A stretch of DNA of 64,000 nucleotides from Candidatus Dojkabacteria bacterium (GCA_035370405.1 DAOOVT010000001.1:485-64484); one strand, 5' to 3'; positions 1 to 64,000 are shown, counted from the stretch's first letter. Notes: generated by a model not told the origin, from the letters alone. Translations and numbers: made by a program.

Positions 1-482
1 ATGTCGTCTCTTGAAACAAGAACTTCTGTAGCCATAGCAATAGCCAGAGCATCAGCAGCGTCATCTGGTCTTGGAAGTTCATCTAAACCATATAATAGTT
101 TTACATTCTCTTGAATTTGCATTTTATTTGCCTTTCCATATCCTGTTATTGAATTTTTGACTTGAAGAGGAGAGAACTCTTTAATTAGAACATTTGATTC
201 TTCCAATGCTAAGAGAATAACTCCCCTAGCCTCTCCCACAACAATACCTGTTTTAGCATTGTTACAAAAAAGTAGTGTCTCTATTCCTGCATATTCTGGT
301 TCATGAGTAGAAAGTATCTCTTTGGTATCATCGTATATTTCTTTTAATCTTCTATGTACTGACAATCCTTTTTCAGTAAAGATACAACCATAATCAATTA
401 TTTCAGGTTTTGAGTCACTGTCAAAGTCAACAACCGCCCATCCAGTTGTTGCTAGACCAGGATCTATTCCGAGGATTCTCAT
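1..482 (-). CDS. ruvC: Crossover junction endodeoxyribonuclease RuvC; the C-terminal part runs off the window start.
   Basis: The minus-strand translation starts MRILGIDPGLATTGWAVVDFDSD with an ATG at 480-482. This is the classic RuvC N-terminus. It lies 4 nt downstream of yebC, the conserved yebC-ruvC order. Confidence 0.85.
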   Translation of the reverse strand, partial: MRILGIDPGLATTGWAVVDFDSDSKPEIIDYGCIFTEKGLSVHRRLKEIYDDTKEILSTHEPEYAGIETLLFCNNAKTGIVVGEARGVILLALEESNVLIKEFSPLQVKNSITGYGKANKMQIQENVKLLYGLDELPRPDDAADALAIAMATEVLVSRDD

Positions 483-486
483 ATAG

Positions 487-1266
487 TTATTCTATATCAC
501 TCCAAACATTTTGAACATCATCATGTTCTTCTATTCTGCTTAATGCTTCGTTTACTTTATTAAGTTGTTCCTCCGTAAGTTTCTTTGTTACTCTTGCTTC
601 TTTTACCAATTCGGCATCTTTTAGAACTAGACCCAATTCTATTATCTTGTCTCTCACAGCTCCAAAATTTTCATATTTTGTGTACACAATAAAACCTTTC
701 TTCCCATCTTCTTCTATATCCTCAATATCGAGTACACCATCTAAGTCCATTAATGACAACATTACACTTTCAGGATCTTCCTCTACATATACGTCAGGTT
801 CTCCATACTTGGGTGATTTTTCCATATGTCCAGAATATATTTGTATATATCCTTTTGTTTCAAAATTCCAAGAGACTGCTCCATTCTCAGCCATATTTCC
901 TCCTATCTCTTCAAATATTTTTCTAAGATCAGCAACCGTTCTATTTTTGTTATCTGTTAATGTATCAACCACTATTTGAATTCCAAAAGGTCCAAATCCT
1001 TCATATGTTGCTTCTTCATATATGACTTTTTCTTCTCCCTCTCCCGTCCCTTTTTGAATAGCCTTCTCTATTTTATCCGTTGGAAATCCAAGTTCTTTCG
1101 CTTTCGCTATATGTAGACGAAGTGTTGGATTCATTTCTGGATCCCCACCACCTTGTTTCGCAGCATGCGATATTAAAGCAGATACCTTAGAGAAGCTTTT
1201 TCCTTTTTTAGCATCATTAATCGCTTTTTTGTGTTTAATTGTGTCCCATTTTGAATGTCCTGACAT
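487..1266 (-). CDS. yebC: YebC/PmpR family DNA-binding transcriptional regulator.
   Basis: The ORF track protein starts MSGHSKWDTIKHKK...GGGDPEMNPTLR at the internal Met, the hallmark YebC N-terminus. The ATG is at 1264-1266. Confidence 0.85.
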   Translation of the reverse strand: MSGHSKWDTIKHKKAINDAKKGKSFSKVSALISHAAKQGGGDPEMNPTLRLHIAKAKELGFPTDKIEKAIQKGTGEGEEKVIYEEATYEGFGPFGIQIVVDTLTDNKNRTVADLRKIFEEIGGNMAENGAVSWNFETKGYIQIYSGHMEKSPKYGEPDVYVEEDPESVMLSLMDLDGVLDIEDIEEDGKKGFIVYTKYENFGAVRDKIIELGLVLKDAELVKEARVTKKLTEEQLNKVNEALSRIEEHDDVQNVWSDIE

Positions 1267-1297
1267 AGTTTTTCCTTCGACACATATTTTACCACAA

Positions 1298-3784
1298 TTA
1301 TTGATGAGTATCAGCAGAAACTTCTTTTGACACAACTTCTTCTACCTCTTCTTGCTTTTTTTGATTATTCAACGAAATACTTCTATTACCCTTTTCGCTA
1401 TAGCTTTGATTACTCCATTTTGAAATTTTAGCCTCTATTTCTTCTTTTGACCTTCCATACTTAGTTCTGGAGAAATTGACTATTTCATCTCTTAATCCAA
1501 ACCTTTCATATCTGATTGGAAGTGATTTTGCACTAAATGGTACAGATGTCATTCCATCTATACATAGTTTTATATACATAGAGTATGCATCTAAGGAAAC
1601 TAAATCTCCTGCCGTTACCATTGGAGCAAATTCCTTTTCTAATATTGCAGCATCCGATTGGCTTACTACAAAAGATCCTAATGTTCCAACATTTCCAAAT
1701 ATTGCCTGTCTAACTGTTAAAGGAAGTTGATCTATATATTGGTTTGTCATTGTTAAATTAAGTTTGTATTTTCTAGCTTCTGAAAGTATTTTTGCAAATG
1801 ATTCTGTCGCAAAATTTTGAAACTCATCAACATACAAGAAGAAATCCTCTCTTTCCTCCTCAGGAATATCTACTCTTTCCATAGCAGTAGCCTGCAATCT
1901 TGTGATAATCATACCACCAAGCAAAGAGGCTGTTTCTTCGCCCAATTTCCCTTGTGCCAAATTAACAAGTAGTATTTTCTTGTTATCCATTATTTCCCTT
2001 AAGTCTATCGTTGATTTAACCTGTCCAATAATATTTCTTGTTACTGCGGAGGCTATGAATCTTCCAACCTTATTTTGTATTGGAGATACAGCTTCTGATA
2101 GCAATTTTGAATTTTGTGCCATTTTTGAAAACTCATCTGTCCAGAATTTGTACAATATCGGGTCATGTACCTGTTTTAGTATAAATTTTCGGTAGTTATT
2201 GTCTGTCAGAATTCTAGTAACAGCGAGAAGGGTTGTTCCTTGCGCTTCTAGTGCAGTAGCTACAGCATTAGTTAAGATATACTGAAGTCTAGGACCCCAT
2301 GAGTCTCCAAATTGCTTTTTAAATACCTCTACCACACCATCAGCTATTAAGTCTCTTTGTGATTTATCCTTAAGCTCAAGTAGGTTAAATCCAATAGGAT
2401 ATTCAACATCTGTCGGATTAAAATATACAACATCTTCTACCCTGTTAGGAGGAATATATTGCAGTAAATCCTCAACTGTATCTCCATGAGGGTCAACAAA
2501 ACAAGCTCCATCACCCGACAATACATCTGATATGAACATATTTTTAAACAGTGTAGATTTTCCACTTCCTGTTTTACCAAGAAGATAGAAATGCCTCTGT
2601 CTATCCTTTCTTTTCAGACCAAACTGGACTTTGACATCTCTATAGTCTGTTTCTCCAAATATTGTTACCCCATCATCTGTAGCTTTAGGCAAATTCATTG
2701 GAGGTTCCAATTTTCTTGCTCTACTCCAAGCTATATTTGGTGTTTCTACCGAAATATTTGGTAAATGATATACAGATGCTAATTCCTCAATATTCAAAAT
2801 GTCCTGTCCATCTTCCATATGCCTGCGAATATATTCATCATATATTTCTTTTCCAGATTTTGTTGGAGTAGCATGAATGAAATTATTAAGATGTGCTGTT
2901 GTGAACTGCTTAAAACTTGCAACTACATCACGTAAAATTTGCTCAGATCTAAATTGATCTTGTGCCTTCGATATTACCCTTATCTTAAATTCAAAACCAA
3001 CTTTTAGTGTCTTGTTCTCAATTTCACTTAATTCTTCTTCTTGCCCTGGAGCAAGCTTAACAACTTCTTTCTGAGGTTTCCCATCATCCGTTGTTGTTAA
3101 AGCCTTCCCTACTCCTCCAATTATCTTCCCTATTACTGCCCCGAAGGAATCTCCATTTGGATTCTTTCCTTCTTTTATCGCAGTGATATATTCCTTAGAT
3201 TTGGCCTGCCAATAGTTTGATACAGGCCTTATGATTATTTGAAGCCAAATTCCCTCTCCAATGTTTAATTTGGACATAGCACCAGTTATTGCAGCCAAAG
3301 GATCAACTTCAAAATTTCTAAAGGTTTTAATTGGAAAAATAGAATCTTTTTCCATTTCAATTTCACCTGCAGTAACAAAATTACCATTATCTCCAGTACT
3401 CTCCTTCGTATAGTCAGTAACAAGTTGAATATCTGCGTTAGGATATTGTGCATACACTTGCCCCTCTATAAACTTGGCAAGATGATTAGGAGCAACTATG
3501 TAAAATTTAATTCCTCCATCACTAACTGAGGCAATTTCTAGACTCACAAGATCTGTACATTTCTTATTTCCTTCTAAAATACCATGTATAGATGCAAACA
3601 TTTGTTCTGCCGCTAAAGCTGATTTATCATTTTCTCTAGGAACTAATATCTGCATAACACATGGATTTCTCAAATCTTCATAAATTTCAGCTTTTTCGAC
3701 GGTACTTCCTGCCCAAACCTTTAGAAAGGCTACAAAGAGAAGTGACATTACAAACAATATCAATATTACAATCAACATATGCAA
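1298..3784 (-). CDS. Membrane-anchored P-loop NTPase of the TraG/TraD/VirD4 coupling-protein-like (FtsK/HerA superfamily) type.
   Basis: An N-terminal TM helix (MHMLIVILILFVMSLLFVAF). Walker A is LLGKTGSGKST, followed by VDPHGD, which matches the DPxGE motif of T4SS coupling ATPases. Walker-B-like is FFLYVDEFQNF. Length 828 aa. Confidence 0.5.
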   Translation of the reverse strand: MHMLIVILILFVMSLLFVAFLKVWAGSTVEKAEIYEDLRNPCVMQILVPRENDKSALAAEQMFASIHGILEGNKKCTDLVSLEIASVSDGGIKFYIVAPNHLAKFIEGQVYAQYPNADIQLVTDYTKESTGDNGNFVTAGEIEMEKDSIFPIKTFRNFEVDPLAAITGAMSKLNIGEGIWLQIIIRPVSNYWQAKSKEYITAIKEGKNPNGDSFGAVIGKIIGGVGKALTTTDDGKPQKEVVKLAPGQEEELSEIENKTLKVGFEFKIRVISKAQDQFRSEQILRDVVASFKQFTTAHLNNFIHATPTKSGKEIYDEYIRRHMEDGQDILNIEELASVYHLPNISVETPNIAWSRARKLEPPMNLPKATDDGVTIFGETDYRDVKVQFGLKRKDRQRHFYLLGKTGSGKSTLFKNMFISDVLSGDGACFVDPHGDTVEDLLQYIPPNRVEDVVYFNPTDVEYPIGFNLLELKDKSQRDLIADGVVEVFKKQFGDSWGPRLQYILTNAVATALEAQGTTLLAVTRILTDNNYRKFILKQVHDPILYKFWTDEFSKMAQNSKLLSEAVSPIQNKVGRFIASAVTRNIIGQVKSTIDLREIMDNKKILLVNLAQGKLGEETASLLGGMIITRLQATAMERVDIPEEEREDFFLYVDEFQNFATESFAKILSEARKYKLNLTMTNQYIDQLPLTVRQAIFGNVGTLGSFVVSQSDAAILEKEFAPMVTAGDLVSLDAYSMYIKLCIDGMTSVPFSAKSLPIRYERFGLRDEIVNFSRTKYGRSKEEIEAKISKWSNQSYSEKGNRSISLNNQKKQEEVEEVVSKEVSADTHQ

Positions 3785-3819
3785 AGATTCTAAATTAAAA
3801 CAAATATGTTAGCAACACT

Positions 3820-5055
3820 CTAGAAACTATACAAAAACTTAATATCTTTACCTAGAATAATAACGATGTCACCAGTAGTCATAAATGATGGTCTTCCTTC
3901 AATAACTTCAAATCTTCCAGACAATATTTCAGATATTAAATTAAAAGAATTTTTGTAACCATTCATATTTGGCACATATATAGTAGTTTTCTCAATAGTT
4001 GATGGACTATTTCCATACCTAACAACATCGCCACCAGAATTAACTATTTTTCGACCAAGTTGGTATGCTATCCCATCAATTTCACTTCCATTGTATACCT
4101 CAATTCTTGCTCTCTCTTTCTCCACTGATGAATCTGCTGTATTTGAATAATGCTCTCTAAAAATCTCATCGTATCTTTGTGTGTTCAGCACTTTTATTTT
4201 TCCTCCACTTATAGAATCCTCTTCATCACAATATTTGGAATTACTTAAATCGATAATAAATATATCATTACTTCTTATTGCTCCATTTATATCTTTTAGT
4301 TCATTCAAAACATTTGTTAGAGATTTATTTGAGTATATTTTTCCATCTAATTTACCTATAGAGGAAGACTTTAATATGCTATCTAAAAGATTTATCCTTG
4401 ACGACAAAGAATTAAGAACTAACAACTCATCACTGTACTCCGTATCCCCAGAAGTGTAGATATTCTTCAAAGAACCATCTATATCATACATATTCCCATA
4501 GATACCGTTTAGGATATCAACCCCTTCAGATGTTATCCATATGTATTCATTGAACTTTGTCCCAAGAAGCTGAGCTAATTGCCACAAAGCATATTCGACT
4601 CCTCTGCCCTGCTGTAGATAATCCCCTGCATATCTTAATGATGACACAGGAATTTTATTCCCAAATTCCTCCTCTAGTCCATTAAAGTACAAACCTCCTG
4701 GTATATATATAATTAGTCCGCTCTTCTTTTTGTTATTTTTGATGTACAAATACACATCAGCTATCTTCCTCTCATTTTCATAACCATTTTCTATTAGAAT
4801 TAAAGTCTTTTCTTGCTCATTACTTTGTCTTCCTAGTATATAGCCCTCTGATGAATTTATTTGTGTATAGTCAATCGTTTTTGCAGAGGAAATATTAACT
4901 AACGCATATACTGTAAATGAAATAACAAGTATACAAAAGAGAAAAAACACAATTTTAGGTAGATATTTTAAATTAATCTTTTTCGGAGATTTCTTCTCAT
5001 ATCTTTTTTTATACTTTTTTTTGTAGTTTTCTCTTTTTTTTATACCTCGATTCAT
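3820..5055 (-). CDS. Membrane-anchored LytR-CpsA-Psr (LCP)-like protein.
   Basis: A basic N-terminus and a single TM (IVFFLFCILVISFTVYALV). The central region resembles an LCP domain in layout (IYIPGG...LRYAGDY...LLGTKFNEYIWITSEGVDIL). The C-terminal region is LytR_C-like. The assignment is weak. Confidence 0.4.
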   Translation of the reverse strand: MNRGIKKRENYKKKYKKRYEKKSPKKINLKYLPKIVFFLFCILVISFTVYALVNISSAKTIDYTQINSSEGYILGRQSNEQEKTLILIENGYENERKIADVYLYIKNNKKKSGLIIYIPGGLYFNGLEEEFGNKIPVSSLRYAGDYLQQGRGVEYALWQLAQLLGTKFNEYIWITSEGVDILNGIYGNMYDIDGSLKNIYTSGDTEYSDELLVLNSLSSRINLLDSILKSSSIGKLDGKIYSNKSLTNVLNELKDINGAIRSNDIFIIDLSNSKYCDEEDSISGGKIKVLNTQRYDEIFREHYSNTADSSVEKERARIEVYNGSEIDGIAYQLGRKIVNSGGDVVRYGNSPSTIEKTTIYVPNMNGYKNSFNLISEILSGRFEVIEGRPSFMTTGDIVIILGKDIKFLYSF

Positions 5056-6030
5056 CTAAATAAGAGATATAGTTAAAATATTTCCATCTAAATTCTTTAT
5101 TGAGAGCAGAATAGAAGTCAAGCATATTTTTTCAGGAATTCCACCCTTCCCTGTTTTTGTACTATATAATGTATCACCTTTTATATTTACTCCAAAGTAT
5201 TCTAAGACCGCTCTTATTTGATGCATCCTTCCTGTCTCTATTTTAATAATAAGCTCATTTTCAGAGATAGGTTTAATATATGTTAAAGAATATTTTGCTC
5301 CATTTCTAAAATATTTTGTGAACTTCATTTTCATTCTATTAGTTTCACTTCTTTTTATGTATCCCTCTACTTTTAACCATTGATCATCACATATAAATTT
5401 GTTCTTTTTCAGTTTACCAATTTCACTTTTTAAATTAAGATTATTCTTAGGAATATATTGGAGGAGTTGAGAATTATCCCTCTGATTATATTCTATCTGT
5501 GCATAATACACCTTCTGCACTAAATGATTTTCAAATTGATTTTGGAAATATCTTTGTGCTTTTTCATTCTTTGCAAACAGGATTAATCCAGAAACACCTT
5601 TATCAAGCCTGTGAATCACTCCACCTCTTTTAACTTTTGAATCAAATTCACCTTTTGCTTCCAGATATCCTTTTACATAGTTAGCCAATGTGTTTTGCTT
5701 ATTTCCAGAACCAGGATGTACAACTATCCCACTCTCTTTATTAATTACAAGACAATTTTCATCTTCATATATTATATCTAAATCCTTTTTCTGAGCTATC
5801 AGAGATTCTTCATTTGTTAAATTACTAACCAATCTTTTTAAATTTTCATAATCTATACTATATGTATCACCCTTCTTAAATTTGTATGATGGTTTTACTT
5901 CTCTATCATTCACTTTAAAAAATTTCACAAGATTTTCTGCGATAAAAGTCCTACTAAGAGCATTTTTTTCTAATTTCTCTTTTACGAAAACATCTGCTCT
6001 TTTTCCAATATTCTCATCGGTTATTTTCAT
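5056..6030 (-). CDS. RluA-family pseudouridine synthase (RluD-like) with an N-terminal S4-like region.
   Basis: Motifs GVIHRLDKGVSGLILFAKN and HPGSGNKQNTLANY are typical of RluA/RluD catalytic cores. Confidence 0.75.
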   Translation of the reverse strand: MKITDENIGKRADVFVKEKLEKNALSRTFIAENLVKFFKVNDREVKPSYKFKKGDTYSIDYENLKRLVSNLTNEESLIAQKKDLDIIYEDENCLVINKESGIVVHPGSGNKQNTLANYVKGYLEAKGEFDSKVKRGGVIHRLDKGVSGLILFAKNEKAQRYFQNQFENHLVQKVYYAQIEYNQRDNSQLLQYIPKNNLNLKSEIGKLKKNKFICDDQWLKVEGYIKRSETNRMKMKFTKYFRNGAKYSLTYIKPISENELIIKIETGRMHQIRAVLEYFGVNIKGDTLYSTKTGKGGIPEKICLTSILLSIKNLDGNILTISLI

Positions 6031-6869
6031 TTCTCTCTGGGTAATTTTATTGGCTTTCTAATATCATCTACAGAGACGTTTCTGACTGATGATAGCTTCT
6101 CTATTGTCACAGTCGCTTTTCTAGTATCAGCTATGTGGAAGAAAAGTCCCAAAAGAGACCAAGTAACAAAGGCTCCTAATCCTATTTTTTCTACATTCAA
6201 CATTTGTGAATTCATATATACTGTAATAATCACTGCTGTTGATATAACAACAAAAATAGAATCTAAGCAGACAAGTGCTTTCATTTCACCTAAACCTATG
6301 ATTGATTTGATTAAAATTGCCTTTACAATCCAAAAGACAAGAATTAGCACTATCATTATTAATCCTTGGGCAACCCATGTGTTATTTCCAGTTATTTTCC
6401 CTATTGAAAAAAAGGAGAACGCAAGAACTGTGAACGAAGATAGGTATATCGCAGGGAACAGATGACTCCATTTCCATTTTTTAACACGCAGAACCCACCA
6501 TGTACATACTAGACAAAATCCTAGAAGTAAAAACAGTATGTCTATCCCTAAATCCCATATTCTAAAAAATCTCCAAGGAAGAAGACGGAAGAGAAAGATT
6601 TCATTTCCATATCTCTCATATGGAAGCCAATACCAAATATATTTAGAGAACTCTCCCCAATTTCCAATAATGTAGAAGGCTCTTCCGAGTATTATTCCAG
6701 ATATAACTGAGATAAAAAAGGCGTCAAATACAGAAGAATTATTTTTTCTCGTTCTAGAACATTCCTTCCAAAATACATAAAGACATATGAATACTGTTAA
6801 AACAAAAAATGCAAGAGGACTCCAATTAGGAACAAATGATGCTATTTTTTGAGATATTTGCTCAAACAC
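6027..6869 (-). CDS. Polytopic membrane protein, possibly a divergent prolipoprotein diacylglyceryl transferase (Lgt-like).
   Basis: Multiple TM helices. LGRAFYIIGNW...LFRLLPWRFFRIWDLG resembles the Lgt GGRxGYVxxY...LFRVWDGG region, but the canonical GRLGNF signature is not evident. Confidence 0.35.
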   Translation of the reverse strand: MFEQISQKIASFVPNWSPLAFFVLTVFICLYVFWKECSRTRKNNSSVFDAFFISVISGIILGRAFYIIGNWGEFSKYIWYWLPYERYGNEIFLFRLLPWRFFRIWDLGIDILFLLLGFCLVCTWWVLRVKKWKWSHLFPAIYLSSFTVLAFSFFSIGKITGNNTWVAQGLIMIVLILVFWIVKAILIKSIIGLGEMKALVCLDSIFVVISTAVIITVYMNSQMLNVEKIGLGAFVTWSLLGLFFHIADTRKATVTIEKLSSVRNVSVDDIRKPIKLPREK

Positions 6870-6926
6870 GACTGCACAAAAACATTAGTTTAGTACAGTA
6901 ATAATACCATAATAAATTGATAAACA

Positions 6927-7673
6927 TTACCTATTTTTCTTCTTTTTTCTTTTCTTACGCTTTTTCTCTTTACTTGAAGGAACATTCACCGTATTTACTT
7001 CTGTATTTACTCCTACATTTTTTTCATCTTTATTTTTACTGACAAGGAAAATCGATCCTATTTTCGATGCAAATTCATTAAACTTTTCAGCTATTCCAAC
7101 TTCAGTTGCATATCTAATTCTTTTTGACTTAACAGCCTCTTGGACCTCCTCCTTTGATGTTTCAATTTGCTCTTTCATAACTTCCATTGTTGGAACAAGA
7201 TCAGGAGCAAATTCTGCATCATCTGCAATCGTACTTCCACAATTAGGACAATATGTGTTTCCTCTATCAACATATATTCCACAATGTGAACATTTCACTT
7301 TAAGCTCATACCTACAATTTGGACAATATATATACCCAGGAGCAAGTTGTGCCCCACACTGTGGACAATCTCCAAGTTCAGCAGTCTCATATTTAAGATA
7401 TCTTCTTTCTAAATCACCCCAATATATTTCTTCTATTGTACGACTTGGCCTTATGAGTAGATATATTATCAATCCAATTATATTTAATATTCCAACCAAC
7501 AACACATAACATATTTTTACAAATGTACTAGAAGACCTTTCGGAAGCATCAAACCAAACCCAATACAGTACGACAATCCAAAAAATCACCAGAATAATAC
7601 CAAGAAATTTTATAGCCGAATCAAAATTTATCTCTCCTATCGTATCAAAGAAATCTAGTATGAAATCCTCCAT
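6927..7673 (-). CDS. Membrane protein with a C-terminal zinc-ribbon domain.
   Basis: Two TM helices, then CPQCGAQL...CPNCRYEL...CSHCG...CPNCGS (four CxxC pairs) and a lysine-rich tail. The start is trimmed to the internal Met (MEDFILDFF) because the longer ORF overlaps tRNA-Leu. Confidence 0.45.
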   Translation of the reverse strand: MEDFILDFFDTIGEINFDSAIKFLGIILVIFWIVVLYWVWFDASERSSSTFVKICYVLLVGILNIIGLIIYLLIRPSRTIEEIYWGDLERRYLKYETAELGDCPQCGAQLAPGYIYCPNCRYELKVKCSHCGIYVDRGNTYCPNCGSTIADDAEFAPDLVPTMEVMKEQIETSKEEVQEAVKSKRIRYATEVGIAEKFNEFASKIGSIFLVSKNKDEKNVGVNTEVNTVNVPSSKEKKRKKRKKKKNR

Positions 7674-7697
7674 TTTTATACTTCTCGAATTAAAATA

Positions 7698-7783
7698 TGG
7701 TCGAGGAGGGAATCGAACCCTCATGCTATTTTATTAGCACGGGATTTTGAGTCCCGCGTGTCTGCCAATTCCACCACTCGACC
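7698..7783 (-). tRNA. tRNA-Leu (anticodon CAA).
   Basis: The reverse complement folds as a cloverleaf. Acceptor GGTCGAG/CTCGACC, anticodon loop CTCAAAA, a long variable arm (TGCTAATAAAATAGCA), T-loop TTCGATT. Confidence 0.8.
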
Positions 7784-7903
7784 ATCAGCTGATTATACAT
7801 CTGATATACATATTTTCTCAACACATACAAAATATTTATATCTCCCAAATACCAAATCGTGATAGACTACTATATACGAGTTGATTTAATAATAGGAAAA
7901 AAA

Positions 7904-8434
7904 ATGACAAAATACATATTGATATTCCTTCTGTTTTCATTCTTAGGATGGATAGTCGATACTACATATTCCTCACTCTTAAAAGGACAATACAAACCTT
8001 CTGGATATTATGAAAATATTCCGATCTGCCCAATATATGGCATTGGAGGAATTATTATCTTAAGTATTTTTTCTATTTTACAATCATATCCTCCGCAAAT
8101 AACTATCATCACTACTACTTTTGCAATCATAATGCTTGAGTATTTTGGTGGGATTTTTTGTACTGTATTTTTGAAGGAAAAGCTATGGGATTATTCATCC
8201 TCCAAATTTAACATAGGAGGACACATAGATCTTCTTCATTCTTTTTTCTGGCTTGTACTCATTACAATCGTCTATATGATTATAGATCCAATACTTCCAA
8301 ACATTACAACATATTTGAATACTGTAAACAATTCATTAGGGAAATTCGATTTCTACATAACAGTGGTCTTCTTATCTACTGTTATCATAATGACTATAAA
8401 CACGAGAGAAAAAAGATCCTTATCTATTCGCTAA
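7904..8434 (+). CDS. Small polytopic membrane protein of unknown function.
   Basis: Start MTKYILIFLLFSFLGWIVDTTYSS, preceded by AGGA. Four to five predicted TM helices. Vaguely reminiscent of PF06541-type putative transporter membrane proteins. Confidence 0.4.
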   Translation: MTKYILIFLLFSFLGWIVDTTYSSLLKGQYKPSGYYENIPICPIYGIGGIIILSIFSILQSYPPQITIITTTFAIIMLEYFGGIFCTVFLKEKLWDYSSSKFNIGGHIDLLHSFFWLVLITIVYMIIDPILPNITTYLNTVNNSLGKFDFYITVVFLSTVIIMTINTREKRSLSIR

Positions 8435-9526
8435 AATAACCATATAGTCACCATCTTGTACAATGTAATCTTTGCCGACACTTTTAATAAGACCTTTCTC
8501 TTTAGCTCCATTCCACCCTCCATTTTCAATAAGGACATCAACATTTACAACCTCTGCACTAATAAATCCATGCTCAAAATCAGTATGAATAACACCTGCA
8601 GCCTCCTTCGCAGTTGCTCCACTTTCTATACTCCAAGCATTACATTCTTTTGATGAGCCTGTATAAAAAGTTATTAAATTCAGAGTCTGATACATGTTAG
8701 ATATGATATCTTCCGCAGTTGCAGAATTTCCACTTAAAAGTTCTTGATACTCCTCCTTCTCTTCCTCATTCAAATTACTCATTTCATCTAAAATCTTAGC
8801 ATCAACTACTAATACCGTATCTCCAGTCTTTTGGATTAACTCTCCCTTCCATTCTTCAATTTTCTCAATATCCGAACCATCCTTACAATTTAATATAAAG
8901 AACCTTTTCTTCCCAGTAAGTAGGTGGAGATCATACAAAATATCATTTTCTTCTGCTGTCAAGTTCATATCAACAACTGGTATCCCTTTATTTAAGTTTT
9001 CTAATACCTTACTTAGTAAATCAACCTCTTTTTGAGCATTACTCTCCCCTATTCTCGCTAATTTCTCTACAATATCAAATCTCTTGCTTACACCCTCGAT
9101 ATCCTTGAGAATTAATTCGGACTGCACTATATCAAAATCATCTAAGGGAGAAATTCTTTCATACACATGTACAATACTTTTACTCTCAAAAGCCCTTAGT
9201 ATATACATGATCACATCCACCTCTCGAATATGTGCAAGAAATTGATTCCCAAGCCCTTCACCCCTAGAAGCACCTTTTACCAGTCCTGCAATATCAACAA
9301 AAGTCATGGCTGAAGGAACTACCTTTTGTGCATTAAAAAATTCTGCCATTTTTTTCAACCTATCATCAGGAATCTCTACCACTCCTACATTTTTATCTAT
9401 AGTACAAAAAGGAAAATTTTCAGCAGGAACTGACAACTTTGTTAATGCATTAAATATTGTCGATTTTCCAACATTAGGTAAACCTACAATACCAGAAGAA
9501 AAATTGTGAGATCTTTTTACCGCCAT
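8420..9526 (-). CDS. ychF: Ribosome-binding ATPase YchF (Obg-family GTPase, TGS domain).
   Basis: GIVGLPNVGKSTIFNALT (G1), DIAGLVKGAS (G3), and a C-terminal TGS-like region. Confidence 0.9.
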   Translation of the reverse strand: MAVKRSHNFSSGIVGLPNVGKSTIFNALTKLSVPAENFPFCTIDKNVGVVEIPDDRLKKMAEFFNAQKVVPSAMTFVDIAGLVKGASRGEGLGNQFLAHIREVDVIMYILRAFESKSIVHVYERISPLDDFDIVQSELILKDIEGVSKRFDIVEKLARIGESNAQKEVDLLSKVLENLNKGIPVVDMNLTAEENDILYDLHLLTGKKRFFILNCKDGSDIEKIEEWKGELIQKTGDTVLVVDAKILDEMSNLNEEEKEEYQELLSGNSATAEDIISNMYQTLNLITFYTGSSKECNAWSIESGATAKEAAGVIHTDFEHGFISAEVVNVDVLIENGGWNGAKEKGLIKSVGKDYIVQDGDYMVILANR

Positions 9527-9596
9527 AACTCGTTGATTATATAATAAATATAAAGATTATGATAATAAGAATAAAACATGGTATTATGATTAAGCT

Positions 9597-11507
9597 ATGA
9601 AATCAGTTTACAAGACAGTCACTACAGTCCTCATACTATTTTCTCTGATGATACATCCTTCTTTAGCATCTTCTAAAAAAGGAGACTTCATCATAGATAC
9701 AGATACTGAATTTTCATACACAACTGGAAATGACTATGTAACTGTAAAAACTGAGTATATTAGAGAAGTTCTAAACGAAAACTATTATCTACCTGCTCAA
9801 GGAGAAAGAATCTTCCATCTCCCAGATGCATCAGCAACATCTCAAGAAAAAGTAAATGAAGAAAGAGAATACAAACTCTCAACCCTTAAAGTTGTAAATG
9901 AACTTGGAACACCTTTGAAATATGAAGTAGAACAACTTAATATCGGAGAAGGAATCTACATTAAGGTTGGTAATTACCGAGACACTACTGTGAGTTCTCC
10001 ATACCATGTTACAGTGACATACAACACCCATGATTATGTCCTAAAGGCAGGAAATTACATAACCATAGTAGGAACATCTCTTCCAAAAGACATTAAATTT
10101 GAAGAGGTAGATGAGAACAATGGAACAACAACATATTACAACTATTATTTTAGAATAGTAACAGACAAAAATATTCCTCCGCTCAGCAAAATATTTCCCA
10201 AGTTTTCCAAATCAGAAAATAGCTCTCATGTATATTATGAATTTGCCCAAACTGACCGAATAGAAAATGCTCCTGTGCTAGAATTCGGAACAAATGCAAC
10301 ATACAAATTTGAACTTTCTTACACTACTCCCAAGACTGATAATATGACACCAACTGTGTATTCGGACATTTTCCAATCAGTATCTACTAATATATATGAG
10401 CTATCCCTTCCTAGAGAATTCTCTGAAACAAACCAACATGTTTACTTCGAGAATGTTTCCCCTCTTCCTAAAAGAATACATGTAGACAGTGAAGGAAACC
10501 TTTTAGCAACTTTCGAAGTACCAGCAAACAAAGAGAGTAATATAACAATAACAGGATATATCACTGTGCAGCAGAATGAATATGAAAAGCAAAATAACAA
10601 TGCTCTCTCAATAGAATTAACCGATTATTATTCTAAAATACAGCAATGGAGTACTTCAAATACCTATCTCAGACCCACAAAATTTTGGCAAAGTACTGAT
10701 CAATATATTGTACAAATTGCAAATTCTCTGCTTAAGGATCAAGCCACTTTACTCGATGTCATCAAAGCAGACTACAAGTTTGTGGGAGACACCTTAGAAT
10801 ATGACGATGAGAAAGCTAATTCTGATAACACAAGAATAGGTGCAGTTGCTGCCCTATCAGGTGGAAAATCAGTTTGTATGGAATACGCAGATTCGCTGAT
10901 TGCAATCCTAAGAGCACAAGGAATTCCTGCTAGAGCAGCACTAGGATACACCAATATTGTAGATCAAAGTGTTAAACAGATAAGGCACCAATGGGTTCAG
11001 ATATGGGTACCAGATTATGGATGGCTGTCAGTAGATCCAACATTTGAAAGCGAGAATATGAAAATAGGACCAATGATAGACAGAATACTCTGGGAAACAT
11101 TCAACGGAGATTCTCTTTCTAACATTATGATTTATTCTGCTGACAAGTTGCAAAATCTTAGTAATGAAGGCTTTTCATTAACAATATACTCTGCAGAAGA
11201 AACCTTCAATCCTGCCAACCTCATGACTTATACAGATTTACTAAAAGATCAACCAATAGAAAGTGCAGAGCAATACAGAGTATCCTACTGGTTAGACACT
11301 CTTCTAAAAGCCACTGTCCTAGGACGAGCCATACTCATCACAATACCAGTCATCATTTGTGTCTTAGTAGTTGTAATCATTATCACAATAATAAAAGAAA
11401 TTCGCAGAAAGATAAAAACAAAGAACATTAAAAGACAACTAACAAACAAAGACCAAAATGCAAACCTACTTAGGTATTCAGAAACTTCAGAAACTTCTAA
11501 AAAGTAA
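9597..11507 (+). CDS. Secreted transglutaminase-like cysteine-protease-domain protein with a C-terminal TM anchor.
   Basis: Signal peptide (MKSVYKTVTTVLILFSLMIHPSLASS). A Cys-His-Asp triad context (GGKSVCMEYADSL...RHQWVQIWVPDYGWLSVDPTF). C-terminal TM (ILITIPVIICVLVVVIIITII) and a basic tail. Confidence 0.7.
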   Translation: MKSVYKTVTTVLILFSLMIHPSLASSKKGDFIIDTDTEFSYTTGNDYVTVKTEYIREVLNENYYLPAQGERIFHLPDASATSQEKVNEEREYKLSTLKVVNELGTPLKYEVEQLNIGEGIYIKVGNYRDTTVSSPYHVTVTYNTHDYVLKAGNYITIVGTSLPKDIKFEEVDENNGTTTYYNYYFRIVTDKNIPPLSKIFPKFSKSENSSHVYYEFAQTDRIENAPVLEFGTNATYKFELSYTTPKTDNMTPTVYSDIFQSVSTNIYELSLPREFSETNQHVYFENVSPLPKRIHVDSEGNLLATFEVPANKESNITITGYITVQQNEYEKQNNNALSIELTDYYSKIQQWSTSNTYLRPTKFWQSTDQYIVQIANSLLKDQATLLDVIKADYKFVGDTLEYDDEKANSDNTRIGAVAALSGGKSVCMEYADSLIAILRAQGIPARAALGYTNIVDQSVKQIRHQWVQIWVPDYGWLSVDPTFESENMKIGPMIDRILWETFNGDSLSNIMIYSADKLQNLSNEGFSLTIYSAEETFNPANLMTYTDLLKDQPIESAEQYRVSYWLDTLLKATVLGRAILITIPVIICVLVVVIIITIIKEIRRKIKTKNIKRQLTNKDQNANLLRYSETSETSKK

Positions 11508-13005
11508 ATAACCTATCTATATCTAAGAAGCCTCTTCCTGCTAAAAGACGATTTTCTGTTGTCGCACATAATGTAAGTAAGGGTTCCCCTTTCTTCACAC
11601 TCTCTCCAGGCATTTTTTCTATACGAATTCCAGCCTCCTTTATAATAGGACTCCCTAAAGCTCTAGCTATAGTAACAAGAGAAACATTGTCTATTCTCTT
11701 AATTACACCATCTCTATCTGAAAGAAGTGAATATCTTAACTTTCCACCATGAATATCTGTAGAAACAACCCTTTTAGTTGCTCCCTGAGCAAAAGCTATT
11801 TCCCAAAACTTCTCTAAAGCTCTCCCAGAATCTAGTATCTCCTCTGCCATCTCTTTCCCCTCCCCTATCCTTGCCTTCTTAGTATTCTCAAAAATTTTTC
11901 CAGCCATCTCCAATATTACTTTCTCAAGTTCAAGACTCCTATTCTCTGTCCTTTCCAAAAGCCTAAGTGCTTCCCTTATTTCAAGATTGGGCCCTATACT
12001 CCTTCCATCAGGACCTTTAATTGGTCTCTTAATAGTCTCACATTCTATTCCGAATTTCTTAAAAAGCTTTCTAAATTGTCTATCTAGCATATCCACATCA
12101 TCAGGGCTCTCAACTTTTGAACCCTTTCCATATGGAAGATCTATGAGAACATTTGTTATTCCCATACAAACCTTCTTTGCAACAATACTCACCAGAACTT
12201 TCTGAAACTCTTGTATACGCAAAGACCTTTCTACATTAATAATCACATCATCTGCAGGAGACAATTTCAAAGACCCTCCCCAAAACATGCATCCTCCAGT
12301 CTTCTTCACTACATCTAAAACCTTGTCCTTATCCAAAGCTACAGGCATAACTACCTCCAAAATATCTGTAGTCCCAGCTGGAGAAGTAATAGCTCTCGTT
12401 GAAGTATTAGGGACAATTAAGCCACCCTCCACTAGTATGGGAACTAATGTAGGAGTTATAGCCTTCCCTGCAACACCACCTATTGAATGCTTATCTGCAA
12501 CTAAATCCCCATTTCCCCTTATCCCTTTAAAAGACAAAGTATCTCCAGATTCCGCCATCCCTTTAGTCATCCAGTAAATCTCATCATCATTAAAACCCGG
12601 ATTAAAAAAAGTCGATATAAAAAAGGCAATCTCCGTCTCTCTTAACTGCCTAGTACCAATATCCTTCATTATTCCTTCCAATTCATTTTTTGTAAGTGTC
12701 TTACCCATCAACTTCTTACTAATTGCATTAAGAGATGGACTTGGTTCATGCACATCAACAAAAATACTAGTCCCCTCATCTAAATCGTATTCCTTCCAAA
12801 TCTCTTCAAACAATCCTATACACCCTTCTGGAACCTTAGAATCCGTCTCCATCACATCAGCATACAACTCTACTTCTCCAAACCCTATCATTATCGATTC
12901 CCCTTCTCTAAACCCTATCCTTTCCGCATCTTTTCTATTCAAAACAATATTAAAATCATTATCTTCTCCCAAATCTAGATTTTTACTTTTCAAGTAGCAT
13001 CCCAT
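11497..13005 (-). CDS. AMP phosphorylase (archaeal-type DeoA-like thymidine phosphorylase family with an N-terminal extension).
   Basis: KHSIGGVAGKAITPTLVPILVEGG (the KHSTGG motif of the pyrimidine-nucleoside phosphorylase family). N-terminal domain IVLNRKDAERIGFREGESIMI is as in archaeal AMP phosphorylases. Confidence 0.75.
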   Translation of the reverse strand: MGCYLKSKNLDLGEDNDFNIVLNRKDAERIGFREGESIMIGFGEVELYADVMETDSKVPEGCIGLFEEIWKEYDLDEGTSIFVDVHEPSPSLNAISKKLMGKTLTKNELEGIMKDIGTRQLRETEIAFFISTFFNPGFNDDEIYWMTKGMAESGDTLSFKGIRGNGDLVADKHSIGGVAGKAITPTLVPILVEGGLIVPNTSTRAITSPAGTTDILEVVMPVALDKDKVLDVVKKTGGCMFWGGSLKLSPADDVIINVERSLRIQEFQKVLVSIVAKKVCMGITNVLIDLPYGKGSKVESPDDVDMLDRQFRKLFKKFGIECETIKRPIKGPDGRSIGPNLEIREALRLLERTENRSLELEKVILEMAGKIFENTKKARIGEGKEMAEEILDSGRALEKFWEIAFAQGATKRVVSTDIHGGKLRYSLLSDRDGVIKRIDNVSLVTIARALGSPIIKEAGIRIEKMPGESVKKGEPLLTLCATTENRLLAGRGFLDIDRLFTF

Positions 13006-13017
13006 TTATTTTATAGA

Positions 13018-13986
13018 TTAAATTAATTTATTAGAACTATTAACACTATCAAACATCCATGGATATTTAGCAAAAGCCTCCCGCTCCAAATCTTGAGGCT
13101 TTACTATTCCAGATTCAGTAACATATCCTGTAATCAATTCACTATCAACTATCTCAAAAGCAGGATTATACATCTCCAATTCAGCTGGAGCCTCACTCCA
13201 AAGTTCTCTGCTCTCTCTCACTTCTATTTTAGCAAACTTATCTGAACTCTTATCAAATTTAAGCATCGGAGAGACTACATACACTGGCTTATCTGCATAA
13301 TGGGCAGCCATGGCTATTCCCCAGCTACCAATCTTATTTATAGCATGCCCTCCCCTTGTTATTTGATCACACCCCAAAAATACAGCCTCTATTGGAACAT
13401 TACCTCTACCAATCACAAATGATTCTGCAGCACTATCTGCTATCATTGTCGTCTTAATCCTAGATTCAACAAGGCTTTTAGCTGTTTTCCTTCCTTGAAA
13501 CATTGGTCGTGTCTCTGTACAAACCACCTCAAATTTCTGATTCCCCTTTGCTAAAGACTTTATTAGTGAAACAGCGGTTGACGAATGACAATGTGTTAAA
13601 AGCTTATCAAAATGGGATAAATGTAATGTCCCAATACCAATCAAATCTCTTTTTGCCGTTTCAACCATGTCCAAATACTCATTACAAAGACTCTCAAGCT
13701 TTTGTTTCATAGTATCAACATATGGTAAAACAGAAAATTCCTTCTCAAAAGAATACTTAACAAATGTTACACCATTTCTAGCCAGTGGCTCATTCTCTCT
13801 GGTCTTAGCAAGCATATCCCCAACTTCAAAAAATTCATCTTTAAGCTTCTGTGAATCGTTTATCTCACTATTCTTCAGATACAACTTCATACCTTCGAAA
13901 CAAGCTATACACACATTAGTAGCCCCTTGTATGTTCAAATTTTTTATATCCTTTTGTATTTCTTCTATCTCGGCATATCTTTGCAT
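13018..13986 (-). CDS. eIF-2B alpha/beta/delta-family isomerase, likely ribose-1,5-bisphosphate isomerase.
   Basis: ETRPMFQGRKTAKSL...IADSAAESFV...AVFLGCDQITRGG is the eIF2B-like fold. It sits immediately downstream of the AMP phosphorylase. Confidence 0.55.
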   Translation of the reverse strand: MQRYAEIEEIQKDIKNLNIQGATNVCIACFEGMKLYLKNSEINDSQKLKDEFFEVGDMLAKTRENEPLARNGVTFVKYSFEKEFSVLPYVDTMKQKLESLCNEYLDMVETAKRDLIGIGTLHLSHFDKLLTHCHSSTAVSLIKSLAKGNQKFEVVCTETRPMFQGRKTAKSLVESRIKTTMIADSAAESFVIGRGNVPIEAVFLGCDQITRGGHAINKIGSWGIAMAAHYADKPVYVVSPMLKFDKSSDKFAKIEVRESRELWSEAPAELEMYNPAFEIVDSELITGYVTESGIVKPQDLEREAFAKYPWMFDSVNSSNKLI

Positions 13987-13995
13987 ATAATATTT

Positions 13996-15396
13996 TTACT
14001 CTAATCTAAATTCTTCCTGATAGTTTGGAATAGATATATCTATCTTAAACTCCTGCTTAATATTACTGGCAAAACTTTCTATGACATCTTCATCTCCATG
14101 AACCAAAAATATCTGTCTTGGAGAATGCCCAAACCCCCTCAGCCAATATCTCAAATCCCTTTGATCAGCATGCCCTGAAAATCCATTTAGAGTATATAGC
14201 TTCGCATTATTCTCCACCTCTGTTCCCATTATTCTCAAAATCTTCTCTCCATCAACAATTCTTCTTCCTAAAGTTCCTTTCACTTGGTATCCTACTATAA
14301 CCATACGAGTCTTTGGATCAGAAATATTATTCTTAATATGATGAACTATCCTTCCCCCATTGCACATTCCACTCCCAGCAATAATTGCTACGCCTTTCTT
14401 AGATATTAGTCTTTTCGATTCCTCCGCGGACTCTATTTTTATCAAACCTTCAAAATCAAATGGATCATCACCTTTCTTGAGAAGTCTTCTCGCATCCTCA
14501 TCATAGAAATCGGGATACCTTCTAAAAACTTCTGTCGCTTTGGACGCCATTGGACTATCGAGATAGACAGGCATTCCTGACAACAATCTATTTTCAAAAA
14601 ACAGGTTAATTTCGTACAGAACTTCCTGTGTCCTCTCTATAGCGAAGGAAGGTATAAGGACATTACCCCCTTCCTTTTGAGCCTCTTGCATTGCAGCAAG
14701 CAATTCTAAAACAGTTTCGTTTCTATCTTTATGCAATCTATTCCCATATGTAGATTCACAAATCACATAATCAGCCTCACGAATCATGTCCGTATCATTA
14801 ACTATTCTCGCTCCAGGCTGTCCTAGATCTCCAGAAAAAACCATCTTTCTTGTTCTTTCCGCCTCATTTTCTATCCAAAATTCAAATATTGATGAACCAA
14901 GAATATGGCCAGCATCTCTCATTCTAAACTCTAATTTTGGAGTTAGATTTACAGAATTTCCATATGGATACACTTCAAAGTACCTCATACATTCTTCCAC
15001 ATCTTGCTCTGTGAATAGCACTTTCTTCGTTGCTCCCTCCTCGCCTACTCCCTTACTCCTAGTCTCCCACCTCTTCATTTCCTCCTCCTGAAGATTGGCC
15101 GAATCTAAAAGAATTATTTTCGTTAAATCTCTCGTCGGCTGTGTACAAATTATCCTTCCTCTAAAACCTTGCTTAACAAGTTGTGGAATTCTACCAGAAT
15201 GATCAAAATGAGCATGTGTTAAGAACAAGAAATCTATATCTGCAGGATTAAACGGAAATGGATCATAGTTCATTTTTTCCAATTCCTCTCCTCCTTGAAA
15301 TGCTCCACAGTCAACAAGAAACTTAACCGAATCAGTTTGAACATAGAAGCATGACCCTGTTACAGTCTTTGTTGCTCCAAGAAATTGTATAGTCAT
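13996..15396 (-). CDS. MBL-fold beta-CASP RNA-metabolising hydrolase.
   Basis: LTHAHFDHSGRIP (HxHxDH metallo-beta-lactamase motif). A C-terminal beta-CASP-like region (LNGFSGHADQRDL). Confidence 0.7.
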   Translation of the reverse strand: MTIQFLGATKTVTGSCFYVQTDSVKFLVDCGAFQGGEELEKMNYDPFPFNPADIDFLFLTHAHFDHSGRIPQLVKQGFRGRIICTQPTRDLTKIILLDSANLQEEEMKRWETRSKGVGEEGATKKVLFTEQDVEECMRYFEVYPYGNSVNLTPKLEFRMRDAGHILGSSIFEFWIENEAERTRKMVFSGDLGQPGARIVNDTDMIREADYVICESTYGNRLHKDRNETVLELLAAMQEAQKEGGNVLIPSFAIERTQEVLYEINLFFENRLLSGMPVYLDSPMASKATEVFRRYPDFYDEDARRLLKKGDDPFDFEGLIKIESAEESKRLISKKGVAIIAGSGMCNGGRIVHHIKNNISDPKTRMVIVGYQVKGTLGRRIVDGEKILRIMGTEVENNAKLYTLNGFSGHADQRDLRYWLRGFGHSPRQIFLVHGDEDVIESFASNIKQEFKIDISIPNYQEEFRLE

Positions 15397-15450
15397 CTAG
15401 GCAGTAAATAAAATCTAAACTGATATATAATAGAGGATATCTTAATGTAA

Positions 15451-16887
15451 TTACAACTCTCCTCTATTTTTCTTCAAAGACAAGGCTTTTTTCACAAGCT
15501 CCTCTTTAGTATTGAGCATAGGATTATCTATAACCATATCTAGAAGTTCTCTAAGAATTAAACCCATTTCTGGACCTGTTTTTACTCCGATATTTGCTAA
15601 ATCATTCCCTGTTATCTTTAGATCGGTAACTTTCAGTGCCATATCTTTTTTCCTAACCTCAGATATCCTGTTTTGTAATTCTGTTATCTCCTCTGGACGG
15701 AAGTTAGAGCTTGAGTTTGAAATAGCATCTGCAAGTCTTAATTTGAAAAGATCTTCAATGTTTTCCTCCCCAACACGCTGTATAAACCTTCTTACTGCTG
15801 TATCACTCCACTCTTTTTCTCTAACTTTCTCTTTCTCCTCTTCTGACATATCTCCTTCTATGTGAGGATAATAGAACATATGGTTTAGTATCAATTTCTT
15901 AACCTTATTTATTTCATTTTGAGGGAATTTCATTCTTCTCATAATTTCTTCTGCCATTTTAGCTCCCATTAAGTCATGACCATAAAAATGTCCATTGTTC
16001 ATATCAGTTCGTGGTTTAGCTATATCATGCAGCAATGCAGCAAGTTTAACAGAATCATGAGCTACATCACATGTTTTAAGTGAATGCCAATACACATCAT
16101 CTGAATGATATAGTTTCTGTTGAACATTTATTCCCTCTAACAGTTCTGGCATGAACAAACTCAAAAGGCCTGTCTGTCTCATTAGCTCTATTCCTACCGA
16201 TGGTTTTGGTGAATTCAAAAGCATCTTCATAAACTCATCTCTAATTCTTTCCATAGAAACCATCGATGCTATAGGTAGAGATTGTTTAATTGCTTCAAAT
16301 GTTTCTTTCTCAATACTAAACCCATACTGAGATGCTAAGCGACAAGCCTTAAATGCTCTCAAACCATCTTCTTTAAATCTATCTATAGGTGTACCAACCG
16401 CCCTCACAAGCTTTTTTTGAATGTCTTCTATACCATTAAACGGATCATATATTTCGACCTCATATTTTTCCTTCCCACTCCCCAAATCAAGCAAACTTAA
16501 ATCAACAGCCATTGCATTAAATGTAAAATCCCTCCTTCCTAAATCTTTATCTATATCTTTCACAAATTTCACACTAGCAGGCCATCTACCATCGACATAA
16601 TCAGACTCACTCCTAAATGTTGTAACTTCAACTTCATGGGTTTCTCCAAACTCATCTTGTGCCAAAGCTATGACTGTACCAAATCGCACTCCAGTTGAAA
16701 CAGATTTAGGAAACAACTCTATCATCTCATCAGGCAGAGCATCAGTCGCTAAATCATAATCATGAGGATTTCCACCTATGACTATGTCTCTCAATGCCCC
16801 GCCAACCAAATAGCATTGATATCCATTATCTATTAACTTTTTAGCTGTGCTTTGCACATACTTTGGTATTGTTATTTCTATTTTCAT
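15451..16887 (-). CDS. cca: CCA-adding enzyme / tRNA nucleotidyltransferase with an HD domain.
   Basis: LVGGALRDIVIGGNPHDYDLAT (polymerase beta-like head). HD region LAALLHDIAKP. Start taken at MKIEIT. Confidence 0.8.
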   Translation of the reverse strand: MKIEITIPKYVQSTAKKLIDNGYQCYLVGGALRDIVIGGNPHDYDLATDALPDEMIELFPKSVSTGVRFGTVIALAQDEFGETHEVEVTTFRSESDYVDGRWPASVKFVKDIDKDLGRRDFTFNAMAVDLSLLDLGSGKEKYEVEIYDPFNGIEDIQKKLVRAVGTPIDRFKEDGLRAFKACRLASQYGFSIEKETFEAIKQSLPIASMVSMERIRDEFMKMLLNSPKPSVGIELMRQTGLLSLFMPELLEGINVQQKLYHSDDVYWHSLKTCDVAHDSVKLAALLHDIAKPRTDMNNGHFYGHDLMGAKMAEEIMRRMKFPQNEINKVKKLILNHMFYYPHIEGDMSEEEKEKVREKEWSDTAVRRFIQRVGEENIEDLFKLRLADAISNSSSNFRPEEITELQNRISEVRKKDMALKVTDLKITGNDLANIGVKTGPEMGLILRELLDMVIDNPMLNTKEELVKKALSLKKNRGEL

Positions 16888-18127
16888 AATTTTTCCTTTT
16901 TCTGACATAAGAATACCAAAGATACATATCAACAACAAGGAATATGATTAACTTTGTATTTTGTATAAATGTTTTTGGGAGAGAGAAATCCTCGGAATAT
17001 ACTCCAGATACCACCCCTTTTTCTTGCAAATCATTTTCTACAAGAAGATCCTCAAACATATAGTTCGGATTATTTTCAGGCATATTTGTAACATTATTAA
17101 TATCCTCACCGCTAGTTAAATCGACATACTCAATTGTATTTGAAGCCATGGTATACGGGATTATTGTTATACAGTAATTTCCTGTATTTGGATTCGTAAA
17201 TGCACCTCCTACAATCCCACCATCTAATCGGTAACTGAAAACAGGTACTGTATACAAACCTAATATCCTAAAATTCTCTTCTGCACCAACAGAGCATCTA
17301 GTAATACTATTTGGATTCTCTATGAAAATGTTTCCTAAATCGATTGCTCCTCCAGCATTTCTCACTGTACTATCTACCATATATTCTAATATTTTTTCTT
17401 CACCACCACTTAAGGTGAAATTTACAGAATAGTTCAGATGTCTTAGTACTAAATTTTCTAGTATATTGCTTGTATTATTCTTTACGGTTACTGCAATCTT
17501 AAAATTCTCTTCGCTTTTATCAACATGTATGTTTTCCATTTTCAAAGGATTTTTTACATACAACGAACCAATATTCATATTTCCTAATTCTCCATCCGCA
17601 ATTTTTGACACATCATCTATCTGAAGATATTTTCCATCTCTTACAAATGTTTGACCTGTCCTCAACATGCTTACACTCGTCTCCACGATATTCTCTTGTG
17701 TCTCAATTATCTCCGCTAAACCAAGATCCCCAGATAAATTAGAAGAAAGTGGTACTAAAATGTAGGAGAGATCAATTGCATGACCAGCACTGTTTTTATA
17801 CAAGTAGACTAAGTCTATTCTTGATTCTGGAGGAACAGATACTCTATCACCAATCCCTGGGATTGTTCTAGCACCATTAAAGTCAGTTACAGTATCAATA
17901 CTGTTAGAATCACGGAATGAAGAGGTGTCAACACCTATGATATTGTTTGTATCAAACTCAACTATCCTATTTATCTCAGATGATGGCAATGACCCTATTG
18001 TGTAAGCAACAGATTGATACAATCTATTTCCCGTATTATCTCCTGTATTATTAAACTCATCAGCTTGTACGATAGAAGGAAAAACTAGAAGAGCACCAAT
18101 CACCACCAGTATTTTTAAAAAATACAT
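16841..18127 (-). CDS. Secreted protein with a C-terminal TM anchor and a basic tail.
   Basis: Signal peptide MYFLKILVVIGALLVFPSIVQA. C-terminal TM LIIFLVVDMYLWYSY, then RKRKNYENR. Confidence 0.4.
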   Translation of the reverse strand: MYFLKILVVIGALLVFPSIVQADEFNNTGDNTGNRLYQSVAYTIGSLPSSEINRIVEFDTNNIIGVDTSSFRDSNSIDTVTDFNGARTIPGIGDRVSVPPESRIDLVYLYKNSAGHAIDLSYILVPLSSNLSGDLGLAEIIETQENIVETSVSMLRTGQTFVRDGKYLQIDDVSKIADGELGNMNIGSLYVKNPLKMENIHVDKSEENFKIAVTVKNNTSNILENLVLRHLNYSVNFTLSGGEEKILEYMVDSTVRNAGGAIDLGNIFIENPNSITRCSVGAEENFRILGLYTVPVFSYRLDGGIVGGAFTNPNTGNYCITIIPYTMASNTIEYVDLTSGEDINNVTNMPENNPNYMFEDLLVENDLQEKGVVSGVYSEDFSLPKTFIQNTKLIIFLVVDMYLWYSYVRKRKNYENRNNNTKVCAKHS

Positions 18128-18192
18128 AGATATGTTCCTGATAATTTAGCAGGAACATATTAATTTACTCACATTAAACTAAGATTAACTCT

Positions 18193-19839
18193 CTATGCTT
18201 TTTCCTTTATTCTAACCTTTTCGGTAACATAGAAATTCCTCTTGTACTTACCCAATCCTAGCATCATTTCTGTTACTGCTTGTACATATGGAATAAAGGA
18301 AAATGTAATCATATTTACAACTATCAAATATGTTTCTAAAAAATCCAGAACATATCTATACCATTTCCAACCTTTTGGAACAGGAGTTATTTTTCTCTTA
18401 AAAATCACTATTGCTATATTGGAAAGCATAATAATTGTGAAGACATAGCTAAGCATCTTTGGAAGATTATATGCGAACACTGTATATTGATAATCTTTAT
18501 TTAGTATCTGCATAATATTAAGACCAAAGGTAAGAACAAACACTACTGTTAGAAACCATAAATATTCAAGCATCATTTTCATCATAACTAACTTCCTTCT
18601 TGTTGGAAATTCATCTTTTTCTATAGATAGTTCTGCTAAAGTTATGGGATAGGTAATAATTCCCCAACCCCATCTGTACTGCTGTTTGTAAAAAGATACA
18701 TGAGACTTAACAAAATCTTCATTTTCAACAGCATCATTATATGTAGGAATGTACACAACCTCACTCTTGAATGTACCTTTACTTCGTGTCATAGAGTTCC
18801 AATAGAATGCAGTGTCATCATTTGGAATTTCGGGATCCCAAAATTCAATATCTTCTAATGTTTTTAGGTTGACAATGTATGAAGAAAAAGTTTCCTTTGA
18901 ACTTACCGTCTCCTTTGTAAAAGGTATTTTAAATGTCTGATCAAAAACCCATTGATGAAGCATTACAAGAGTAAGCATATTTGATTGATTTCTAATCAAT
19001 GGTGGAACATTCCATATGTTGTTATTAAATGTATGAACCGCAGAAGCATAGAATGTCATATTAGGATTCTCTGTAGTTAGATACTTATACATAACAGCAG
19101 ATAGATACTTCTCATGAGGTCTTAAATCAGAATCACATGTTATGAGCAGATATTTTGATATATCTTTACCTTCTTTTCTTAAATCCTCAACGAAGTGCCT
19201 AGAAGCCCAATTAATATTAGCACCCTTAACTCCTGATACCTCCCCTGGTATACCGCTTGGATGGATATAATAGTGCATACTCCCAAACTTCTTGCCATAC
19301 CTCTCTTTCAACTTCTTAAAATTCTCAATCTGAATATCCTGCTTTTTTTCTTCAATAGCCATAACAACATCAATCTTTTCTGCACCTATATCACTCTTTG
19401 ACCATGCTTTAAAAGAAGGATCCAGTATCTCTAAACTTTCAGAATATACTGGACATAAATACACAAACCGCATCTCTTTAAAAATCTTTTGCTTCTCTTT
19501 ACTTAATTTCTTTATTTCTGCTATCCAATCTGTTTCTAAATCCCTTTCCATCCGCTTAATTCCTATCCAGTCACCGATAACAAACTTCACTGTTCTAAAG
19601 AACCAGTACGCTACCAAGAAGGATATGTATATAACAAGAGCAGTATTAAGCTTAAATATTGCGAATATCACTGGAAGAAGCAAAAGAGTCCAAACATATA
19701 AACCTGGAAGTATTTCAAAAAACCTCCTTTTAGCATTCGACATTTGAACTGGGAATCCGCCATCTTTATCTTTTGGCTTATAGATATTGTCAGAATTAAC
19801 AACATTATCTTTTTTCATTTCCATACAGTAGTATATCAC
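18193..19839 (-). CDS. Membrane-embedded processive family-2 glycosyltransferase (cellulose/chitin/hyaluronan-synthase-like).
   Basis: N-terminal and C-terminal TM helices. ITCDSDLRP is DxD-like. QQYRWGWG matches the Q(Q/R)xRW motif of processive GT2 synthases. Confidence 0.65.
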   Translation of the reverse strand: MIYYCMEMKKDNVVNSDNIYKPKDKDGGFPVQMSNAKRRFFEILPGLYVWTLLLLPVIFAIFKLNTALVIYISFLVAYWFFRTVKFVIGDWIGIKRMERDLETDWIAEIKKLSKEKQKIFKEMRFVYLCPVYSESLEILDPSFKAWSKSDIGAEKIDVVMAIEEKKQDIQIENFKKLKERYGKKFGSMHYYIHPSGIPGEVSGVKGANINWASRHFVEDLRKEGKDISKYLLITCDSDLRPHEKYLSAVMYKYLTTENPNMTFYASAVHTFNNNIWNVPPLIRNQSNMLTLVMLHQWVFDQTFKIPFTKETVSSKETFSSYIVNLKTLEDIEFWDPEIPNDDTAFYWNSMTRSKGTFKSEVVYIPTYNDAVENEDFVKSHVSFYKQQYRWGWGIITYPITLAELSIEKDEFPTRRKLVMMKMMLEYLWFLTVVFVLTFGLNIMQILNKDYQYTVFAYNLPKMLSYVFTIIMLSNIAIVIFKRKITPVPKGWKWYRYVLDFLETYLIVVNMITFSFIPYVQAVTEMMLGLGKYKRNFYVTEKVRIKEKA

Positions 19840-19853
19840 ACATAAATTAGCAT

Positions 19854-20762
19854 TTAGATAGCTAAATCAACAGGATACACGCCCATATCACTTAGCTTCT
19901 TCAACCTTCGTCTCACATAATCAGCATCCTCCCTATATGTTACACCAAACCACTCACCATCACTTTGCATAGCTTTAAAACTCATTTCCCCTTTGGAAAT
20001 CATTTCATTGAATATCTCAGGAAGAAGGAATTCATCCTTCAAGGGATCTTTCATACTCTTCAAAAATTCCCCAAACCTCTTTTCTAAGTGTGAGAAAACA
20101 TTGGGATACACACTAAACATATTCATAGAGACATTATCATCATCATTCAACACTACCTCTGCCCCATCTAGCTTCACTCCATGTATCCTTCCATCTTCTT
20201 TTCTCTCAATCTCAAAAACCTCTTCAACTTCTTTTAGATAGCCATTTTCAACTTTACATATACCTCTTTTTACTGTACCGTTAGCACTCAGAACATTTTT
20301 CAGCTTGTATGTCGTTATCCCATATAGCTTTTCGCTACATTCTTGAGAAAGAAACCTAGCAGAAATTTCAAAAGCTTCTCTACCATAGAAATCATCACCA
20401 TTGATTATTAGACAAGGCTCTTTTATTACGTCTTTACCCATCAGTAAGGCATGTCCTGTTCCCCATGGCTTTTCTCTTTCAACAGAACTTTTATACCAAC
20501 CTGGGACTTTGTCACAAGATTGAAATACATAAGAGATATCTATTTTCCCTCTATATTTTGACATAAACACATCATTAAAAGCCTCCTCCATATCTGGCCT
20601 TATTACAAAAACAACCTTGTTAAAACCAGCAGACAACGCATCATATATAGAATAATCAATTATTGTTCCACCTCCAGGACCAAATTTTTCCATTTGCTTG
20701 AGACCTCCATATCTGCTTCCCATACCTGCAGCAAGGACAAAGAGTGTAATATTCTTTTCCAT
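19854..20762 (-). CDS. Sugar-phosphate nucleotidyltransferase (UDP-sugar pyrophosphorylase-like).
   Basis: N-terminal LAAGMGSRYGGLKQ, the nucleotidyltransferase G-x-G-x-R motif. About 300 aa. Confidence 0.7.
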   Translation of the reverse strand: MEKNITLFVLAAGMGSRYGGLKQMEKFGPGGGTIIDYSIYDALSAGFNKVVFVIRPDMEEAFNDVFMSKYRGKIDISYVFQSCDKVPGWYKSSVEREKPWGTGHALLMGKDVIKEPCLIINGDDFYGREAFEISARFLSQECSEKLYGITTYKLKNVLSANGTVKRGICKVENGYLKEVEEVFEIERKEDGRIHGVKLDGAEVVLNDDDNVSMNMFSVYPNVFSHLEKRFGEFLKSMKDPLKDEFLLPEIFNEMISKGEMSFKAMQSDGEWFGVTYREDADYVRRRLKKLSDMGVYPVDLAI

Positions 20763-20809
20763 TCTCTCATACCATTACAATTTAGCTATCTCAGAATTTC
20801 TCATAAAAC

Positions 20810-20895
20810 GGAGAGACAGGGATTCGAACCCTGGGTACGGAAACCCGTACAACGGTTTTCAAGACCGTCCCTTTCGACCGCTCAGGCATCTCTCC
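20810..20895 (-). tRNA. tRNA-Ser (anticodon UGA).
   Basis: The reverse complement is GGAGAGA...ACGGT-CTTGAAA-ACCGT, a long variable arm, T-loop GTTCGAATC, acceptor TCTCTCC+G. Confidence 0.8.
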
Positions 20896-20913
20896 ACAAA
20901 CAGTGCAATTATA

Positions 20914-21897
20914 TCATAACTGCTTATCCTTATCGCCAAAAACCTCTTTTATGACATCTTCCAAAGATGGCTCTTCAACATCTATGTCTGCTACTTCGAA
21001 AGTATCCAAAAATTTAGATATATTTTCCGCTGGGTTATTTTTTTCTATCAAGATAACACCCTCTGTGCCATCAAATGAGACTATTTCACCAAACCTTGCG
21101 ATTTCTTTTGCCTTTACCTTGTTCTTCAAAACAAATTTAAGATATTTCTTTCGTATAAAAGAACTTGTTAAAGATTCTAACTTTCCATCATACATTATTT
21201 CCCCCTTGTCTATCATAATTATTCTCTCGCATAAATCAGAAACATCTTGCATATTATGACTTGTCAAAACTATTGTTGCATTATATTTCTCCCTATACTC
21301 CCTTAAAAAATTTCTCAAACTCTGTTGAGAAATAACATCTAATCCTAGTGTAGGTTCATCTAGGAATATAACCTGAGGAGAATGTAGAAGAGATACAACA
21401 AGTTCACACTTCATTCTTTCACCCAAAGATAGCTTTCTCACAGGAATATCTATTATTTCACCAATTTCTAAAATATCTATCATTTTTGACAATACTTTCT
21501 TGTACTCATTGTCATTAACTTCATATATTTCCTTATTCAACAAAAAAGATTCTTTTGCAGGTAGTTCCCACCAAAGTTGACTTCTATTACCCATTACAAA
21601 TGATATCTTTCTCAAAAAATCTCGTTTTCTCTTAATCGGCTCATAACCTAAAACCTCTACCTTCCCCATATCAGGTTTAAGTAGACCACAAAGACATTTC
21701 ATTGTGGTGGTTTTACCAGCCCCATTAGGACCTACAAAACCAACAAACTCACCTTTCGAGATATCAAAAGATATTGATTTTAATGCTGTAATTTCCTTAT
21801 ACCTACTCCTAAAGATATTACCTTTCAATTTCTGTCCAACATCTTTTTTTACCTTAAACTCTTTTCCTAAACTATCTACCCTTATTACATTTTTCAT
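20914..21897 (-). CDS. ABC transporter ATP-binding protein (ABC-2/DrrA-like).
   Basis: Walker A GPNGAGKTT. Signature LSLGERMK. Walker B IFLDEPTLGLD. No permease gene is adjacent. Confidence 0.8.
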   Translation of the reverse strand: MKNVIRVDSLGKEFKVKKDVGQKLKGNIFRSRYKEITALKSISFDISKGEFVGFVGPNGAGKTTTMKCLCGLLKPDMGKVEVLGYEPIKRKRDFLRKISFVMGNRSQLWWELPAKESFLLNKEIYEVNDNEYKKVLSKMIDILEIGEIIDIPVRKLSLGERMKCELVVSLLHSPQVIFLDEPTLGLDVISQQSLRNFLREYREKYNATIVLTSHNMQDVSDLCERIIMIDKGEIMYDGKLESLTSSFIRKKYLKFVLKNKVKAKEIARFGEIVSFDGTEGVILIEKNNPAENISKFLDTFEVADIDVEEPSLEDVIKEVFGDKDKQL

Positions 21898-21939
21898 ATT
21901 GGTTGACTAATCATTACTACATTACATATTATATATATC

Positions 21940-23154
21940 ATGAAATCTACCCAAGTACATAAAATAATGAGTTTGTTTGTATCTCTCGCAGTACTTCCTA
22001 CACTCTTAATACCTGTACATGCAACTGATTTAAATTCTGCAAATTACAAAATTGTCGGAATAACAACAAATTCTGGTGGAGGCATTGCCAATTCAACTAA
22101 CTACAAATTAATGACAATAACAGGAGAAATATCTGCCAATCCAAGTAGTTACTCATCATCATACAAAATGAATTTAGATCCTTCTGCCAATTTTGTGGCA
22201 GAGATTCCAACCTTACAATGCTTTGAAACAAATACAGGAACAGGAGCTACTCAATGCACATCAGCACCAGCAGAAGTATTGAGCGGAGGTATGCAGGCTG
22301 TATGCGGACAGCCTGGATGCTACGATAGAGCAAGATTTGAAATAAATCCAATGACTAATCCTTCAGATACACTATATAGTGTAGAAATATCAACTGATAG
22401 TTTTGTCAGCGATATTAAGTGTATAAATGCCTCAACATTTACTCCTAAGACTGACTCTTGTAACATCAATGACTTTAGAACTGAGAGCTATTGGGAAAAT
22501 GAGCTATTTAATATTGTAGGACTTACATCGGGAACTACATACTATATTAGAGTAACTGCCCTTCATGGGGATTTTACTCAATCCAATTATTCAAAAACTT
22601 TGCAAGCGACAACATCCCCTGCTTCAATTACTTTTGATATTGATGTCGCAGATGTTAATGGAACTTCTGCAGAATCTAATTCACCCTACTCTATCTCCTT
22701 TTCAGGTTCAGATAAATTGACTTCAGGAGCTTTTGCGGTAACAGCACATAATTTAATATGGCTTGATTTAGATACTAATGCATATGGGGGAGCATCTGTT
22801 ATACAATTTGGCAAGAATGGTGGACTATACAGTCCAACTACTACATACAAAATAATTTCTGCTAATGAAGACCTTGATGTCATGAATGCAGAAGGTTTTG
22901 GATTTCAAAGTCACTATATTAATTTTACAAATAGCTCTAGTTTAACTGGAAGTATTACTGCAGAAGCCAATTATGCTGGTAGTGGAAATATTGTAGGAAT
23001 AATTGGACAAAATGCACTCCGTATATATCTAGCTGATGGAGCTATAGCAAATGGACGAATGGGAATTTATTTGAAGGCAAGAGCAGGAATGTCTGCTCCT
23101 CCAGCTACTGACTATGGAGAGGATATTTTCTTCACAGTTGTACCGTTATATTAA
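21940..23154 (+). CDS. Secreted protein of unknown function with short SxNYK repeats.
   Basis: Signal peptide MKSTQVHKIMSLFVSLAVLPTLLIPVHA. Repeats NSANYKIVG / NSTNYKLMT / SSYKMNL. It has its own promoter. Confidence 0.4.
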   Translation: MKSTQVHKIMSLFVSLAVLPTLLIPVHATDLNSANYKIVGITTNSGGGIANSTNYKLMTITGEISANPSSYSSSYKMNLDPSANFVAEIPTLQCFETNTGTGATQCTSAPAEVLSGGMQAVCGQPGCYDRARFEINPMTNPSDTLYSVEISTDSFVSDIKCINASTFTPKTDSCNINDFRTESYWENELFNIVGLTSGTTYYIRVTALHGDFTQSNYSKTLQATTSPASITFDIDVADVNGTSAESNSPYSISFSGSDKLTSGAFAVTAHNLIWLDLDTNAYGGASVIQFGKNGGLYSPTTTYKIISANEDLDVMNAEGFGFQSHYINFTNSSSLTGSITAEANYAGSGNIVGIIGQNALRIYLADGAIANGRMGIYLKARAGMSAPPATDYGEDIFFTVVPLY

Positions 23155-23217
23155 GAAATTTTGCCTCCCCCTTAGTAATTAGTAATTTAGTAATATTGTT
23201 AATACCACTACAAAAAT

Positions 23218-23246
23218 TTGACATCATACTCACCAATAGTATATAT
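23218..23246 (+). promoter_or_regulatory. Near-consensus sigma70-type promoter upstream of the 23285 gene.
   Basis: TTGACA, a 16-17 nt spacer, then TATATA/ATATAT, about 40 nt upstream of the ATG. A TTAGTAA x3 tandem mini-repeat precedes it. Confidence 0.5.
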
Positions 23247-23284
23247 TTTTAATATTAAATAAAATGTCTGCCTAAAATACGCAT

Positions 23285-24421
23285 ATGAAAAAGAAGAAGC
23301 TCCTCGGTAACTTCAAAGGGTTTCTAACTTTAGCCTTAGTGGCTATCCTTTTGACCAGTTCGTTTGTATTCAAATCAAATGCAAACGCTTTAACATCAGC
23401 CTATCTGTATCTAAGCCGAATGAAGGTAAATATTACGGGAGCAGGAGCAGATACGCTTGAATACGTATTGGCATTCTCTACTTCTCAGACTATTCCAACT
23501 GGCGGAACGGTTACTTTGACTTTTCCTGACGACGATGATGGATTTTGGTGTAAGACGGCTGGAGCATTAACCGTTACAGGAGTAACTTCATCTTCTTCTG
23601 ATCTAGCTGGTACAAATTGGGCTATTGATGCTGCTCTACCAGCTGCAACAACCTTAACCGCATCATGTACTAAAGGATCAGGTGCAGGATCCGCAGACAA
23701 GATCACTATATCAAGTGTTGGAGCAATTTCTACTAGTACCACATATGGAGTAAAGCTCGCTAATGGAACAACAGCTGGGGTACTTGGTACTGATGACACT
23801 GCAGGGAATCACAATGTAACAATAGAGGTTAGAAATGGTACAGTTTCTGATTCTTCTACATTTGGTATTCGACTTATTGCAGATGATAGGGTTGTCATAT
23901 CAGCTACAGTTTCTGCAACTCCGTCTGTAACTTGCTCACTGAGTACAAATACAGTGAATCTTGGTTCACTTTACCCAGGGGGAGCCTTCACAACAGGACA
24001 ACATACAATTTCAACAACTACATCCGATACTGCTGGTGGATATTACTGGGCTGTATATGGTACAGGAAATGGTACAGATGCTGGACTTTACAAGAGTTCT
24101 GCAACAACATATTTAATACCATCAACTGGTTCTACAACTGTAGACCTAAGAGGAGTTGGAACTGAAGGTTTTGGAATGACTGCGTCTGATCCTGATGCAG
24201 CTTCGTCTGCAACAGTTTCTGCTAACTTTAGTGATGGGACATTGGGAGTTTTTGGAGCTTTAGACCCCGGAGTTTCAGGAGCTAAGCTTCTTCTGTCTCA
24301 ACAAGGAGCGCAAACATCAGCTGAGTCGTCTACAATTACATATGGTGCCAAAGCAGGAGCTTCAGCACAAACTGGGTCATATCAAGAAACAGTGACATTT
24401 ATATGTGGTGGTTACTATTAG
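23285..24421 (+). CDS. Secreted Thr/Ser/Gly/Ala-rich surface protein.
   Basis: Sec-type signal peptide with an ANA cleavage site. Extremely T/S/G-rich mature region. No LPxTG, and no pilin-type Glu at +5. Confidence 0.4.
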   Translation: MKKKKLLGNFKGFLTLALVAILLTSSFVFKSNANALTSAYLYLSRMKVNITGAGADTLEYVLAFSTSQTIPTGGTVTLTFPDDDDGFWCKTAGALTVTGVTSSSSDLAGTNWAIDAALPAATTLTASCTKGSGAGSADKITISSVGAISTSTTYGVKLANGTTAGVLGTDDTAGNHNVTIEVRNGTVSDSSTFGIRLIADDRVVISATVSATPSVTCSLSTNTVNLGSLYPGGAFTTGQHTISTTTSDTAGGYYWAVYGTGNGTDAGLYKSSATTYLIPSTGSTTVDLRGVGTEGFGMTASDPDAASSATVSANFSDGTLGVFGALDPGVSGAKLLLSQQGAQTSAESSTITYGAKAGASAQTGSYQETVTFICGGYY

Positions 24422-24440
24422 ACTAATATGAGGCAAATAC

Positions 24441-25421
24441 ATGCAAATATTTTACATTAGAAAACTTCCAATTGTTGTACTGCCTCTATTCCTGATAACC
24501 TTTTTTGGTATACTTTCACCACTTAAGGTATTTGCACAAGAAGATGTATCAATAGGCATGTCACCAACATACCAGAATCTAAAACTACAGCCTGGTTCTA
24601 AATATACAGGGGAATTAGTAACTTGGAATCTCTCACAAGAGTCTGCAAAATACAAAATTCTTGTAAAAGGATTTAAACAAATAGAAAACACTCCTGGGAC
24701 TGCCGTTTTGCTATCTGATGAAGAGGAACAAAAAGCACTCTACTCTGCTGCCTCCTGGATAACTGTAAATAGAGATACCATAGAATTAGTTCCTAACAAA
24801 AATGAAAAGATACTTTATGAAATAAATGTTCCTCAAAATGCCACAAAGGGAGAATATCACGCAATGATATCTCTAATTTCGGAAAATTATGCAAAATCCC
24901 CCGACTCTGCAACATTTACAAATGTCTCCTCCGGTATGCCAATACTCATAAAAATTGGTGATAATTTTGTTGAAAGTGCTGAACTCATATCATTCAAAAC
25001 TACCAAAAACATATATGAAAAACCCTCAGTATCATTTACAACAATCATAAATAACACAGGAGACACACACATCTCTCCTACTGGAGAAATCGTCCTTACG
25101 AATATATTTAATAAAGAAATTGCACGAATTAAATTCAATGCAAATTCTCAAAGTCTCCTAAGAGACAATACAGGGAACTATACAACTCAATGGACAGACA
25201 AGCTCATCACAGAAAACAAACAGCTTGCAATTGGTCCAATCAAAGCAGAACTAATAGTTACATACAGAGAATTACAACCTGGCTTCGCTCCGCTAATTGC
25301 ACAAACCTCTTTCTATATAATTCCATGGAAATGGATCCTGCTATTTGCAATCGTAATAGTTTTAATAGTAGTATTAGTAAGAGTAAAAAAACATAAAAAA
25401 AGACTAAATTCACATAAATAG
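24441..25421 (+). CDS. Cell-surface protein with a signal peptide and a C-terminal TM anchor.
   Basis: Signal peptide ending VFAQED. C-terminal TM WILLFAIVIVLIVVLV followed by RVKKHKKR. The architecture resembles DUF916/DUF3324-type surface-complex proteins. Confidence 0.4.
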   Translation: MQIFYIRKLPIVVLPLFLITFFGILSPLKVFAQEDVSIGMSPTYQNLKLQPGSKYTGELVTWNLSQESAKYKILVKGFKQIENTPGTAVLLSDEEEQKALYSAASWITVNRDTIELVPNKNEKILYEINVPQNATKGEYHAMISLISENYAKSPDSATFTNVSSGMPILIKIGDNFVESAELISFKTTKNIYEKPSVSFTTIINNTGDTHISPTGEIVLTNIFNKEIARIKFNANSQSLLRDNTGNYTTQWTDKLITENKQLAIGPIKAELIVTYRELQPGFAPLIAQTSFYIIPWKWILLFAIVIVLIVVLVRVKKHKKRLNSHK

Positions 25422-26336
25422 TTGGAAATGTCCAAGAGAAAACTGCCATTGGCAATGCTAGTCCTTGCCTTCATCTTTGTATCAATCACAAAGGAGTCTT
25501 TTGCATCTATGCAACTCTCTCCATTCACAAATGAGGTAATCGTAACAAATCAGCAATCAATCAATGGACAATTAACACTCCATAATGATGAAAACAAAGA
25601 CATCACAATAACTCCAGTAGTCTTTCTCTACGACCCTCAAAATCAAAGAATGATTGATACCATAACTAACATCTTCGTACAAACAAAACAAAAAACATAT
25701 ACCGTTCCCTCTGGAGAAACAACACAAATAGACTACACAATAACGCCATCTAAAGACCTCCCTGATGGTACATACTTTAATTTAATCGTGCTAAAAACCA
25801 CTTTAGACGACAACTCATCATCTACTGAATCAAAAGTTGGCTTAACTGCAAATATGTCGCACCTTGTGGTAATGCATAAAATTACAGATGAACAAAAATC
25901 AGTACAGTACAATACACAAGTAGAAATCCCAAACCATGGAATTCCATTCCTAAAACCAATAAAGGTAACCTACACAATTCAAAACACCTCAGGATATGTA
26001 CTAAAACCTTCTGGTGAAATACAAATATTCAACAACAAATCACACCAGCAACCAATCTACCTTAAAATAAATGAACAAGAAGAAAAAGTATATCCAGGAG
26101 GAAAACTACAACAAGAGTTCACAGTAAGTCAATGGTCTATACAAGACATCTTTTTCCCAAGACAGATAAATGCATACTTCTACAATGGCATAGATCAAAA
26201 CTATAATCTTGTATCAATACAAGAAAAAGTAAACCCAGTAATACAAATCATTTTAATACTAATTCCAGTATTCATAATCTCCTTTATCATCATTCTCATC
26301 AAAGACCTGCAAAAAGGAAAGAAACAAAAAAGTTAA
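25422..26336 (+). CDS. Cell-surface protein with a signal peptide and a C-terminal TM anchor.
   Basis: Signal peptide MEMSKRKLPLAMLVLAFIFVSITKESFA. C-terminal TM VIQIILILIPVFIISFIIILI, then KDLQKGKKQKS. Same architecture as the upstream neighbour, and the two genes abut (25421/25422). Confidence 0.4.
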   Translation: MEMSKRKLPLAMLVLAFIFVSITKESFASMQLSPFTNEVIVTNQQSINGQLTLHNDENKDITITPVVFLYDPQNQRMIDTITNIFVQTKQKTYTVPSGETTQIDYTITPSKDLPDGTYFNLIVLKTTLDDNSSSTESKVGLTANMSHLVVMHKITDEQKSVQYNTQVEIPNHGIPFLKPIKVTYTIQNTSGYVLKPSGEIQIFNNKSHQQPIYLKINEQEEKVYPGGKLQQEFTVSQWSIQDIFFPRQINAYFYNGIDQNYNLVSIQEKVNPVIQIILILIPVFIISFIIILIKDLQKGKKQKS

Positions 26337-27220
26337 TCTACAGAAAGAACTCTCTTGGTAGTTTTAAATGTCACCTTTGCAACCTTACTCAATTCCTTTT
26401 CCCCATACCTCACCACAAAATTCTTGGCAAAATCAATAACATCAGATGCACCTTTTGGAAACTCTAACCCATATTTTTCATTCATTTTCTTCATTTCACT
26501 AAGAAAAATTCCCCTAGCTAATACAGAAGCACCTGCAACAGCAATATCTGATTCTCCCCTGTGAAATTGATACACTTTAATACTTTTTCCCAATACACCA
26601 AGCTCACTGGACACCCTGCTTTTTGTGTTGGAAAATTGGTCTATTACTACATAGTCACACTTCACTCCTTTAGCTTTCAAATCCTTTAATGCAATCTCAA
26701 TAACCTTAGAATGCTGTCTTGCTAACACAATTGCCACATTCCCAATATCCCTAACCAACTCATTATATTCTTGCGGATACACAATAGATGAATAGTAATA
26801 TGGATACTCCTTAAGTTCTAAAAACATCCTTAATATTTTTTCATCAGATAACCTCTTTGAATCCATAATTCCTAAAGAACAAAACCTATCCATAAAATCA
26901 GAATTCACAAAACACCCAACCACAACAAGAGGACCAAAATAATCACCCTTCCCTACCTCATCTACACCTAAATGAGGACTAATCTTCTTTACATCACTCT
27001 CTTTAATTAAGCTCACTATCCCTTCAAAACTTTCTCTCCCTTGAAAAACAATCTTCCCTGTCGAATATACAGTACATACTGACCCCATCCTGTTTTTCAT
27101 AAACAAAACAACATATCTATTGGGAGAATCATGCTTAACCCAGCCATTACCAGCTAACACGCTCTCAACCTTCTTTACCTCTTCATCACTTAATTGTAAA
27201 CTCAATACATTCTGTTCCAT
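26333..27220 (-). CDS. rnhC: Ribonuclease HIII.
   Basis: An N-terminal approximately 80 aa TBP-like domain, then GVDEVGKGDYFGPLVVVGCFV (the RNase HII/HIII catalytic DE motif). Confidence 0.7.
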   Translation of the reverse strand: MEQNVLSLQLSDEEVKKVESVLAGNGWVKHDSPNRYVVLFMKNRMGSVCTVYSTGKIVFQGRESFEGIVSLIKESDVKKISPHLGVDEVGKGDYFGPLVVVGCFVNSDFMDRFCSLGIMDSKRLSDEKILRMFLELKEYPYYYSSIVYPQEYNELVRDIGNVAIVLARQHSKVIEIALKDLKAKGVKCDYVVIDQFSNTKSRVSSELGVLGKSIKVYQFHRGESDIAVAGASVLARGIFLSEMKKMNEKYGLEFPKGASDVIDFAKNFVVRYGEKELSKVAKVTFKTTKRVLSVD

Positions 27221-27222
27221 CT

Positions 27223-28683
27223 TTAAATTCTTTTAACACTCTGACCAGAAGGTGAATCTATCACCATATACCCAAACCCTTCTATTTTTTTACGAATAGC
27301 ATCCGCTTTGTCATAATCCTTACTTAATTTAGCCTCCTGCCTCTCTTTCAACAAAGTATCCAATTCCATATTCTGTCCTTCTTTGTACTCTTCTGATCCA
27401 TTCTCAATTAAACTCCCTTTGATATTAAGCCCTAAAACCCTATCAAAATCTAATATCGTTGCCAATTTATCCTTATTTTCCTCATTGGAATGTAGCATCT
27501 CATTAACAACTGCAAGAACTCCAGACATATTTAAATTATTCTCCAATTCCTTTTTAAACAAATCAACATATACTGGAATAACACTCCCTATATCATCTCC
27601 TAAATCTTTTACCTTACTAAAAAGTGAAAGCCTAGAATTCCTTGCTCCCTCTAAAGCACTGAGTGAAAAATTAATCCTACTATGGTAATTAACAGCCATA
27701 AAAAAGTACCTAATATCCATAGGATTATATCCTTTCTTCAAAATTTCATTCAATGTATCAGCTCCTCTACTCTTTGAAAGCTTTTCATTATCCTTATTCA
27801 CAAGCCATTCATTATGAATCCAATACTTAACAACAGGATGTCCAAAAGCAGCAATATTCTGAGCTCTTTCATTAGTATGATGAACTGGAATATGATCAAC
27901 ACCACCAGTATGAATATCAATATGCTCTCCAAGAACAGATGTACCCATAGCTGAACACTCAATATGCCAACCAGGAAAACCATTCCCCCACGGAGAATCC
28001 CAATTCATAATATGATTCTTGTATCTCCCCACCCTCTTCATCCACAACACAAAATCTGCTGAATTCCTCTTCTTTGGATCAACATTTACACCCTCTCTAA
28101 TCCCTTCAGCTTTCTCAGCAAGTTCCTGCCCAGTAAATATCGTATAGTCAGGAATTTTAGAAACATCGAAATACAAAGCTTGATCAGTCTCATATGTATA
28201 TCCATTCCTTTCTATTTTTTCTATCATAGAAATCATCTCTCCGATATACTCAGTAGCTCTAGTCCATCCATACTTCCCGATATTTGTATGATTCATACTC
28301 TCAGAAATTTCCTCTCCACTTGGAGTAAGAATGTTCAACAATCTAAAATCATTTAGCACCGAATCTATGTACTTATTTGCAATATCTAGTGGTGCAAGCC
28401 CCTCCTTAAGAGCTTCTTTATCCATTTTCTCTTCTCCAAAATCACTACCATAATCGTTACTAGATGTCATATGCCCCACATCAGTAATATTCATAATACG
28501 CTTAACATTATACCCACAATATACAAACGCTCTATGCAATATATCCCAATCAACATATGCCCTAATATTACCCAAATGCATATCATAATACACTGTTGGT
28601 CCACAACTATATATCTTCACCTCATGAGGATTATCCGTAATTATATCAACAACTTTTCCTTCCAAAGAAGAATACAACTTCAT
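27223..28683 (-). CDS. cysS: Cysteine--tRNA ligase.
   Basis: YSCGPTVYYDMHLGN (the HIGH region of CysRS) and KLSKSRG (KMSKS). Confidence 0.9.
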   Translation of the reverse strand: MKLYSSLEGKVVDIITDNPHEVKIYSCGPTVYYDMHLGNIRAYVDWDILHRAFVYCGYNVKRIMNITDVGHMTSSNDYGSDFGEEKMDKEALKEGLAPLDIANKYIDSVLNDFRLLNILTPSGEEISESMNHTNIGKYGWTRATEYIGEMISMIEKIERNGYTYETDQALYFDVSKIPDYTIFTGQELAEKAEGIREGVNVDPKKRNSADFVLWMKRVGRYKNHIMNWDSPWGNGFPGWHIECSAMGTSVLGEHIDIHTGGVDHIPVHHTNERAQNIAAFGHPVVKYWIHNEWLVNKDNEKLSKSRGADTLNEILKKGYNPMDIRYFFMAVNYHSRINFSLSALEGARNSRLSLFSKVKDLGDDIGSVIPVYVDLFKKELENNLNMSGVLAVVNEMLHSNEENKDKLATILDFDRVLGLNIKGSLIENGSEEYKEGQNMELDTLLKERQEAKLSKDYDKADAIRKKIEGFGYMVIDSPSGQSVKRI

Positions 28684-29306
28684 TAAATATTCCTCCTTCC
28701 TTCTAAAGCCCTTTTTAATGTTAATCTATCAGCATATTCAAGATCAGCTCCAGTAGGTAATCCCATTGCTAACCTTGTTACTCTAACTTTATTACTCTTA
28801 ACCAAATCTCCAAGCAAATCCATCACATATCCAGCAGTTGCTTCTCCTTCCAAGCTAGGATTTGTGGCAATTATCACTTCAATCTCATCCTCCTTCTCCA
28901 ACAATTCCATAACCCTCCTCTTCAATTGTGGAAAACGAAGCTCCTCTGCCCCTATACCTTCTGCAGGAGAAATCACCCCTCCTAACACAAAATAAACACC
29001 ATCATATATTCCAGAATTCTCAAAAGCTACAACATCTAGAGGTTCCTCTACAACACACACTTTATTACTCTTTCTCAAAGGACTAGAACAAATATCACAC
29101 ACCTCCTTATCAGTCACATTAAAACACTTAGGACAAGTTCTTACACTATTCTCCATCTCTATCAATGCATTTGCCAATTTAGAAGCATCCTTATTTGAAG
29201 ATCTTAAATAGTGATACACCATTCTCGATGCAGACTTAGGGCCAACGCCTGGAAGACGTCCAAACTCCTCTATTACTTTTTCAACACTAGAAGGTAATAC
29301 TGACAT
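28683..29306 (-). CDS. recR: Recombination protein RecR.
   Basis: LPGVGPKSASRM (HhH), a C4 zinc finger (CPKCFNVTDKEVCDIC), and a Toprim region. Confidence 0.9.
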   Translation of the reverse strand: MSVLPSSVEKVIEEFGRLPGVGPKSASRMVYHYLRSSNKDASKLANALIEMENSVRTCPKCFNVTDKEVCDICSSPLRKSNKVCVVEEPLDVVAFENSGIYDGVYFVLGGVISPAEGIGAEELRFPQLKRRVMELLEKEDEIEVIIATNPSLEGEATAGYVMDLLGDLVKSNKVRVTRLAMGLPTGADLEYADRLTLKRALEGRRNI

Positions 29307-29313
29307 ATCTTCC

Positions 29314-29604
29314 TTACTTAAACATATTTTTCAATTGATCTATATCCATATCTTGCACCATCTCCTTTTGAAGCCTCTTCTGATAATCCTTAAACGCCTC
29401 CTTAAAACCTTTCCTTATCTCATCTTCCATTCCAACTTCCAAATATTGCTCATCTATATGAATATCCTCCAATTCCTGAGCTCCATTCATATAGATACAA
29501 ATCAAACCATTCTTCGACTCACCCTTAATCTTCTTCTCTCTCATTTTACTTTGAAGTTTCTTAGCTTCATTTTGCATCTTTATTATCTCAACAGGATTCA
29601 ACAT
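29314..29604 (-). CDS. ybaB: YbaB/EbfC nucleoid-associated protein.
   Basis: 96 aa, MQNEAKKLQSKM... It sits between dnaX and recR, the conserved operon position. Confidence 0.8.
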   Translation of the reverse strand: MLNPVEIIKMQNEAKKLQSKMREKKIKGESKNGLICIYMNGAQELEDIHIDEQYLEVGMEDEIRKGFKEAFKDYQKRLQKEMVQDMDIDQLKNMFK

Positions 29605-29665
29605 ATCATTGAAAATATTAATTTATATTACTCTCCATACATTATATCAGGAAAAACAACAAAAC

Positions 29666-31225
29666 TTACACACCATCAAATATTGCTTCTATCTTCTTAT
29701 TAAAATTTCTTGGACTAGGTTTAACATCTTTTTTCACATCGCTTTTTTCTGAACTTGGTAAATTCCTCAAAACAAACTCTGCATCCGATTTATCAACTGG
29801 CTTAATAGACGCATTCACTTTACAACTAACACTACATGTTGTTCCATAGACCCTATTGAACACCTCTGATATTATATTCCTACTCTTTGGAATCTCTATC
29901 CTTTCCTTATGAAATTCAAAAGGAACCTCTAAATTAATGACACCCTTTTCAAAAGAAATTATATTTGCTCCACCAAGAAATGCGTACAAATGCCCATTAT
30001 ATGGTTTTATCTCCGCAATGAAAGTATCCCACTTCGCCCTAACTTCATTGACTGAAATACTACAATTATCAGAAGGCTCATGCTTCTCACTACTCTCTTT
30101 CACCTCCGTTCTTTTAATCTTATTCTTCACATCTTTATTAATCATTGCTATATCAGTATTTACTACTGGCTTCATCATCTCTGGAATAATCATCTCCAAT
30201 ACCAACATTTGATTCCCCGCATACTTAATTCTATTCTCAGCCTCCAAAAACAAATTTATCAACTTGTGTACTGTATGAATATCACACTCCTCCATAAACC
30301 TATATTCCTTCCTCATGCTCCCCCTTATCTTCTCGGAAAGAATCTCTTGAAGTATATCCAAAACATACTCTGTAAATTGTTGCAAATTTGTTCCCGACTC
30401 CTCCAAAGAATTCAAAATATCTAGACATTTGGAACCATTTCCCTCAATCAAATATTTTAGCAAAAGCATTACCTTTTCAGACTCAGGTAATCCCAAAACT
30501 TTCCTAACCTCCTCGATTGTTATTTCATTATCTTTAACATCCTGCCCACTATATACAACATCCAAAATAGACAAAGCATCTCTATAACTGCCTTCAGCTT
30601 TTCTAACTATTATATCCACAGCTTCATCAGGCATCAAAATTTTTTCACTTTTCAAAACCTTTTTTATTAAATTCCTAACCTCTTCATCAGTACCAAGTCT
30701 AAAATCATACCTCTGACACCTCGACAATATTGTTGGAGGAAGCTTATATACATCTGTAGTAGCCAATATGAAAACTACATGAGCAGGTGGCTCCTCTAAA
30801 GTCTTAAGAAGAGCATTAAAAGCCTCTGTTGTAAGCATATGGACTTCATCTATTATATATACCTTATACTTTCCTTCAGATGGTGAAAATTCTATCTTCT
30901 CTTTTAACTCTCGTATCTGATCAATCCCTCTATTTGAAGCTGCATCTATTTCAATTAAATCCAAAAACCTTCCATCTGTTATACTCCTACAATTCTCGCA
31001 TTCATTACATGGATTACCATCTCTCTGAGGATTAAGACAATTTATTGCTTTCGCTAAAATTCTTGCTGTAGAAGTTTTCCCAGTCCCTCTAGAACCAACA
31101 AATAGATAAGCTTGAGCTATCTTATTCTTTCTTACAGCATTCTTAAGAAGCCTTACAACATTCTCTTGCCCATACAATTCATCAAAATTTTGAGCTCTGT
31201 ATTTTTGGTATAAAACAGAAGACAT
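29666..31225 (-). CDS. dnaX: DNA polymerase III subunit gamma/tau.
   Basis: AYLFVGSRGTGKTSTARILAKAINC (AAA+ Walker A plus the zinc module CNECENC). Clamp-loader box VYIIDEVHMLT. Confidence 0.9.
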   Translation of the reverse strand: MSSVLYQKYRAQNFDELYGQENVVRLLKNAVRKNKIAQAYLFVGSRGTGKTSTARILAKAINCLNPQRDGNPCNECENCRSITDGRFLDLIEIDAASNRGIDQIRELKEKIEFSPSEGKYKVYIIDEVHMLTTEAFNALLKTLEEPPAHVVFILATTDVYKLPPTILSRCQRYDFRLGTDEEVRNLIKKVLKSEKILMPDEAVDIIVRKAEGSYRDALSILDVVYSGQDVKDNEITIEEVRKVLGLPESEKVMLLLKYLIEGNGSKCLDILNSLEESGTNLQQFTEYVLDILQEILSEKIRGSMRKEYRFMEECDIHTVHKLINLFLEAENRIKYAGNQMLVLEMIIPEMMKPVVNTDIAMINKDVKNKIKRTEVKESSEKHEPSDNCSISVNEVRAKWDTFIAEIKPYNGHLYAFLGGANIISFEKGVINLEVPFEFHKERIEIPKSRNIISEVFNRVYGTTCSVSCKVNASIKPVDKSDAEFVLRNLPSSEKSDVKKDVKPSPRNFNKKIEAIFDGV

Positions 31226-31270
31226 GATGTGTATATACTAAACGAACCGAAACCATTTGCCAAGTGAACT

Positions 31271-33694
31271 TTATTTACTCACAGGCTTTAGCCTTGATAC
31301 TGCCTCATTAAGCATCTCTGTATACAGACCATAACCAACCGAATTAATAGCCCCTGACTGATTCCTCCCTAAAATATCACCCGCTCCTCTGATTTCTAAA
31401 TCTTTATTTGAAAGCAAGAAACCAGATCCAAGCTCCTGCGAATTTCTTATCGCATCAAGCCTCAACCTTGCATTCCCCTTTAATTTCTCATAGTAGAAAT
31501 AAGCATATGCTTGAACTTTAGATCTTCCTATCCTTCCTCTTATCTGATATGCCTGAGAAAGCCCTAACATTGTCATATCGTCTACTATTAAAGTATTAAC
31601 ATTTGGAATATCTAACCCATTCTCTATTATCGTAGTACAAAGCAAAATATCTATATCTCCATCAATAAACTGGGTCATTACATCAGATAAATTTTGTACA
31701 CTCATTTGCCCATGAGCAATAGCCACCTTATGATGAGGGAACATTTTAATCAATTCGTTATACACATACTCTATAGTTCCAATCCTATTATGCAAAAAAT
31801 ACACTTGCCCACCTCTTTTCAATTCAAATTCAATTGCATTTTTAACACTTTCCCAATTGAATTTTTCGAACCTGTTAATTATTTCCAACCTACCAAGAGG
31901 AGGTGTTGCCAATACAGAAATATCCCGAATTCCAAGAAGTGCCATATTCAAAGTCCTTGGAATTGGTGTAGCAGTTAATGATAATACATTACACATAATC
32001 CTCTTTGACTTAATTTTTTCTTTCTGCTTAACTCCAAATTTCTGCTCTTCATCAACAATTAATAATCCTAAATTTTTGAAATCTACAGAATCATCTAAAA
32101 GACTATGCGTCCCTACCACAATATCAATCACCCCATCTTTCAAATCATTCAAAACTTTAGACCTCTCCTTTGATCGTACAAATCTAGACAAACAAGCTAT
32201 TTTAAATGGATAATTTTTAAATCTATCCTGCAAAGTTCGATAATGCTGTTGCGTCAATATCGTAGTAGGGGCCAAAAAAACAACCTGATATCCAGCATTT
32301 ACAGCTGCAAATATGGCACGCATTGCAATTTCTGTCTTCCCATAGCCTACATCTCCTACAAGAAGTCTATCCATAGGCTTACTTCTTTGAAAATCAGAAA
32401 CTATGTGCATAGTTGCTAAAATCTGATCATCGGTATCTTCAAATCTAAACTGCTTTACAAACAAATTCAACTCCTCTATATCACTTTTATCCTTAATAAC
32501 TGGTTCAACTTTTTGTGTCTCCCTGAGAGAATATAGCTGAAGCAATTCTCTAGCAACTTCTTCTGCTCTCTCCTTTGCCTTTTTAGAAATTCTTCGCCAT
32601 AACCCACTATTCAAACCTGTAAGAATTGGCTTTCCTCTACCTGCTCCAATATATTTGGTAATTTTCCCAGATGCACTTGGAGGAACAAAAAGTCTATCTT
32701 CACCAGCATAAGCTATTTCTAAATAATATCTAGAATCCCTTTCTTTTATTCCAACATATTTACCAATTCCATGATCCTTATGTACAACATAATCACCTGG
32801 AACTATTTTCTTTAAAATTTCAGCCGTAGATAAATCCGTCGTATTTTTGAAATCTTCAAAATCAGATAAATCTATCTCTCCTGCGACCTCTCTATCCGTT
32901 AAAACTACAATTTTGGATATTCCAGAAACAAAGCCTTCACTAATGTTATGTTGCTCTGAATCTTTTCTTAAAATCACTTCATCTATGCATGACTCTTCAT
33001 ATTCATAATTATCTGTGTTGCTTGTAAAATAAACAATCTTGTACCCACGTGTTTTGTAATTTTGAATGATTTTCCAAATATTTTTAGGAGAATAATAGCT
33101 TTGAGCACCAGGTATTTTGTCTATTTTTAAATTGATACTTTTTGATTGGTCTTCTTCATCTTTTGCGATGTATATACGGATATAATCATTGTGTTCATCA
33201 TTTCCTATGACTACAGAAGAGCAATTATCTAGGAATAGTTTTCTTTTCAATTCCCCGATTTTTTTCCTGCTAAGGACCTCTATGATGTCCATGGTTTCAA
33301 TATTTTTGCCCAAGAGTGAGAATCTGATTAAATTATCAGAATTGAATGGCCAGATTACTATAACATCTCCTAGTATGGATATTTCGCCTTCATTCCATAC
33401 TCTTTCTACTCTTTGATATCCTAGCTTTATGAAGTCATCGAGAATGAATTTATCCCCTACACTTAAAAGCAATTGAGAGGTTTGTGGATTTTCCAAGTTA
33501 TTACTGCTTGATTCCAAAATCCACACATTTTTGTTTAAGATTTCACCAAGAAGTTCGGAGGCAAGTTGATAGAAGTCGGGATCAATCCCCGAAATTTTCT
33601 TAAGCGAGAGAATGTCCTCCGCTAAATGTTGGTATCCCTCGGCAAGCGACTTCAATAGCAATTTATATCCTGTATTAATACTTTCCACAGGCAT
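31271..33694 (-). CDS. mfd: Transcription-repair coupling factor Mfd, short form (807 aa).
   Basis: CarD/TRCF domain (GDYVVHKDHGIGKYVGI). SF2 helicase motifs (LLVGDVGYGKTEIAMRA; LLIVDEEQKFG). C-terminal TRCF region. It lacks most of the UvrB-homology N-terminal domains. Confidence 0.7.
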   Translation of the reverse strand: MPVESINTGYKLLLKSLAEGYQHLAEDILSLKKISGIDPDFYQLASELLGEILNKNVWILESSSNNLENPQTSQLLLSVGDKFILDDFIKLGYQRVERVWNEGEISILGDVIVIWPFNSDNLIRFSLLGKNIETMDIIEVLSRKKIGELKRKLFLDNCSSVVIGNDEHNDYIRIYIAKDEEDQSKSINLKIDKIPGAQSYYSPKNIWKIIQNYKTRGYKIVYFTSNTDNYEYEESCIDEVILRKDSEQHNISEGFVSGISKIVVLTDREVAGEIDLSDFEDFKNTTDLSTAEILKKIVPGDYVVHKDHGIGKYVGIKERDSRYYLEIAYAGEDRLFVPPSASGKITKYIGAGRGKPILTGLNSGLWRRISKKAKERAEEVARELLQLYSLRETQKVEPVIKDKSDIEELNLFVKQFRFEDTDDQILATMHIVSDFQRSKPMDRLLVGDVGYGKTEIAMRAIFAAVNAGYQVVFLAPTTILTQQHYRTLQDRFKNYPFKIACLSRFVRSKERSKVLNDLKDGVIDIVVGTHSLLDDSVDFKNLGLLIVDEEQKFGVKQKEKIKSKRIMCNVLSLTATPIPRTLNMALLGIRDISVLATPPLGRLEIINRFEKFNWESVKNAIEFELKRGGQVYFLHNRIGTIEYVYNELIKMFPHHKVAIAHGQMSVQNLSDVMTQFIDGDIDILLCTTIIENGLDIPNVNTLIVDDMTMLGLSQAYQIRGRIGRSKVQAYAYFYYEKLKGNARLRLDAIRNSQELGSGFLLSNKDLEIRGAGDILGRNQSGAINSVGYGLYTEMLNEAVSRLKPVSK

Positions 33695-33710
33695 ATTTTA
33701 TCACACTCAA

Positions 33711-34023
33711 GGTTCTACCTGGGTATAACAAGAGTTTAGTTATTGCGAATGTAAAGAGGTTTTCGCAATATTCGAACTCCAAAATGTTCGAGGTGAAAAA
33801 TGAATAATCCATATCTTTTTCCTTTTAGAACGGCTTTATTTCCTCTTTTAGGGTGAGCCTAGGTTCACCCTTTACATTAAGTTTTTCCTATTCCCACACA
33901 ATTTTTTCTAAAAATTACTTTGATTTTTTCCTGTTTTTGTGCACCTCCTACTAGCATCAATAATACTTATATGTAGGCATATTTACACATATTATTAGCT
34001 TTAGGTTGGACCTAGGTAGAACC
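33711..34023. repeat. A 13-bp inverted repeat pair bracketing an approximately 300 bp intergenic segment, with an internal CCTAGG-centred palindrome.
   Basis: GGTTCTACCTGGG at 33711-33723 against CCTAGGTAGAACC at 34011-34023, with one mismatch. GGGTGAgCCTAGGtTCACCC at 33851-33870. ATTGCGAA-N13-TTCGCAAT at about 33742-33770. Confidence 0.4.
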
Positions 34024-34088
34024 TGGCCTAAATTGTAGCGAACTGTAGTATAATGATCTATTAATTTAAAACCATTCAGTCTTCATCA

Positions 34089-35288
34089 ATGATTATCGCA
34101 CACGCGCCGATAGCTTACATATCAAACCAAATCATCCAGAAAAAAAGGATACGATCCTTAAAAACTCAGGAGCAATATATTATCTCTCTTCTCTCTTTAT
34201 TTTTTGGGATATTACCTGATTTCGATTTTTTTCTAGCGTTACTTCTAAATATTCCAACTTATCAGCACCACCAAATGCTCACTCATTTCCCTATTCTCTA
34301 TATATCATTATGGATTCTTCTCAAACTTTTTACGAAGCCAATATTTAACATAATCAACAAAAAGAATCAGAATGCCATTTCTCTCAATTTTTTGAATATA
34401 ATTGCAGATACATTTCTAATTTCTACCATGTCACATTTACTTACAGATACTAGCATAGCATTTCTATATCCTTTCTTAGACATTAAATTTGGCATACTTG
34501 ACTTAGTCAACATAGAAAATCTCTTCATCCCATACATTCTTTCTCCCCTATTCGCACTAGAAATCCTTGCAATTTTTGTATTCATTACAATGATTTACAA
34601 AAAAATCCTGAAAACTAATCGTTTTGTGAATGTAGTTTTAAAGGTATTCACTTGCATTTCCATCGTTTTCTTCATATTTATGATGATAGTATCTCAGTAC
34701 ACATACAATAATACACAGATGAAAGATGCTAACAACGATATAGATTATGATAAATTAATAGATTCGGAGGATATGGATATCGGGAATGATGGAAAAAACA
34801 ACCTGTTAAAAGCCGATCCTGTCAATATATCTGATTGTGCACTAAATATTGTAAATTCGCATAAATGGACAAATAATCCAAAAACTCATTATTTCTTTGG
34901 AGGATTTGATGCATATAGATTGATATCTCAAACATATTTTGATGCTCATCTTCCTATGGAGCCAGTACTTAATGACTATATTGTAAAAAGTAGTGATAAC
35001 AAAGGATATCCTCCGAAGAATACTAATTATGTAACTACACTATTCAATTATTTCCAGAGTCAGGATAATTTAATTGAATTGAATACTGAGCAATCAGTTG
35101 GACTTCCTTATGGCAAATTAATATTTATCCAAGAAAATTCAGGAACTATTATTAATGTAGGAATTACACTTGAAGGTAATAATATAGCTATTGTCCTTCC
35201 TGATGACAAGGTATTACAAATGCACGGATACAACATACTTCTTGAAATGTACGCTAAAGAGGACAACAAAATCTATATTCAAAAATAA
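34089..35288 (+). CDS. Membrane protein with an N-terminal DUF457/YdjM-like (membrane-bound metal-dependent hydrolase-like) domain and a C-terminal soluble domain.
   Basis: LPDFDFF and HHQMLTHFP resemble the YdjM family LPDIDH...H..THS motifs, though partly degenerate. Five TM helices. A TATAAT box at 34049-34054. Confidence 0.35.
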   Translation: MIIAHAPIAYISNQIIQKKRIRSLKTQEQYIISLLSLFFGILPDFDFFLALLLNIPTYQHHQMLTHFPILYISLWILLKLFTKPIFNIINKKNQNAISLNFLNIIADTFLISTMSHLLTDTSIAFLYPFLDIKFGILDLVNIENLFIPYILSPLFALEILAIFVFITMIYKKILKTNRFVNVVLKVFTCISIVFFIFMMIVSQYTYNNTQMKDANNDIDYDKLIDSEDMDIGNDGKNNLLKADPVNISDCALNIVNSHKWTNNPKTHYFFGGFDAYRLISQTYFDAHLPMEPVLNDYIVKSSDNKGYPPKNTNYVTTLFNYFQSQDNLIELNTEQSVGLPYGKLIFIQENSGTIINVGITLEGNNIAIVLPDDKVLQMHGYNILLEMYAKEDNKIYIQK

Positions 35289-35852
35289 TTAGCTTAGTAT
35301 TAAAGGTATTATACTCTCGATTGTTTTTTCAATTACATTATCTAGGATTTTTCTCTCTTCCTCTGTAAAATTCATTAGCACAAAATCTTCTCCATTAATT
35401 TCATCATCAATCCTACTTTCAATTCCAATCCTAATGCTAGTAAATTCATCCGTTTTAAGCCTGTTAATTATATCATTAACACCATTATGCCCATGAGGAC
35501 CTTTTCCTACTTGGATCTTAGATTTTCCAAGCTCTATATCTAAATCATCATGTATCAGCATAAAATTATTCTTCAAATCTAGGACTTTATGAATTTTAAT
35601 TAACTTCAAAACTGCACTACCAGAATTGTTCATATATGTTTGAGGCTTTTGCAATATCGCTTTCACTTCACTTCCCAACTTTAAAAAAGAAGTTTCAGAA
35701 TTAGAAAATTTATCCTGCTTCCATTCTGTCATGTAAAATTCATTTAGACTATTTAGCCTTTCATACAAAGAGTCTATGCAGATAAATCCTGCATTATGTC
35801 TTGTGTTTTTGTATTTTTCTCCCGGATTTCCCAACCCCGTTATTAATTTCAT
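35289..35852 (-). CDS. pth: Peptidyl-tRNA hydrolase.
   Basis: MKLITGLGNPGEKYKNTRHNAGF, the canonical Pth N-terminus. Confidence 0.9.
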   Translation of the reverse strand: MKLITGLGNPGEKYKNTRHNAGFICIDSLYERLNSLNEFYMTEWKQDKFSNSETSFLKLGSEVKAILQKPQTYMNNSGSAVLKLIKIHKVLDLKNNFMLIHDDLDIELGKSKIQVGKGPHGHNGVNDIINRLKTDEFTSIRIGIESRIDDEINGEDFVLMNFTEEERKILDNVIEKTIESIIPLILS

Positions 35853-36282
35853 TTTGTATATTTTGTAATATATTTTCTTGCATTACAAACATTTCTTCTA
35901 ATTCCACACTTCTTTCATCGAACCCATCATTATGATTATATCCTGAAATATGGAGAATTCCATGAATAATATTGCGTAGAATTTCATCTTCAAAATTTTT
36001 CTCTCCAATATTTGCATACACAAATTCAGGGCATACATATACTTCCGCAGGAAGTCCCTGTCCATAAGGGTCAAAAGATAACACATCTGTAACACAATCT
36101 TGTTTCCTAAACTGTTTGTTAAGCCCCTTTATATACTCAGAACTAACAAATATGATATTCACACAGGAAATATTTTGTACATCAAAATTCTTCTCTAACA
36201 AAAGGCTTAAATTATCCTTTGAAAATCCAACAATATTTGATACTCTTAGCAATTCTTGCCAATTGAAAATCTTTACTTCCAT
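35794..36282 (-). CDS. ybeY: rRNA maturation endoribonuclease YbeY.
   Basis: HGILHISGYNH (the H3xH5xH zinc motif). The 3' end overlaps the pth start by 59 nt. Confidence 0.8.
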   Translation of the reverse strand: MEVKIFNWQELLRVSNIVGFSKDNLSLLLEKNFDVQNISCVNIIFVSSEYIKGLNKQFRKQDCVTDVLSFDPYGQGLPAEVYVCPEFVYANIGEKNFEDEILRNIIHGILHISGYNHNDGFDERSVELEEMFVMQENILQNIQNEINNGVGKSGRKIQKHKT

Positions 36283-36290
36283 ACTATTCG

Positions 36291-36725
36291 TTATTTTAGT
36301 AGTGATTCCACAATACTTTTTACCATACTACCATCTGCTCTTCCTTTCACTTCTTTCATAACCGCTCCTATAATCTTCCCAATATTATCATCACCCATTT
36401 CTTTAATTTTTTCTAATGCCAAATCTTTAATCGCATCCTCACTCATAGGCTCAGGAAGATATTTTTTCAAAAGATCTAATTGTTCCTTTTCTACTTCCAA
36501 CAAATCCTTTCTCCCCATTTTCTCAAATTGTTCTATCGAATCAACTATTTTTTTCGTTTCTCTTTTAATCTCCTCTATTATTTCTTCTTCATTCAGAGTA
36601 TGACCAATTTCAACCTCTTTATTTTTAATCTCAGATAAAACAATCCTAAGAATATTAGCCTTATTTTCTTGGCCATTCTTTGCAAAATCAAACATATTTT
36701 TTCGCAGACTTTCCACTGACAACAT
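36291..36725 (-). CDS. GatB/YqeY domain protein.
   Basis: 144 aa, typical YqeY length and composition. It sits immediately downstream of rpsU, a conserved pairing. Confidence 0.7.
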   Translation of the reverse strand: MLSVESLRKNMFDFAKNGQENKANILRIVLSEIKNKEVEIGHTLNEEEIIEEIKRETKKIVDSIEQFEKMGRKDLLEVEKEQLDLLKKYLPEPMSEDAIKDLALEKIKEMGDDNIGKIIGAVMKEVKGRADGSMVKSIVESLLK

Positions 36726-36744
36726 AGCTAGAGATAACTACAAC

Positions 36745-36945
36745 TTATCTTGCCCTTCTAGATGCAGCCCTTCTTCTTCTCTTCATTTTCGCCCATTCTC
36801 TTCTCTTTGCAATTTTCAAATCTGCTTTTTTGATTCTGTAAGCCTTGTTTTTATAGGTCTCAAGAATCTTTTCTCTTAGAACTTCCCTATGGAGCCTTTT
36901 AAGCGCACTATCTATATTTTCATTAGAGTGTACTATTACTGACAT
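36745..36945 (-). CDS. rpsU: 30S ribosomal protein S21.
   Basis: 66 aa. A basic C-terminus KRREWAKMKRRRRAASRRAR. N-terminus MSVIVHSNENIDSALKRL. Confidence 0.85.
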   Translation of the reverse strand: MSVIVHSNENIDSALKRLHREVLREKILETYKNKAYRIKKADLKIAKRREWAKMKRRRRAASRRAR

Positions 36946-37010
36946 ATAACCTCCTTTTAATTAATATCTTCCGTGGATTATATCATACAAGAATCAAGTT
37001 CACTACATAT

Positions 37011-38171
37011 TTAACCAAACATGCTTTTAATTTCATCTATGTTTAAGATATCCTTTACCATAACTGCAACAGTCAAAAGCATCAAAAATATGAAGCTGAG
37101 ATTGATAATTATAGCTTCAATATTCTTGTTCAAATCTTTTCTAAACAGGCCCTCCAGAAACAAAATAAATACTCTTCCCCCATCTAATGCTGGTATAGGA
37201 AGAATATTCATAATGGCTAATGACAAAGAAAGATCAGCAACTACCCCTAAGAATGCAATAATTCCATCTTTTTTGAAACTACTAAGTACATAATACATAC
37301 CAATTGGACCAGAGACTGAATTGGATAAATCAGAATAATCACCAGTGCTTTTCGCCTCTGTAAACATATCAGATAGCAATATCCCCATTAATCGAACATT
37401 ATTAATTAGATGAGAAAATCCTGCACTCCCCTTATGCTCCGAATAGGAAACAAAGTACACATAATTTGGAACAGTGATAATTCCTATAAATCCTTCAGAT
37501 GATACTTGAACATTATAATCTTGGCATATTTTCTCCGCATCAACTGTACACACATTCATACTAATAACTTCATCTTTATTCTCTTTGATGATCTTCGAAA
37601 TATCATCACTGTATTCAACACTAATGCCATCTATTGAAACAATACTCCCTTTCGCTGGCATTCCTGCTTTCTCTGCATTACCACCCTCCTTTAGTTCAAT
37701 ATACTCTGCATCACCTACCTTCTCTCTCCCTATACTTGCTCCTACTGCACTAAAATTTGATAAATCAATACTAACATACAATTTCCACCCAGAATTTCCT
37801 AAAACAATATAATACACAGATACCGCTAACAACAAATTCATTGCTACACCAGCCAGCATCACATAAATTTGCTGTATCTTACTCCTTGTTGCTAAATTTG
37901 CATTTTTTAAAAGCTCTTTGCTCACTTTCTCTTCTTCTCCAGGATCACCATCTCCCAAAATCTTCACATAACCACCAATTGGAAAAGCACGAATACAATA
38001 AAGAGTCCCTTTATGCCTTTTCCCAACAATTTTAGGACCAAAACCCAATGAAAATTCAAACACTTTCACACCTATTGATCTAGCAGCTAAAAAATGGCCG
38101 AACTCGTGTATAAAAACAAGAAGCCCAAGAACAACAACAACCAAAAGTATATTAATTATGAAATCAAACAT
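37011..38171 (-). CDS. rseP: RIP metalloprotease RseP (site-2 protease, M50 family) with a PDZ domain.
   Basis: HEFGHFLAAR (HExxH in TM1), a PDZ-like middle region, and a C-terminal LDGG motif. Confidence 0.85.
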   Translation of the reverse strand: MFDFIINILLVVVVLGLLVFIHEFGHFLAARSIGVKVFEFSLGFGPKIVGKRHKGTLYCIRAFPIGGYVKILGDGDPGEEEKVSKELLKNANLATRSKIQQIYVMLAGVAMNLLLAVSVYYIVLGNSGWKLYVSIDLSNFSAVGASIGREKVGDAEYIELKEGGNAEKAGMPAKGSIVSIDGISVEYSDDISKIIKENKDEVISMNVCTVDAEKICQDYNVQVSSEGFIGIITVPNYVYFVSYSEHKGSAGFSHLINNVRLMGILLSDMFTEAKSTGDYSDLSNSVSGPIGMYYVLSSFKKDGIIAFLGVVADLSLSLAIMNILPIPALDGGRVFILFLEGLFRKDLNKNIEAIIINLSFIFLMLLTVAVMVKDILNIDEIKSMFG

Positions 38172-38187
38172 ATTTGTACATCACATA

Positions 38188-38733
38188 TTATATCGTCAAT
38201 AAGTCCTTCTCCTTATCTTCCCTCATTTCCTCTATCAAAGCATTTGTATCCTTTACAATCTTCTCTATCTCATTGCGCAGTCTATCAGCTTCATCTTCTG
38301 ACAATCCACTCTTCTCCTCCTCATCAACTTCCTTCATATATTTCTGCCTAACTTGGCGAACTGCTATTCGCCCATCTTCTATCCTATCCTTCATAATTTT
38401 TACATACTCCCTTCTTCTCTCTTCTGTCAAATCAGGTATTTTTACTAGCACTCTGTCACCCTCTATTATTGTCGAAAATCCTAGATTAGCAGAAGTAATA
38501 CCTTTCCCTATATTCTCAACTATTCCCTTATCCCAAGGCTGTATACATATCGTCTTAGAATCAATTATACTTATACTAGCAAGATTCTTGACAGGGGACT
38601 CAGTCTCATAGGCTTTAACTAGAATATCTTCTACTAATTCATTCGTAGCCCTCCCCGTTCGTATTTGTGAGAGGTCCTCTTTAATGTGGGAAACACACCT
38701 ATCTATATCTCTTTGAAAGGCTGTTAAATCCAT
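38188..38733 (-). CDS. frr: Ribosome recycling factor.
   Basis: 181 aa. RTGRATNELVEDILV...ISIIDSKTICIQPWD. Conserved position after tsf. Confidence 0.9.
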   Translation of the reverse strand: MDLTAFQRDIDRCVSHIKEDLSQIRTGRATNELVEDILVKAYETESPVKNLASISIIDSKTICIQPWDKGIVENIGKGITSANLGFSTIIEGDRVLVKIPDLTEERRREYVKIMKDRIEDGRIAVRQVRQKYMKEVDEEEKSGLSEDEADRLRNEIEKIVKDTNALIEEMREDKEKDLLTI

Positions 38734-38798
38734 ATATTTATATGTAAAATATTATGGATTCATTGTATACTAAATAGCACAATTCAACAAGCGGAATA

Positions 38799-39506
38799 CT
38801 ATTTCCCAAGCTCCCAGACAAGAATTCTAGAAATTTTTATAGGTTCTCCAAATTTTTGAATATTCTCATCCAAAAGAGACTGAATTGTTTTAGATTCATC
38901 CTTAAACCACTTTTGATCTAACAAACACTTTTCTGAATAGTACTTATTCAATTTTCCTTCAACAATTTTAGCAATCATTTCCTTTGGTTTATTCTCCTCT
39001 TCCGCTTCTCTTTGAAAAATTCCTTTAAGCTCCTCTATCTTTTCATTTGGGATATCATCCCTCTTAACGAATTCGGGCTTCATTGCTGCAACCTGAAGTG
39101 CGATCTCATGAGCAAATGCTCTAAAACCATCATTCTTTGAAACAAAATCTGTCTTACAATCAACCTCAGCAAGAGATACCAATCTTCCATCTTTCCCATG
39201 CACATAACACTCTATAACTCCCTCTACTTTCTCATCCTCTTCTACAGGAGAATCCCATCCTCTCTCTTTTATAATTTCCACTGCCTTCTCAAAATCCTTC
39301 CCAGCATCATCATAGGCTATCTTACACAACCCAATTTTTGCACCAGTCAAATTCCTTAACCTACTGATAACATCACTCCTTGCATTTACATACTCAACAG
39401 CTTTATTAAAATCACCGCCACTTTGCTCTAATGCTTCCTTACATAAACTAATACCAGCAGACGTTTTATCCCTCAAAGCTTTAATATCTTCTAATGATAC
39501 ACCCAT
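38799..39506 (-). CDS. tsf: Elongation factor Ts with a duplicated N-terminal UBA-like domain.
   Basis: Two tandem copies of the EF-Tu-binding N-terminal motif (IKALRDKTSAGISLCKEALEQSGGDFNKAVEY, then ISRLRNLTGAKIGLCKIAYDDAGKDFEKAVEI), followed by the EF-Ts core. Confidence 0.8.
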   Translation of the reverse strand: MGVSLEDIKALRDKTSAGISLCKEALEQSGGDFNKAVEYVNARSDVISRLRNLTGAKIGLCKIAYDDAGKDFEKAVEIIKERGWDSPVEEDEKVEGVIECYVHGKDGRLVSLAEVDCKTDFVSKNDGFRAFAHEIALQVAAMKPEFVKRDDIPNEKIEELKGIFQREAEEENKPKEMIAKIVEGKLNKYYSEKCLLDQKWFKDESKTIQSLLDENIQKFGEPIKISRILVWELGK

Positions 39507-39523
39507 AAAACTTGTATAATAAT

Positions 39524-40660
39524 TTATTTTATAGCTTTCTCTATTTCTTCCAACGCTTTATCACCAATCCCCTTGATATTCTTTAATTCTTCCTTCTTCA
39601 TATTTTTCAACAAGCCAACACTCGAAACTCCTGCTTCCATCAAAGACTTTACTACACGCGGTGACAAATTAAGCTCTTCAACCGATTTCTCATCTTCCGC
39701 TGCCTTCACCTTCTCTGCAGCCTCTATTTCGGCATCTATATTCTTCTCTTTTTTCACTATTCTGACAACGGAAAACTCCTTATCAACCTTAACCTTACCT
39801 TCTCTCAAAGCCTTCATTCTCTCTCTGTCATCCTCCTCCATCTTCTGTCTCCTCTCCTTCTCTTCCAAATACTCTTTATGAAGTTTAGCTAATCTTGCTT
39901 CATGATCTCTTCTTAATGAAGTCACCGATTCGGCCTTCTTTGTCTTTCCACAAATACTTCCGAAAATATTTACAAATAGATTAATACTCTTAATGGAATC
40001 ATCATTAGCAGGTATAGGATAATCAATTAAATCAGGATTACAATTAGTATCTATCAACCCTATTATAGGAATATTCATATTTCTGGCTTCTTTTATAGCA
40101 TTCTCTTCAACTTTGCTATCTATAACAATCATTGCGGAAGGAAGTTCATCCATAAATTTAATTCCACTATATATTCTATTAAGTCTATCAACCTCTTTCT
40201 GCATAACAAGCATCTCCTTCTTAACTCGTCCTTCACCTCCTTTTGCCAAATCCTCCTCCATTTTCAAAAGATTTTCTACACTTCTCTTAATCGCATCAAA
40301 GTTGGTAAAAAGACCTCCCGGCCATCTTCTATTTATGTAAAACATACCATTTTGAAGTGCTATATTCTGAACTATTGTTGCAGCTTGACCTTTAGTTCCA
40401 ACAATAAGTATATTTCCTCTCTCACTAAATTTTGACAATGCATTCAATGCTTTCTCTAACTCCTCATTTGTCTTAACCAAATCAATTATATGAATCCCAT
40501 TTCTTTCTTCATATATATACTTTTCCATTCTTGGATCCCAAGCACTCTTCTTATGTCCGAAATGACATCCTGCCTTTAGTAAATCTATTAACTCTGGTAA
40601 TTGAAAACTCTTATTTTTAGTCTCAGTCTTCTCGGAGACTTCTTTTTTGGTTTCTACCAT
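39524..40660 (-). CDS. rpsB: 30S ribosomal protein S2 with an approximately 170 aa C-terminal extension ending in an HhH-like module.
   Basis: S2 core (LLKAGCHFGHKKSAWDPRM...GLIDTNCNPD). Start at 40660 is preceded by AGGAAAGGA. The C-terminus SPRVVKSLMEAGVSSVGLL...GIGDKALEEI is helix-hairpin-helix-like. Confidence 0.85.
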   Translation of the reverse strand: MVETKKEVSEKTETKNKSFQLPELIDLLKAGCHFGHKKSAWDPRMEKYIYEERNGIHIIDLVKTNEELEKALNALSKFSERGNILIVGTKGQAATIVQNIALQNGMFYINRRWPGGLFTNFDAIKRSVENLLKMEEDLAKGGEGRVKKEMLVMQKEVDRLNRIYSGIKFMDELPSAMIVIDSKVEENAIKEARNMNIPIIGLIDTNCNPDLIDYPIPANDDSIKSINLFVNIFGSICGKTKKAESVTSLRRDHEARLAKLHKEYLEEKERRQKMEEDDRERMKALREGKVKVDKEFSVVRIVKKEKNIDAEIEAAEKVKAAEDEKSVEELNLSPRVVKSLMEAGVSSVGLLKNMKKEELKNIKGIGDKALEEIEKAIK

Positions 40661-40794
40661 ATTTTTTTCCTTTCCTTTTAAAAAATATTTCTGAAGGGGA
40701 ATATACTTTCCATATATCACCCAGGATCGGTCAGAAATATATGAGATATTAAACAGCACGATTATACATATCAAAGGCCGTTAATGCAAATAAA

Positions 40795-41430
40795 TTAAAC
40801 CTCTATCCGTTTCCATTCATTTCTCCCTATAACTATATGATCTAACAAAGTAATACCAACTAAATCCATTCCCATCTTCAACTTCTTTGTAATAGCCTCA
40901 TCCTCCCTGCTTGGCATAGGATCTCCAGAAGGATGATTATGCGCGATAATAACACTATTGGCATTTAATTCTAATGCTGGAATTAAAATATCCCTAGGGG
41001 TAATTGACACCCCATCTATACTACCTATACATATAGTTCTTCTCTTTATCAATTCAAATCTAGAATTCAAAAAAAGGCCAACAACATACTCCTGCTTTTT
41101 TCTCCCAATATCTTTAAGAACCTCATATGCATCTGAAGAATCGCGTACAAAACGCTTACTAGAATCCTGAGGCTCATACAATCTCCTACCCAACTCTATA
41201 CCGCACAAAATCCTCATAGCTACAACTGGCCCTATTCCACAAATAGACTCCATATCTAATATTGAAATTTTCTGTCCATCTTCAAGCTTCTTTCTCACCA
41301 AATACAATGTACTCTTCGCAACAGACATAAAATCCTTTCCTTTAACCCCCTTGCCTACAACAATGGCTATCAATTCCATATCAGACAAATTATCAATACC
41401 AAATTTCAAACATTTTTCCCTTGGAAACAT
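40795..41430 (-). CDS. radC: RadC-family JAB-domain protein.
   Basis: HNHPSGDPMPSREDEAITKKL (JAMM motif). An N-terminal HhH. Confidence 0.8.
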   Translation of the reverse strand: MFPREKCLKFGIDNLSDMELIAIVVGKGVKGKDFMSVAKSTLYLVRKKLEDGQKISILDMESICGIGPVVAMRILCGIELGRRLYEPQDSSKRFVRDSSDAYEVLKDIGRKKQEYVVGLFLNSRFELIKRRTICIGSIDGVSITPRDILIPALELNANSVIIAHNHPSGDPMPSREDEAITKKLKMGMDLVGITLLDHIVIGRNEWKRIEV

Positions 41431-41466
41431 ATATCTACACCATACAAACCAACTATGAAAAAATTC

Positions 41467-43656
41467 TTAACTTGCCCTTTTCCTTCGCTTACGTTCCTTT
41501 TTAATATACTTACACTCTGGATAATTACTACATCCAATAAACATACGTCCCCATTTACTTCTTTTCTCTACTAAATTACTTCCACATTTAGGACATTTTT
41601 CATTAAGCAAAAGAGGAACTATACCTTTACACTTTGGATAATTCTCACAAGCCCAAAACTTACCATACTTACCACTCTTAAGAACAAGATTTGACTTACA
41701 CAAAGGACACTCTGTCGGATGAGCATACTTTTCAAAATCTAAACTCTCAACTGCCCCAGAGATATCTTTCATACCTTTACACTCAGGGAACTTTGCACAA
41801 CTCAAAAATTTCCCGTACCTTCCAACCCTTACAACCATTTTTCCTCCACATACAGGACATTTCTCCTCCGAATCTCCAAGTATCACCACATCCTCTTTGT
41901 TTACACCATTCAACGCTTTCGATATATTCTCCATCAAAGGCTTGTATTGTGCATCTATCACAGGAATATATTTTTTCTTACCTAAAGCAATACCATCTAG
42001 CTCATCTTCTACTTCAGCTGTATATTTGTAATCCACTAACTTCTTAAAATTATTCCTTAGAAAATTAGTAACAACCCTCCCAACATCTGTTGGATACATA
42101 GACTTTCCATCTTTTGCTACATACCCTCTTGCAGAAATTGTTGAAATTATAGTGGCGTATGTAGATGGTCTTCCAATCCCAAGTTCTTCTAACTTTTTAA
42201 TTAAAGAAGCCTCTGTATACCTTGCTGGAGGAACCGTGAATTTTTGCTCACTTGCAAAACTAAGTAACTCCAATTCATCTCCTTTTTCAATTCTAGATAT
42301 TTTCTGCATATTATCATCACTACTTCTTCCCCCTCCGAGAACTTTTCTAAATCCATCAAAAATTATTCTTTCTCCACTCATCACAAATATGTATTCAGGA
42401 GATTTAACATCAACAGGTGTTGTATATACAGTAAGTTGCTCAACTTCTTTATTTCTCATTTGACTCGAAACAGCCCTTTTCCAAATTAGAGAATACAATC
42501 TCGCAGCTTGAGTCCCAAGTTCTTTAGCAATCTTTTCCTCTGATACATTGAAATCAGTAGCCCTAATTGCCTCGTGAGCTTCCTGCGCATTTTTTGACTT
42601 AGTTTTGTAATAGTTTGGCTTCTCTGGAAGATATTCTTTTCCATATCTTTTTTCAACTAATTTTCGAATGCTATCTACCGCTTTACTGCTCAAAAAAAAT
42701 GAATCTGTTCTCATATATGTTATATATCCAGCCTGATACAGGATCTGAGCTAAATCCATAGTCCTCTTTGCACTAAAACCAAGTACATTGTATGCCGATT
42801 GCTGAAGTGTTGAGGTTGTAAATGGTGGATATGCATGCTTACTTACATTTCTCCTTTTTACATCCTTTGCGACAAACTTACTCTCTCCAATAGTTCTTTC
42901 TATCTCATCTACCTCTTCTTTGCTCTTTGGTACATATTTTTTCCCATCTTTCCTACTTAACTGTGCTACCATTATTTTCTTTGATGAATCTTTGAGTTTT
43001 ACCGAAACTTCCCAATACTCCTCAGATTTGAACAATTCTCTTTCCTCCTCCTTCTCTACGACAAGTCTTAAAGCCACCGATTGAACCCTTCCAGCCGAAA
43101 GACCATACCATATTTTTTTCCAAATCAACTCTGATAGCTTGTAACCTACAAGTCTATCTAAAACTCTTCTAGCCTTTTGAGCATTAACCAAATCTACATT
43201 TATTTCTCCGGTATTTTTAATTGCCTCTTTTATTGCATCTTCTGTAATTTCATGAAAGGTTACTCTCTTAGGGTTCTCTAACTTTAATACATTCGCTACA
43301 TGCCAGGCTATGGCTTCTCCTTCTCTATCAGGGTCCATTGCTAGATATACATTACCATCTTCGGGAATAGCTTTCTTCAAATCCTTTATAATCTTTCCCT
43401 TGCCATATATATTCTCATACATTGGCTCATATCCGTTATCTATATCTACGCCGAGTTTACTCTTTGGAAGATCAATAACATGACCAACCGTCGCCATAAC
43501 TTTATAATCAGATCCCAGATATTTGTTTATTGTCTTAGCCTTTGAAGGTGATTCAACAATCAGCAGATTTTTGTACGAATGCTTACTTTGTCGTTTAGAT
43601 AATGTCTTTTTCTTTGTTTTTTTGCTCTTTTCCATATTTGTAATGGTTGCAATCAT
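41467..43656 (-). CDS. topA: DNA topoisomerase I with C-terminal zinc ribbons.
   Basis: Toprim (LLIVESPSKAKTINKYLG). An active-site Tyr region. Three C4 zinc-ribbon repeats (CPVCGGKM...CAKFPEC). Confidence 0.9.
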   Translation of the reverse strand: MIATITNMEKSKKTKKKTLSKRQSKHSYKNLLIVESPSKAKTINKYLGSDYKVMATVGHVIDLPKSKLGVDIDNGYEPMYENIYGKGKIIKDLKKAIPEDGNVYLAMDPDREGEAIAWHVANVLKLENPKRVTFHEITEDAIKEAIKNTGEINVDLVNAQKARRVLDRLVGYKLSELIWKKIWYGLSAGRVQSVALRLVVEKEEERELFKSEEYWEVSVKLKDSSKKIMVAQLSRKDGKKYVPKSKEEVDEIERTIGESKFVAKDVKRRNVSKHAYPPFTTSTLQQSAYNVLGFSAKRTMDLAQILYQAGYITYMRTDSFFLSSKAVDSIRKLVEKRYGKEYLPEKPNYYKTKSKNAQEAHEAIRATDFNVSEEKIAKELGTQAARLYSLIWKRAVSSQMRNKEVEQLTVYTTPVDVKSPEYIFVMSGERIIFDGFRKVLGGGRSSDDNMQKISRIEKGDELELLSFASEQKFTVPPARYTEASLIKKLEELGIGRPSTYATIISTISARGYVAKDGKSMYPTDVGRVVTNFLRNNFKKLVDYKYTAEVEDELDGIALGKKKYIPVIDAQYKPLMENISKALNGVNKEDVVILGDSEEKCPVCGGKMVVRVGRYGKFLSCAKFPECKGMKDISGAVESLDFEKYAHPTECPLCKSNLVLKSGKYGKFWACENYPKCKGIVPLLLNEKCPKCGSNLVEKRSKWGRMFIGCSNYPECKYIKKERKRRKRAS

Positions 43657-43720
43657 ATATCACAGTTTACTTGAAAGCAAACCAATGACTATTCTGTTCA
43701 ACTCGTTTTATCATTATATA

Positions 43721-44389
43721 CTAGAATTTAATTGGAATTTTGTACTGTCCCTTGCTAAGCCCCATTAATTCATAGAAATCATCAGCCCTGCATAAAATAT
43801 TTGCTCCTTGTTTAGCTAACTCATTGCATCCTGCAGATACATTACTAAATATACTACCTGGGACTATGTGTACATTACGATTATTCTCTAGTGCATACTT
43901 CGCAGTGATTAGAGAACCGCTTTGCAGACCTGCCTCTATGACGACACAGTGCATCGATAATCCTGCAATTATCCTATTTCTTAAAACAAACATATATTTT
44001 TGCACAATTGTCTTGCTAGGAAACTCAGAAAGTACAAGCCCATCATTCTTTATAATCTCTCTTAGTGTCTCATTCCTGAAATTTAATACCCCCGTGGGTA
44101 TAACCGCAATTGTTTTAATCTTCTTTCTCAAGCAAGTACTATGAGTAAATTCATCAACACCCCTCGCTAAACCACTAACAACGGCTATATTAATATCACA
44201 AAAATCTGTAATTAAGAAATTCTCAATCACATTTCTTCCATAACTTGTCATATTTCGTGTTCCAACGACAGAGATATGATTGTAATTCAAAAGATCAACA
44301 TTTCCCCAACAATACAGCCTCTTGGGAGGATCATATATTTGCTTAAGCAGATATGGATACCTGCTATCACTATATCCCACTATTGTCAT
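43721..44389 (-). CDS. dprA: DNA processing protein DprA (Rossmann-fold core only).
   Basis: VVSGLARGVDEFTH...AGLQSGSLITAKYALE. Upstream of topA, the conserved order. Confidence 0.8.
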   Translation of the reverse strand: MTIVGYSDSRYPYLLKQIYDPPKRLYCWGNVDLLNYNHISVVGTRNMTSYGRNVIENFLITDFCDINIAVVSGLARGVDEFTHSTCLRKKIKTIAVIPTGVLNFRNETLREIIKNDGLVLSEFPSKTIVQKYMFVLRNRIIAGLSMHCVVIEAGLQSGSLITAKYALENNRNVHIVPGSIFSNVSAGCNELAKQGANILCRADDFYELMGLSKGQYKIPIKF

Positions 44390-44423
44390 AGCTTTACGGT
44401 ACTCTGTCTTTATGAAAATTTCG

Positions 44424-46427
44424 TTAAATCAAACCATTTGATATCATCCAATCAATCATCGCTCTAGCAATAGCTACTGCATTGTAACTCTGCCCACCAT
44501 CTTCCAAAAATATGGTAAGAACATATTTGGGGTTTTCATATGGGAAAAATGTTGTAACCCAAGCATGTGTATGCTCATACTCTCCATCTTTGTTCAATTT
44601 CCCGAACTCTGCTGTCCCAGTTTTTGCAGCAACTTTAATCCTCATTCCTGCAACACCAGTTATAGTTGCCCTTCCTCCATTAACAGCATTAAACATTCCC
44701 TCTCTTACAACTTGCAAAGCATCAGCACTCACGATATTCTCATCTATATCCTCAAATGACACAAACTCCTCCTCTTTATTTTCATTAACAAAATATTTTG
44801 CCAAATGAGGCCTATGCAATGTTCCACCATTTGCAATAGCTGAAGTCCAATTTGCCATCTGCAATGGTGTTACCAATGTAATACCTTGTCCTATTACAGA
44901 ATTACAAGAGTCTCCTTCTGGATACCATACAGGTTCTAACCAAGGACTCGTTGTATTTGCCAACGCAATTTTATTTGCTGGGGACGGAAGTCTTCCAGGA
45001 GCTTCTCCTGGAAGATCTATACCTGTATATTTCCCTATCCCAAACCTTTCAAGGTACGGAACAAGAGCATTCATATCCCAATGACGAATCAACTCACAAA
45101 AATAAATATTTGAAGAAACAGATAGAGCATCAATCATATTTAAAGCTCCATACGCATGATTCCCATATTCCTGAAATGGTGCCCCACTTGAAAATGTATA
45201 CCCTGCACTACTAACATACACAGTATTTTTTGTTACAACTCCTGCATCCAAAGCTCCTGCTGCAACTATGGTCTTAAACGTAGAACCAGGAGGAACTTGT
45301 GCTGCTATTGCCCTATTAAGAAGAGGATTCTTGGGATCGTTTAACAATGCATCATATTCGCTTTTTGAAATACCTCCTACAAATGGATTGTTATCATATC
45401 CTGGAAACGAAACTAAAGACAAAATTTCTCCATTTGTAACATCTTCGAGTATTCCAGCTCCTCCAATTGCTTTGTAATCACTAATCCCCTCCTCTAAAAG
45501 AGAGTACAACTCTTTCTGTGCATTAATATCTATTGTTAAATACAAATTCTCTCCTGCTACAGGTTCTCTGAGAGTATATGGCTCATCTGACACTGTCTTC
45601 CCTACAGCATTCACCTCCCACGCAACTTGTCCATGTTCACCCAAAAGTTTTTCATCATACTCCCTCTCTATCCCAGTTATACCTATTGTATCAGTTATAT
45701 CTACATAATCCTTCTTCTCAAGATCTTCTGCTGTAACATCTCCCGTGTATCCCAAAACATGAGAGATTACATTCCCCGCAGGATAGTATCTTTTACTCCC
45801 ATCATCTATATACACACCTACTAGTTTATCTAAATTTGCCTTCACTTTTATCGCAGTATCATTATCTATATCTGTAGCTATTAGTATCTCTTGGAAATAT
45901 GGACTTTCTTTATGCACAGAAAGTATCTTTTCCATTATGGAAGAATACTCTGATTTTCCATCACCCTTGTTCTTCTTCCAATTATCTCCAAGTATTTCGG
46001 AAAGGGAATCAACCGTCTTCTGTAATTTTTCAGCCTCTATATATCCATCAGAATCTAAATAGTTTTCAATTAGAATATATACATTCATAGATGACACATT
46101 TTGTGCCAAAGCTATACCATTCCTATCTAAGATTGCACCTCTCAAAGCAGGTTCCGTTTTAATTTTCACCTTATTGGTCAGTGATTTATCAAGCATCTCT
46201 TCTCCTAATGCTACTTGTAGTGTAACTAAATCCTTTATTAAGATACCGAAGATACCTATGAATAGTAGGAACAAGGCAATGTAATTCCATGCTGGATTGA
46301 TATTATCCTCATGATTTTTTTTAACCGAATTGCGTAAATTTACTGCAAAGTATTTCCTACTTATGCGTATTCGAAATTTTTCTTTTTTCTTTTTCGGTTC
46401 AATTTTTTTAGAAATCTTTAAGTCCAT
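44424..46427 (-). CDS. mrdA: Penicillin-binding protein 2 (peptidoglycan D,D-transpeptidase).
   Basis: An N-terminal TM. STFKTI (SxxK), SVSSN (SxN), KTGTAE (KTG). Confidence 0.85.
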   Translation of the reverse strand: MDLKISKKIEPKKKKEKFRIRISRKYFAVNLRNSVKKNHEDNINPAWNYIALFLLFIGIFGILIKDLVTLQVALGEEMLDKSLTNKVKIKTEPALRGAILDRNGIALAQNVSSMNVYILIENYLDSDGYIEAEKLQKTVDSLSEILGDNWKKNKGDGKSEYSSIMEKILSVHKESPYFQEILIATDIDNDTAIKVKANLDKLVGVYIDDGSKRYYPAGNVISHVLGYTGDVTAEDLEKKDYVDITDTIGITGIEREYDEKLLGEHGQVAWEVNAVGKTVSDEPYTLREPVAGENLYLTIDINAQKELYSLLEEGISDYKAIGGAGILEDVTNGEILSLVSFPGYDNNPFVGGISKSEYDALLNDPKNPLLNRAIAAQVPPGSTFKTIVAAGALDAGVVTKNTVYVSSAGYTFSSGAPFQEYGNHAYGALNMIDALSVSSNIYFCELIRHWDMNALVPYLERFGIGKYTGIDLPGEAPGRLPSPANKIALANTTSPWLEPVWYPEGDSCNSVIGQGITLVTPLQMANWTSAIANGGTLHRPHLAKYFVNENKEEEFVSFEDIDENIVSADALQVVREGMFNAVNGGRATITGVAGMRIKVAAKTGTAEFGKLNKDGEYEHTHAWVTTFFPYENPKYVLTIFLEDGGQSYNAVAIARAMIDWMISNGLI

Positions 46428-46430
46428 AGT

Positions 46431-46934
46431 TTATGACAGTTTTATGTTTGATCTATTACCCTCTTTTCTAAATCTACTAGTAAATATTTCACATAGTATA
46501 ATTATTATCAAAGAAATAGCTGAGTACAAGACACAATTTTTTAATTCTGCTGAAGTTACGAGAGTAAACGCTCTATTCAAAAATAACGATGGAAGCATGG
46601 AAAAAAGAATGTAATATACCAGTAGGGTGAAGAATTTGACACCCCAAGAAAGTATTCCCACCTCTGTAGAAAAAAATATCGATACCAAAGAGAAGAATAT
46701 CAAGGCTAATAAGGCTGTTAAAAAATTAGTTCCTAACATGTAATGAGATGTAACATCAATAATGAGACATATTATGAACATCAAAGGAAAAAGAATTTTC
46801 CAATCAACTTTCCTATACAAAAACAAGAAGAAAACAAATGCGATATTTATACCAAGCAAATTAGAAAAAAAACTTTCCAAAAATATGAAGAGAAAAATCC
46901 CAACTATTGTGTATATTAGTTTTAATACAATCAT
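46431..46934 (-). CDS. mreD: Rod shape-determining protein MreD.
   Basis: A 167 aa polytopic membrane protein between mreC and mrdA. Confidence 0.6.
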   Translation of the reverse strand: MIVLKLIYTIVGIFLFIFLESFFSNLLGINIAFVFFLFLYRKVDWKILFPLMFIICLIIDVTSHYMLGTNFLTALLALIFFSLVSIFFSTEVGILSWGVKFFTLLVYYILFSMLPSLFLNRAFTLVTSAELKNCVLYSAISLIIIILCEIFTSRFRKEGNRSNIKLS

Positions 46935-46940
46935 ATTGTT

Positions 46941-47780
46941 CTATATTTCAACAAATACAGTAATTAAATTATCATAATTGATTAATGGATTTACATAACC
47001 AGTTTTTGATGTATTCGCTGGATTGTCAGATAGCCCTACTAGATATCCAAGTACTAGGTAATTTCCAATTTTTTCATCGTTAAGCACAACAACATCTCCC
47101 TCTTTAACATTTGCATCAGCAGACATATTTTCCACTTTGATACCATTGCCTGTCCCTATGACAACTGCTTTGCTTAGAATCGGTGGTTCAGAGGAAATGA
47201 CTGCATTCTCAACACCTGGTTGAGTGATTATTGCTTCAAAATTATTTCCTTTAGACAAGGGTAATTTTACTAGAGATCCAGTTTTATCCGATTTTATAAC
47301 TTGCCCAACATATACATTACCAATACTTACAACATTGTCCTGCTTCACTCCATCATCACTTCCAGCATTTATTTTTATATATTCGGAGTCATTTCTACCA
47401 AGCACTTTACAAGTAACATATTTTTTTGATATATCAGAAAGGTTTAATTGTTTTTTCAAAGAGTCATTCTCTTCCTTTAAGATTAAGTAGTAGGAATTGT
47501 TAATATCTTTTTCATACATATCAATTTTTAAGTTATTGTAATCTTCCATAAATTCACCCATCTTCACAAAATTTTGGAAATACCTCCTTACTCCCGTACC
47601 AATTTCCGCTCCATTATATGCCAAAGGCTCAAATACATATGATATTCCATTTCTAAGAGAGGTTACTAATCCAATACTATCTAGTAGTACAAAAATTATT
47701 CCTGCAAGTATACTCACAGATATATATACATATGTATTGTCAAAAACAGATTGAGTCTTTCTCATTTTCAAACAAAACAC
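46941..47780 (-). CDS. mreC: Rod shape-determining protein MreC.
   Basis: An N-terminal TM, a coiled-coil (LKKQLNLSD), and a beta-rich C-terminus. Position after mreB. Confidence 0.7.
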   Translation of the reverse strand: MFCLKMRKTQSVFDNTYVYISVSILAGIIFVLLDSIGLVTSLRNGISYVFEPLAYNGAEIGTGVRRYFQNFVKMGEFMEDYNNLKIDMYEKDINNSYYLILKEENDSLKKQLNLSDISKKYVTCKVLGRNDSEYIKINAGSDDGVKQDNVVSIGNVYVGQVIKSDKTGSLVKLPLSKGNNFEAIITQPGVENAVISSEPPILSKAVVIGTGNGIKVENMSADANVKEGDVVVLNDEKIGNYLVLGYLVGLSDNPANTSKTGYVNPLINYDNLITVFVEI

Positions 47781-47786
47781 ATTTAA

Positions 47787-48842
47787 TTAAACCAGCTCAT
47801 CCCATGATTTTTGTATTCTTTGGAGTAGATCTATGTGATCGAGCATTAGTGCTGTACCTTTAGCTGTTACAGACATAGGTTCATCAACTATTTTAACTGG
47901 CATATTAAGTTCTTCACTAAGGTATACATCCATTCCTCTTATCAATGCGCCCCCACCAGTAAGATATACACCTGAAGTAAGTAAATCCTTCAGAAGTTCT
48001 GGCGGAGTATCTTCTATGGCATCTTTTACAGATTCTGTTATTATTCCAATGGTATTCATGATTGCTTCTCTTATCTCTATGCTGTTAATTTCAACAGTTT
48101 TGGGTAATCCGGTAAGCAAATCACGTCCTTGCACACCCTGTTTCTTTTCCTTTTTTAGAGGAATAGCTGAACCCATGAGTATTTTAATATCTTCTGAACT
48201 TCTCTCACCTATCAGAACATTGTATTTATTCCTTATGTAATTAACGATATCCTCATCCATTTCATCTCCAGCCACTTTCATTGTTTTGTCAACAACAATA
48301 TCTCCGAGTGAAAATACTGCTATATCCGTAGTCCCTCCCCCTATATCAACAATCATGCTCCCTGAAGCATCTTCAACAGGAAGACCAGCCCCTACTGCAG
48401 CAGCCATAGATTCTTCAACTATGAAAACTTCCCTAGCTCCAGCAGTTTTTACTGCATCTATAACTGCTTGTCTTTCAACTTCGGTAACAGATGATGTTAC
48501 TCCAACAATAACTCTTGGCCTTGGTATCTTAAACCCCTTACTAAAGTATGTGTGAGCTTTCTTTATGAAGTGAGAAATCATTGCCTGTGTTGTATCAAAA
48601 TCTGAGATAACTCCATCTCTAAGAGGTCTTACTGCAACTATATTAGCTGGAGTTCTCCCTATCATCTGACGAGCTTCCTTCCCTACAGCAAGTACCATTT
48701 TTGTCCGCTTATCAACAGCTACAACTGAGGGTTCAGAGACAACAACACCATGATTTCTCATGTACACCATAGTATTGGCAGTACCTAAATCTATTCCAAA
48801 ATCATATGTAACTAATTCCCATAGGGAATCAAGCATACCCAT
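47787..48842 (-). CDS. mreB: Rod shape-determining protein MreB (actin-like ATPase).
   Basis: FGIDLGTANTMVY (phosphate 1), IVDIGGGTTDIAV (phosphate 2). Confidence 0.9.
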   Translation of the reverse strand: MGMLDSLWELVTYDFGIDLGTANTMVYMRNHGVVVSEPSVVAVDKRTKMVLAVGKEARQMIGRTPANIVAVRPLRDGVISDFDTTQAMISHFIKKAHTYFSKGFKIPRPRVIVGVTSSVTEVERQAVIDAVKTAGAREVFIVEESMAAAVGAGLPVEDASGSMIVDIGGGTTDIAVFSLGDIVVDKTMKVAGDEMDEDIVNYIRNKYNVLIGERSSEDIKILMGSAIPLKKEKKQGVQGRDLLTGLPKTVEINSIEIREAIMNTIGIITESVKDAIEDTPPELLKDLLTSGVYLTGGGALIRGMDVYLSEELNMPVKIVDEPMSVTAKGTALMLDHIDLLQRIQKSWDELV

Positions 48843-48942
48843 CGTTTAATCATTTAATCGTTTAAATAATATACGACATTATACAACAAAAACTGTTCAT
48901 TTAAGAACCAAAAGAGTAAAAATTTCTTTGAAAAATGTAAAA

Positions 48943-49158
48943 CTACTTTAATACTTCCTTTTGAAGCTTCTTGTAGCACTTCATACAAACAGTAAGTTTC
49001 GTAGGGATACCATCAACCTCCACTTCAACTGTACGAAGATTAGGCTTAAAGGCCCTCTTTGTTTTTGGAGCTTTGTATCTCCACCCAACAGAGTGCTTGT
49101 GCTGTATCCTATTACCAGACACTGTAGATTTTAAACATAAATCGCATCCTTTTGACAT
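48943..49158 (-). CDS. rpmB: 50S ribosomal protein L28.
   Basis: MSKGCDLCLKSTVSGNRIQHKHSVGWRYKAPKTKRAFKPNL, the L28 signature. Start trimmed to the internal Met. Confidence 0.8.
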   Translation of the reverse strand: MSKGCDLCLKSTVSGNRIQHKHSVGWRYKAPKTKRAFKPNLRTVEVEVDGIPTKLTVCMKCYKKLQKEVLK

Positions 49159-49224
49159 AGTCCGTGCATTATATATTAAAACAAGCGACGACGCAACCAT
49201 TTCATTCACATATCTGTATCACAG

Positions 49225-49246
49225 AATATACCCCACGGGGTATATT
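49225..49246. promoter_or_regulatory. A 22-bp near-perfect palindrome in the divergent rpmB / M50-protease promoter region; candidate operator.
   Basis: AATATACCCC-AC-GGGGTATATT, with 10-bp arms. Confidence 0.35.
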
Positions 49247-49279
49247 ATCTCTTCTTTTCTCTAATCAGCATAGTGTATA

Positions 49280-49903
49280 ATGACGACAACTATGTTTGAT
49301 ATCACATGGATGGTCTTTGCGTTACCATCAATAATTCTAGCGTCAGCAGTACACGAATATGCTCATGCTGCGACTGCATACAAGCTCGGAGATCCAACAG
49401 CAAAAGCAGAAGGAAGAATGACATTAAACCCCCTTGCTCATATCGACCCCATGGGTATTTTGTGTATGGTTCTTTTTCGATTCGGATGGAGCAAACCAGT
49501 TCCAATAAATGAAAATAATTTCACAAATAAAAAGCTTGGAATGGCACTCTCCGCTCTATCTGGACCAGTGTCAAATTTCATTCTCTTACTACTCACAGCC
49601 TTACTCAATTATTTACTAAAACCTAGTATCTCCTCTCCCATTTATCTTTTCCTATTTGTCTTCGCCATAGTAAATTGTTCTCTCTCCATATTCAATTTAA
49701 TTCCAATACCACCACTTGACGGGCATAAAATTGTCGGAGGATTACTGCCAAATCGCCTATCATACTATTGGGATGATCTTGAGAAATACTCTCTTCTACT
49801 AATCATAGTTCTTGTCCTTCCAATTTTTCCTTTTGGATCTTTAGCCTCATACATCATCTCATCGGCTATTGGAAATATAATGGTGCTACTAGGCTTTTAC
49901 TAA
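49280..49903 (+). CDS. Site-2-protease-family (M50B) zinc metalloprotease. The true start may be the Met at 49292 (leaderless).
   Basis: AVHEYAHAATAYKLGD (HExxH) ...GRMTLNPLAHIDPMG. Four TM helices. A TGTATAAT box at 49274-49281 overlaps the first ATG. Confidence 0.75.
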   Translation: MTTTMFDITWMVFALPSIILASAVHEYAHAATAYKLGDPTAKAEGRMTLNPLAHIDPMGILCMVLFRFGWSKPVPINENNFTNKKLGMALSALSGPVSNFILLLLTALLNYLLKPSISSPIYLFLFVFAIVNCSLSIFNLIPIPPLDGHKIVGGLLPNRLSYYWDDLEKYSLLLIIVLVLPIFPFGSLASYIISSAIGNIMVLLGFY

Positions 49904-50044
49904 AAGAATTACTAACGGCTCAAATATATTTGTTTTATCTTTCCCATCAATATATAATGAAGTTGCTCTGATTGGATATAGGCGGTTTCATAGCTCCATA
50001 TTGTAGAGCTTGGGATCCCAAACAGTGTAAATCGCTCAGTCCTG

Positions 50045-50079
50045 TGGGATTGAGTTGAGGGAACCCACTTGTTCTTTTT
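50045..50079 (+). terminator. GC-rich hairpin followed by a T-tract; possible intrinsic terminator or structured element upstream of the tRNA promoter.
   Basis: GTGGG-N15-CCCAC, then TTGTTCTTTTT. A TGGGATCCCA palindrome lies at about 50000. Confidence 0.3.
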
Positions 50080-50126
50080 GAGCTCTATGACTCTGCCTCC
50101 TTTCAGGGCATTCATTCCCTACTCTT

Positions 50127-50155
50127 TTGCATTGACTATTTCTCCATTGTATAAT
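50127..50155 (+). promoter_or_regulatory. Sigma70-type promoter for the tRNA-Thr/Tyr transcript.
   Basis: TTGCAT, a 17 nt spacer, then TATAAT (50150-50155), ending 16 nt upstream of the tRNA 5' end. Confidence 0.6.
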
Positions 50156-50171
50156 AGACTTCTTTCAGGAT

Positions 50172-50248
50172 GCCGAAGTAGCTCAGTTGGTCAGAGCAGC
50201 TGTTTTGTAAACAGCAGGTCAAGAGTCCGAGTCTCTTCTTCGGCTCCA
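50172..50248 (+). tRNA. tRNA-Thr (anticodon UGU), with an unusual C at T-loop position 55.
   Basis: Acceptor GCCGAAG/CTTCGGC. Anticodon stem GCTGT/ACAGC with loop TTTGTAA. CCA encoded. T-loop TCCGAGT instead of TTCGAxT. Confidence 0.7.
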
Positions 50249-50252
50249 TTGT

Positions 50253-50338
50253 GCAGAGATGGCGGAGCGGTCAAACGCGGTGGACTGTAAATCCACTCCC
50301 TTCGGGGTTCATTGGTTCGAATCCAATTCTCTGCACCA
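50253..50338 (+). tRNA. tRNA-Tyr (anticodon GUA).
   Basis: Acceptor GCAGAGA/TCTCTGC. Anticodon stem GTGGA/TCCAC with loop CTGTAAA. Long variable arm. T-loop TTCGAAT. CCA encoded. Confidence 0.8.
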
Positions 50339-50369
50339 TCTATTATATATGTAACTTTATCTTCATCCC

Positions 50370-50378
50370 TGATATAAT
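50370..50378 (+). promoter_or_regulatory. Extended -10 promoter (TGaTATAAT) immediately upstream of tRNA-Thr(GGU).
   Basis: TGATATAAT ends 9 nt before the tRNA 5' end. Confidence 0.5.
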
Positions 50379-50387
50379 CGATTCACT

Positions 50388-50461
50388 GCTGGATTAGCTC
50401 AGTTGGTTAGAGCACATTCATGGTAAGAATGAGGTCCTGAGTTCGACTCTCAGATCCAGCT
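50388..50461 (+). tRNA. tRNA-Thr (anticodon GGU).
   Basis: Acceptor GCTGGAT/ATCCAGC. Anticodon stem CATTC/GAATG with loop ATGGTAA. T-loop TTCGACT. CCA not encoded. Confidence 0.8.
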
Positions 50462-50578
50462 CTCTCTTTAAGAAAAGAATATCGTACGAAATTATTTGAC
50501 CTGTGGAAATATTTCCAATATAATACGGCGATATTTCCCAATATACATAAATAAATCGTAATTTGCACAACTGTAAAA

Positions 50579-50743
50579 ATGGCTAAAGTAAAAAGGGACA
50601 TAATAGCTTTTAAGTGCTCAGAGTGTGGAGAAAGGAATTACACTCAGTTTAAAACTAAGAATGTCAAAGAAAAAATAGAAAAAAGAAAGTACTGTCCAGT
50701 ATGTAAAAAACATACAGTACACAAGGAGACCAAAATAAAATAA
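50579..50743 (+). CDS. rpmG: 50S ribosomal protein L33 (54 aa; below the ORF-track length cut-off).
   Basis: Translation MAKVKRDIIAFKCSECGERNYTQFKTKNVKEKIEKRKYCPVCKKHTVHKETKIK. The CxxC...CxxC zinc ribbon is typical of L33. Confidence 0.8.
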   Translation: MAKVKRDIIAFKCSECGERNYTQFKTKNVKEKIEKRKYCPVCKKHTVHKETKIK

Positions 50744-50766
50744 ATGGCTTGGCTCTTTACCAAGAT

Positions 50767-50842
50767 GGGCTCATAGTTTCAATTGGTAAAACAGCGGTCT
50801 CCAAAACCGTAGTTCACCGTTCGAGTCGGTGTGGGCCTGCCA
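50767..50842 (+). tRNA. tRNA-Trp (anticodon CCA).
   Basis: Acceptor GGGCTCA/TGGGCCT with two G-U pairs. Anticodon stem GCGGT/ACCGT with loop CTCCAAA. T-loop TTCGAGT. CCA encoded. Confidence 0.75.
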
Positions 50843-50858
50843 AAAAGAATATAGAGTG

Positions 50859-51032
50859 ATGAAAATAATAAAAAATATAATAAATGAAGCGAAGAACACC
50901 AAATGGCCTTCAATGAGAGATGTAGCCACTATGACAATATATACACTAATCGTCTGTGGTATAATTTCCCTAATTATGGCAGGGCTAGACTTAGTCTTAG
51001 CAAAATTAAGAGACCTATTCCTTAACATGTAA
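50859..51032 (+). CDS. secE: Preprotein translocase subunit SecE.
   Basis: A 57 aa single-TM protein (KWPSMRDVATMTIYTLIVCGIISLIMAGLDL), immediately upstream of nusG. The start is placed after tRNA-Trp. Confidence 0.75.
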   Translation: MKIIKNIINEAKNTKWPSMRDVATMTIYTLIVCGIISLIMAGLDLVLAKLRDLFLNM

Positions 51033-51042
51033 ATTAAAAAAA

Positions 51043-51606
51043 ATGAGCAAAAAGATTGAGAAAAAAGAAAAGAAAGAGAACCCAAATGCAAAATGGTATG
51101 TACTAAACATAAGAACAGGATACGAGAACAGTGTTCAAAAAGAAATAATGCAAAGAGCAACAGCAACTGGAATGCAAGATAAAATAGTAGACATGCTAGT
51201 TCCCATACAAAAGAAGATCGTTGTAAAGAAAGGGAAACAAGATGTAAAAGAAGAAAAAATATTTCCAGGCTATGTTCTCATTAAAATGGAGCTTGATAAC
51301 GCAACATGGGACTTAGTTCAAAACACAGAAGGAGTCAGAGGATTTGTAAAAACAGACAGATATCCCAAGCCATTAGCAGAATCAGAAGTAAAAGCAATAA
51401 CAAAATTCATGGAAATTGAACAACCTTCATATCAAAGCTCATTTAGTATTGGAGAAGCAGTTAAAATTACTGATGGTGCATTTGCTGACTTCATAGGAAG
51501 CGTACAGGAAATTGACACTACCAAGGGTAAGATAAAAGTCCTCATCTCATTCTTAGGTAGAGAAGCTCCTGTAGAATTAGAGCTTTCTCAAGTTTCTAAA
51601 CTTTAG
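51043..51606 (+). CDS. nusG: Transcription termination/antitermination factor NusG.
   Basis: NGN domain (WYVLNIRTGYENSV). KOW motif (IGEAVKITDGAFADFIGSVQEID). Confidence 0.9.
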   Translation: MSKKIEKKEKKENPNAKWYVLNIRTGYENSVQKEIMQRATATGMQDKIVDMLVPIQKKIVVKKGKQDVKEEKIFPGYVLIKMELDNATWDLVQNTEGVRGFVKTDRYPKPLAESEVKAITKFMEIEQPSYQSSFSIGEAVKITDGAFADFIGSVQEIDTTKGKIKVLISFLGREAPVELELSQVSKL

Positions 51607-51627
51607 TAAAATTAAAAATATTCAGAT

Positions 51628-52056
51628 ATGGCAAAAGAAATTAAAAAAATAATAAAGATAACTATCCCTGCAGGAATGGCTACAATGGCACCCCCCATAG
51701 GCCCTACCCTAGCCCCATATGGGATAAACACACAAGATTTTTGTGCTCAATTCAATGAAAAAACAAAAGAAAATGGTGGAATATTAACACCAGTCGTTTT
51801 AACTATCTATGAAGACAGAAGTTTTGATTTCATACTCAAAACTCCACCAACTTCTGAATTAATTAGAAGAGAATTAAAAATTAAGAAAGGATCAGGAAAA
51901 CCAAATCTTGAAAAGGTAGGGAAAATTTCAAAAGAACAAATTGCAAAGATTGCAGAGATAAAGATGCCAGACTTAAACACATCAGACCCTAAACAGGCAG
52001 CAAAAATAATTGCTGGTACTGCTAAACAGATGGGCGTTGAGACTGATATTAAATAA
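51628..52056 (+). CDS. rplK: 50S ribosomal protein L11.
   Basis: IKITIPAGMATMAPPIGPTLAPYGIN, the L11 signature. Confidence 0.9.
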   Translation: MAKEIKKIIKITIPAGMATMAPPIGPTLAPYGINTQDFCAQFNEKTKENGGILTPVVLTIYEDRSFDFILKTPPTSELIRRELKIKKGSGKPNLEKVGKISKEQIAKIAEIKMPDLNTSDPKQAAKIIAGTAKQMGVETDIK

Positions 52057-52076
52057 TAATTGTTACCAAAATAACT

Positions 52077-52760
52077 ATGAAAAGAGGAAAAAAATATAAA
52101 AAGATAACACAAGATTTGGATAGAAGTGCTTCATACACACTACAACAAGGAATAAAAAAGATTAAGACCCTCTCCTACTCCAAATTTCCAGGAACACTTG
52201 AATTACACATTGATTTGAAAATACCAAAAGATAAAGATCCAAAATCCTTAAAAGGAGCGGTTTCACTTCCCAATGCTACAAATACTAAAAACATTAAAGT
52301 CGCAGTATTTTGTACTCCTGATAAAGAAGAAGAAGCAAAAAGTGCAGGAGCAGATTTTGTTGGATTAGATAGCTTAATAAAAGAGATAAAAGAAAATGGC
52401 CCTCACTTTGATGTTGCAATTGCAACACCATCTGTTATGCCTAAAATAGCTGTCTTAGGAAAAGAATTAGGTCCAAAAGGCTTAATGCCAAATCCTAAAA
52501 ATGGAACAGTAACAGAAAATATTTCCAAAGCTGTTTCCGAATACAAAAAAGGAAAACAAACATTCGCATGTGATCCATCTGGAGTAGTACATATGGCAGT
52601 AGGATCATTAGACATGGAAGATCAAAAATTAGAAGAAAATATCCATACAGCAATATCAGCAATTTCTGAAGTTGTTGGGAAATCTTATGATCAAATTATA
52701 CAGAGAATGTACATCTGTCCTACAATGGGACCAAGTATAAAGATCAATTATTCCAGATAG
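52077..52760 (+). CDS. rplA: 50S ribosomal protein L1.
   Basis: 227 aa. FPGTLELHIDLKIPKDKD...AVFCTPDKEEEAKSAGADFVG. Confidence 0.9.
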   Translation: MKRGKKYKKITQDLDRSASYTLQQGIKKIKTLSYSKFPGTLELHIDLKIPKDKDPKSLKGAVSLPNATNTKNIKVAVFCTPDKEEEAKSAGADFVGLDSLIKEIKENGPHFDVAIATPSVMPKIAVLGKELGPKGLMPNPKNGTVTENISKAVSEYKKGKQTFACDPSGVVHMAVGSLDMEDQKLEENIHTAISAISEVVGKSYDQIIQRMYICPTMGPSIKINYSR

Positions 52761-52874
52761 CCTTACAACCCTCTTCTACAGCAAACATATCATAGGGAGT
52801 TTACAAGTTTGGCAATACAAACTACAATTATTCTGTCTGCTCTTACAAAACAGAAAAAATGAAAGGAGGCTCAA

Positions 52875-53087
52875 TTGTTAGCTAAAGGAAAGTGGATACT
52901 CATTTATGATAATGGATATAGATATCTAGTATCAATCGCTGGAGATCATTATGAAAGACTAGAAATCATATCAGTAATATCGGAAAACAGTGGTATTGCA
53001 AGAGATGTTAATACTGGAAAGTATTATGAGTACAATAATGAATCTGGTTCTCTCTTTCTCAAAGAATCATTTATCCCATCGGATTAA
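52875..53087 (+). CDS. Small 70-aa hypothetical protein (TTG start) inserted between rplA and rplJ.
   Basis: A perfect Shine-Dalgarno AAAGGAGG at 52862-52869, 5 nt before a TTG start. An ORF of 70 codons. No recognisable family. Confidence 0.4.
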   Translation: MLAKGKWILIYDNGYRYLVSIAGDHYERLEIISVISENSGIARDVNTGKYYEYNNESGSLFLKESFIPSD

Positions 53088-53106
53088 ACTGTTTTGTAGA
53101 GCACTC

Positions 53107-53166
53107 TTAGTGAGTCTAATAAGAAATGTAAATTCATTTTTACTTCTGCCCTATTAGACTCACTAA
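53107..53166 (+). terminator. A 15-bp perfect-stem hairpin (attenuator, terminator, or rplJ-leader structure).
   Basis: TTAGTGAGTCTAATA (53107-53121) pairs with TATTAGACTCACTAA (53152-53166), with a 30-nt loop. A T-rich tract follows. Confidence 0.4.
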
Positions 53167-53204
53167 TAATATTCTGTGTATTTGTTGATTGATATTAAAT
53201 CATC

Positions 53205-53213
53205 TGATATAAT
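53205..53213 (+). promoter_or_regulatory. Extended -10 promoter (TGaTATAAT) upstream of rplJ.
   Basis: TGATATAAT lies 88 nt upstream of the rplJ ATG. An internal L10 promoter at this position is known from E. coli. Confidence 0.45.
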
Positions 53214-53301
53214 GCACGAGACTTACCGAAGAAATAAGGTACAAAAATAAATCCTTACGAGGCAAGTGTATGTTCAACTATAATTATTAACTATAACAAA
53301 T

Positions 53302-53823
53302 ATGGCGAAAAGTCACTTACAAAAGGTTGATTTACTAGATAAATATAAACATATCATTCAGAATAAAAAAGGCTACCTACTAGTCAATTCTGACAAAGTC
53401 AATGCTTCTGATGTTGCAAAATTAAAAATACAACTAAAGGAGGCTAATGCTGACTATGCAGTTTTGAAAAACACAGTCTTTAAAATAGCTCTTCAAGAGA
53501 CTAACCAACCACTGCAAACACAGGAAGTAGATGGACCTACAGCAATCATATATTTTGATGAAGATCCTACTTCTCCAGCGAAATTAATAAAGCAGATTCA
53601 AAAAGAAAAAGGCCTTCTCTCAGCAAAATTTGGTGTATTTGAAAATGAATTCCTTTCAAGTGAAAGAGTTATGGAATTAGCAGATATTCCATCGAGAGAT
53701 GTTCTACTTTCAAGGCTTGCAGGATCTATGAATGCATCATTAACAGGATTTATGAACACAATCACAGGAAATATCAAAGGTCTAACTTTGGTTCTTAAAG
53801 GCATTTCTGAAAAAAGTGCTTAA
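53302..53823 (+). CDS. rplJ: 50S ribosomal protein L10.
   Basis: 173 aa, MAKSHLQKVDLLDKYK...YLLVNSDKVNASDVAKLK. Precedes rplL. Confidence 0.9.
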   Translation: MAKSHLQKVDLLDKYKHIIQNKKGYLLVNSDKVNASDVAKLKIQLKEANADYAVLKNTVFKIALQETNQPLQTQEVDGPTAIIYFDEDPTSPAKLIKQIQKEKGLLSAKFGVFENEFLSSERVMELADIPSRDVLLSRLAGSMNASLTGFMNTITGNIKGLTLVLKGISEKSA

Positions 53824-53859
53824 TTTAGAAACAATTAATTAACTTAATTCTTTAAAAAT

Positions 53860-54261
53860 ATGGCAGACGAAGCAAAAACACTACCCGAATTGTCAGAAAA
53901 TGGCAAAAAGGTTCTCGAAATAGTCGAAAAAATGACTGTTTTAGAACTCTCTGATTTGGTAAAAGTCATGGAAGACAAATTCGGAGTATCAGCCTCTGCA
54001 CCTGTTGCTATTGCAGCACCAGTTGAGGCTGCACCTGCTGAAGAGGAGAAAACAATGTTCAACATTCTCCTTAAAGATGCAGGAGCAAACAAGATTGGAG
54101 TCATAAAAGCAGTAAGAGAAGTAACAGAACTCGGCTTAAAAGAGGCAAAAGATCTTGTTGATGCTGCACCTCAAGTAGTTAAGGAAAATGTCAAGAAAGA
54201 GGATGCTGAAGCTATAAAAGCAAAATTTGAAGAAGCAGGAGCAACTGTTGAATTACAGTAA
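53860..54261 (+). CDS. rplL: 50S ribosomal protein L7/L12.
   Basis: An Ala/Glu-rich hinge ([17 protein letters not shown]). C-terminal domain [27 protein letters not shown]. Confidence 0.95.
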
Positions 54262-54287
54262 GCTACACTACTCTACTTTAAAGAATG

Positions 54288-54320
54288 AAGGGACTGTTTT
54301 TGGACAGTCCTTTTCTTTAT
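54288..54320 (+). terminator. Rho-independent terminator after rplL.
   Basis: AAGGGACTGT-TTTTGG-ACAGTCCTTT stem-loop (10 bp including one G-U pair), followed by TTTTCTTTATT. Confidence 0.7.
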
Positions 54321-54336
54321 TAAATACTAATAAACC

Positions 54337-54366
54337 TTGCTTCTTTCATATTCATTGGAATATAAT
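54337..54366 (+). promoter_or_regulatory. Sigma70-type promoter for the 7TM/ATP-grasp operon.
   Basis: TTGCTT, an 18 nt spacer, then TATAAT (54361-54366), 47 nt upstream of the ATG at 54413. A second TGATATAGC box lies at 54401-54409. Confidence 0.5.
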
Positions 54367-54412
54367 TACCTGTGTGATTTTGATATCTAAAATTATCATC
54401 TGATATAGCGAG

Positions 54413-55081
54413 ATGACATATTCCCCATTTACTTCATGGATTCTAGATAATGGTGTCTCTCAACAGACATTAGAACTTCTAGTATCTATAACTGTTGTTG
54501 CAACAATCGTAAGCATATTCAGATACATTTTTGGAGGAAAATCATATGGTATATATTCCCCAATTATTTTAGCAATAGCATACTCATATACTGGTCTTAA
54601 ATATGGACTAGCCATAACTGCCGTTGTCATAATAACAACCCTTGTCTCCTACTCGGTACTGAAAAAGATAAGAATGCATTACATTACAAGAATTGCAATA
54701 AATTACTGCCTTCTAGTAATTGCAATTCTCATGCTCATAATAGCTACCTACAAATATGATTTGGGCTTAAAAAATACATCTATGATATCCCCTCTAGCAC
54801 TTGTATCCATTGCAACTCTTTCTGATTTCTTTGTAAAACAATTTACCCAAAAATCCTTAAAAACTTCATTCTCTCCTCTCATAGGAACAATCGTAATAGC
54901 ATCAATCGGTTGGTACATAATAACTTCTGAGCAAATATCACAGTACATGATTAACAACCTCTGGATAATACCTCTACTCATATTCATAAATATACTCATA
55001 GGACAATTCAAAGAACTTAGAATTAAGGAAATCCTCAGATTTAATTCCATAGTTGGGAACAAGGACAATGCTCAAAAGTAA
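54413..55081 (+). CDS. Seven-transmembrane membrane protein, the membrane partner of an alpha-L-glutamate-ligase-like system.
   Basis: Seven predicted TM helices in 222 aa. The 3' end overlaps the start of the downstream ATP-grasp gene by 29 nt. No transglutaminase-like domain is present. Confidence 0.55.
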   Translation: MTYSPFTSWILDNGVSQQTLELLVSITVVATIVSIFRYIFGGKSYGIYSPIILAIAYSYTGLKYGLAITAVVIITTLVSYSVLKKIRMHYITRIAINYCLLVIAILMLIIATYKYDLGLKNTSMISPLALVSIATLSDFFVKQFTQKSLKTSFSPLIGTIVIASIGWYIITSEQISQYMINNLWIIPLLIFINILIGQFKELRIKEILRFNSIVGNKDNAQK

Positions 55082-56525
55082 AGGTTACAAAGAAATATTA
55101 GGTATCAACAGAAGGAATCAGGAATACATCCGTCCGTATAACTCTGCTAGAGCTAAAAATATTGCAGACAACAAAATTCTTACAAAAAAAATACTAACTG
55201 AAAATGGAATCTTAACACCTAAAATTTACAAAGTTGTAAAAGACAGAAAACAATTAGAATTTTTGAATTGGGATTCACTTCCTAAAAGTTTTGTAATTAA
55301 ACCTAACAAAGGCACAGGAGGCAATGGCATCATTATATTCTACGGGAAGAAAAAAGGACAAACAGCTTGGATAAGACCAAACGGAACTGTAATGTCTAAA
55401 TATGACATCTCCTTACATATTGCAAATATTCTTGATGGAAGATACTCCATGGGAAATAAAAAAGATACAGCAATCATAGAAGAAAGAGTCAAAACAGACC
55501 CTTTTCTTAAGCAATATTCATACAAAGGAGTTCCTGATATAAGGGTAATATGCTTCAAAGGAGTACCCATAATGGCCATGATACGAATTCCAACTAAAAG
55601 ATCAAATGGAACTGCAAATCTACATTCTGGAGCAATATGCACTGGTATAGATATAGCTACAGGAATTACCACATATTCTATGCAAATGGATACAAAAAGT
55701 ATATTTAGTGATGTATATGAAGATATAGAATATACTACAGACCTAGAAGATAATAAAAAGCTCAGTGGTATAACTATTCCTGATTGGAACAAAATACTCG
55801 AAATAGCTCTAAAGTGCCAAAAGGTTACAAAACTTGGATACATTGGAGTAGACATATCAATAGATGCAGAAAAAGGTCCTGTTGTTTTTGAATTAAACGC
55901 TAGACCAGGATTAGGAATACAAGTCGCCAATAAAGCAGGATTAAGATCTAGACTAGAACTAATAAAAGAGGTTGATGTAAAAAGTATCAGACACGGTATA
56001 AAGATTGCAAAAGATCTTTTTGGTGGAGAAATTGAGGAGAGTATAGAATCAATAAGTGGAAGAAAAGTAGTTAATATTATTGAAAAGGTAACATTATTTG
56101 ATAGACAAGCACTTTCTGTCAAAAAGAAAAATAAGAATAATAAACAACCCTCTAAGGTTTTTATGGATACAAGTATTCTCACATCTAGAATTACAGAAGC
56201 AACAGCAAATAGAATTGGTTTCCTTTCAACCACAAAATATTTTAATTCCTTAAACGTTCCTGAAAAATTCAATACACTTAAAGATGCTCAGAAGTATATT
56301 GATGAAAATATTCAAGCACTGACATTAGAAGAAGGAATAAAGAGGATTGCCAAAATTGCAGATGGCAATGATGTGAAGATACGCCCTGTAATAGAAATAT
56401 CTATGGAAATAGCTGAACAGGTTAGATCTCTCGATGTTATAATCGTCCCAGATTTAGAGTATCCTATATCTATGGGAAGAAATGAATTGAAAGGATATTT
56501 AATTGATACCACACATACTTTTTAA
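55053..56525 (+). CDS. Alpha-L-glutamate-ligase-like (RimK-related, TIGR02291-like) ATP-grasp enzyme fused to a C-terminal retropepsin-like (RimB/DUF785-like) domain.
   Basis: The N-terminal half has ILGINRRNQEYIRPYN...FVIKPNKGTGGNGIIIF...YKGVPDIRVICFKGVPIMAMIRIPTKRSNGTANLHSGAICTGID...ELNARPGLGIQVANKAGLRSRLELIKE. This matches my memory of Pseudomonas/Vibrio alpha-L-glutamate ligase-like proteins. The C-terminal approximately 170 aa has VFMDTSILTSRITEA and IRPVIEISMEIAEQVRSLDVIIVPDLEYPISMGRNELKGYLID, matching the retropepsin-like putative zinc protease family. Confidence 0.65.
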   Translation: MGTRTMLKSKGYKEILGINRRNQEYIRPYNSARAKNIADNKILTKKILTENGILTPKIYKVVKDRKQLEFLNWDSLPKSFVIKPNKGTGGNGIIIFYGKKKGQTAWIRPNGTVMSKYDISLHIANILDGRYSMGNKKDTAIIEERVKTDPFLKQYSYKGVPDIRVICFKGVPIMAMIRIPTKRSNGTANLHSGAICTGIDIATGITTYSMQMDTKSIFSDVYEDIEYTTDLEDNKKLSGITIPDWNKILEIALKCQKVTKLGYIGVDISIDAEKGPVVFELNARPGLGIQVANKAGLRSRLELIKEVDVKSIRHGIKIAKDLFGGEIEESIESISGRKVVNIIEKVTLFDRQALSVKKKNKNNKQPSKVFMDTSILTSRITEATANRIGFLSTTKYFNSLNVPEKFNTLKDAQKYIDENIQALTLEEGIKRIAKIADGNDVKIRPVIEISMEIAEQVRSLDVIIVPDLEYPISMGRNELKGYLIDTTHTF

Positions 56526-56527
56526 AT

Positions 56528-57520
56528 ATGAAGAAATATGAGGAATATTTGAAAGAGTGTGGAAATGTACATTTAGCATATTACATTTGGGCTGCTAATA
56601 AACTTGGAATTCACTATGAAGTTTTAGTAAAAGGACTCCTTGCACAATTTAGTGATGGAAATGCAATATGGCATATAATAAATACAGCTACTCCATTAAC
56701 AACAACTACGTCAACAACAATATGTAAGAGGAAGAATTTAACTCATATGGTTCTCGAGAGGAATTGTATCGCTGTCCCAAGACAAAAGACCCTACTCTCT
56801 TCCTCCGATGCTGTGAATTTTTTTAATGAATATAAAGATATAGTTATTAAGCCAACACAACAACTTGGAGGAAAGGGAGTATCTATCCTCCCACAGAGCG
56901 AACAAGAAGCATCTGAGGCTTTCGAAAGAGCATCATTAGCCTCTCATTCAAAAACATCTTCCAAAGTTATTGCAGAGCAATTTGTGCATGGACAAAATTA
57001 CAGATTTCTAGTTCTAGGGGATAGTGTTATAGCAGTAGCAAGAAGAAAATCAGCCCATGTTATAGGTGATGGAAAAAGTAATATCAAACAGCTCATAGAA
57101 CAAACAAACATAATTCGTAAAAATTCTTTGTTAAAGCCTATCATCATAGATGATGAGGTTAATCTAAAGCTAAAAAGAGATTTCCTATCATTGGACACTG
57201 TACCAAAAGCTGGACAAGAAATAATATTAAGATATAACTGCAATTTGACTACAGGAGGAACTACAGAAGAATGCATGAGTGAAGTTGACAATTACTATAA
57301 GGAAGTTGCTATAAACGCAGTTAAAATAGTAGGTGCAGAATTTGGAGGAGTAGACATTATTGCAAAAGACATATCCTCCATCGGAGAATTTGCTGTAAAT
57401 GAAATCAACTACAACCCTGGATTAAGACTCCATTACAAAGTTGATAAAGGTAATATTACTGATGTTGCTGTCCCAATAATGCAGTACATTAGAGATAAAT
57501 ATATAAACTTACCAAAATAG
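56528..57520 (+). CDS. Cyanophycin-synthetase-like ATP-grasp ligase (CphA G-domain homolog; no Mur-ligase domain).
   Basis: IVIKPTQQLGGKGVSI...NYRFLVLGDSVIAVARRKSAHVIGDGKSNIKQLIEQTN...YNCNLTTGGTTEE...GVDIIAKDIS...AVNEINYNPGLRLH. This parallels the CphA ATP-grasp motifs (VVVKP..GNHGRG; YRLLVVG..VAAARR.PA.V.GDG..T...LIE..N; NLSTGG; VEVNAGPGLRMH). Confidence 0.6.
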   Translation: MKKYEEYLKECGNVHLAYYIWAANKLGIHYEVLVKGLLAQFSDGNAIWHIINTATPLTTTTSTTICKRKNLTHMVLERNCIAVPRQKTLLSSSDAVNFFNEYKDIVIKPTQQLGGKGVSILPQSEQEASEAFERASLASHSKTSSKVIAEQFVHGQNYRFLVLGDSVIAVARRKSAHVIGDGKSNIKQLIEQTNIIRKNSLLKPIIIDDEVNLKLKRDFLSLDTVPKAGQEIILRYNCNLTTGGTTEECMSEVDNYYKEVAINAVKIVGAEFGGVDIIAKDISSIGEFAVNEINYNPGLRLHYKVDKGNITDVAVPIMQYIRDKYINLPK

Positions 57521-57527
57521 TACAAAA

Positions 57528-59234
57528 ATGCAAAAAAACACACAAGTACTGCAAGGGTTAAACCTCCTTTCGACAACTTCTCTAGTCACAATAAAAATTC
57601 AAAACAAAGAAAATGTAGAAAAACTACTAAAACAAATAACCTCCTACCACCCAATATTCATAGATAAATACCACTTTGAACAAAATAATCTCTTAATAGA
57701 AACCGCTATCCCATTCGTATGGAGAGAAGCATCAACATATATTCAAAAGCTATCGCAGGGAGAGCTATCATACAAAGATTGTAAGAAGAAAATAGTAGAA
57801 GACATAATAACCCGAAGACTAGCATCTATGTCTACTATTCCTGTTCTCCATTCAGCACACAAACAACAAAAAGAGATAACTCCAACAATAATCTCCGATT
57901 ACAACTCCTCGAAGAATAAGGCTACAGAATCTAAAGGATTTAATAGATATTACACATTAGGCTGTGGTAAGGAATCCCAAGTAATATATTCAATATCCTC
58001 TAGCAAAGATTCAAAAACTGCAAAACAAATACAAAGAGACAAATGGAGCACCAATATGCTAATGGAAAGACTTGGTCTTCCAATACCGAAATGGCAACTA
58101 GTAGGAAGCAAGGCTGATATAGACAAAATCTGGGATAGTTACACAAAACCAGTAGTCATAAAACCTACAGGCCTTGCAGGAGGTAATGGAGTAGTTCTAG
58201 GAATCAAAACAAAAGAACAATGCAAAAAAGCATTTGACTTTGCTCAAAAGGCAACAAATACATTTCCAAGAAGTGCATGGCAGAAAAAAATTATGATACA
58301 AGAACAAGTTCAAGGAGAAGATTACAGACTACTAATAGTCGATGGCAAATTTGAAGTAGGTACAAAAAGAATTCCAGCATTCGTAACTGGTGATGGAAAA
58401 AACAGCATAAAGAAATTAATAGAAGAAGCAAATAAAGATCCAAAAAGAGACCTATCTAACCCATCTCACACACTAAAACCAATAATCATTGACGATCCTC
58501 TACTAGATTATCTAAAACAACAAAAGCTATCTCTCGAAGAAATCCCTCAAAAGGGACAAAAAATACAACTTAGAAAAGTTGCAAGCATGAGTCAAGGAGG
58601 TATCACTGAAGATGTCACAGACCTTGTTGGAGCAGAAATTAGATACATCGCAGAAAGCATAGCTCAATCAATACATGCATTCACTCTGGGTGTAGATGTA
58701 CTTTGCAAAGACATCACTAAACCACTCACAAAGGAAAATGGAGCAATACTCGAGGTAAACACTATGCCAGAAGTATATCTCAACATATTCCCAGTAATAG
58801 GAGAAGAAAAAACAAATGTAATAGACACATATGTAGACAAACTTCTTTCTGGAAATAACACTAAAAGAATTGTAGTTGTAGGGAATCCATCAATAGATAT
58901 CTCTACAATGTTAAAAAGAAAAACATTCATCTGCTCATACTTAAAACAAGATGACGTCGTCGGAGAATATAGAGACAAAGAATTAAGAATAAATGGCCTT
59001 ACAATAAACAAAGAGCTAAAAAAAGAAAAAGCTCTTGAGGCACTAAAAATAAATGCTGCATTAGATGCAATAATACTACATCATAGAAATTGGGAAGAAG
59101 TAGAAGAAACAGGTTTAGGTTTTGAAAAAATAGACCTATTAATAATTACAAAAGATATGAGAAAAGACAAAAGATTTAATCAAATTTTGAGATACAGACT
59201 AAGAGGACTAATTACAAAGATTAAAATTATTTAA
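57528..59234 (+). CDS. Cyanophycin-synthetase-like ATP-grasp ligase with a unique approximately 160 aa N-terminal domain (CphA N+G-domain-like; no Mur-ligase domain).
   Basis: VVIKPTGLAGGNGVVLGI...DYRLLIVDGKFEVGTKRIPAFVTGDGKNSIKKLIEEANKDPKR...ASMSQGGITEDVTDLVGAEIRYIAESIA...GVDVLCKDITKPLTKENGAILEVNTMPEV. This is a strong resemblance to the CphA G-domain, including the DPRRG-like NKDPKRD loop. Confidence 0.65.
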   Translation: MQKNTQVLQGLNLLSTTSLVTIKIQNKENVEKLLKQITSYHPIFIDKYHFEQNNLLIETAIPFVWREASTYIQKLSQGELSYKDCKKKIVEDIITRRLASMSTIPVLHSAHKQQKEITPTIISDYNSSKNKATESKGFNRYYTLGCGKESQVIYSISSSKDSKTAKQIQRDKWSTNMLMERLGLPIPKWQLVGSKADIDKIWDSYTKPVVIKPTGLAGGNGVVLGIKTKEQCKKAFDFAQKATNTFPRSAWQKKIMIQEQVQGEDYRLLIVDGKFEVGTKRIPAFVTGDGKNSIKKLIEEANKDPKRDLSNPSHTLKPIIIDDPLLDYLKQQKLSLEEIPQKGQKIQLRKVASMSQGGITEDVTDLVGAEIRYIAESIAQSIHAFTLGVDVLCKDITKPLTKENGAILEVNTMPEVYLNIFPVIGEEKTNVIDTYVDKLLSGNNTKRIVVVGNPSIDISTMLKRKTFICSYLKQDDVVGEYRDKELRINGLTINKELKKEKALEALKINAALDAIILHHRNWEEVEETGLGFEKIDLLIITKDMRKDKRFNQILRYRLRGLITKIKII

Positions 59235-59269
59235 ACAAACATAATTAATTTATTAGGAAATATAAATCT

Positions 59270-60238
59270 ATGCGATTCTTAATTATTGAAAAAAGACAAA
59301 GGATCAATAATAACAGATTCAAAACAGATATACCAACAGGCTCTGAGAGACTAATAGAGGAACTGAAAAAAAGAAATATAGAATATGATTTCATATACAA
59401 TGATCAGCTAGAATTCATCTTTAAACCATATACTATGAATATCCTTGCAAATGGGAAAGATATTCTGGAATACTCCCATATACTATTCAGAGGACACGCC
59501 CTTCACAATGACAAAGAATACCATTTCAAACGATATATCATAGATTATGTTGACAATTACAATAAAAAAAATACAAATAACAAAATTCTTGTACAAAATG
59601 CAGATGCAATAAAAAAACTCCCATACTATAACAAGATAGCAATGGCACAACTATGCTATGAAAATAATCTCCCCTACTTCACCACATATTATAGACCAGA
59701 TGGAAATTACTCCAATTCACAAAGAAGCATTCTAAATGAATATCCTTTAGTTATAAAGGAATACACAGGAGAGAATAGAATAGAATTAATTGATGGAGTT
59801 GAAAAAATCAAAAAGAATGTCTTCAAGCTTAACAATTTAGATGATTATTCACAACAAGGACTTAAAGATCAAAACCTAGCTAATTTCTTCATTCAAGAAT
59901 TTTCCAATGCAGGAGAAGACTACAGGATATTTGTAAAACTTGGAAAAGTTGTCGCTGGATGGAAAAGAAAAAGCACCAAGAATTTTATAACTGTAAATCA
60001 AGGAGAATATGAAATATACAATGAACCCAATGAAGAAATAAAGACTATTGCAGAAAGAATGAGCAATGTCTTAAACGCTGATTTTGTAGCAGTCGACTTT
60101 ATGTATATAGGAGACAAACCATATATACAAGAGCTTTCCCTACACCCTGGATACAAAGCTTACGAAACAAAAGCAAAGGGAACTCCCATAAATATTGCAG
60201 AACAAATAATATCGGCTTTTAAAGTCCCACCTTTCTAA
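59270..60238 (+). CDS. RimK/LysX/GshB-type ATP-grasp ligase.
   Basis: GEDYRIFVKLGKVVAGWKRKS...VNQGEYEIYN...DFVAVDFMYIGDKPYIQELSLHPGYKAY, the ATP-grasp C-terminal core with an RimK-like DxRxxV...NxxxG layout. Confidence 0.55.
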   Translation: MRFLIIEKRQRINNNRFKTDIPTGSERLIEELKKRNIEYDFIYNDQLEFIFKPYTMNILANGKDILEYSHILFRGHALHNDKEYHFKRYIIDYVDNYNKKNTNNKILVQNADAIKKLPYYNKIAMAQLCYENNLPYFTTYYRPDGNYSNSQRSILNEYPLVIKEYTGENRIELIDGVEKIKKNVFKLNNLDDYSQQGLKDQNLANFFIQEFSNAGEDYRIFVKLGKVVAGWKRKSTKNFITVNQGEYEIYNEPNEEIKTIAERMSNVLNADFVAVDFMYIGDKPYIQELSLHPGYKAYETKAKGTPINIAEQIISAFKVPPF

Positions 60239-61379
60239 ACATACTAAGCCACTGATCTTTTGTAGGAACATTAGATGCTCTTGGAATTAAACCATCTTCT
60301 ACCCATTCACACTGTTTAATAGAAATTTTCCCAGAATAAAGACTATTGTACAATGATGGATTCTTTGCAATACTAGAAGATACTTTTCTAAAACCTCTAA
60401 AATACACTATATCTTTTACATATATTCCAGCTTTTGATGTATCAGAAAGCCCTCTTTTCACCCTATACGCAACATTAAACGCTGACTGCTTCGGAAATAT
60501 TCCATGTAAACAGTTATACAATTCTCTAAACGAAAGATTCCCTCCTACATATATCGCATATGTTAAAGCAACCTTCCTTTTTAAACTACTTTCAGTCAAA
60601 ACATTTACATTACTTTCATTCCACGTAGCAAGTCCCTCTTCTGCATCTAAATAGGCTGGTAAATTTGAGTTACCTAGAGCAGGAAACCCAGTATTTAGAC
60701 CATTAACAGTTCTCAAAACATGTGTTCCGACCTCATGAATTAATGTTTTCTTTAACATAAGAGCATCTCTCTTTATTCCTTCATCAACAAAAATCTCTTT
60801 GCTCTTTATCCCTACTCTAACAGAATTCTTTCGAATATTTGATGATTTTTCTACTTTCCAACCATTCAAATTCAACATCGTAAATATATTTTGAAAAATT
60901 CCCAATATCTCATCATACTCATACAATCTTCTATCCTTTGATTTATCTACCTTTACAAGATTGTAACTTTTGGTATTACCTCTAAGTACTCTACATGAAT
61001 TTCTAAATAGCTTCCCGCTTGGAAATCCGAATCTTTCAATGGAGATATCTGTAATAGCTTCATTATTCCCAACTGAGTTAATAAGATCATTAGCTTGTTT
61101 CTTAGATGATATTAATGATATGTAAAAATCAGAAATTCTTGGATCTACATCTATTATTTCCTCTACAGACAGAAGTTTTCTGAAAATTTCATCATTCCTG
61201 TTTCGAACGGTTTTGTATTTAAAAACAGGATTATATGTATCAGATTCAAAAAATTTCTCTTCCTCCTCTTCCAAATTAATAGGAGTAAGTACAAATGAAG
61301 TAGGAATTCTCAATTGACCAAGAAGTACAGATACTTCATCTAGTTTCATTTGTTTTATACTTTTATTCAATATTTTCAT
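60219..61379 (-). CDS. DUF1704/QEGLA-motif gluzincin metallopeptidase (MATCAP-like carboxypeptidase family).
   Basis: HEVGTH (HExxH), then about 27 residues later AEEGLATW (the QEGLA-type third zinc ligand). 386 aa. Convergent with, and overlapping by 20 nt, the 3' end of the ATP-grasp operon. Confidence 0.6.
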   Translation of the reverse strand: MKILNKSIKQMKLDEVSVLLGQLRIPTSFVLTPINLEEEEEKFFESDTYNPVFKYKTVRNRNDEIFRKLLSVEEIIDVDPRISDFYISLISSKKQANDLINSVGNNEAITDISIERFGFPSGKLFRNSCRVLRGNTKSYNLVKVDKSKDRRLYEYDEILGIFQNIFTMLNLNGWKVEKSSNIRKNSVRVGIKSKEIFVDEGIKRDALMLKKTLIHEVGTHVLRTVNGLNTGFPALGNSNLPAYLDAEEGLATWNESNVNVLTESSLKRKVALTYAIYVGGNLSFRELYNCLHGIFPKQSAFNVAYRVKRGLSDTSKAGIYVKDIVYFRGFRKVSSSIAKNPSLYNSLYSGKISIKQCEWVEDGLIPRASNVPTKDQWLSMFRKVGL

Positions 61380-61395
61380 ATACTATAACTAAACA

Positions 61396-62415
61396 TTATT
61401 TCCTAAAATCACGATTAAAAGTAAATGTTCTTTCTCCTCTGGCTATTAATTCTAAAGCTATCCCTGTTCCCTTTACAACGCAATATATAGGCTCATCAGC
61501 TACATGTGAAGGAACACCTGTTGCTCTGGAAAATAACTTATCTAAATTTCTCAACTCTGATGTTCCGCCACTCATAACCATTCCCCTATCTATTATATCG
61601 GCTGAAAGTTCTGGAGGAGTTTTTTCCAATACATTTCTAATACTTCTAATAATTGATTTAAGTGGAAAATCTATTGCTTTTGCAACATCATTTGAATCAA
61701 CAATTATCGATTTTGGCATACCGGCCCCAACATCTCTTCCTCTCACCTCCATCTGTGCAGGATCTCTAACTTCAACAGCAGACCCTATTTTTATTTTAAT
61801 ATTCTCAGCTGTCTGCTCACCGATCATAATCCCTTTCTTCTTCCTCATATATGAAATTATTGCTTCGTTCAAAGAATCCCCTGCAACACGCAATGACTCA
61901 TACTCAACTATTCCATCAAGTGACATAACTGCAATTTCTGTAGTTCCTCCACCCATATTCACAATCATATTTCCAGAAGATGTATGTATCGGAAGTTGAG
62001 CTCCTAATGCAGCAAGAAGTGGTTCGGGTAGTAATGTTATACTTTTCGCTCCAACAGAGTTTGCCGCTTTTAATACAGCTCTCTCCTCAACAGAAGTAAT
62101 TCCTGCAGGTACACTTATAACCACATCAGGCTTAAAAAATCTAGACTTTCCTAGTGCTTTATCAAAAAAATATCTCAACAAAGCCTCTGTAACCCTAGAA
62201 TCTGCTATTACTCCACTTCTTAGTGGCCTTTTAGCAATAATATTCTCAGGGGTCTTTCCAATCATTTCTTTTGCCTCCTTTCCAACTGCTATTACTGTGT
62301 ATGTATTTACATCAATAGCTACAACAGTAGGTTCAGAGAGCACAATCCCCTCTCCCTGTACAAAAACCACAGAGTTCGCAGTTCCTAAATCTAACCCTAA
62401 CTTCTTTCCAAGCAT
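61396..62415 (-). CDS. Second MreB-like actin-family ATPase paralog.
   Basis: LGLDLGTANSVVFV and IVNMGGGTTEIAV (actin-fold phosphate motifs). 339 aa. Its stop lies 16 nt upstream of the DUF1704 peptidase start. Confidence 0.8.
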   Translation of the reverse strand: MLGKKLGLDLGTANSVVFVQGEGIVLSEPTVVAIDVNTYTVIAVGKEAKEMIGKTPENIIAKRPLRSGVIADSRVTEALLRYFFDKALGKSRFFKPDVVISVPAGITSVEERAVLKAANSVGAKSITLLPEPLLAALGAQLPIHTSSGNMIVNMGGGTTEIAVMSLDGIVEYESLRVAGDSLNEAIISYMRKKKGIMIGEQTAENIKIKIGSAVEVRDPAQMEVRGRDVGAGMPKSIIVDSNDVAKAIDFPLKSIIRSIRNVLEKTPPELSADIIDRGMVMSGGTSELRNLDKLFSRATGVPSHVADEPIYCVVKGTGIALELIARGERTFTFNRDFRK

Positions 62416-62445
62416 TTCAGAAAAAACTACAAGTTATTTATTATC

Positions 62446-63477
62446 CTATTCAAAATTCAAAAGCATTGCTTCCTTCATTGCATCAGCAGTCTCTCTAGCA
62501 ATCTTGGAAACTTTAAGACTACTTTCTAAAGCACTATCCAGCAATTCTTGCTTTTTCTTCTCAGCTTCAATTCTTCTCTCCCTTATGGGACTTAATTTTT
62601 GATTCATTACTTCAAACAATCTTTGCTTAACCTCTATGTCTTTAATATTTCCCTCTCTATACCTCCTTTTCATCTCTTCCACTTCATCTTTATCATCATT
62701 AAAAAAGTCATGATACATGAATGCTACATTACCTTCTACTCTACCTGGATCACTTGCATGCACTCTATTTGGGTCCGTGTACACCTTAAAAACCTTTTCC
62801 TTAAGTTCCTCTTCACTATCAGACAAATAGATGCAATTACCAAGACTTTTTCCCATCTTTTCTGCACCATCAATTCCGGGAACATTCACAGATGTCCCTA
62901 GCAATGCTTCTGGGAGATTCAAAACATCTTTCCCATAGGCTGAATTAAACTTCCTAGCTATCTCCCTTGCATCCTCTATCATTGGAAGTTGGTCTTTTCC
63001 AACAGGAACTAAATCAGCATTTACACTTAATATATCAGCAGCTTGATGAACAGGATACAGAAAGAAACCAAGTGGAGTTGAATCAGAAAACCCCTTTTGT
63101 AAAAGTTCTGTTTTAATCGTTGGATTATGTTTAACCTTCTGTACCGTGGTAAAATTTGACAAATATATGAATATCTCATCTATTTGCGGTACTTCACTCT
63201 GAATAAAGACAGAAGTCTTCTCAAAATCTATACCACACGCATAATAATCACACAAAAGTTCATATACGCTCTCCCTTATCTTTTCTGGATTATTTGCATT
63301 GTCTGTAAAAGCTTGAATATTAGCAATTTCTACAAATGTCTCATACTCATCTTGCAACTTAACTCTGTTCTGTATAGAACCAATAAAATGACCAATGTGC
63401 AATTTACCAGTTGGTCTATCTCCTGTCAATATTCTTTTCCTCTTCTGAATTTCTTTCATAGCTAAGTATTTTAACAA
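62446..63477 (-). CDS. trpS: Tryptophan--tRNA ligase.
   Basis: TGDRPTGKLHIGHFIGS (HIGH) and KMGKSLGN (KMSKS). 343 aa. Confidence 0.9.
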   Translation of the reverse strand: MLKYLAMKEIQKRKRILTGDRPTGKLHIGHFIGSIQNRVKLQDEYETFVEIANIQAFTDNANNPEKIRESVYELLCDYYACGIDFEKTSVFIQSEVPQIDEIFIYLSNFTTVQKVKHNPTIKTELLQKGFSDSTPLGFFLYPVHQAADILSVNADLVPVGKDQLPMIEDAREIARKFNSAYGKDVLNLPEALLGTSVNVPGIDGAEKMGKSLGNCIYLSDSEEELKEKVFKVYTDPNRVHASDPGRVEGNVAFMYHDFFNDDKDEVEEMKRRYREGNIKDIEVKQRLFEVMNQKLSPIRERRIEAEKKKQELLDSALESSLKVSKIARETADAMKEAMLLNFE

Positions 63478-63508
63478 CTAATCGATGATTATGCTATACT
63501 TTCCACAA

Positions 63509-64000
63509 ATGAAGGAAGTCATCAGAAAAAATCTAGCTATAGTCATGAGAATCTCTATGATAGTTTGTGTTGTACTACTTACCGTGTTTATCTACTACTA
63601 CTCGAAGGGCTATAGGATAAATATACACAATCAGGAAATTACAAAGACAGGGATATTAAACGTAAAGGCAGATCCATTCTGGTCTGACATATATGTTGAT
63701 GGAGAAAATATAGGAAAATCACCTAAGAGCAAGACATTAAGTATAGGCGTACACAATGTTGAGATAAAGAAGGAAGGATACAAAACATGGACCAAACAAG
63801 TAGAGATATTTGATGAAAGATCAACAATAATAGTCCCATGGCTCCTTCTTCAGAAGCCAGAAAAAACAATAAGCTGGGATTCCCAAGGTATTTTTCAAAA
63901 ATCATGGATAGATAAATCTTCTCAAGTTGCCCTTGTTTTGATAAAAGATTCTAATACTACATCTTCACTATGGGCATATAGGACTACGGTTCCATTTTTA
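63509..64000 (+). CDS. Membrane-anchored PEGA-domain protein (partial; runs off the window end).
   Basis: Translation MKEVIRKNLAIVMRISMIVCVVLLTVFIYY (TM), then VKADPFWSDIYVDGENIGKSPKSKTLSIGVHNVEIKKEGYKTW (a PEGA-like beta-sandwich). No stop before 64000. An alternative ATG at 63485. Confidence 0.55.
   Translation, partial: MKEVIRKNLAIVMRISMIVCVVLLTVFIYYYSKGYRINIHNQEITKTGILNVKADPFWSDIYVDGENIGKSPKSKTLSIGVHNVEIKKEGYKTWTKQVEIFDERSTIIVPWLLLQKPEKTISWDSQGIFQKSWIDKSSQVALVLIKDSNTTSSLWAYRTTVPFL

Follow-up and report, generated by a model that had tools for sequence, protein, structure and literature searches.

Why does the gene for a MATCAP-family metallopeptidase lie between a second mreB gene and an operon of ATP-grasp ligases in a CPR bacterium, and with which of these neighbours does its product work? 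The role of MATCAP as a tubulin detyrosinase came to light only in 2022, and we know of no bacterial member of the family with a known function; a search of one literature collection found no paper on bacterial DUF1704 proteins. The stretch of DNA studied here, called the window, comprises 64,000 nt from Candidatus Dojkabacteria bacterium (CPR; GCA_035370405.1 DAOOVT010000001.1:485-64484), and all coordinates are window positions. A sequence-only reading had proposed that the peptidase and the facing ligases form a bacterial analog of a cytoskeletal cycle of C-terminal amino-acid addition and removal, with the MreB paralog or another protein as substrate. We think it rather probable that the peptidase, a predicted carboxypeptidase, is the trimming arm of a facing Rlo/Rim-like ligase system with an envelope product, and that the MreB paralog is not its substrate.

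The peptidase gene (60219..61379, minus strand; 386 aa) is located 16 nt (61380-61395) downstream of the gene for the second MreB paralog, MreB2 (61396..62415, minus strand; 339 aa, with the tail ...GERTFTFNRDFRK). Both ORFs, their coordinates and the gap between them are exactly as first described. The gene for tryptophanyl-tRNA synthetase (TrpRS, trpS; 62446..63477, minus strand; TIGR00233, 265 bits) lies upstream of mreB2 at a distance of 30 nt. No terminator-like site is found in 59.8-63.8 kb, and trpS, mreB2 and matcap probably form one transcript with trpS first. Divergent from this operon is the gene for a single-pass membrane protein with a PEGA domain (63512..64000, plus strand; Pfam PEGA, 48 bits), of which the 5' part is present and which continues past the window end. 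At its 3' end, the peptidase gene shares 20 nt (60219-60238) with a convergent RimK-like gene; it is therefore outside the ligase operon and converges on it, an arrangement that counts against a role as trimming partner.

The peptidase matches PF08014, a Pfam family now named 'MATCAP', with 95.3 bits (cut-off 27; E=5e-27) over positions 2-329 of the 365 in the profile, and all catalytic residues are present: H215-E216-xxx-H220 (H215-E216-VGT-H220), E247-E248-G-L-A, K308-R-G and Y326. The atypical gluzincin site, an HExxxH with the catalytic glutamate and a downstream glutamate ligand in (Q/E)EGLA, is complete, and the catalytic columns are invariant in an alignment of 62 peptidase homologs. 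A phmmer comparison with human MATCAP (7z5g; E=1.6e-12) places HEVGTH opposite HEIGTH and EEGLA opposite EEGLA, and E216 falls in the column of human E281, whose substitution by alanine (E281A) leaves the enzyme catalytically dead (PMC10499314). The AlphaFold2 model of the peptidase is of high confidence (pLDDT 96, pTM 0.93), and Foldseek searches of the PDB with it give no significant fold match other than the MATCAP structures 7z5g and 7z6s (E 1.7e-11), with a common fold over ~370 residues (TM 0.60-0.70). These comparisons bear out both the proposed DUF1704 membership and the relation to eukaryotic MATCAP, and by sequence and model the protein is a true MATCAP/DUF1704 gluzincin. It lacks a signal peptide, and we propose that it is a cytoplasmic enzyme, predicted to act as a carboxypeptidase. 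Its score against the QEGLA equivalog model TIGR02421 (108.1 bits) is below the cut-off of 338.65, ruling out that assignment and placing it in a distant subfamily instead.

With human MATCAP (KIAA0895L/TMCP1) and TMCP2, which are tubulin detyrosinase/tail-processing carboxypeptidases, the peptidase has in common PF08014, the atypical HExxxH and E(E/Q)GLA zinc site, and the KRG and Tyr motifs. The eukaryotic enzyme, too, has an ATP-grasp ligase (TTL or TTLL) working against it. However, identity is only 20-21%, the human protein is longer (a 471-residue chain in 7z6s, 335 in 7z5g) than the single-domain window protein, and the Dojkabacteria organism has no tubulin.

The facing operon consists of a 7TM_transglut gene and four ATP-grasp genes, as identified in Pfam and NCBIfam searches. 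The first gene (54413..55081, plus strand) encodes a RloB-like 7-TM membrane protein of 222 aa that matches PF14402 (7TM_transglut) with 67 bits and the RloB model NF052267 with 54 bits against a cut-off of 900; the match is limited to the 7TM part, and the lack of the transglutaminase-like domain keeps the score low. The protein is thus the 7TM_transglut module alone, with neither a transglutaminase nor a PKD ectodomain. Its gene overlaps the start of the next one, which encodes a RloC-like ATPgrasp_ST ligase (55053..56525, plus strand; ligase at residues 20-305; PF14397 239.6 bits, TIGR02291 298.7 bits, under the cut-off of 314.2), and a 7TM gene is directly upstream of ATPgrasp_ST in 71 of 80 metagenomic loci. 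The C-terminal domain of this ligase (~55953-56522) is retropepsin-like and resembles RimB and RloA. Searched alone, the window copy has no Pfam match and reads D-T-S in place of D-T-G; among its orthologs, seven of 15 match PF05618 (best E 1.6e-7), PDB entries 9g58/9g59 are matched with E 0.004, and 61 of 64 Dojkabacteria copies carry D-T-G.

The remaining three genes are all on the plus strand. A 330-aa ligase (56528..57520) resembles the G domain of cyanophycin synthetase (CphA) and the ATP-grasp part of GshAB (NF010623, 219 bits; PF08443, 48 bits), and a 568-aa ligase (57528..59234) is also like the CphA G domain (NF010623, 245 bits, profile positions 185-573). Only the ATP-grasp (G) region of CphA aligns with these two proteins, and identity with CphA was rejected for both given their scores below the cut-off of 877, the lack of a full N-G-M architecture and the absence of a Mur-ligase (M) domain. 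The last gene (59270..60238) encodes a RimK-like ligase of 322 aa (PF08443, 36.8 bits; TIGR00768, 50.7 bits against a cut-off of 143). The sequence-only reading had assigned the facing ligases to the RimK and tubulin-tyrosine-ligase superfamily. They are indeed ATP-grasp enzymes of RimK-like, CphA-G-like and RloC-like types, but none of the four matches the Pfam TTL family PF03133 at E<0.01, and membership in the TTL family itself does not hold. The sole PF03133 match, sub-threshold at 19.1 bits, is a fusion protein (P0304).

Gene order and domain fusions across genomes tie the peptidase to such ligases. Among the 80 metagenomic loci, MATCAP is fused to ATPgrasp_ST in 17 and encoded by an adjacent separate gene in 2 more. 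The fusions, with the architecture ATPgrasp_ST-(retropepsin-like)-MATCAP in CPR proteins P0304, P0311, P0315 and P0336, are each preceded by a 7TM_transglut gene. In Dojkabacteria, the four ligases and the 7TM gene are found downstream of MATCAP in 46-48 of the 49 loci with enough sequence. Outside CPR bacteria, operons of FGase, QEGLA and GshB-like ATP-grasp genes occur on S. meliloti pSymB and a Shinella plasmid. In Photobacterium, QEGLA and GshB genes carry the consecutive locus tags RS17025 and RS17020, and low salinity induces QEGLA 27-fold (PMC10308900). The peptidase–ligase link suggested by these data is strong: recurrent ATPgrasp_ST-MATCAP fusions and conserved neighbourhoods in both CPR bacteria and Proteobacteria indicate that the pairing is functional rather than incidental. 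The retropepsin-like domain adds to this picture, with D-T-G kept in 57 of 59 non-fusion proteins and lost in nine of ten aligned MATCAP fusions, a pattern that shows MATCAP apparently taking the place of the retropepsin module of Rlo/Rim-type systems. Together, the fusions, the QEGLA/GshB-like neighbours and the loss of the retropepsin motif point to a Rlo/Rim-like ligase–peptidase module. Lone MATCAP homologs without ligases (L086, and L091 and P0256 in archaeal-type contexts) count against the trimming-partner view.

Several known systems resemble parts of this module. One is Pseudomonas aeruginosa RloABC, in which deletion of rloB or rloC rescues a protease-null mutant, and whose mutants show altered cell morphology and shape and sensitivity to hypo-osmotic conditions and beta-lactams (bioRxiv 10.1101/2025.03.18.643919). 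Like the window, RloABC has a 7TM_transglut protein and a ligase of the ATPgrasp_ST/TIGR02291 type; its retropepsin peptidase would correspond to the retropepsin-like domain that reads D-T-S in the window. Its ligase and peptidase act against each other, as is proposed for the window system, and its phenotypes concern the envelope and cell shape. Unlike in RloABC, where the retropepsin is secreted, the retropepsin-like domain of the window is fused to a cytoplasmic ligase, and the 7TM protein lacks the transglutaminase-like ectodomain; the window also adds three ATP-grasp ligases and the predicted MATCAP-like carboxypeptidase, and its block is linked to an MreB paralog. In the RimK-RimB system (polyglutamylation of S6 and its trimming), an ATP-grasp enzyme adds C-terminal residues that a dedicated peptidase removes, and a RimK-like gene is part of the window block. 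However, the window RimK-like protein is far under the family cut-off, and the peptidase is a predicted metallo-carboxypeptidase.

Proteobacterial QEGLA (TIGR02421) operons also place a DUF1704/MATCAP-domain gene next to an ATP-grasp ligase gene, but their peptidases are ~620 aa long with an extra N-terminal region, the ligase belongs to another family, and neither a 7TM protein nor MreB is nearby. The CPR fusions (of the P0311/OGH83633 type, and L089), with an upstream PKD-7TM_transglut gene, have their modules and 7TM partner in common with the window. The Dojkabacteria block can be described as a 'split' version of this ATPgrasp_ST-(degenerate retropepsin)-MATCAP fusion, which differs in carrying all modules on one polypeptide with the retropepsin motif lost and, as a rule, in having neither extra CphA-like or RimK-like ligases nor MreB2 adjacency. 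Cyanophycin synthetase extends a peptide C-terminus with the G domain to which two window ligases are closest, and with cyanophycinase it follows the same logic of a polymer and a dedicated peptidase; the window has no Mur-ligase domain and no cyanophycinase gene.

From what is established for RimK, TTL and the G domain of CphA, the window ligases would turn a C-terminal carboxylate into an acyl-phosphate and then attach amino acids one by one. The outcome may be a peptide tail or a poly-amino-acid chain, built on an acceptor that the 7TM protein would keep at the membrane. The MATCAP-like enzyme would then take off C-terminal residues and so limit, edit or recycle the ligase product, in a role modelled on that of RimB for RimK and RloA for RloBC. 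That the product serves the cell envelope is a further step, suggested by the neighbouring genes and the Pseudomonas phenotypes only. Co-transcription with mreB2, whose product is paired with the PEGA protein, would reflect shared expression or positioning of envelope machinery, not modification of MreB2. The fusions and adjacency with ATP-grasp genes and the replacement of the retropepsin give MATCAP-family proteins in bacteria a concrete candidate function, that of trimming C-termini in partnership with a peptide ligase, and suggest a bacterial two-enzyme precedent for the eukaryotic ligase–MATCAP pairing on tubulin.

The MreB paralog is itself well defined. MreB2 scores above both NCBIfam MreB cut-offs (NF010539 431.3 against 293; TIGR00904 421.4 against 365.75) and shares 41% identity with MreB1 (47787-48842). 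It is encoded between trpS and the peptidase gene, not in the mreBCD/PBP2 operon, which lies outside the system at 44424..48842 on the minus strand and serves as a comparator. The canonical mreBCD-mrdA operon is thus separate, as the sequence-only reading had placed it at 44.4-48.8 kb: MreB1 (NF010539, 457 bits), MreC (Pfam, 51 bits) and PBP2 (transpeptidase and dimerisation domains) are matched, and a MreD-sized membrane ORF beside them has no Pfam match. MreB2 orthologs are 83-91% identical and without exception 339 aa long, by comparison with about 60% identity for the peptidase. In the close clade, the tail is near-invariant (FRR terminus in 119 of 120), and FRR/FRK endings are confined to that clade. 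Class-wide, the endings vary (FRR in 38 of 81 and SIT in 15, followed by GYN, ISS, MLE, ANG and others), and the tail is basic or neutral. A conserved acidic ending of the paralog, for which the sequence-only reading had proposed a check, is not seen, and the conserved acidic tail of the tubulin tyrosination/detyrosination cycle, whose ligase is TTL and not of the RloC-, CphA-G- or RimK-like types, has no counterpart in MreB2. Within the window, no acidic-tailed candidate substrate was found.

The adjacency of MreB2 and MATCAP is conserved in related genomes. It is kept in all 72 Dojkabacteria species loci, with MreB2 directly upstream of MATCAP in 68 and one gene between them in the other four, and the pair also occurs in two deeper lineages (L084 and L088). 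This constancy invites an analog of the tubulin cycle on an actin-like filament, in which the ligases add C-terminal tail residues to MreB2 and the MATCAP-like enzyme removes them; we consider such a role for MreB2 unlikely. In its favour are the operon junction of only 16 nt, at which no terminator-like site is found, and the less constant positions of other neighbours (TrpRS in 38 of 68, rplL in 34 of 44). The pair is retained even where the ligases have moved away, as in L084, where MATCAP lies beside MreB2 and the nearest ligases are 7 kb off, which favours an MreB2-specific link over a ligase partner. MreB2 is also unusually constrained, with its FRR tail nearly fixed in the close clade, and the low confidence of the tail in the AlphaFold2 model, a weak model, is compatible with a flexible, exposed tail. 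However, the extreme C-terminus is unconserved class-wide and not acidic, and all adjacent MreBs are MreB2 orthologs, so the adjacency represents a single vertically inherited event. Other lineages with MATCAP lack the adjacency, and outside the clade MreB is found near MATCAP no more often than expected by chance (one of 19 MATCAP loci against four of 80 loci overall). A MATCAP-ligase fusion has no MreB in its neighbourhood (L089), MATCAP stands among ligases without MreB in L087, and two non-Dojkabacteria loci (L119 and L162) have a PEGA|MreB pair next to the ligase module with MATCAP absent. The proposed cycle of C-terminal addition and removal therefore survives in part: it may soundly be inferred from the ligase–peptidase pairing, but not with MreB2, whose tail is variable and non-acidic, as the substrate. 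It is equally improbable that MreB2 tail remodelling acts as a prokaryotic 'cytoskeleton code' that tunes filament behaviour or coupling to the PEGA membrane partner. If MreB2 were the substrate, a bacterial cytoskeletal protein would for the first time be seen to undergo a cycle of enzymatic tail modification, and such a code would use on MreB2 the peptidase family that eukaryotes use on tubulin.

Peptidoglycan-precursor editing, in which the ligases add amino acids to cytoplasmic precursors as Ddl and D-Asp ligases do, the MATCAP-like enzyme trims stem peptides and MreB2 and PEGA direct wall insertion, is a doubtful explanation. ATP-grasp ligases have established roles in the synthesis of peptidoglycan (family overview, PMC4431377), the cluster has links to an MreB paralog and envelope genes, and Rlo mutants are sensitive to beta-lactams and defective in shape (bioRxiv 10.1101/2025.03.18.643919). 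However, no window ligase reaches a Ddl model cut-off (best 27-38 bits against at least 243), mur, ddl and fem genes are absent from the block, and its invariant partner, the 7TM_transglut protein, is not known to act in the synthesis of peptidoglycan precursors. Very unlikely, in our estimate, is an uncoupled housekeeping carboxypeptidase whose gene stands between mreB2 and the ligase operon only because ancestral synteny has stayed frozen in a lineage that rearranges slowly. In favour of this view, housekeeping genes (TrpRS, rplL/rplJ) are also often conserved around the block, and the lone MATCAP homologs lie in unrelated contexts. The independent MATCAP-ATPgrasp_ST fusions strongly disfavour it, and in combination with the ATP-grasp neighbours in Alphaproteobacteria and Vibrionaceae and the reciprocal decay of the retropepsin motif they make it very hard to reconcile with the data.

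The partner of MreB2 that recurs more widely than MATCAP is the divergent PEGA membrane protein. In 69 Dojkabacteria loci and in L084, a PEGA homolog stands upstream of (TrpRS-)MreB2 in divergent orientation, and L119 and L162, outside Dojkabacteria, have the homolog as well. That the module is linked to a PEGA protein and to a second, highly conserved MreB suggests that this tiny-genome CPR lineage has an uncharacterised machinery for its envelope or for morphogenesis. In deep Dojkabacteria, genes for Wzy_C-like, GT4 and C45-like hydrolase proteins are inserted in the block, and in L119 and L162 the PEGA|MreB pair is separated from the ligase module by a TagA/WecG glycosyltransferase gene.

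The 386-amino-acid peptidase encoded at 60219–61379 on the minus strand is a genuine member of the MATCAP family, in agreement with its sequence-only assignment to DUF1704. It scores 95.3 bits against Pfam PF08014 (now named 'MATCAP'; cut-off 27), and phmmer matches it directly to human MATCAP (KIAA0895L; PDB 7z5g, 7z5h and 7z6s) with an E-value of 1.6e-12, pairing HEVGTH with HEIGTH and EEGLA with EEGLA. The HExxxH-type and EEGLA motifs are both intact; E216 aligns with human MATCAP E281, a residue whose replacement by alanine abolishes activity (PMC10499314), and 62 aligned homologs of diverse origin show no variation at H215, E216, H220, E248, G249, K308, G310 and Y326. When an AlphaFold2 model of the peptidase (pLDDT 96) is compared with the PDB, MATCAP structures alone are significant neighbors (E-value 1.7e-11, TM-score 0.60–0.70, about 372 columns). 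With 108 bits against a cut-off of 339, the peptidase falls well short of TIGR02421, the QEGLA equivalog of Proteobacteria, which places it by sequence in a distinct subfamily. The family assignment itself is not new, since some orthologs already carry the NCBI name 'tyrosine/phenylalanine carboxypeptidase domain-containing protein'.

Upstream on the same strand lie the second MreB paralog, MreB2 (61396–62415), separated from the peptidase ORF by 16 nt, and the tryptophanyl-tRNA synthetase gene trpS (62446–63477), separated from MreB2 by 30 nt. Judged from these gap sizes, the three genes likely share one transcript. No terminator-like hairpins were found from trpS to the peptidase gene, and a promoter scan gave matches not above shuffled-sequence controls. 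The peptidase ORF shares its last 20 nt with the 3' end of an operon that converges on it from the plus strand; this operon begins with a 7-TM protein (54413–55081) and continues with four ATP-grasp proteins (55053–56525, 56528–57520, 57528–59234 and 59270–60238). The ORF coordinates thus bear out the arrangement originally described, and the canonical mreB1-mreC-(mreD)-PBP2 operon does sit separately, at 44.4–48.8 kb. The mreD label within it follows from position and size only; this ORF (46431–46934, minus strand) encodes a very hydrophobic 167-amino-acid protein with no Pfam MreD match. Between rplA and rplJ, a stretch of ~540 nt (52760–53302) in which no ORF of 80 or more amino acids is listed could contain the usual L10 leader region.

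An exhaustive HMMER search for the MATCAP family returned 1737 family clusters, many of them ~780 amino acids long. By Pfam, these longer proteins comprise an N-terminal ATPgrasp_ST domain, a linker and a C-terminal MATCAP domain; their ATP-grasp part belongs to the same family as the first ligase in the window, and the fusion genes are preceded by a PKD-7TM_transglut gene. When metagenomes were scanned with the fusion proteins as seeds, 80 ATPgrasp_ST loci were obtained and annotated by ORF and HMM. A 7TM gene lies directly upstream of ATPgrasp_ST in 71 of the 80, the other nine having no upstream DNA, while MATCAP is fused to the ligase in 17 loci and is a separate neighbor gene in two. Additional CphA-like or RimK-like ligases occur in about 20 of the 80. 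In Alphaproteobacteria, a QEGLA gene is the middle gene of a three-gene operon, between genes for an N-formylglutamate amidohydrolase and a glutathione-synthase-like ATP-grasp protein (locus L092, S. meliloti pSymB, 4815–8616; locus L093, Shinella plasmid, 4884–8628). In Photobacterium, the locus tag of a QEGLA gene induced 27-fold by low salinity adjoins that of GshB (RS17025 and RS17020; PMC10308900). Based on these fusions and neighborhoods in at least three distant lineages, MATCAP and ATP-grasp ligases are very likely functionally linked. The alphaproteobacterial QEGLA proteins are ~620 amino acids long, with an additional N-terminal region. A literature search on DUF1704 with ATP-grasp found nothing relevant, and Iyer et al. 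2009 (Mol Biosyst 5:1636) may be an earlier description of this neighborhood.

The ligase half of the window resembles the RloABC system of Pseudomonas aeruginosa, which combines a retropepsin (RloA), a 7TM_transglut protein (RloB) and an ATPgrasp_ST ligase (RloC). The 7TM protein matches PF14402 as well as RloB, the latter over its 7TM portion, and the first ligase (55053–56525) scores 298.7 bits on the RloC-type model TIGR02291 (cut-off 314). The C-terminal extension of this ligase, ~190 amino acids long, has no Pfam match in the window copy alone. Among orthologs, it matches PF05618 in 7 of 15 (best E-value 1.6e-7) as well as other aspartyl-protease families, and its profile matches PDB 9g58/9g59, a 'putative ATP-dependent zinc protease domain', with an E-value of 0.004; the extension is thus recognized, through orthologs and profile, as a putative retropepsin domain. 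Among Dojkabacteria, 61 of 64 copies of this domain carry the catalytic triplet DTG, as do 57 of 59 metagenomic proteins that are not fusions; of ten aligned MATCAP fusions, nine have lost it (replaced by DPS, DLK, NTT and others). Such complementarity suggests that the retropepsin performs the same job as MATCAP. The window copy reads D-T-S at about 56166–56174 instead of the canonical D-T-G, so its retropepsin may be impaired, in which case the MATCAP-like enzyme would do most of the peptidase work. The remaining three ligases are similar to RimK and to the G domain of CphA, with scores far under both families' cut-offs.

P. aeruginosa cells that lose the RloA retropepsins die under hypo-osmotic conditions, are sensitive to antibiotics and have shape defects, and deletion of rloB or rloC rescues these defects (bioRxiv 10.1101/2025.03.18.643919); this rescue indicates that the Rlo ligase product is harmful unless trimmed. 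Linked ATP-grasp ligases typically extend peptides, or polymers for storage or the envelope, one residue after another (PMC4431377). On balance, we lean towards a reading in which the peptidase is a cytoplasmic MATCAP-family carboxypeptidase that does the trimming for an enlarged, Rlo/Rim-like machinery of several ligases at the 7TM membrane protein; in this reading the machinery probably serves the cell envelope and, in Dojkabacteria, is inherited in one block together with a PEGA-MreB2 module. Such a system would belong with known ATP-grasp ligase and peptidase systems, and the features that can be generalized are the MATCAP-ATPgrasp_ST fusions, the complementarity of retropepsin and MATCAP, and the pairing of PEGA with MreB2.

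MreB2 itself scores above both NCBIfam MreB cut-offs and is 41% identical to the canonical copy, MreB1. Its orthologs are all 339 amino acids long and 83–91% identical, compared with ~60% for the adjacent peptidase, and by these measures it is a real and highly constrained paralog. The best database matches carry names from Candidatus Dojkabacteria (WS6, CPR/Patescibacteria), a group that is abundant in groundwater and anaerobic-digester datasets. Neighbors were counted by tblastn in the best 80 species-representative loci (19 weaker relatives lay outside the set), found with a close-clade alignment that returned only Dojkabacteria-type genomes. MreB2 lies upstream of MATCAP on the same strand in all 72 of these loci with at least 1.1 kb of upstream DNA, directly adjacent in 68 and with one gene inserted in four deep branches. 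The proposed conservation of this adjacency in relatives therefore holds, and the deeper lineages L084 and L088 (MATCAP ~39% identical) also retain the order, with the ligases of L084 lying 7 kb away. The MATCAP-adjacent MreBs are 65–73% identical to MreB2 and 42–43% to MreB1. As all of them are MreB2 orthologs, the adjacency goes back to one inherited event.

This single origin counts against the suggestion that an 'MreB tail code' operates here, with the MreB2 tail as substrate of both ligases and peptidase. The adjacency is tighter than that of TrpRS (38/68) or rplL (34/44); transposases and other DNA are inserted between the peptidase and the RimK-like gene, but not between MreB2 and the peptidase. 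ATP-grasp ligases require only a carboxylate, so MreB2 could still serve as a substrate. However, the positive tail evidence that such a role predicts is absent. The proposed check for a conserved C-terminus with acidic or aromatic final residues came out negative: the window copy ends in ...FNRDFRK, species-level endings across the class include FRR (38/81), SIT (15/81), GYN, ISS, MLE, ANG and others, upstream of which only G-E/D-R-x-F-S/T is conserved, and the tail is short and basic or neutral, unlike those of tubulin and S6. An apparently invariant FRR terminus, seen in 119 of 120 closest orthologs, proved to be a sampling artefact of choosing the closest matches, and the varied endings led us to drop the idea that RR removal exposes a tubulin-like -EF/-DF end. 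No acidic C-terminal tails of the RimK/TTL-substrate style were found among the window ORFs, and the AlphaFold2 model of MreB2 (pLDDT 66, tail below 50) is too weak to judge tail exposure.

Loci in which MATCAP occurs without MreB also count against a specific link. Locus L087 has MATCAP among ligases with no MreB, L086 has neither neighbor, and only 4 of the 80 metagenomic loci (1 of the 19 with MATCAP) have an MreB gene at a distance of 10 kb or less, about chance level. A tail-substrate role for MreB2 is improbable. The MATCAP homolog of L086 (3962–10334) shares 40% identity with the window peptidase, and ftsQ-ftsA-ftsZ follow 2.7 kb further downstream on that strand.

The wider-ranging partner of MreB2 is a PEGA-domain membrane protein, encoded divergently from trpS at 63512–64000 (plus strand) and extending past the window end. 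Its gene points away from (trpS-)mreB2 in 69 loci of Dojkabacteria (6358–7881 in L001) and in L084. Two of the four MreB-bearing metagenomic loci, L119 (PEGA at 119–1402) and L162 (2586–3839), come from non-Dojkabacteria CPR, lack MATCAP and share the order PEGA(-)|MreB(+), TagA/WecG glycosyltransferase, 7TM, ATPgrasp_ST. PEGA and MreB together look like a conserved gene pair, which is found again outside the Dojkabacteria clade and, by its neighborhoods, associates with the whole ligase module. The PEGA protein is a single-pass membrane protein of ~430–530 amino acids with a beta-propeller-like C-terminal part. Literature searches on PEGA with MreB and on Dojkabacteria with MreB found nothing relevant.

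Deep-branching Dojkabacteria carry additional genes inside the block (L080 8656–9912, 12142–14360 and 16037–17014; also L075, L076, L079 and L083). These include a Wzy_C/O-antigen-ligase-like membrane protein between MreB2 and MATCAP in L080, and a GT4 glycosyltransferase, an alpha/beta hydrolase and an AAT/C45-like hydrolase among the ligases, a hint of a cell-surface polymer function. The TrpRS upstream of MreB2 is of two types, ~68–92% and ~40–46% identical to the window TrpRS (compared at L008, L010, L012, L019, L036, L040, L042, L049 and L065), and is absent from that position in other loci, suggesting that the gene has been replaced in situ.
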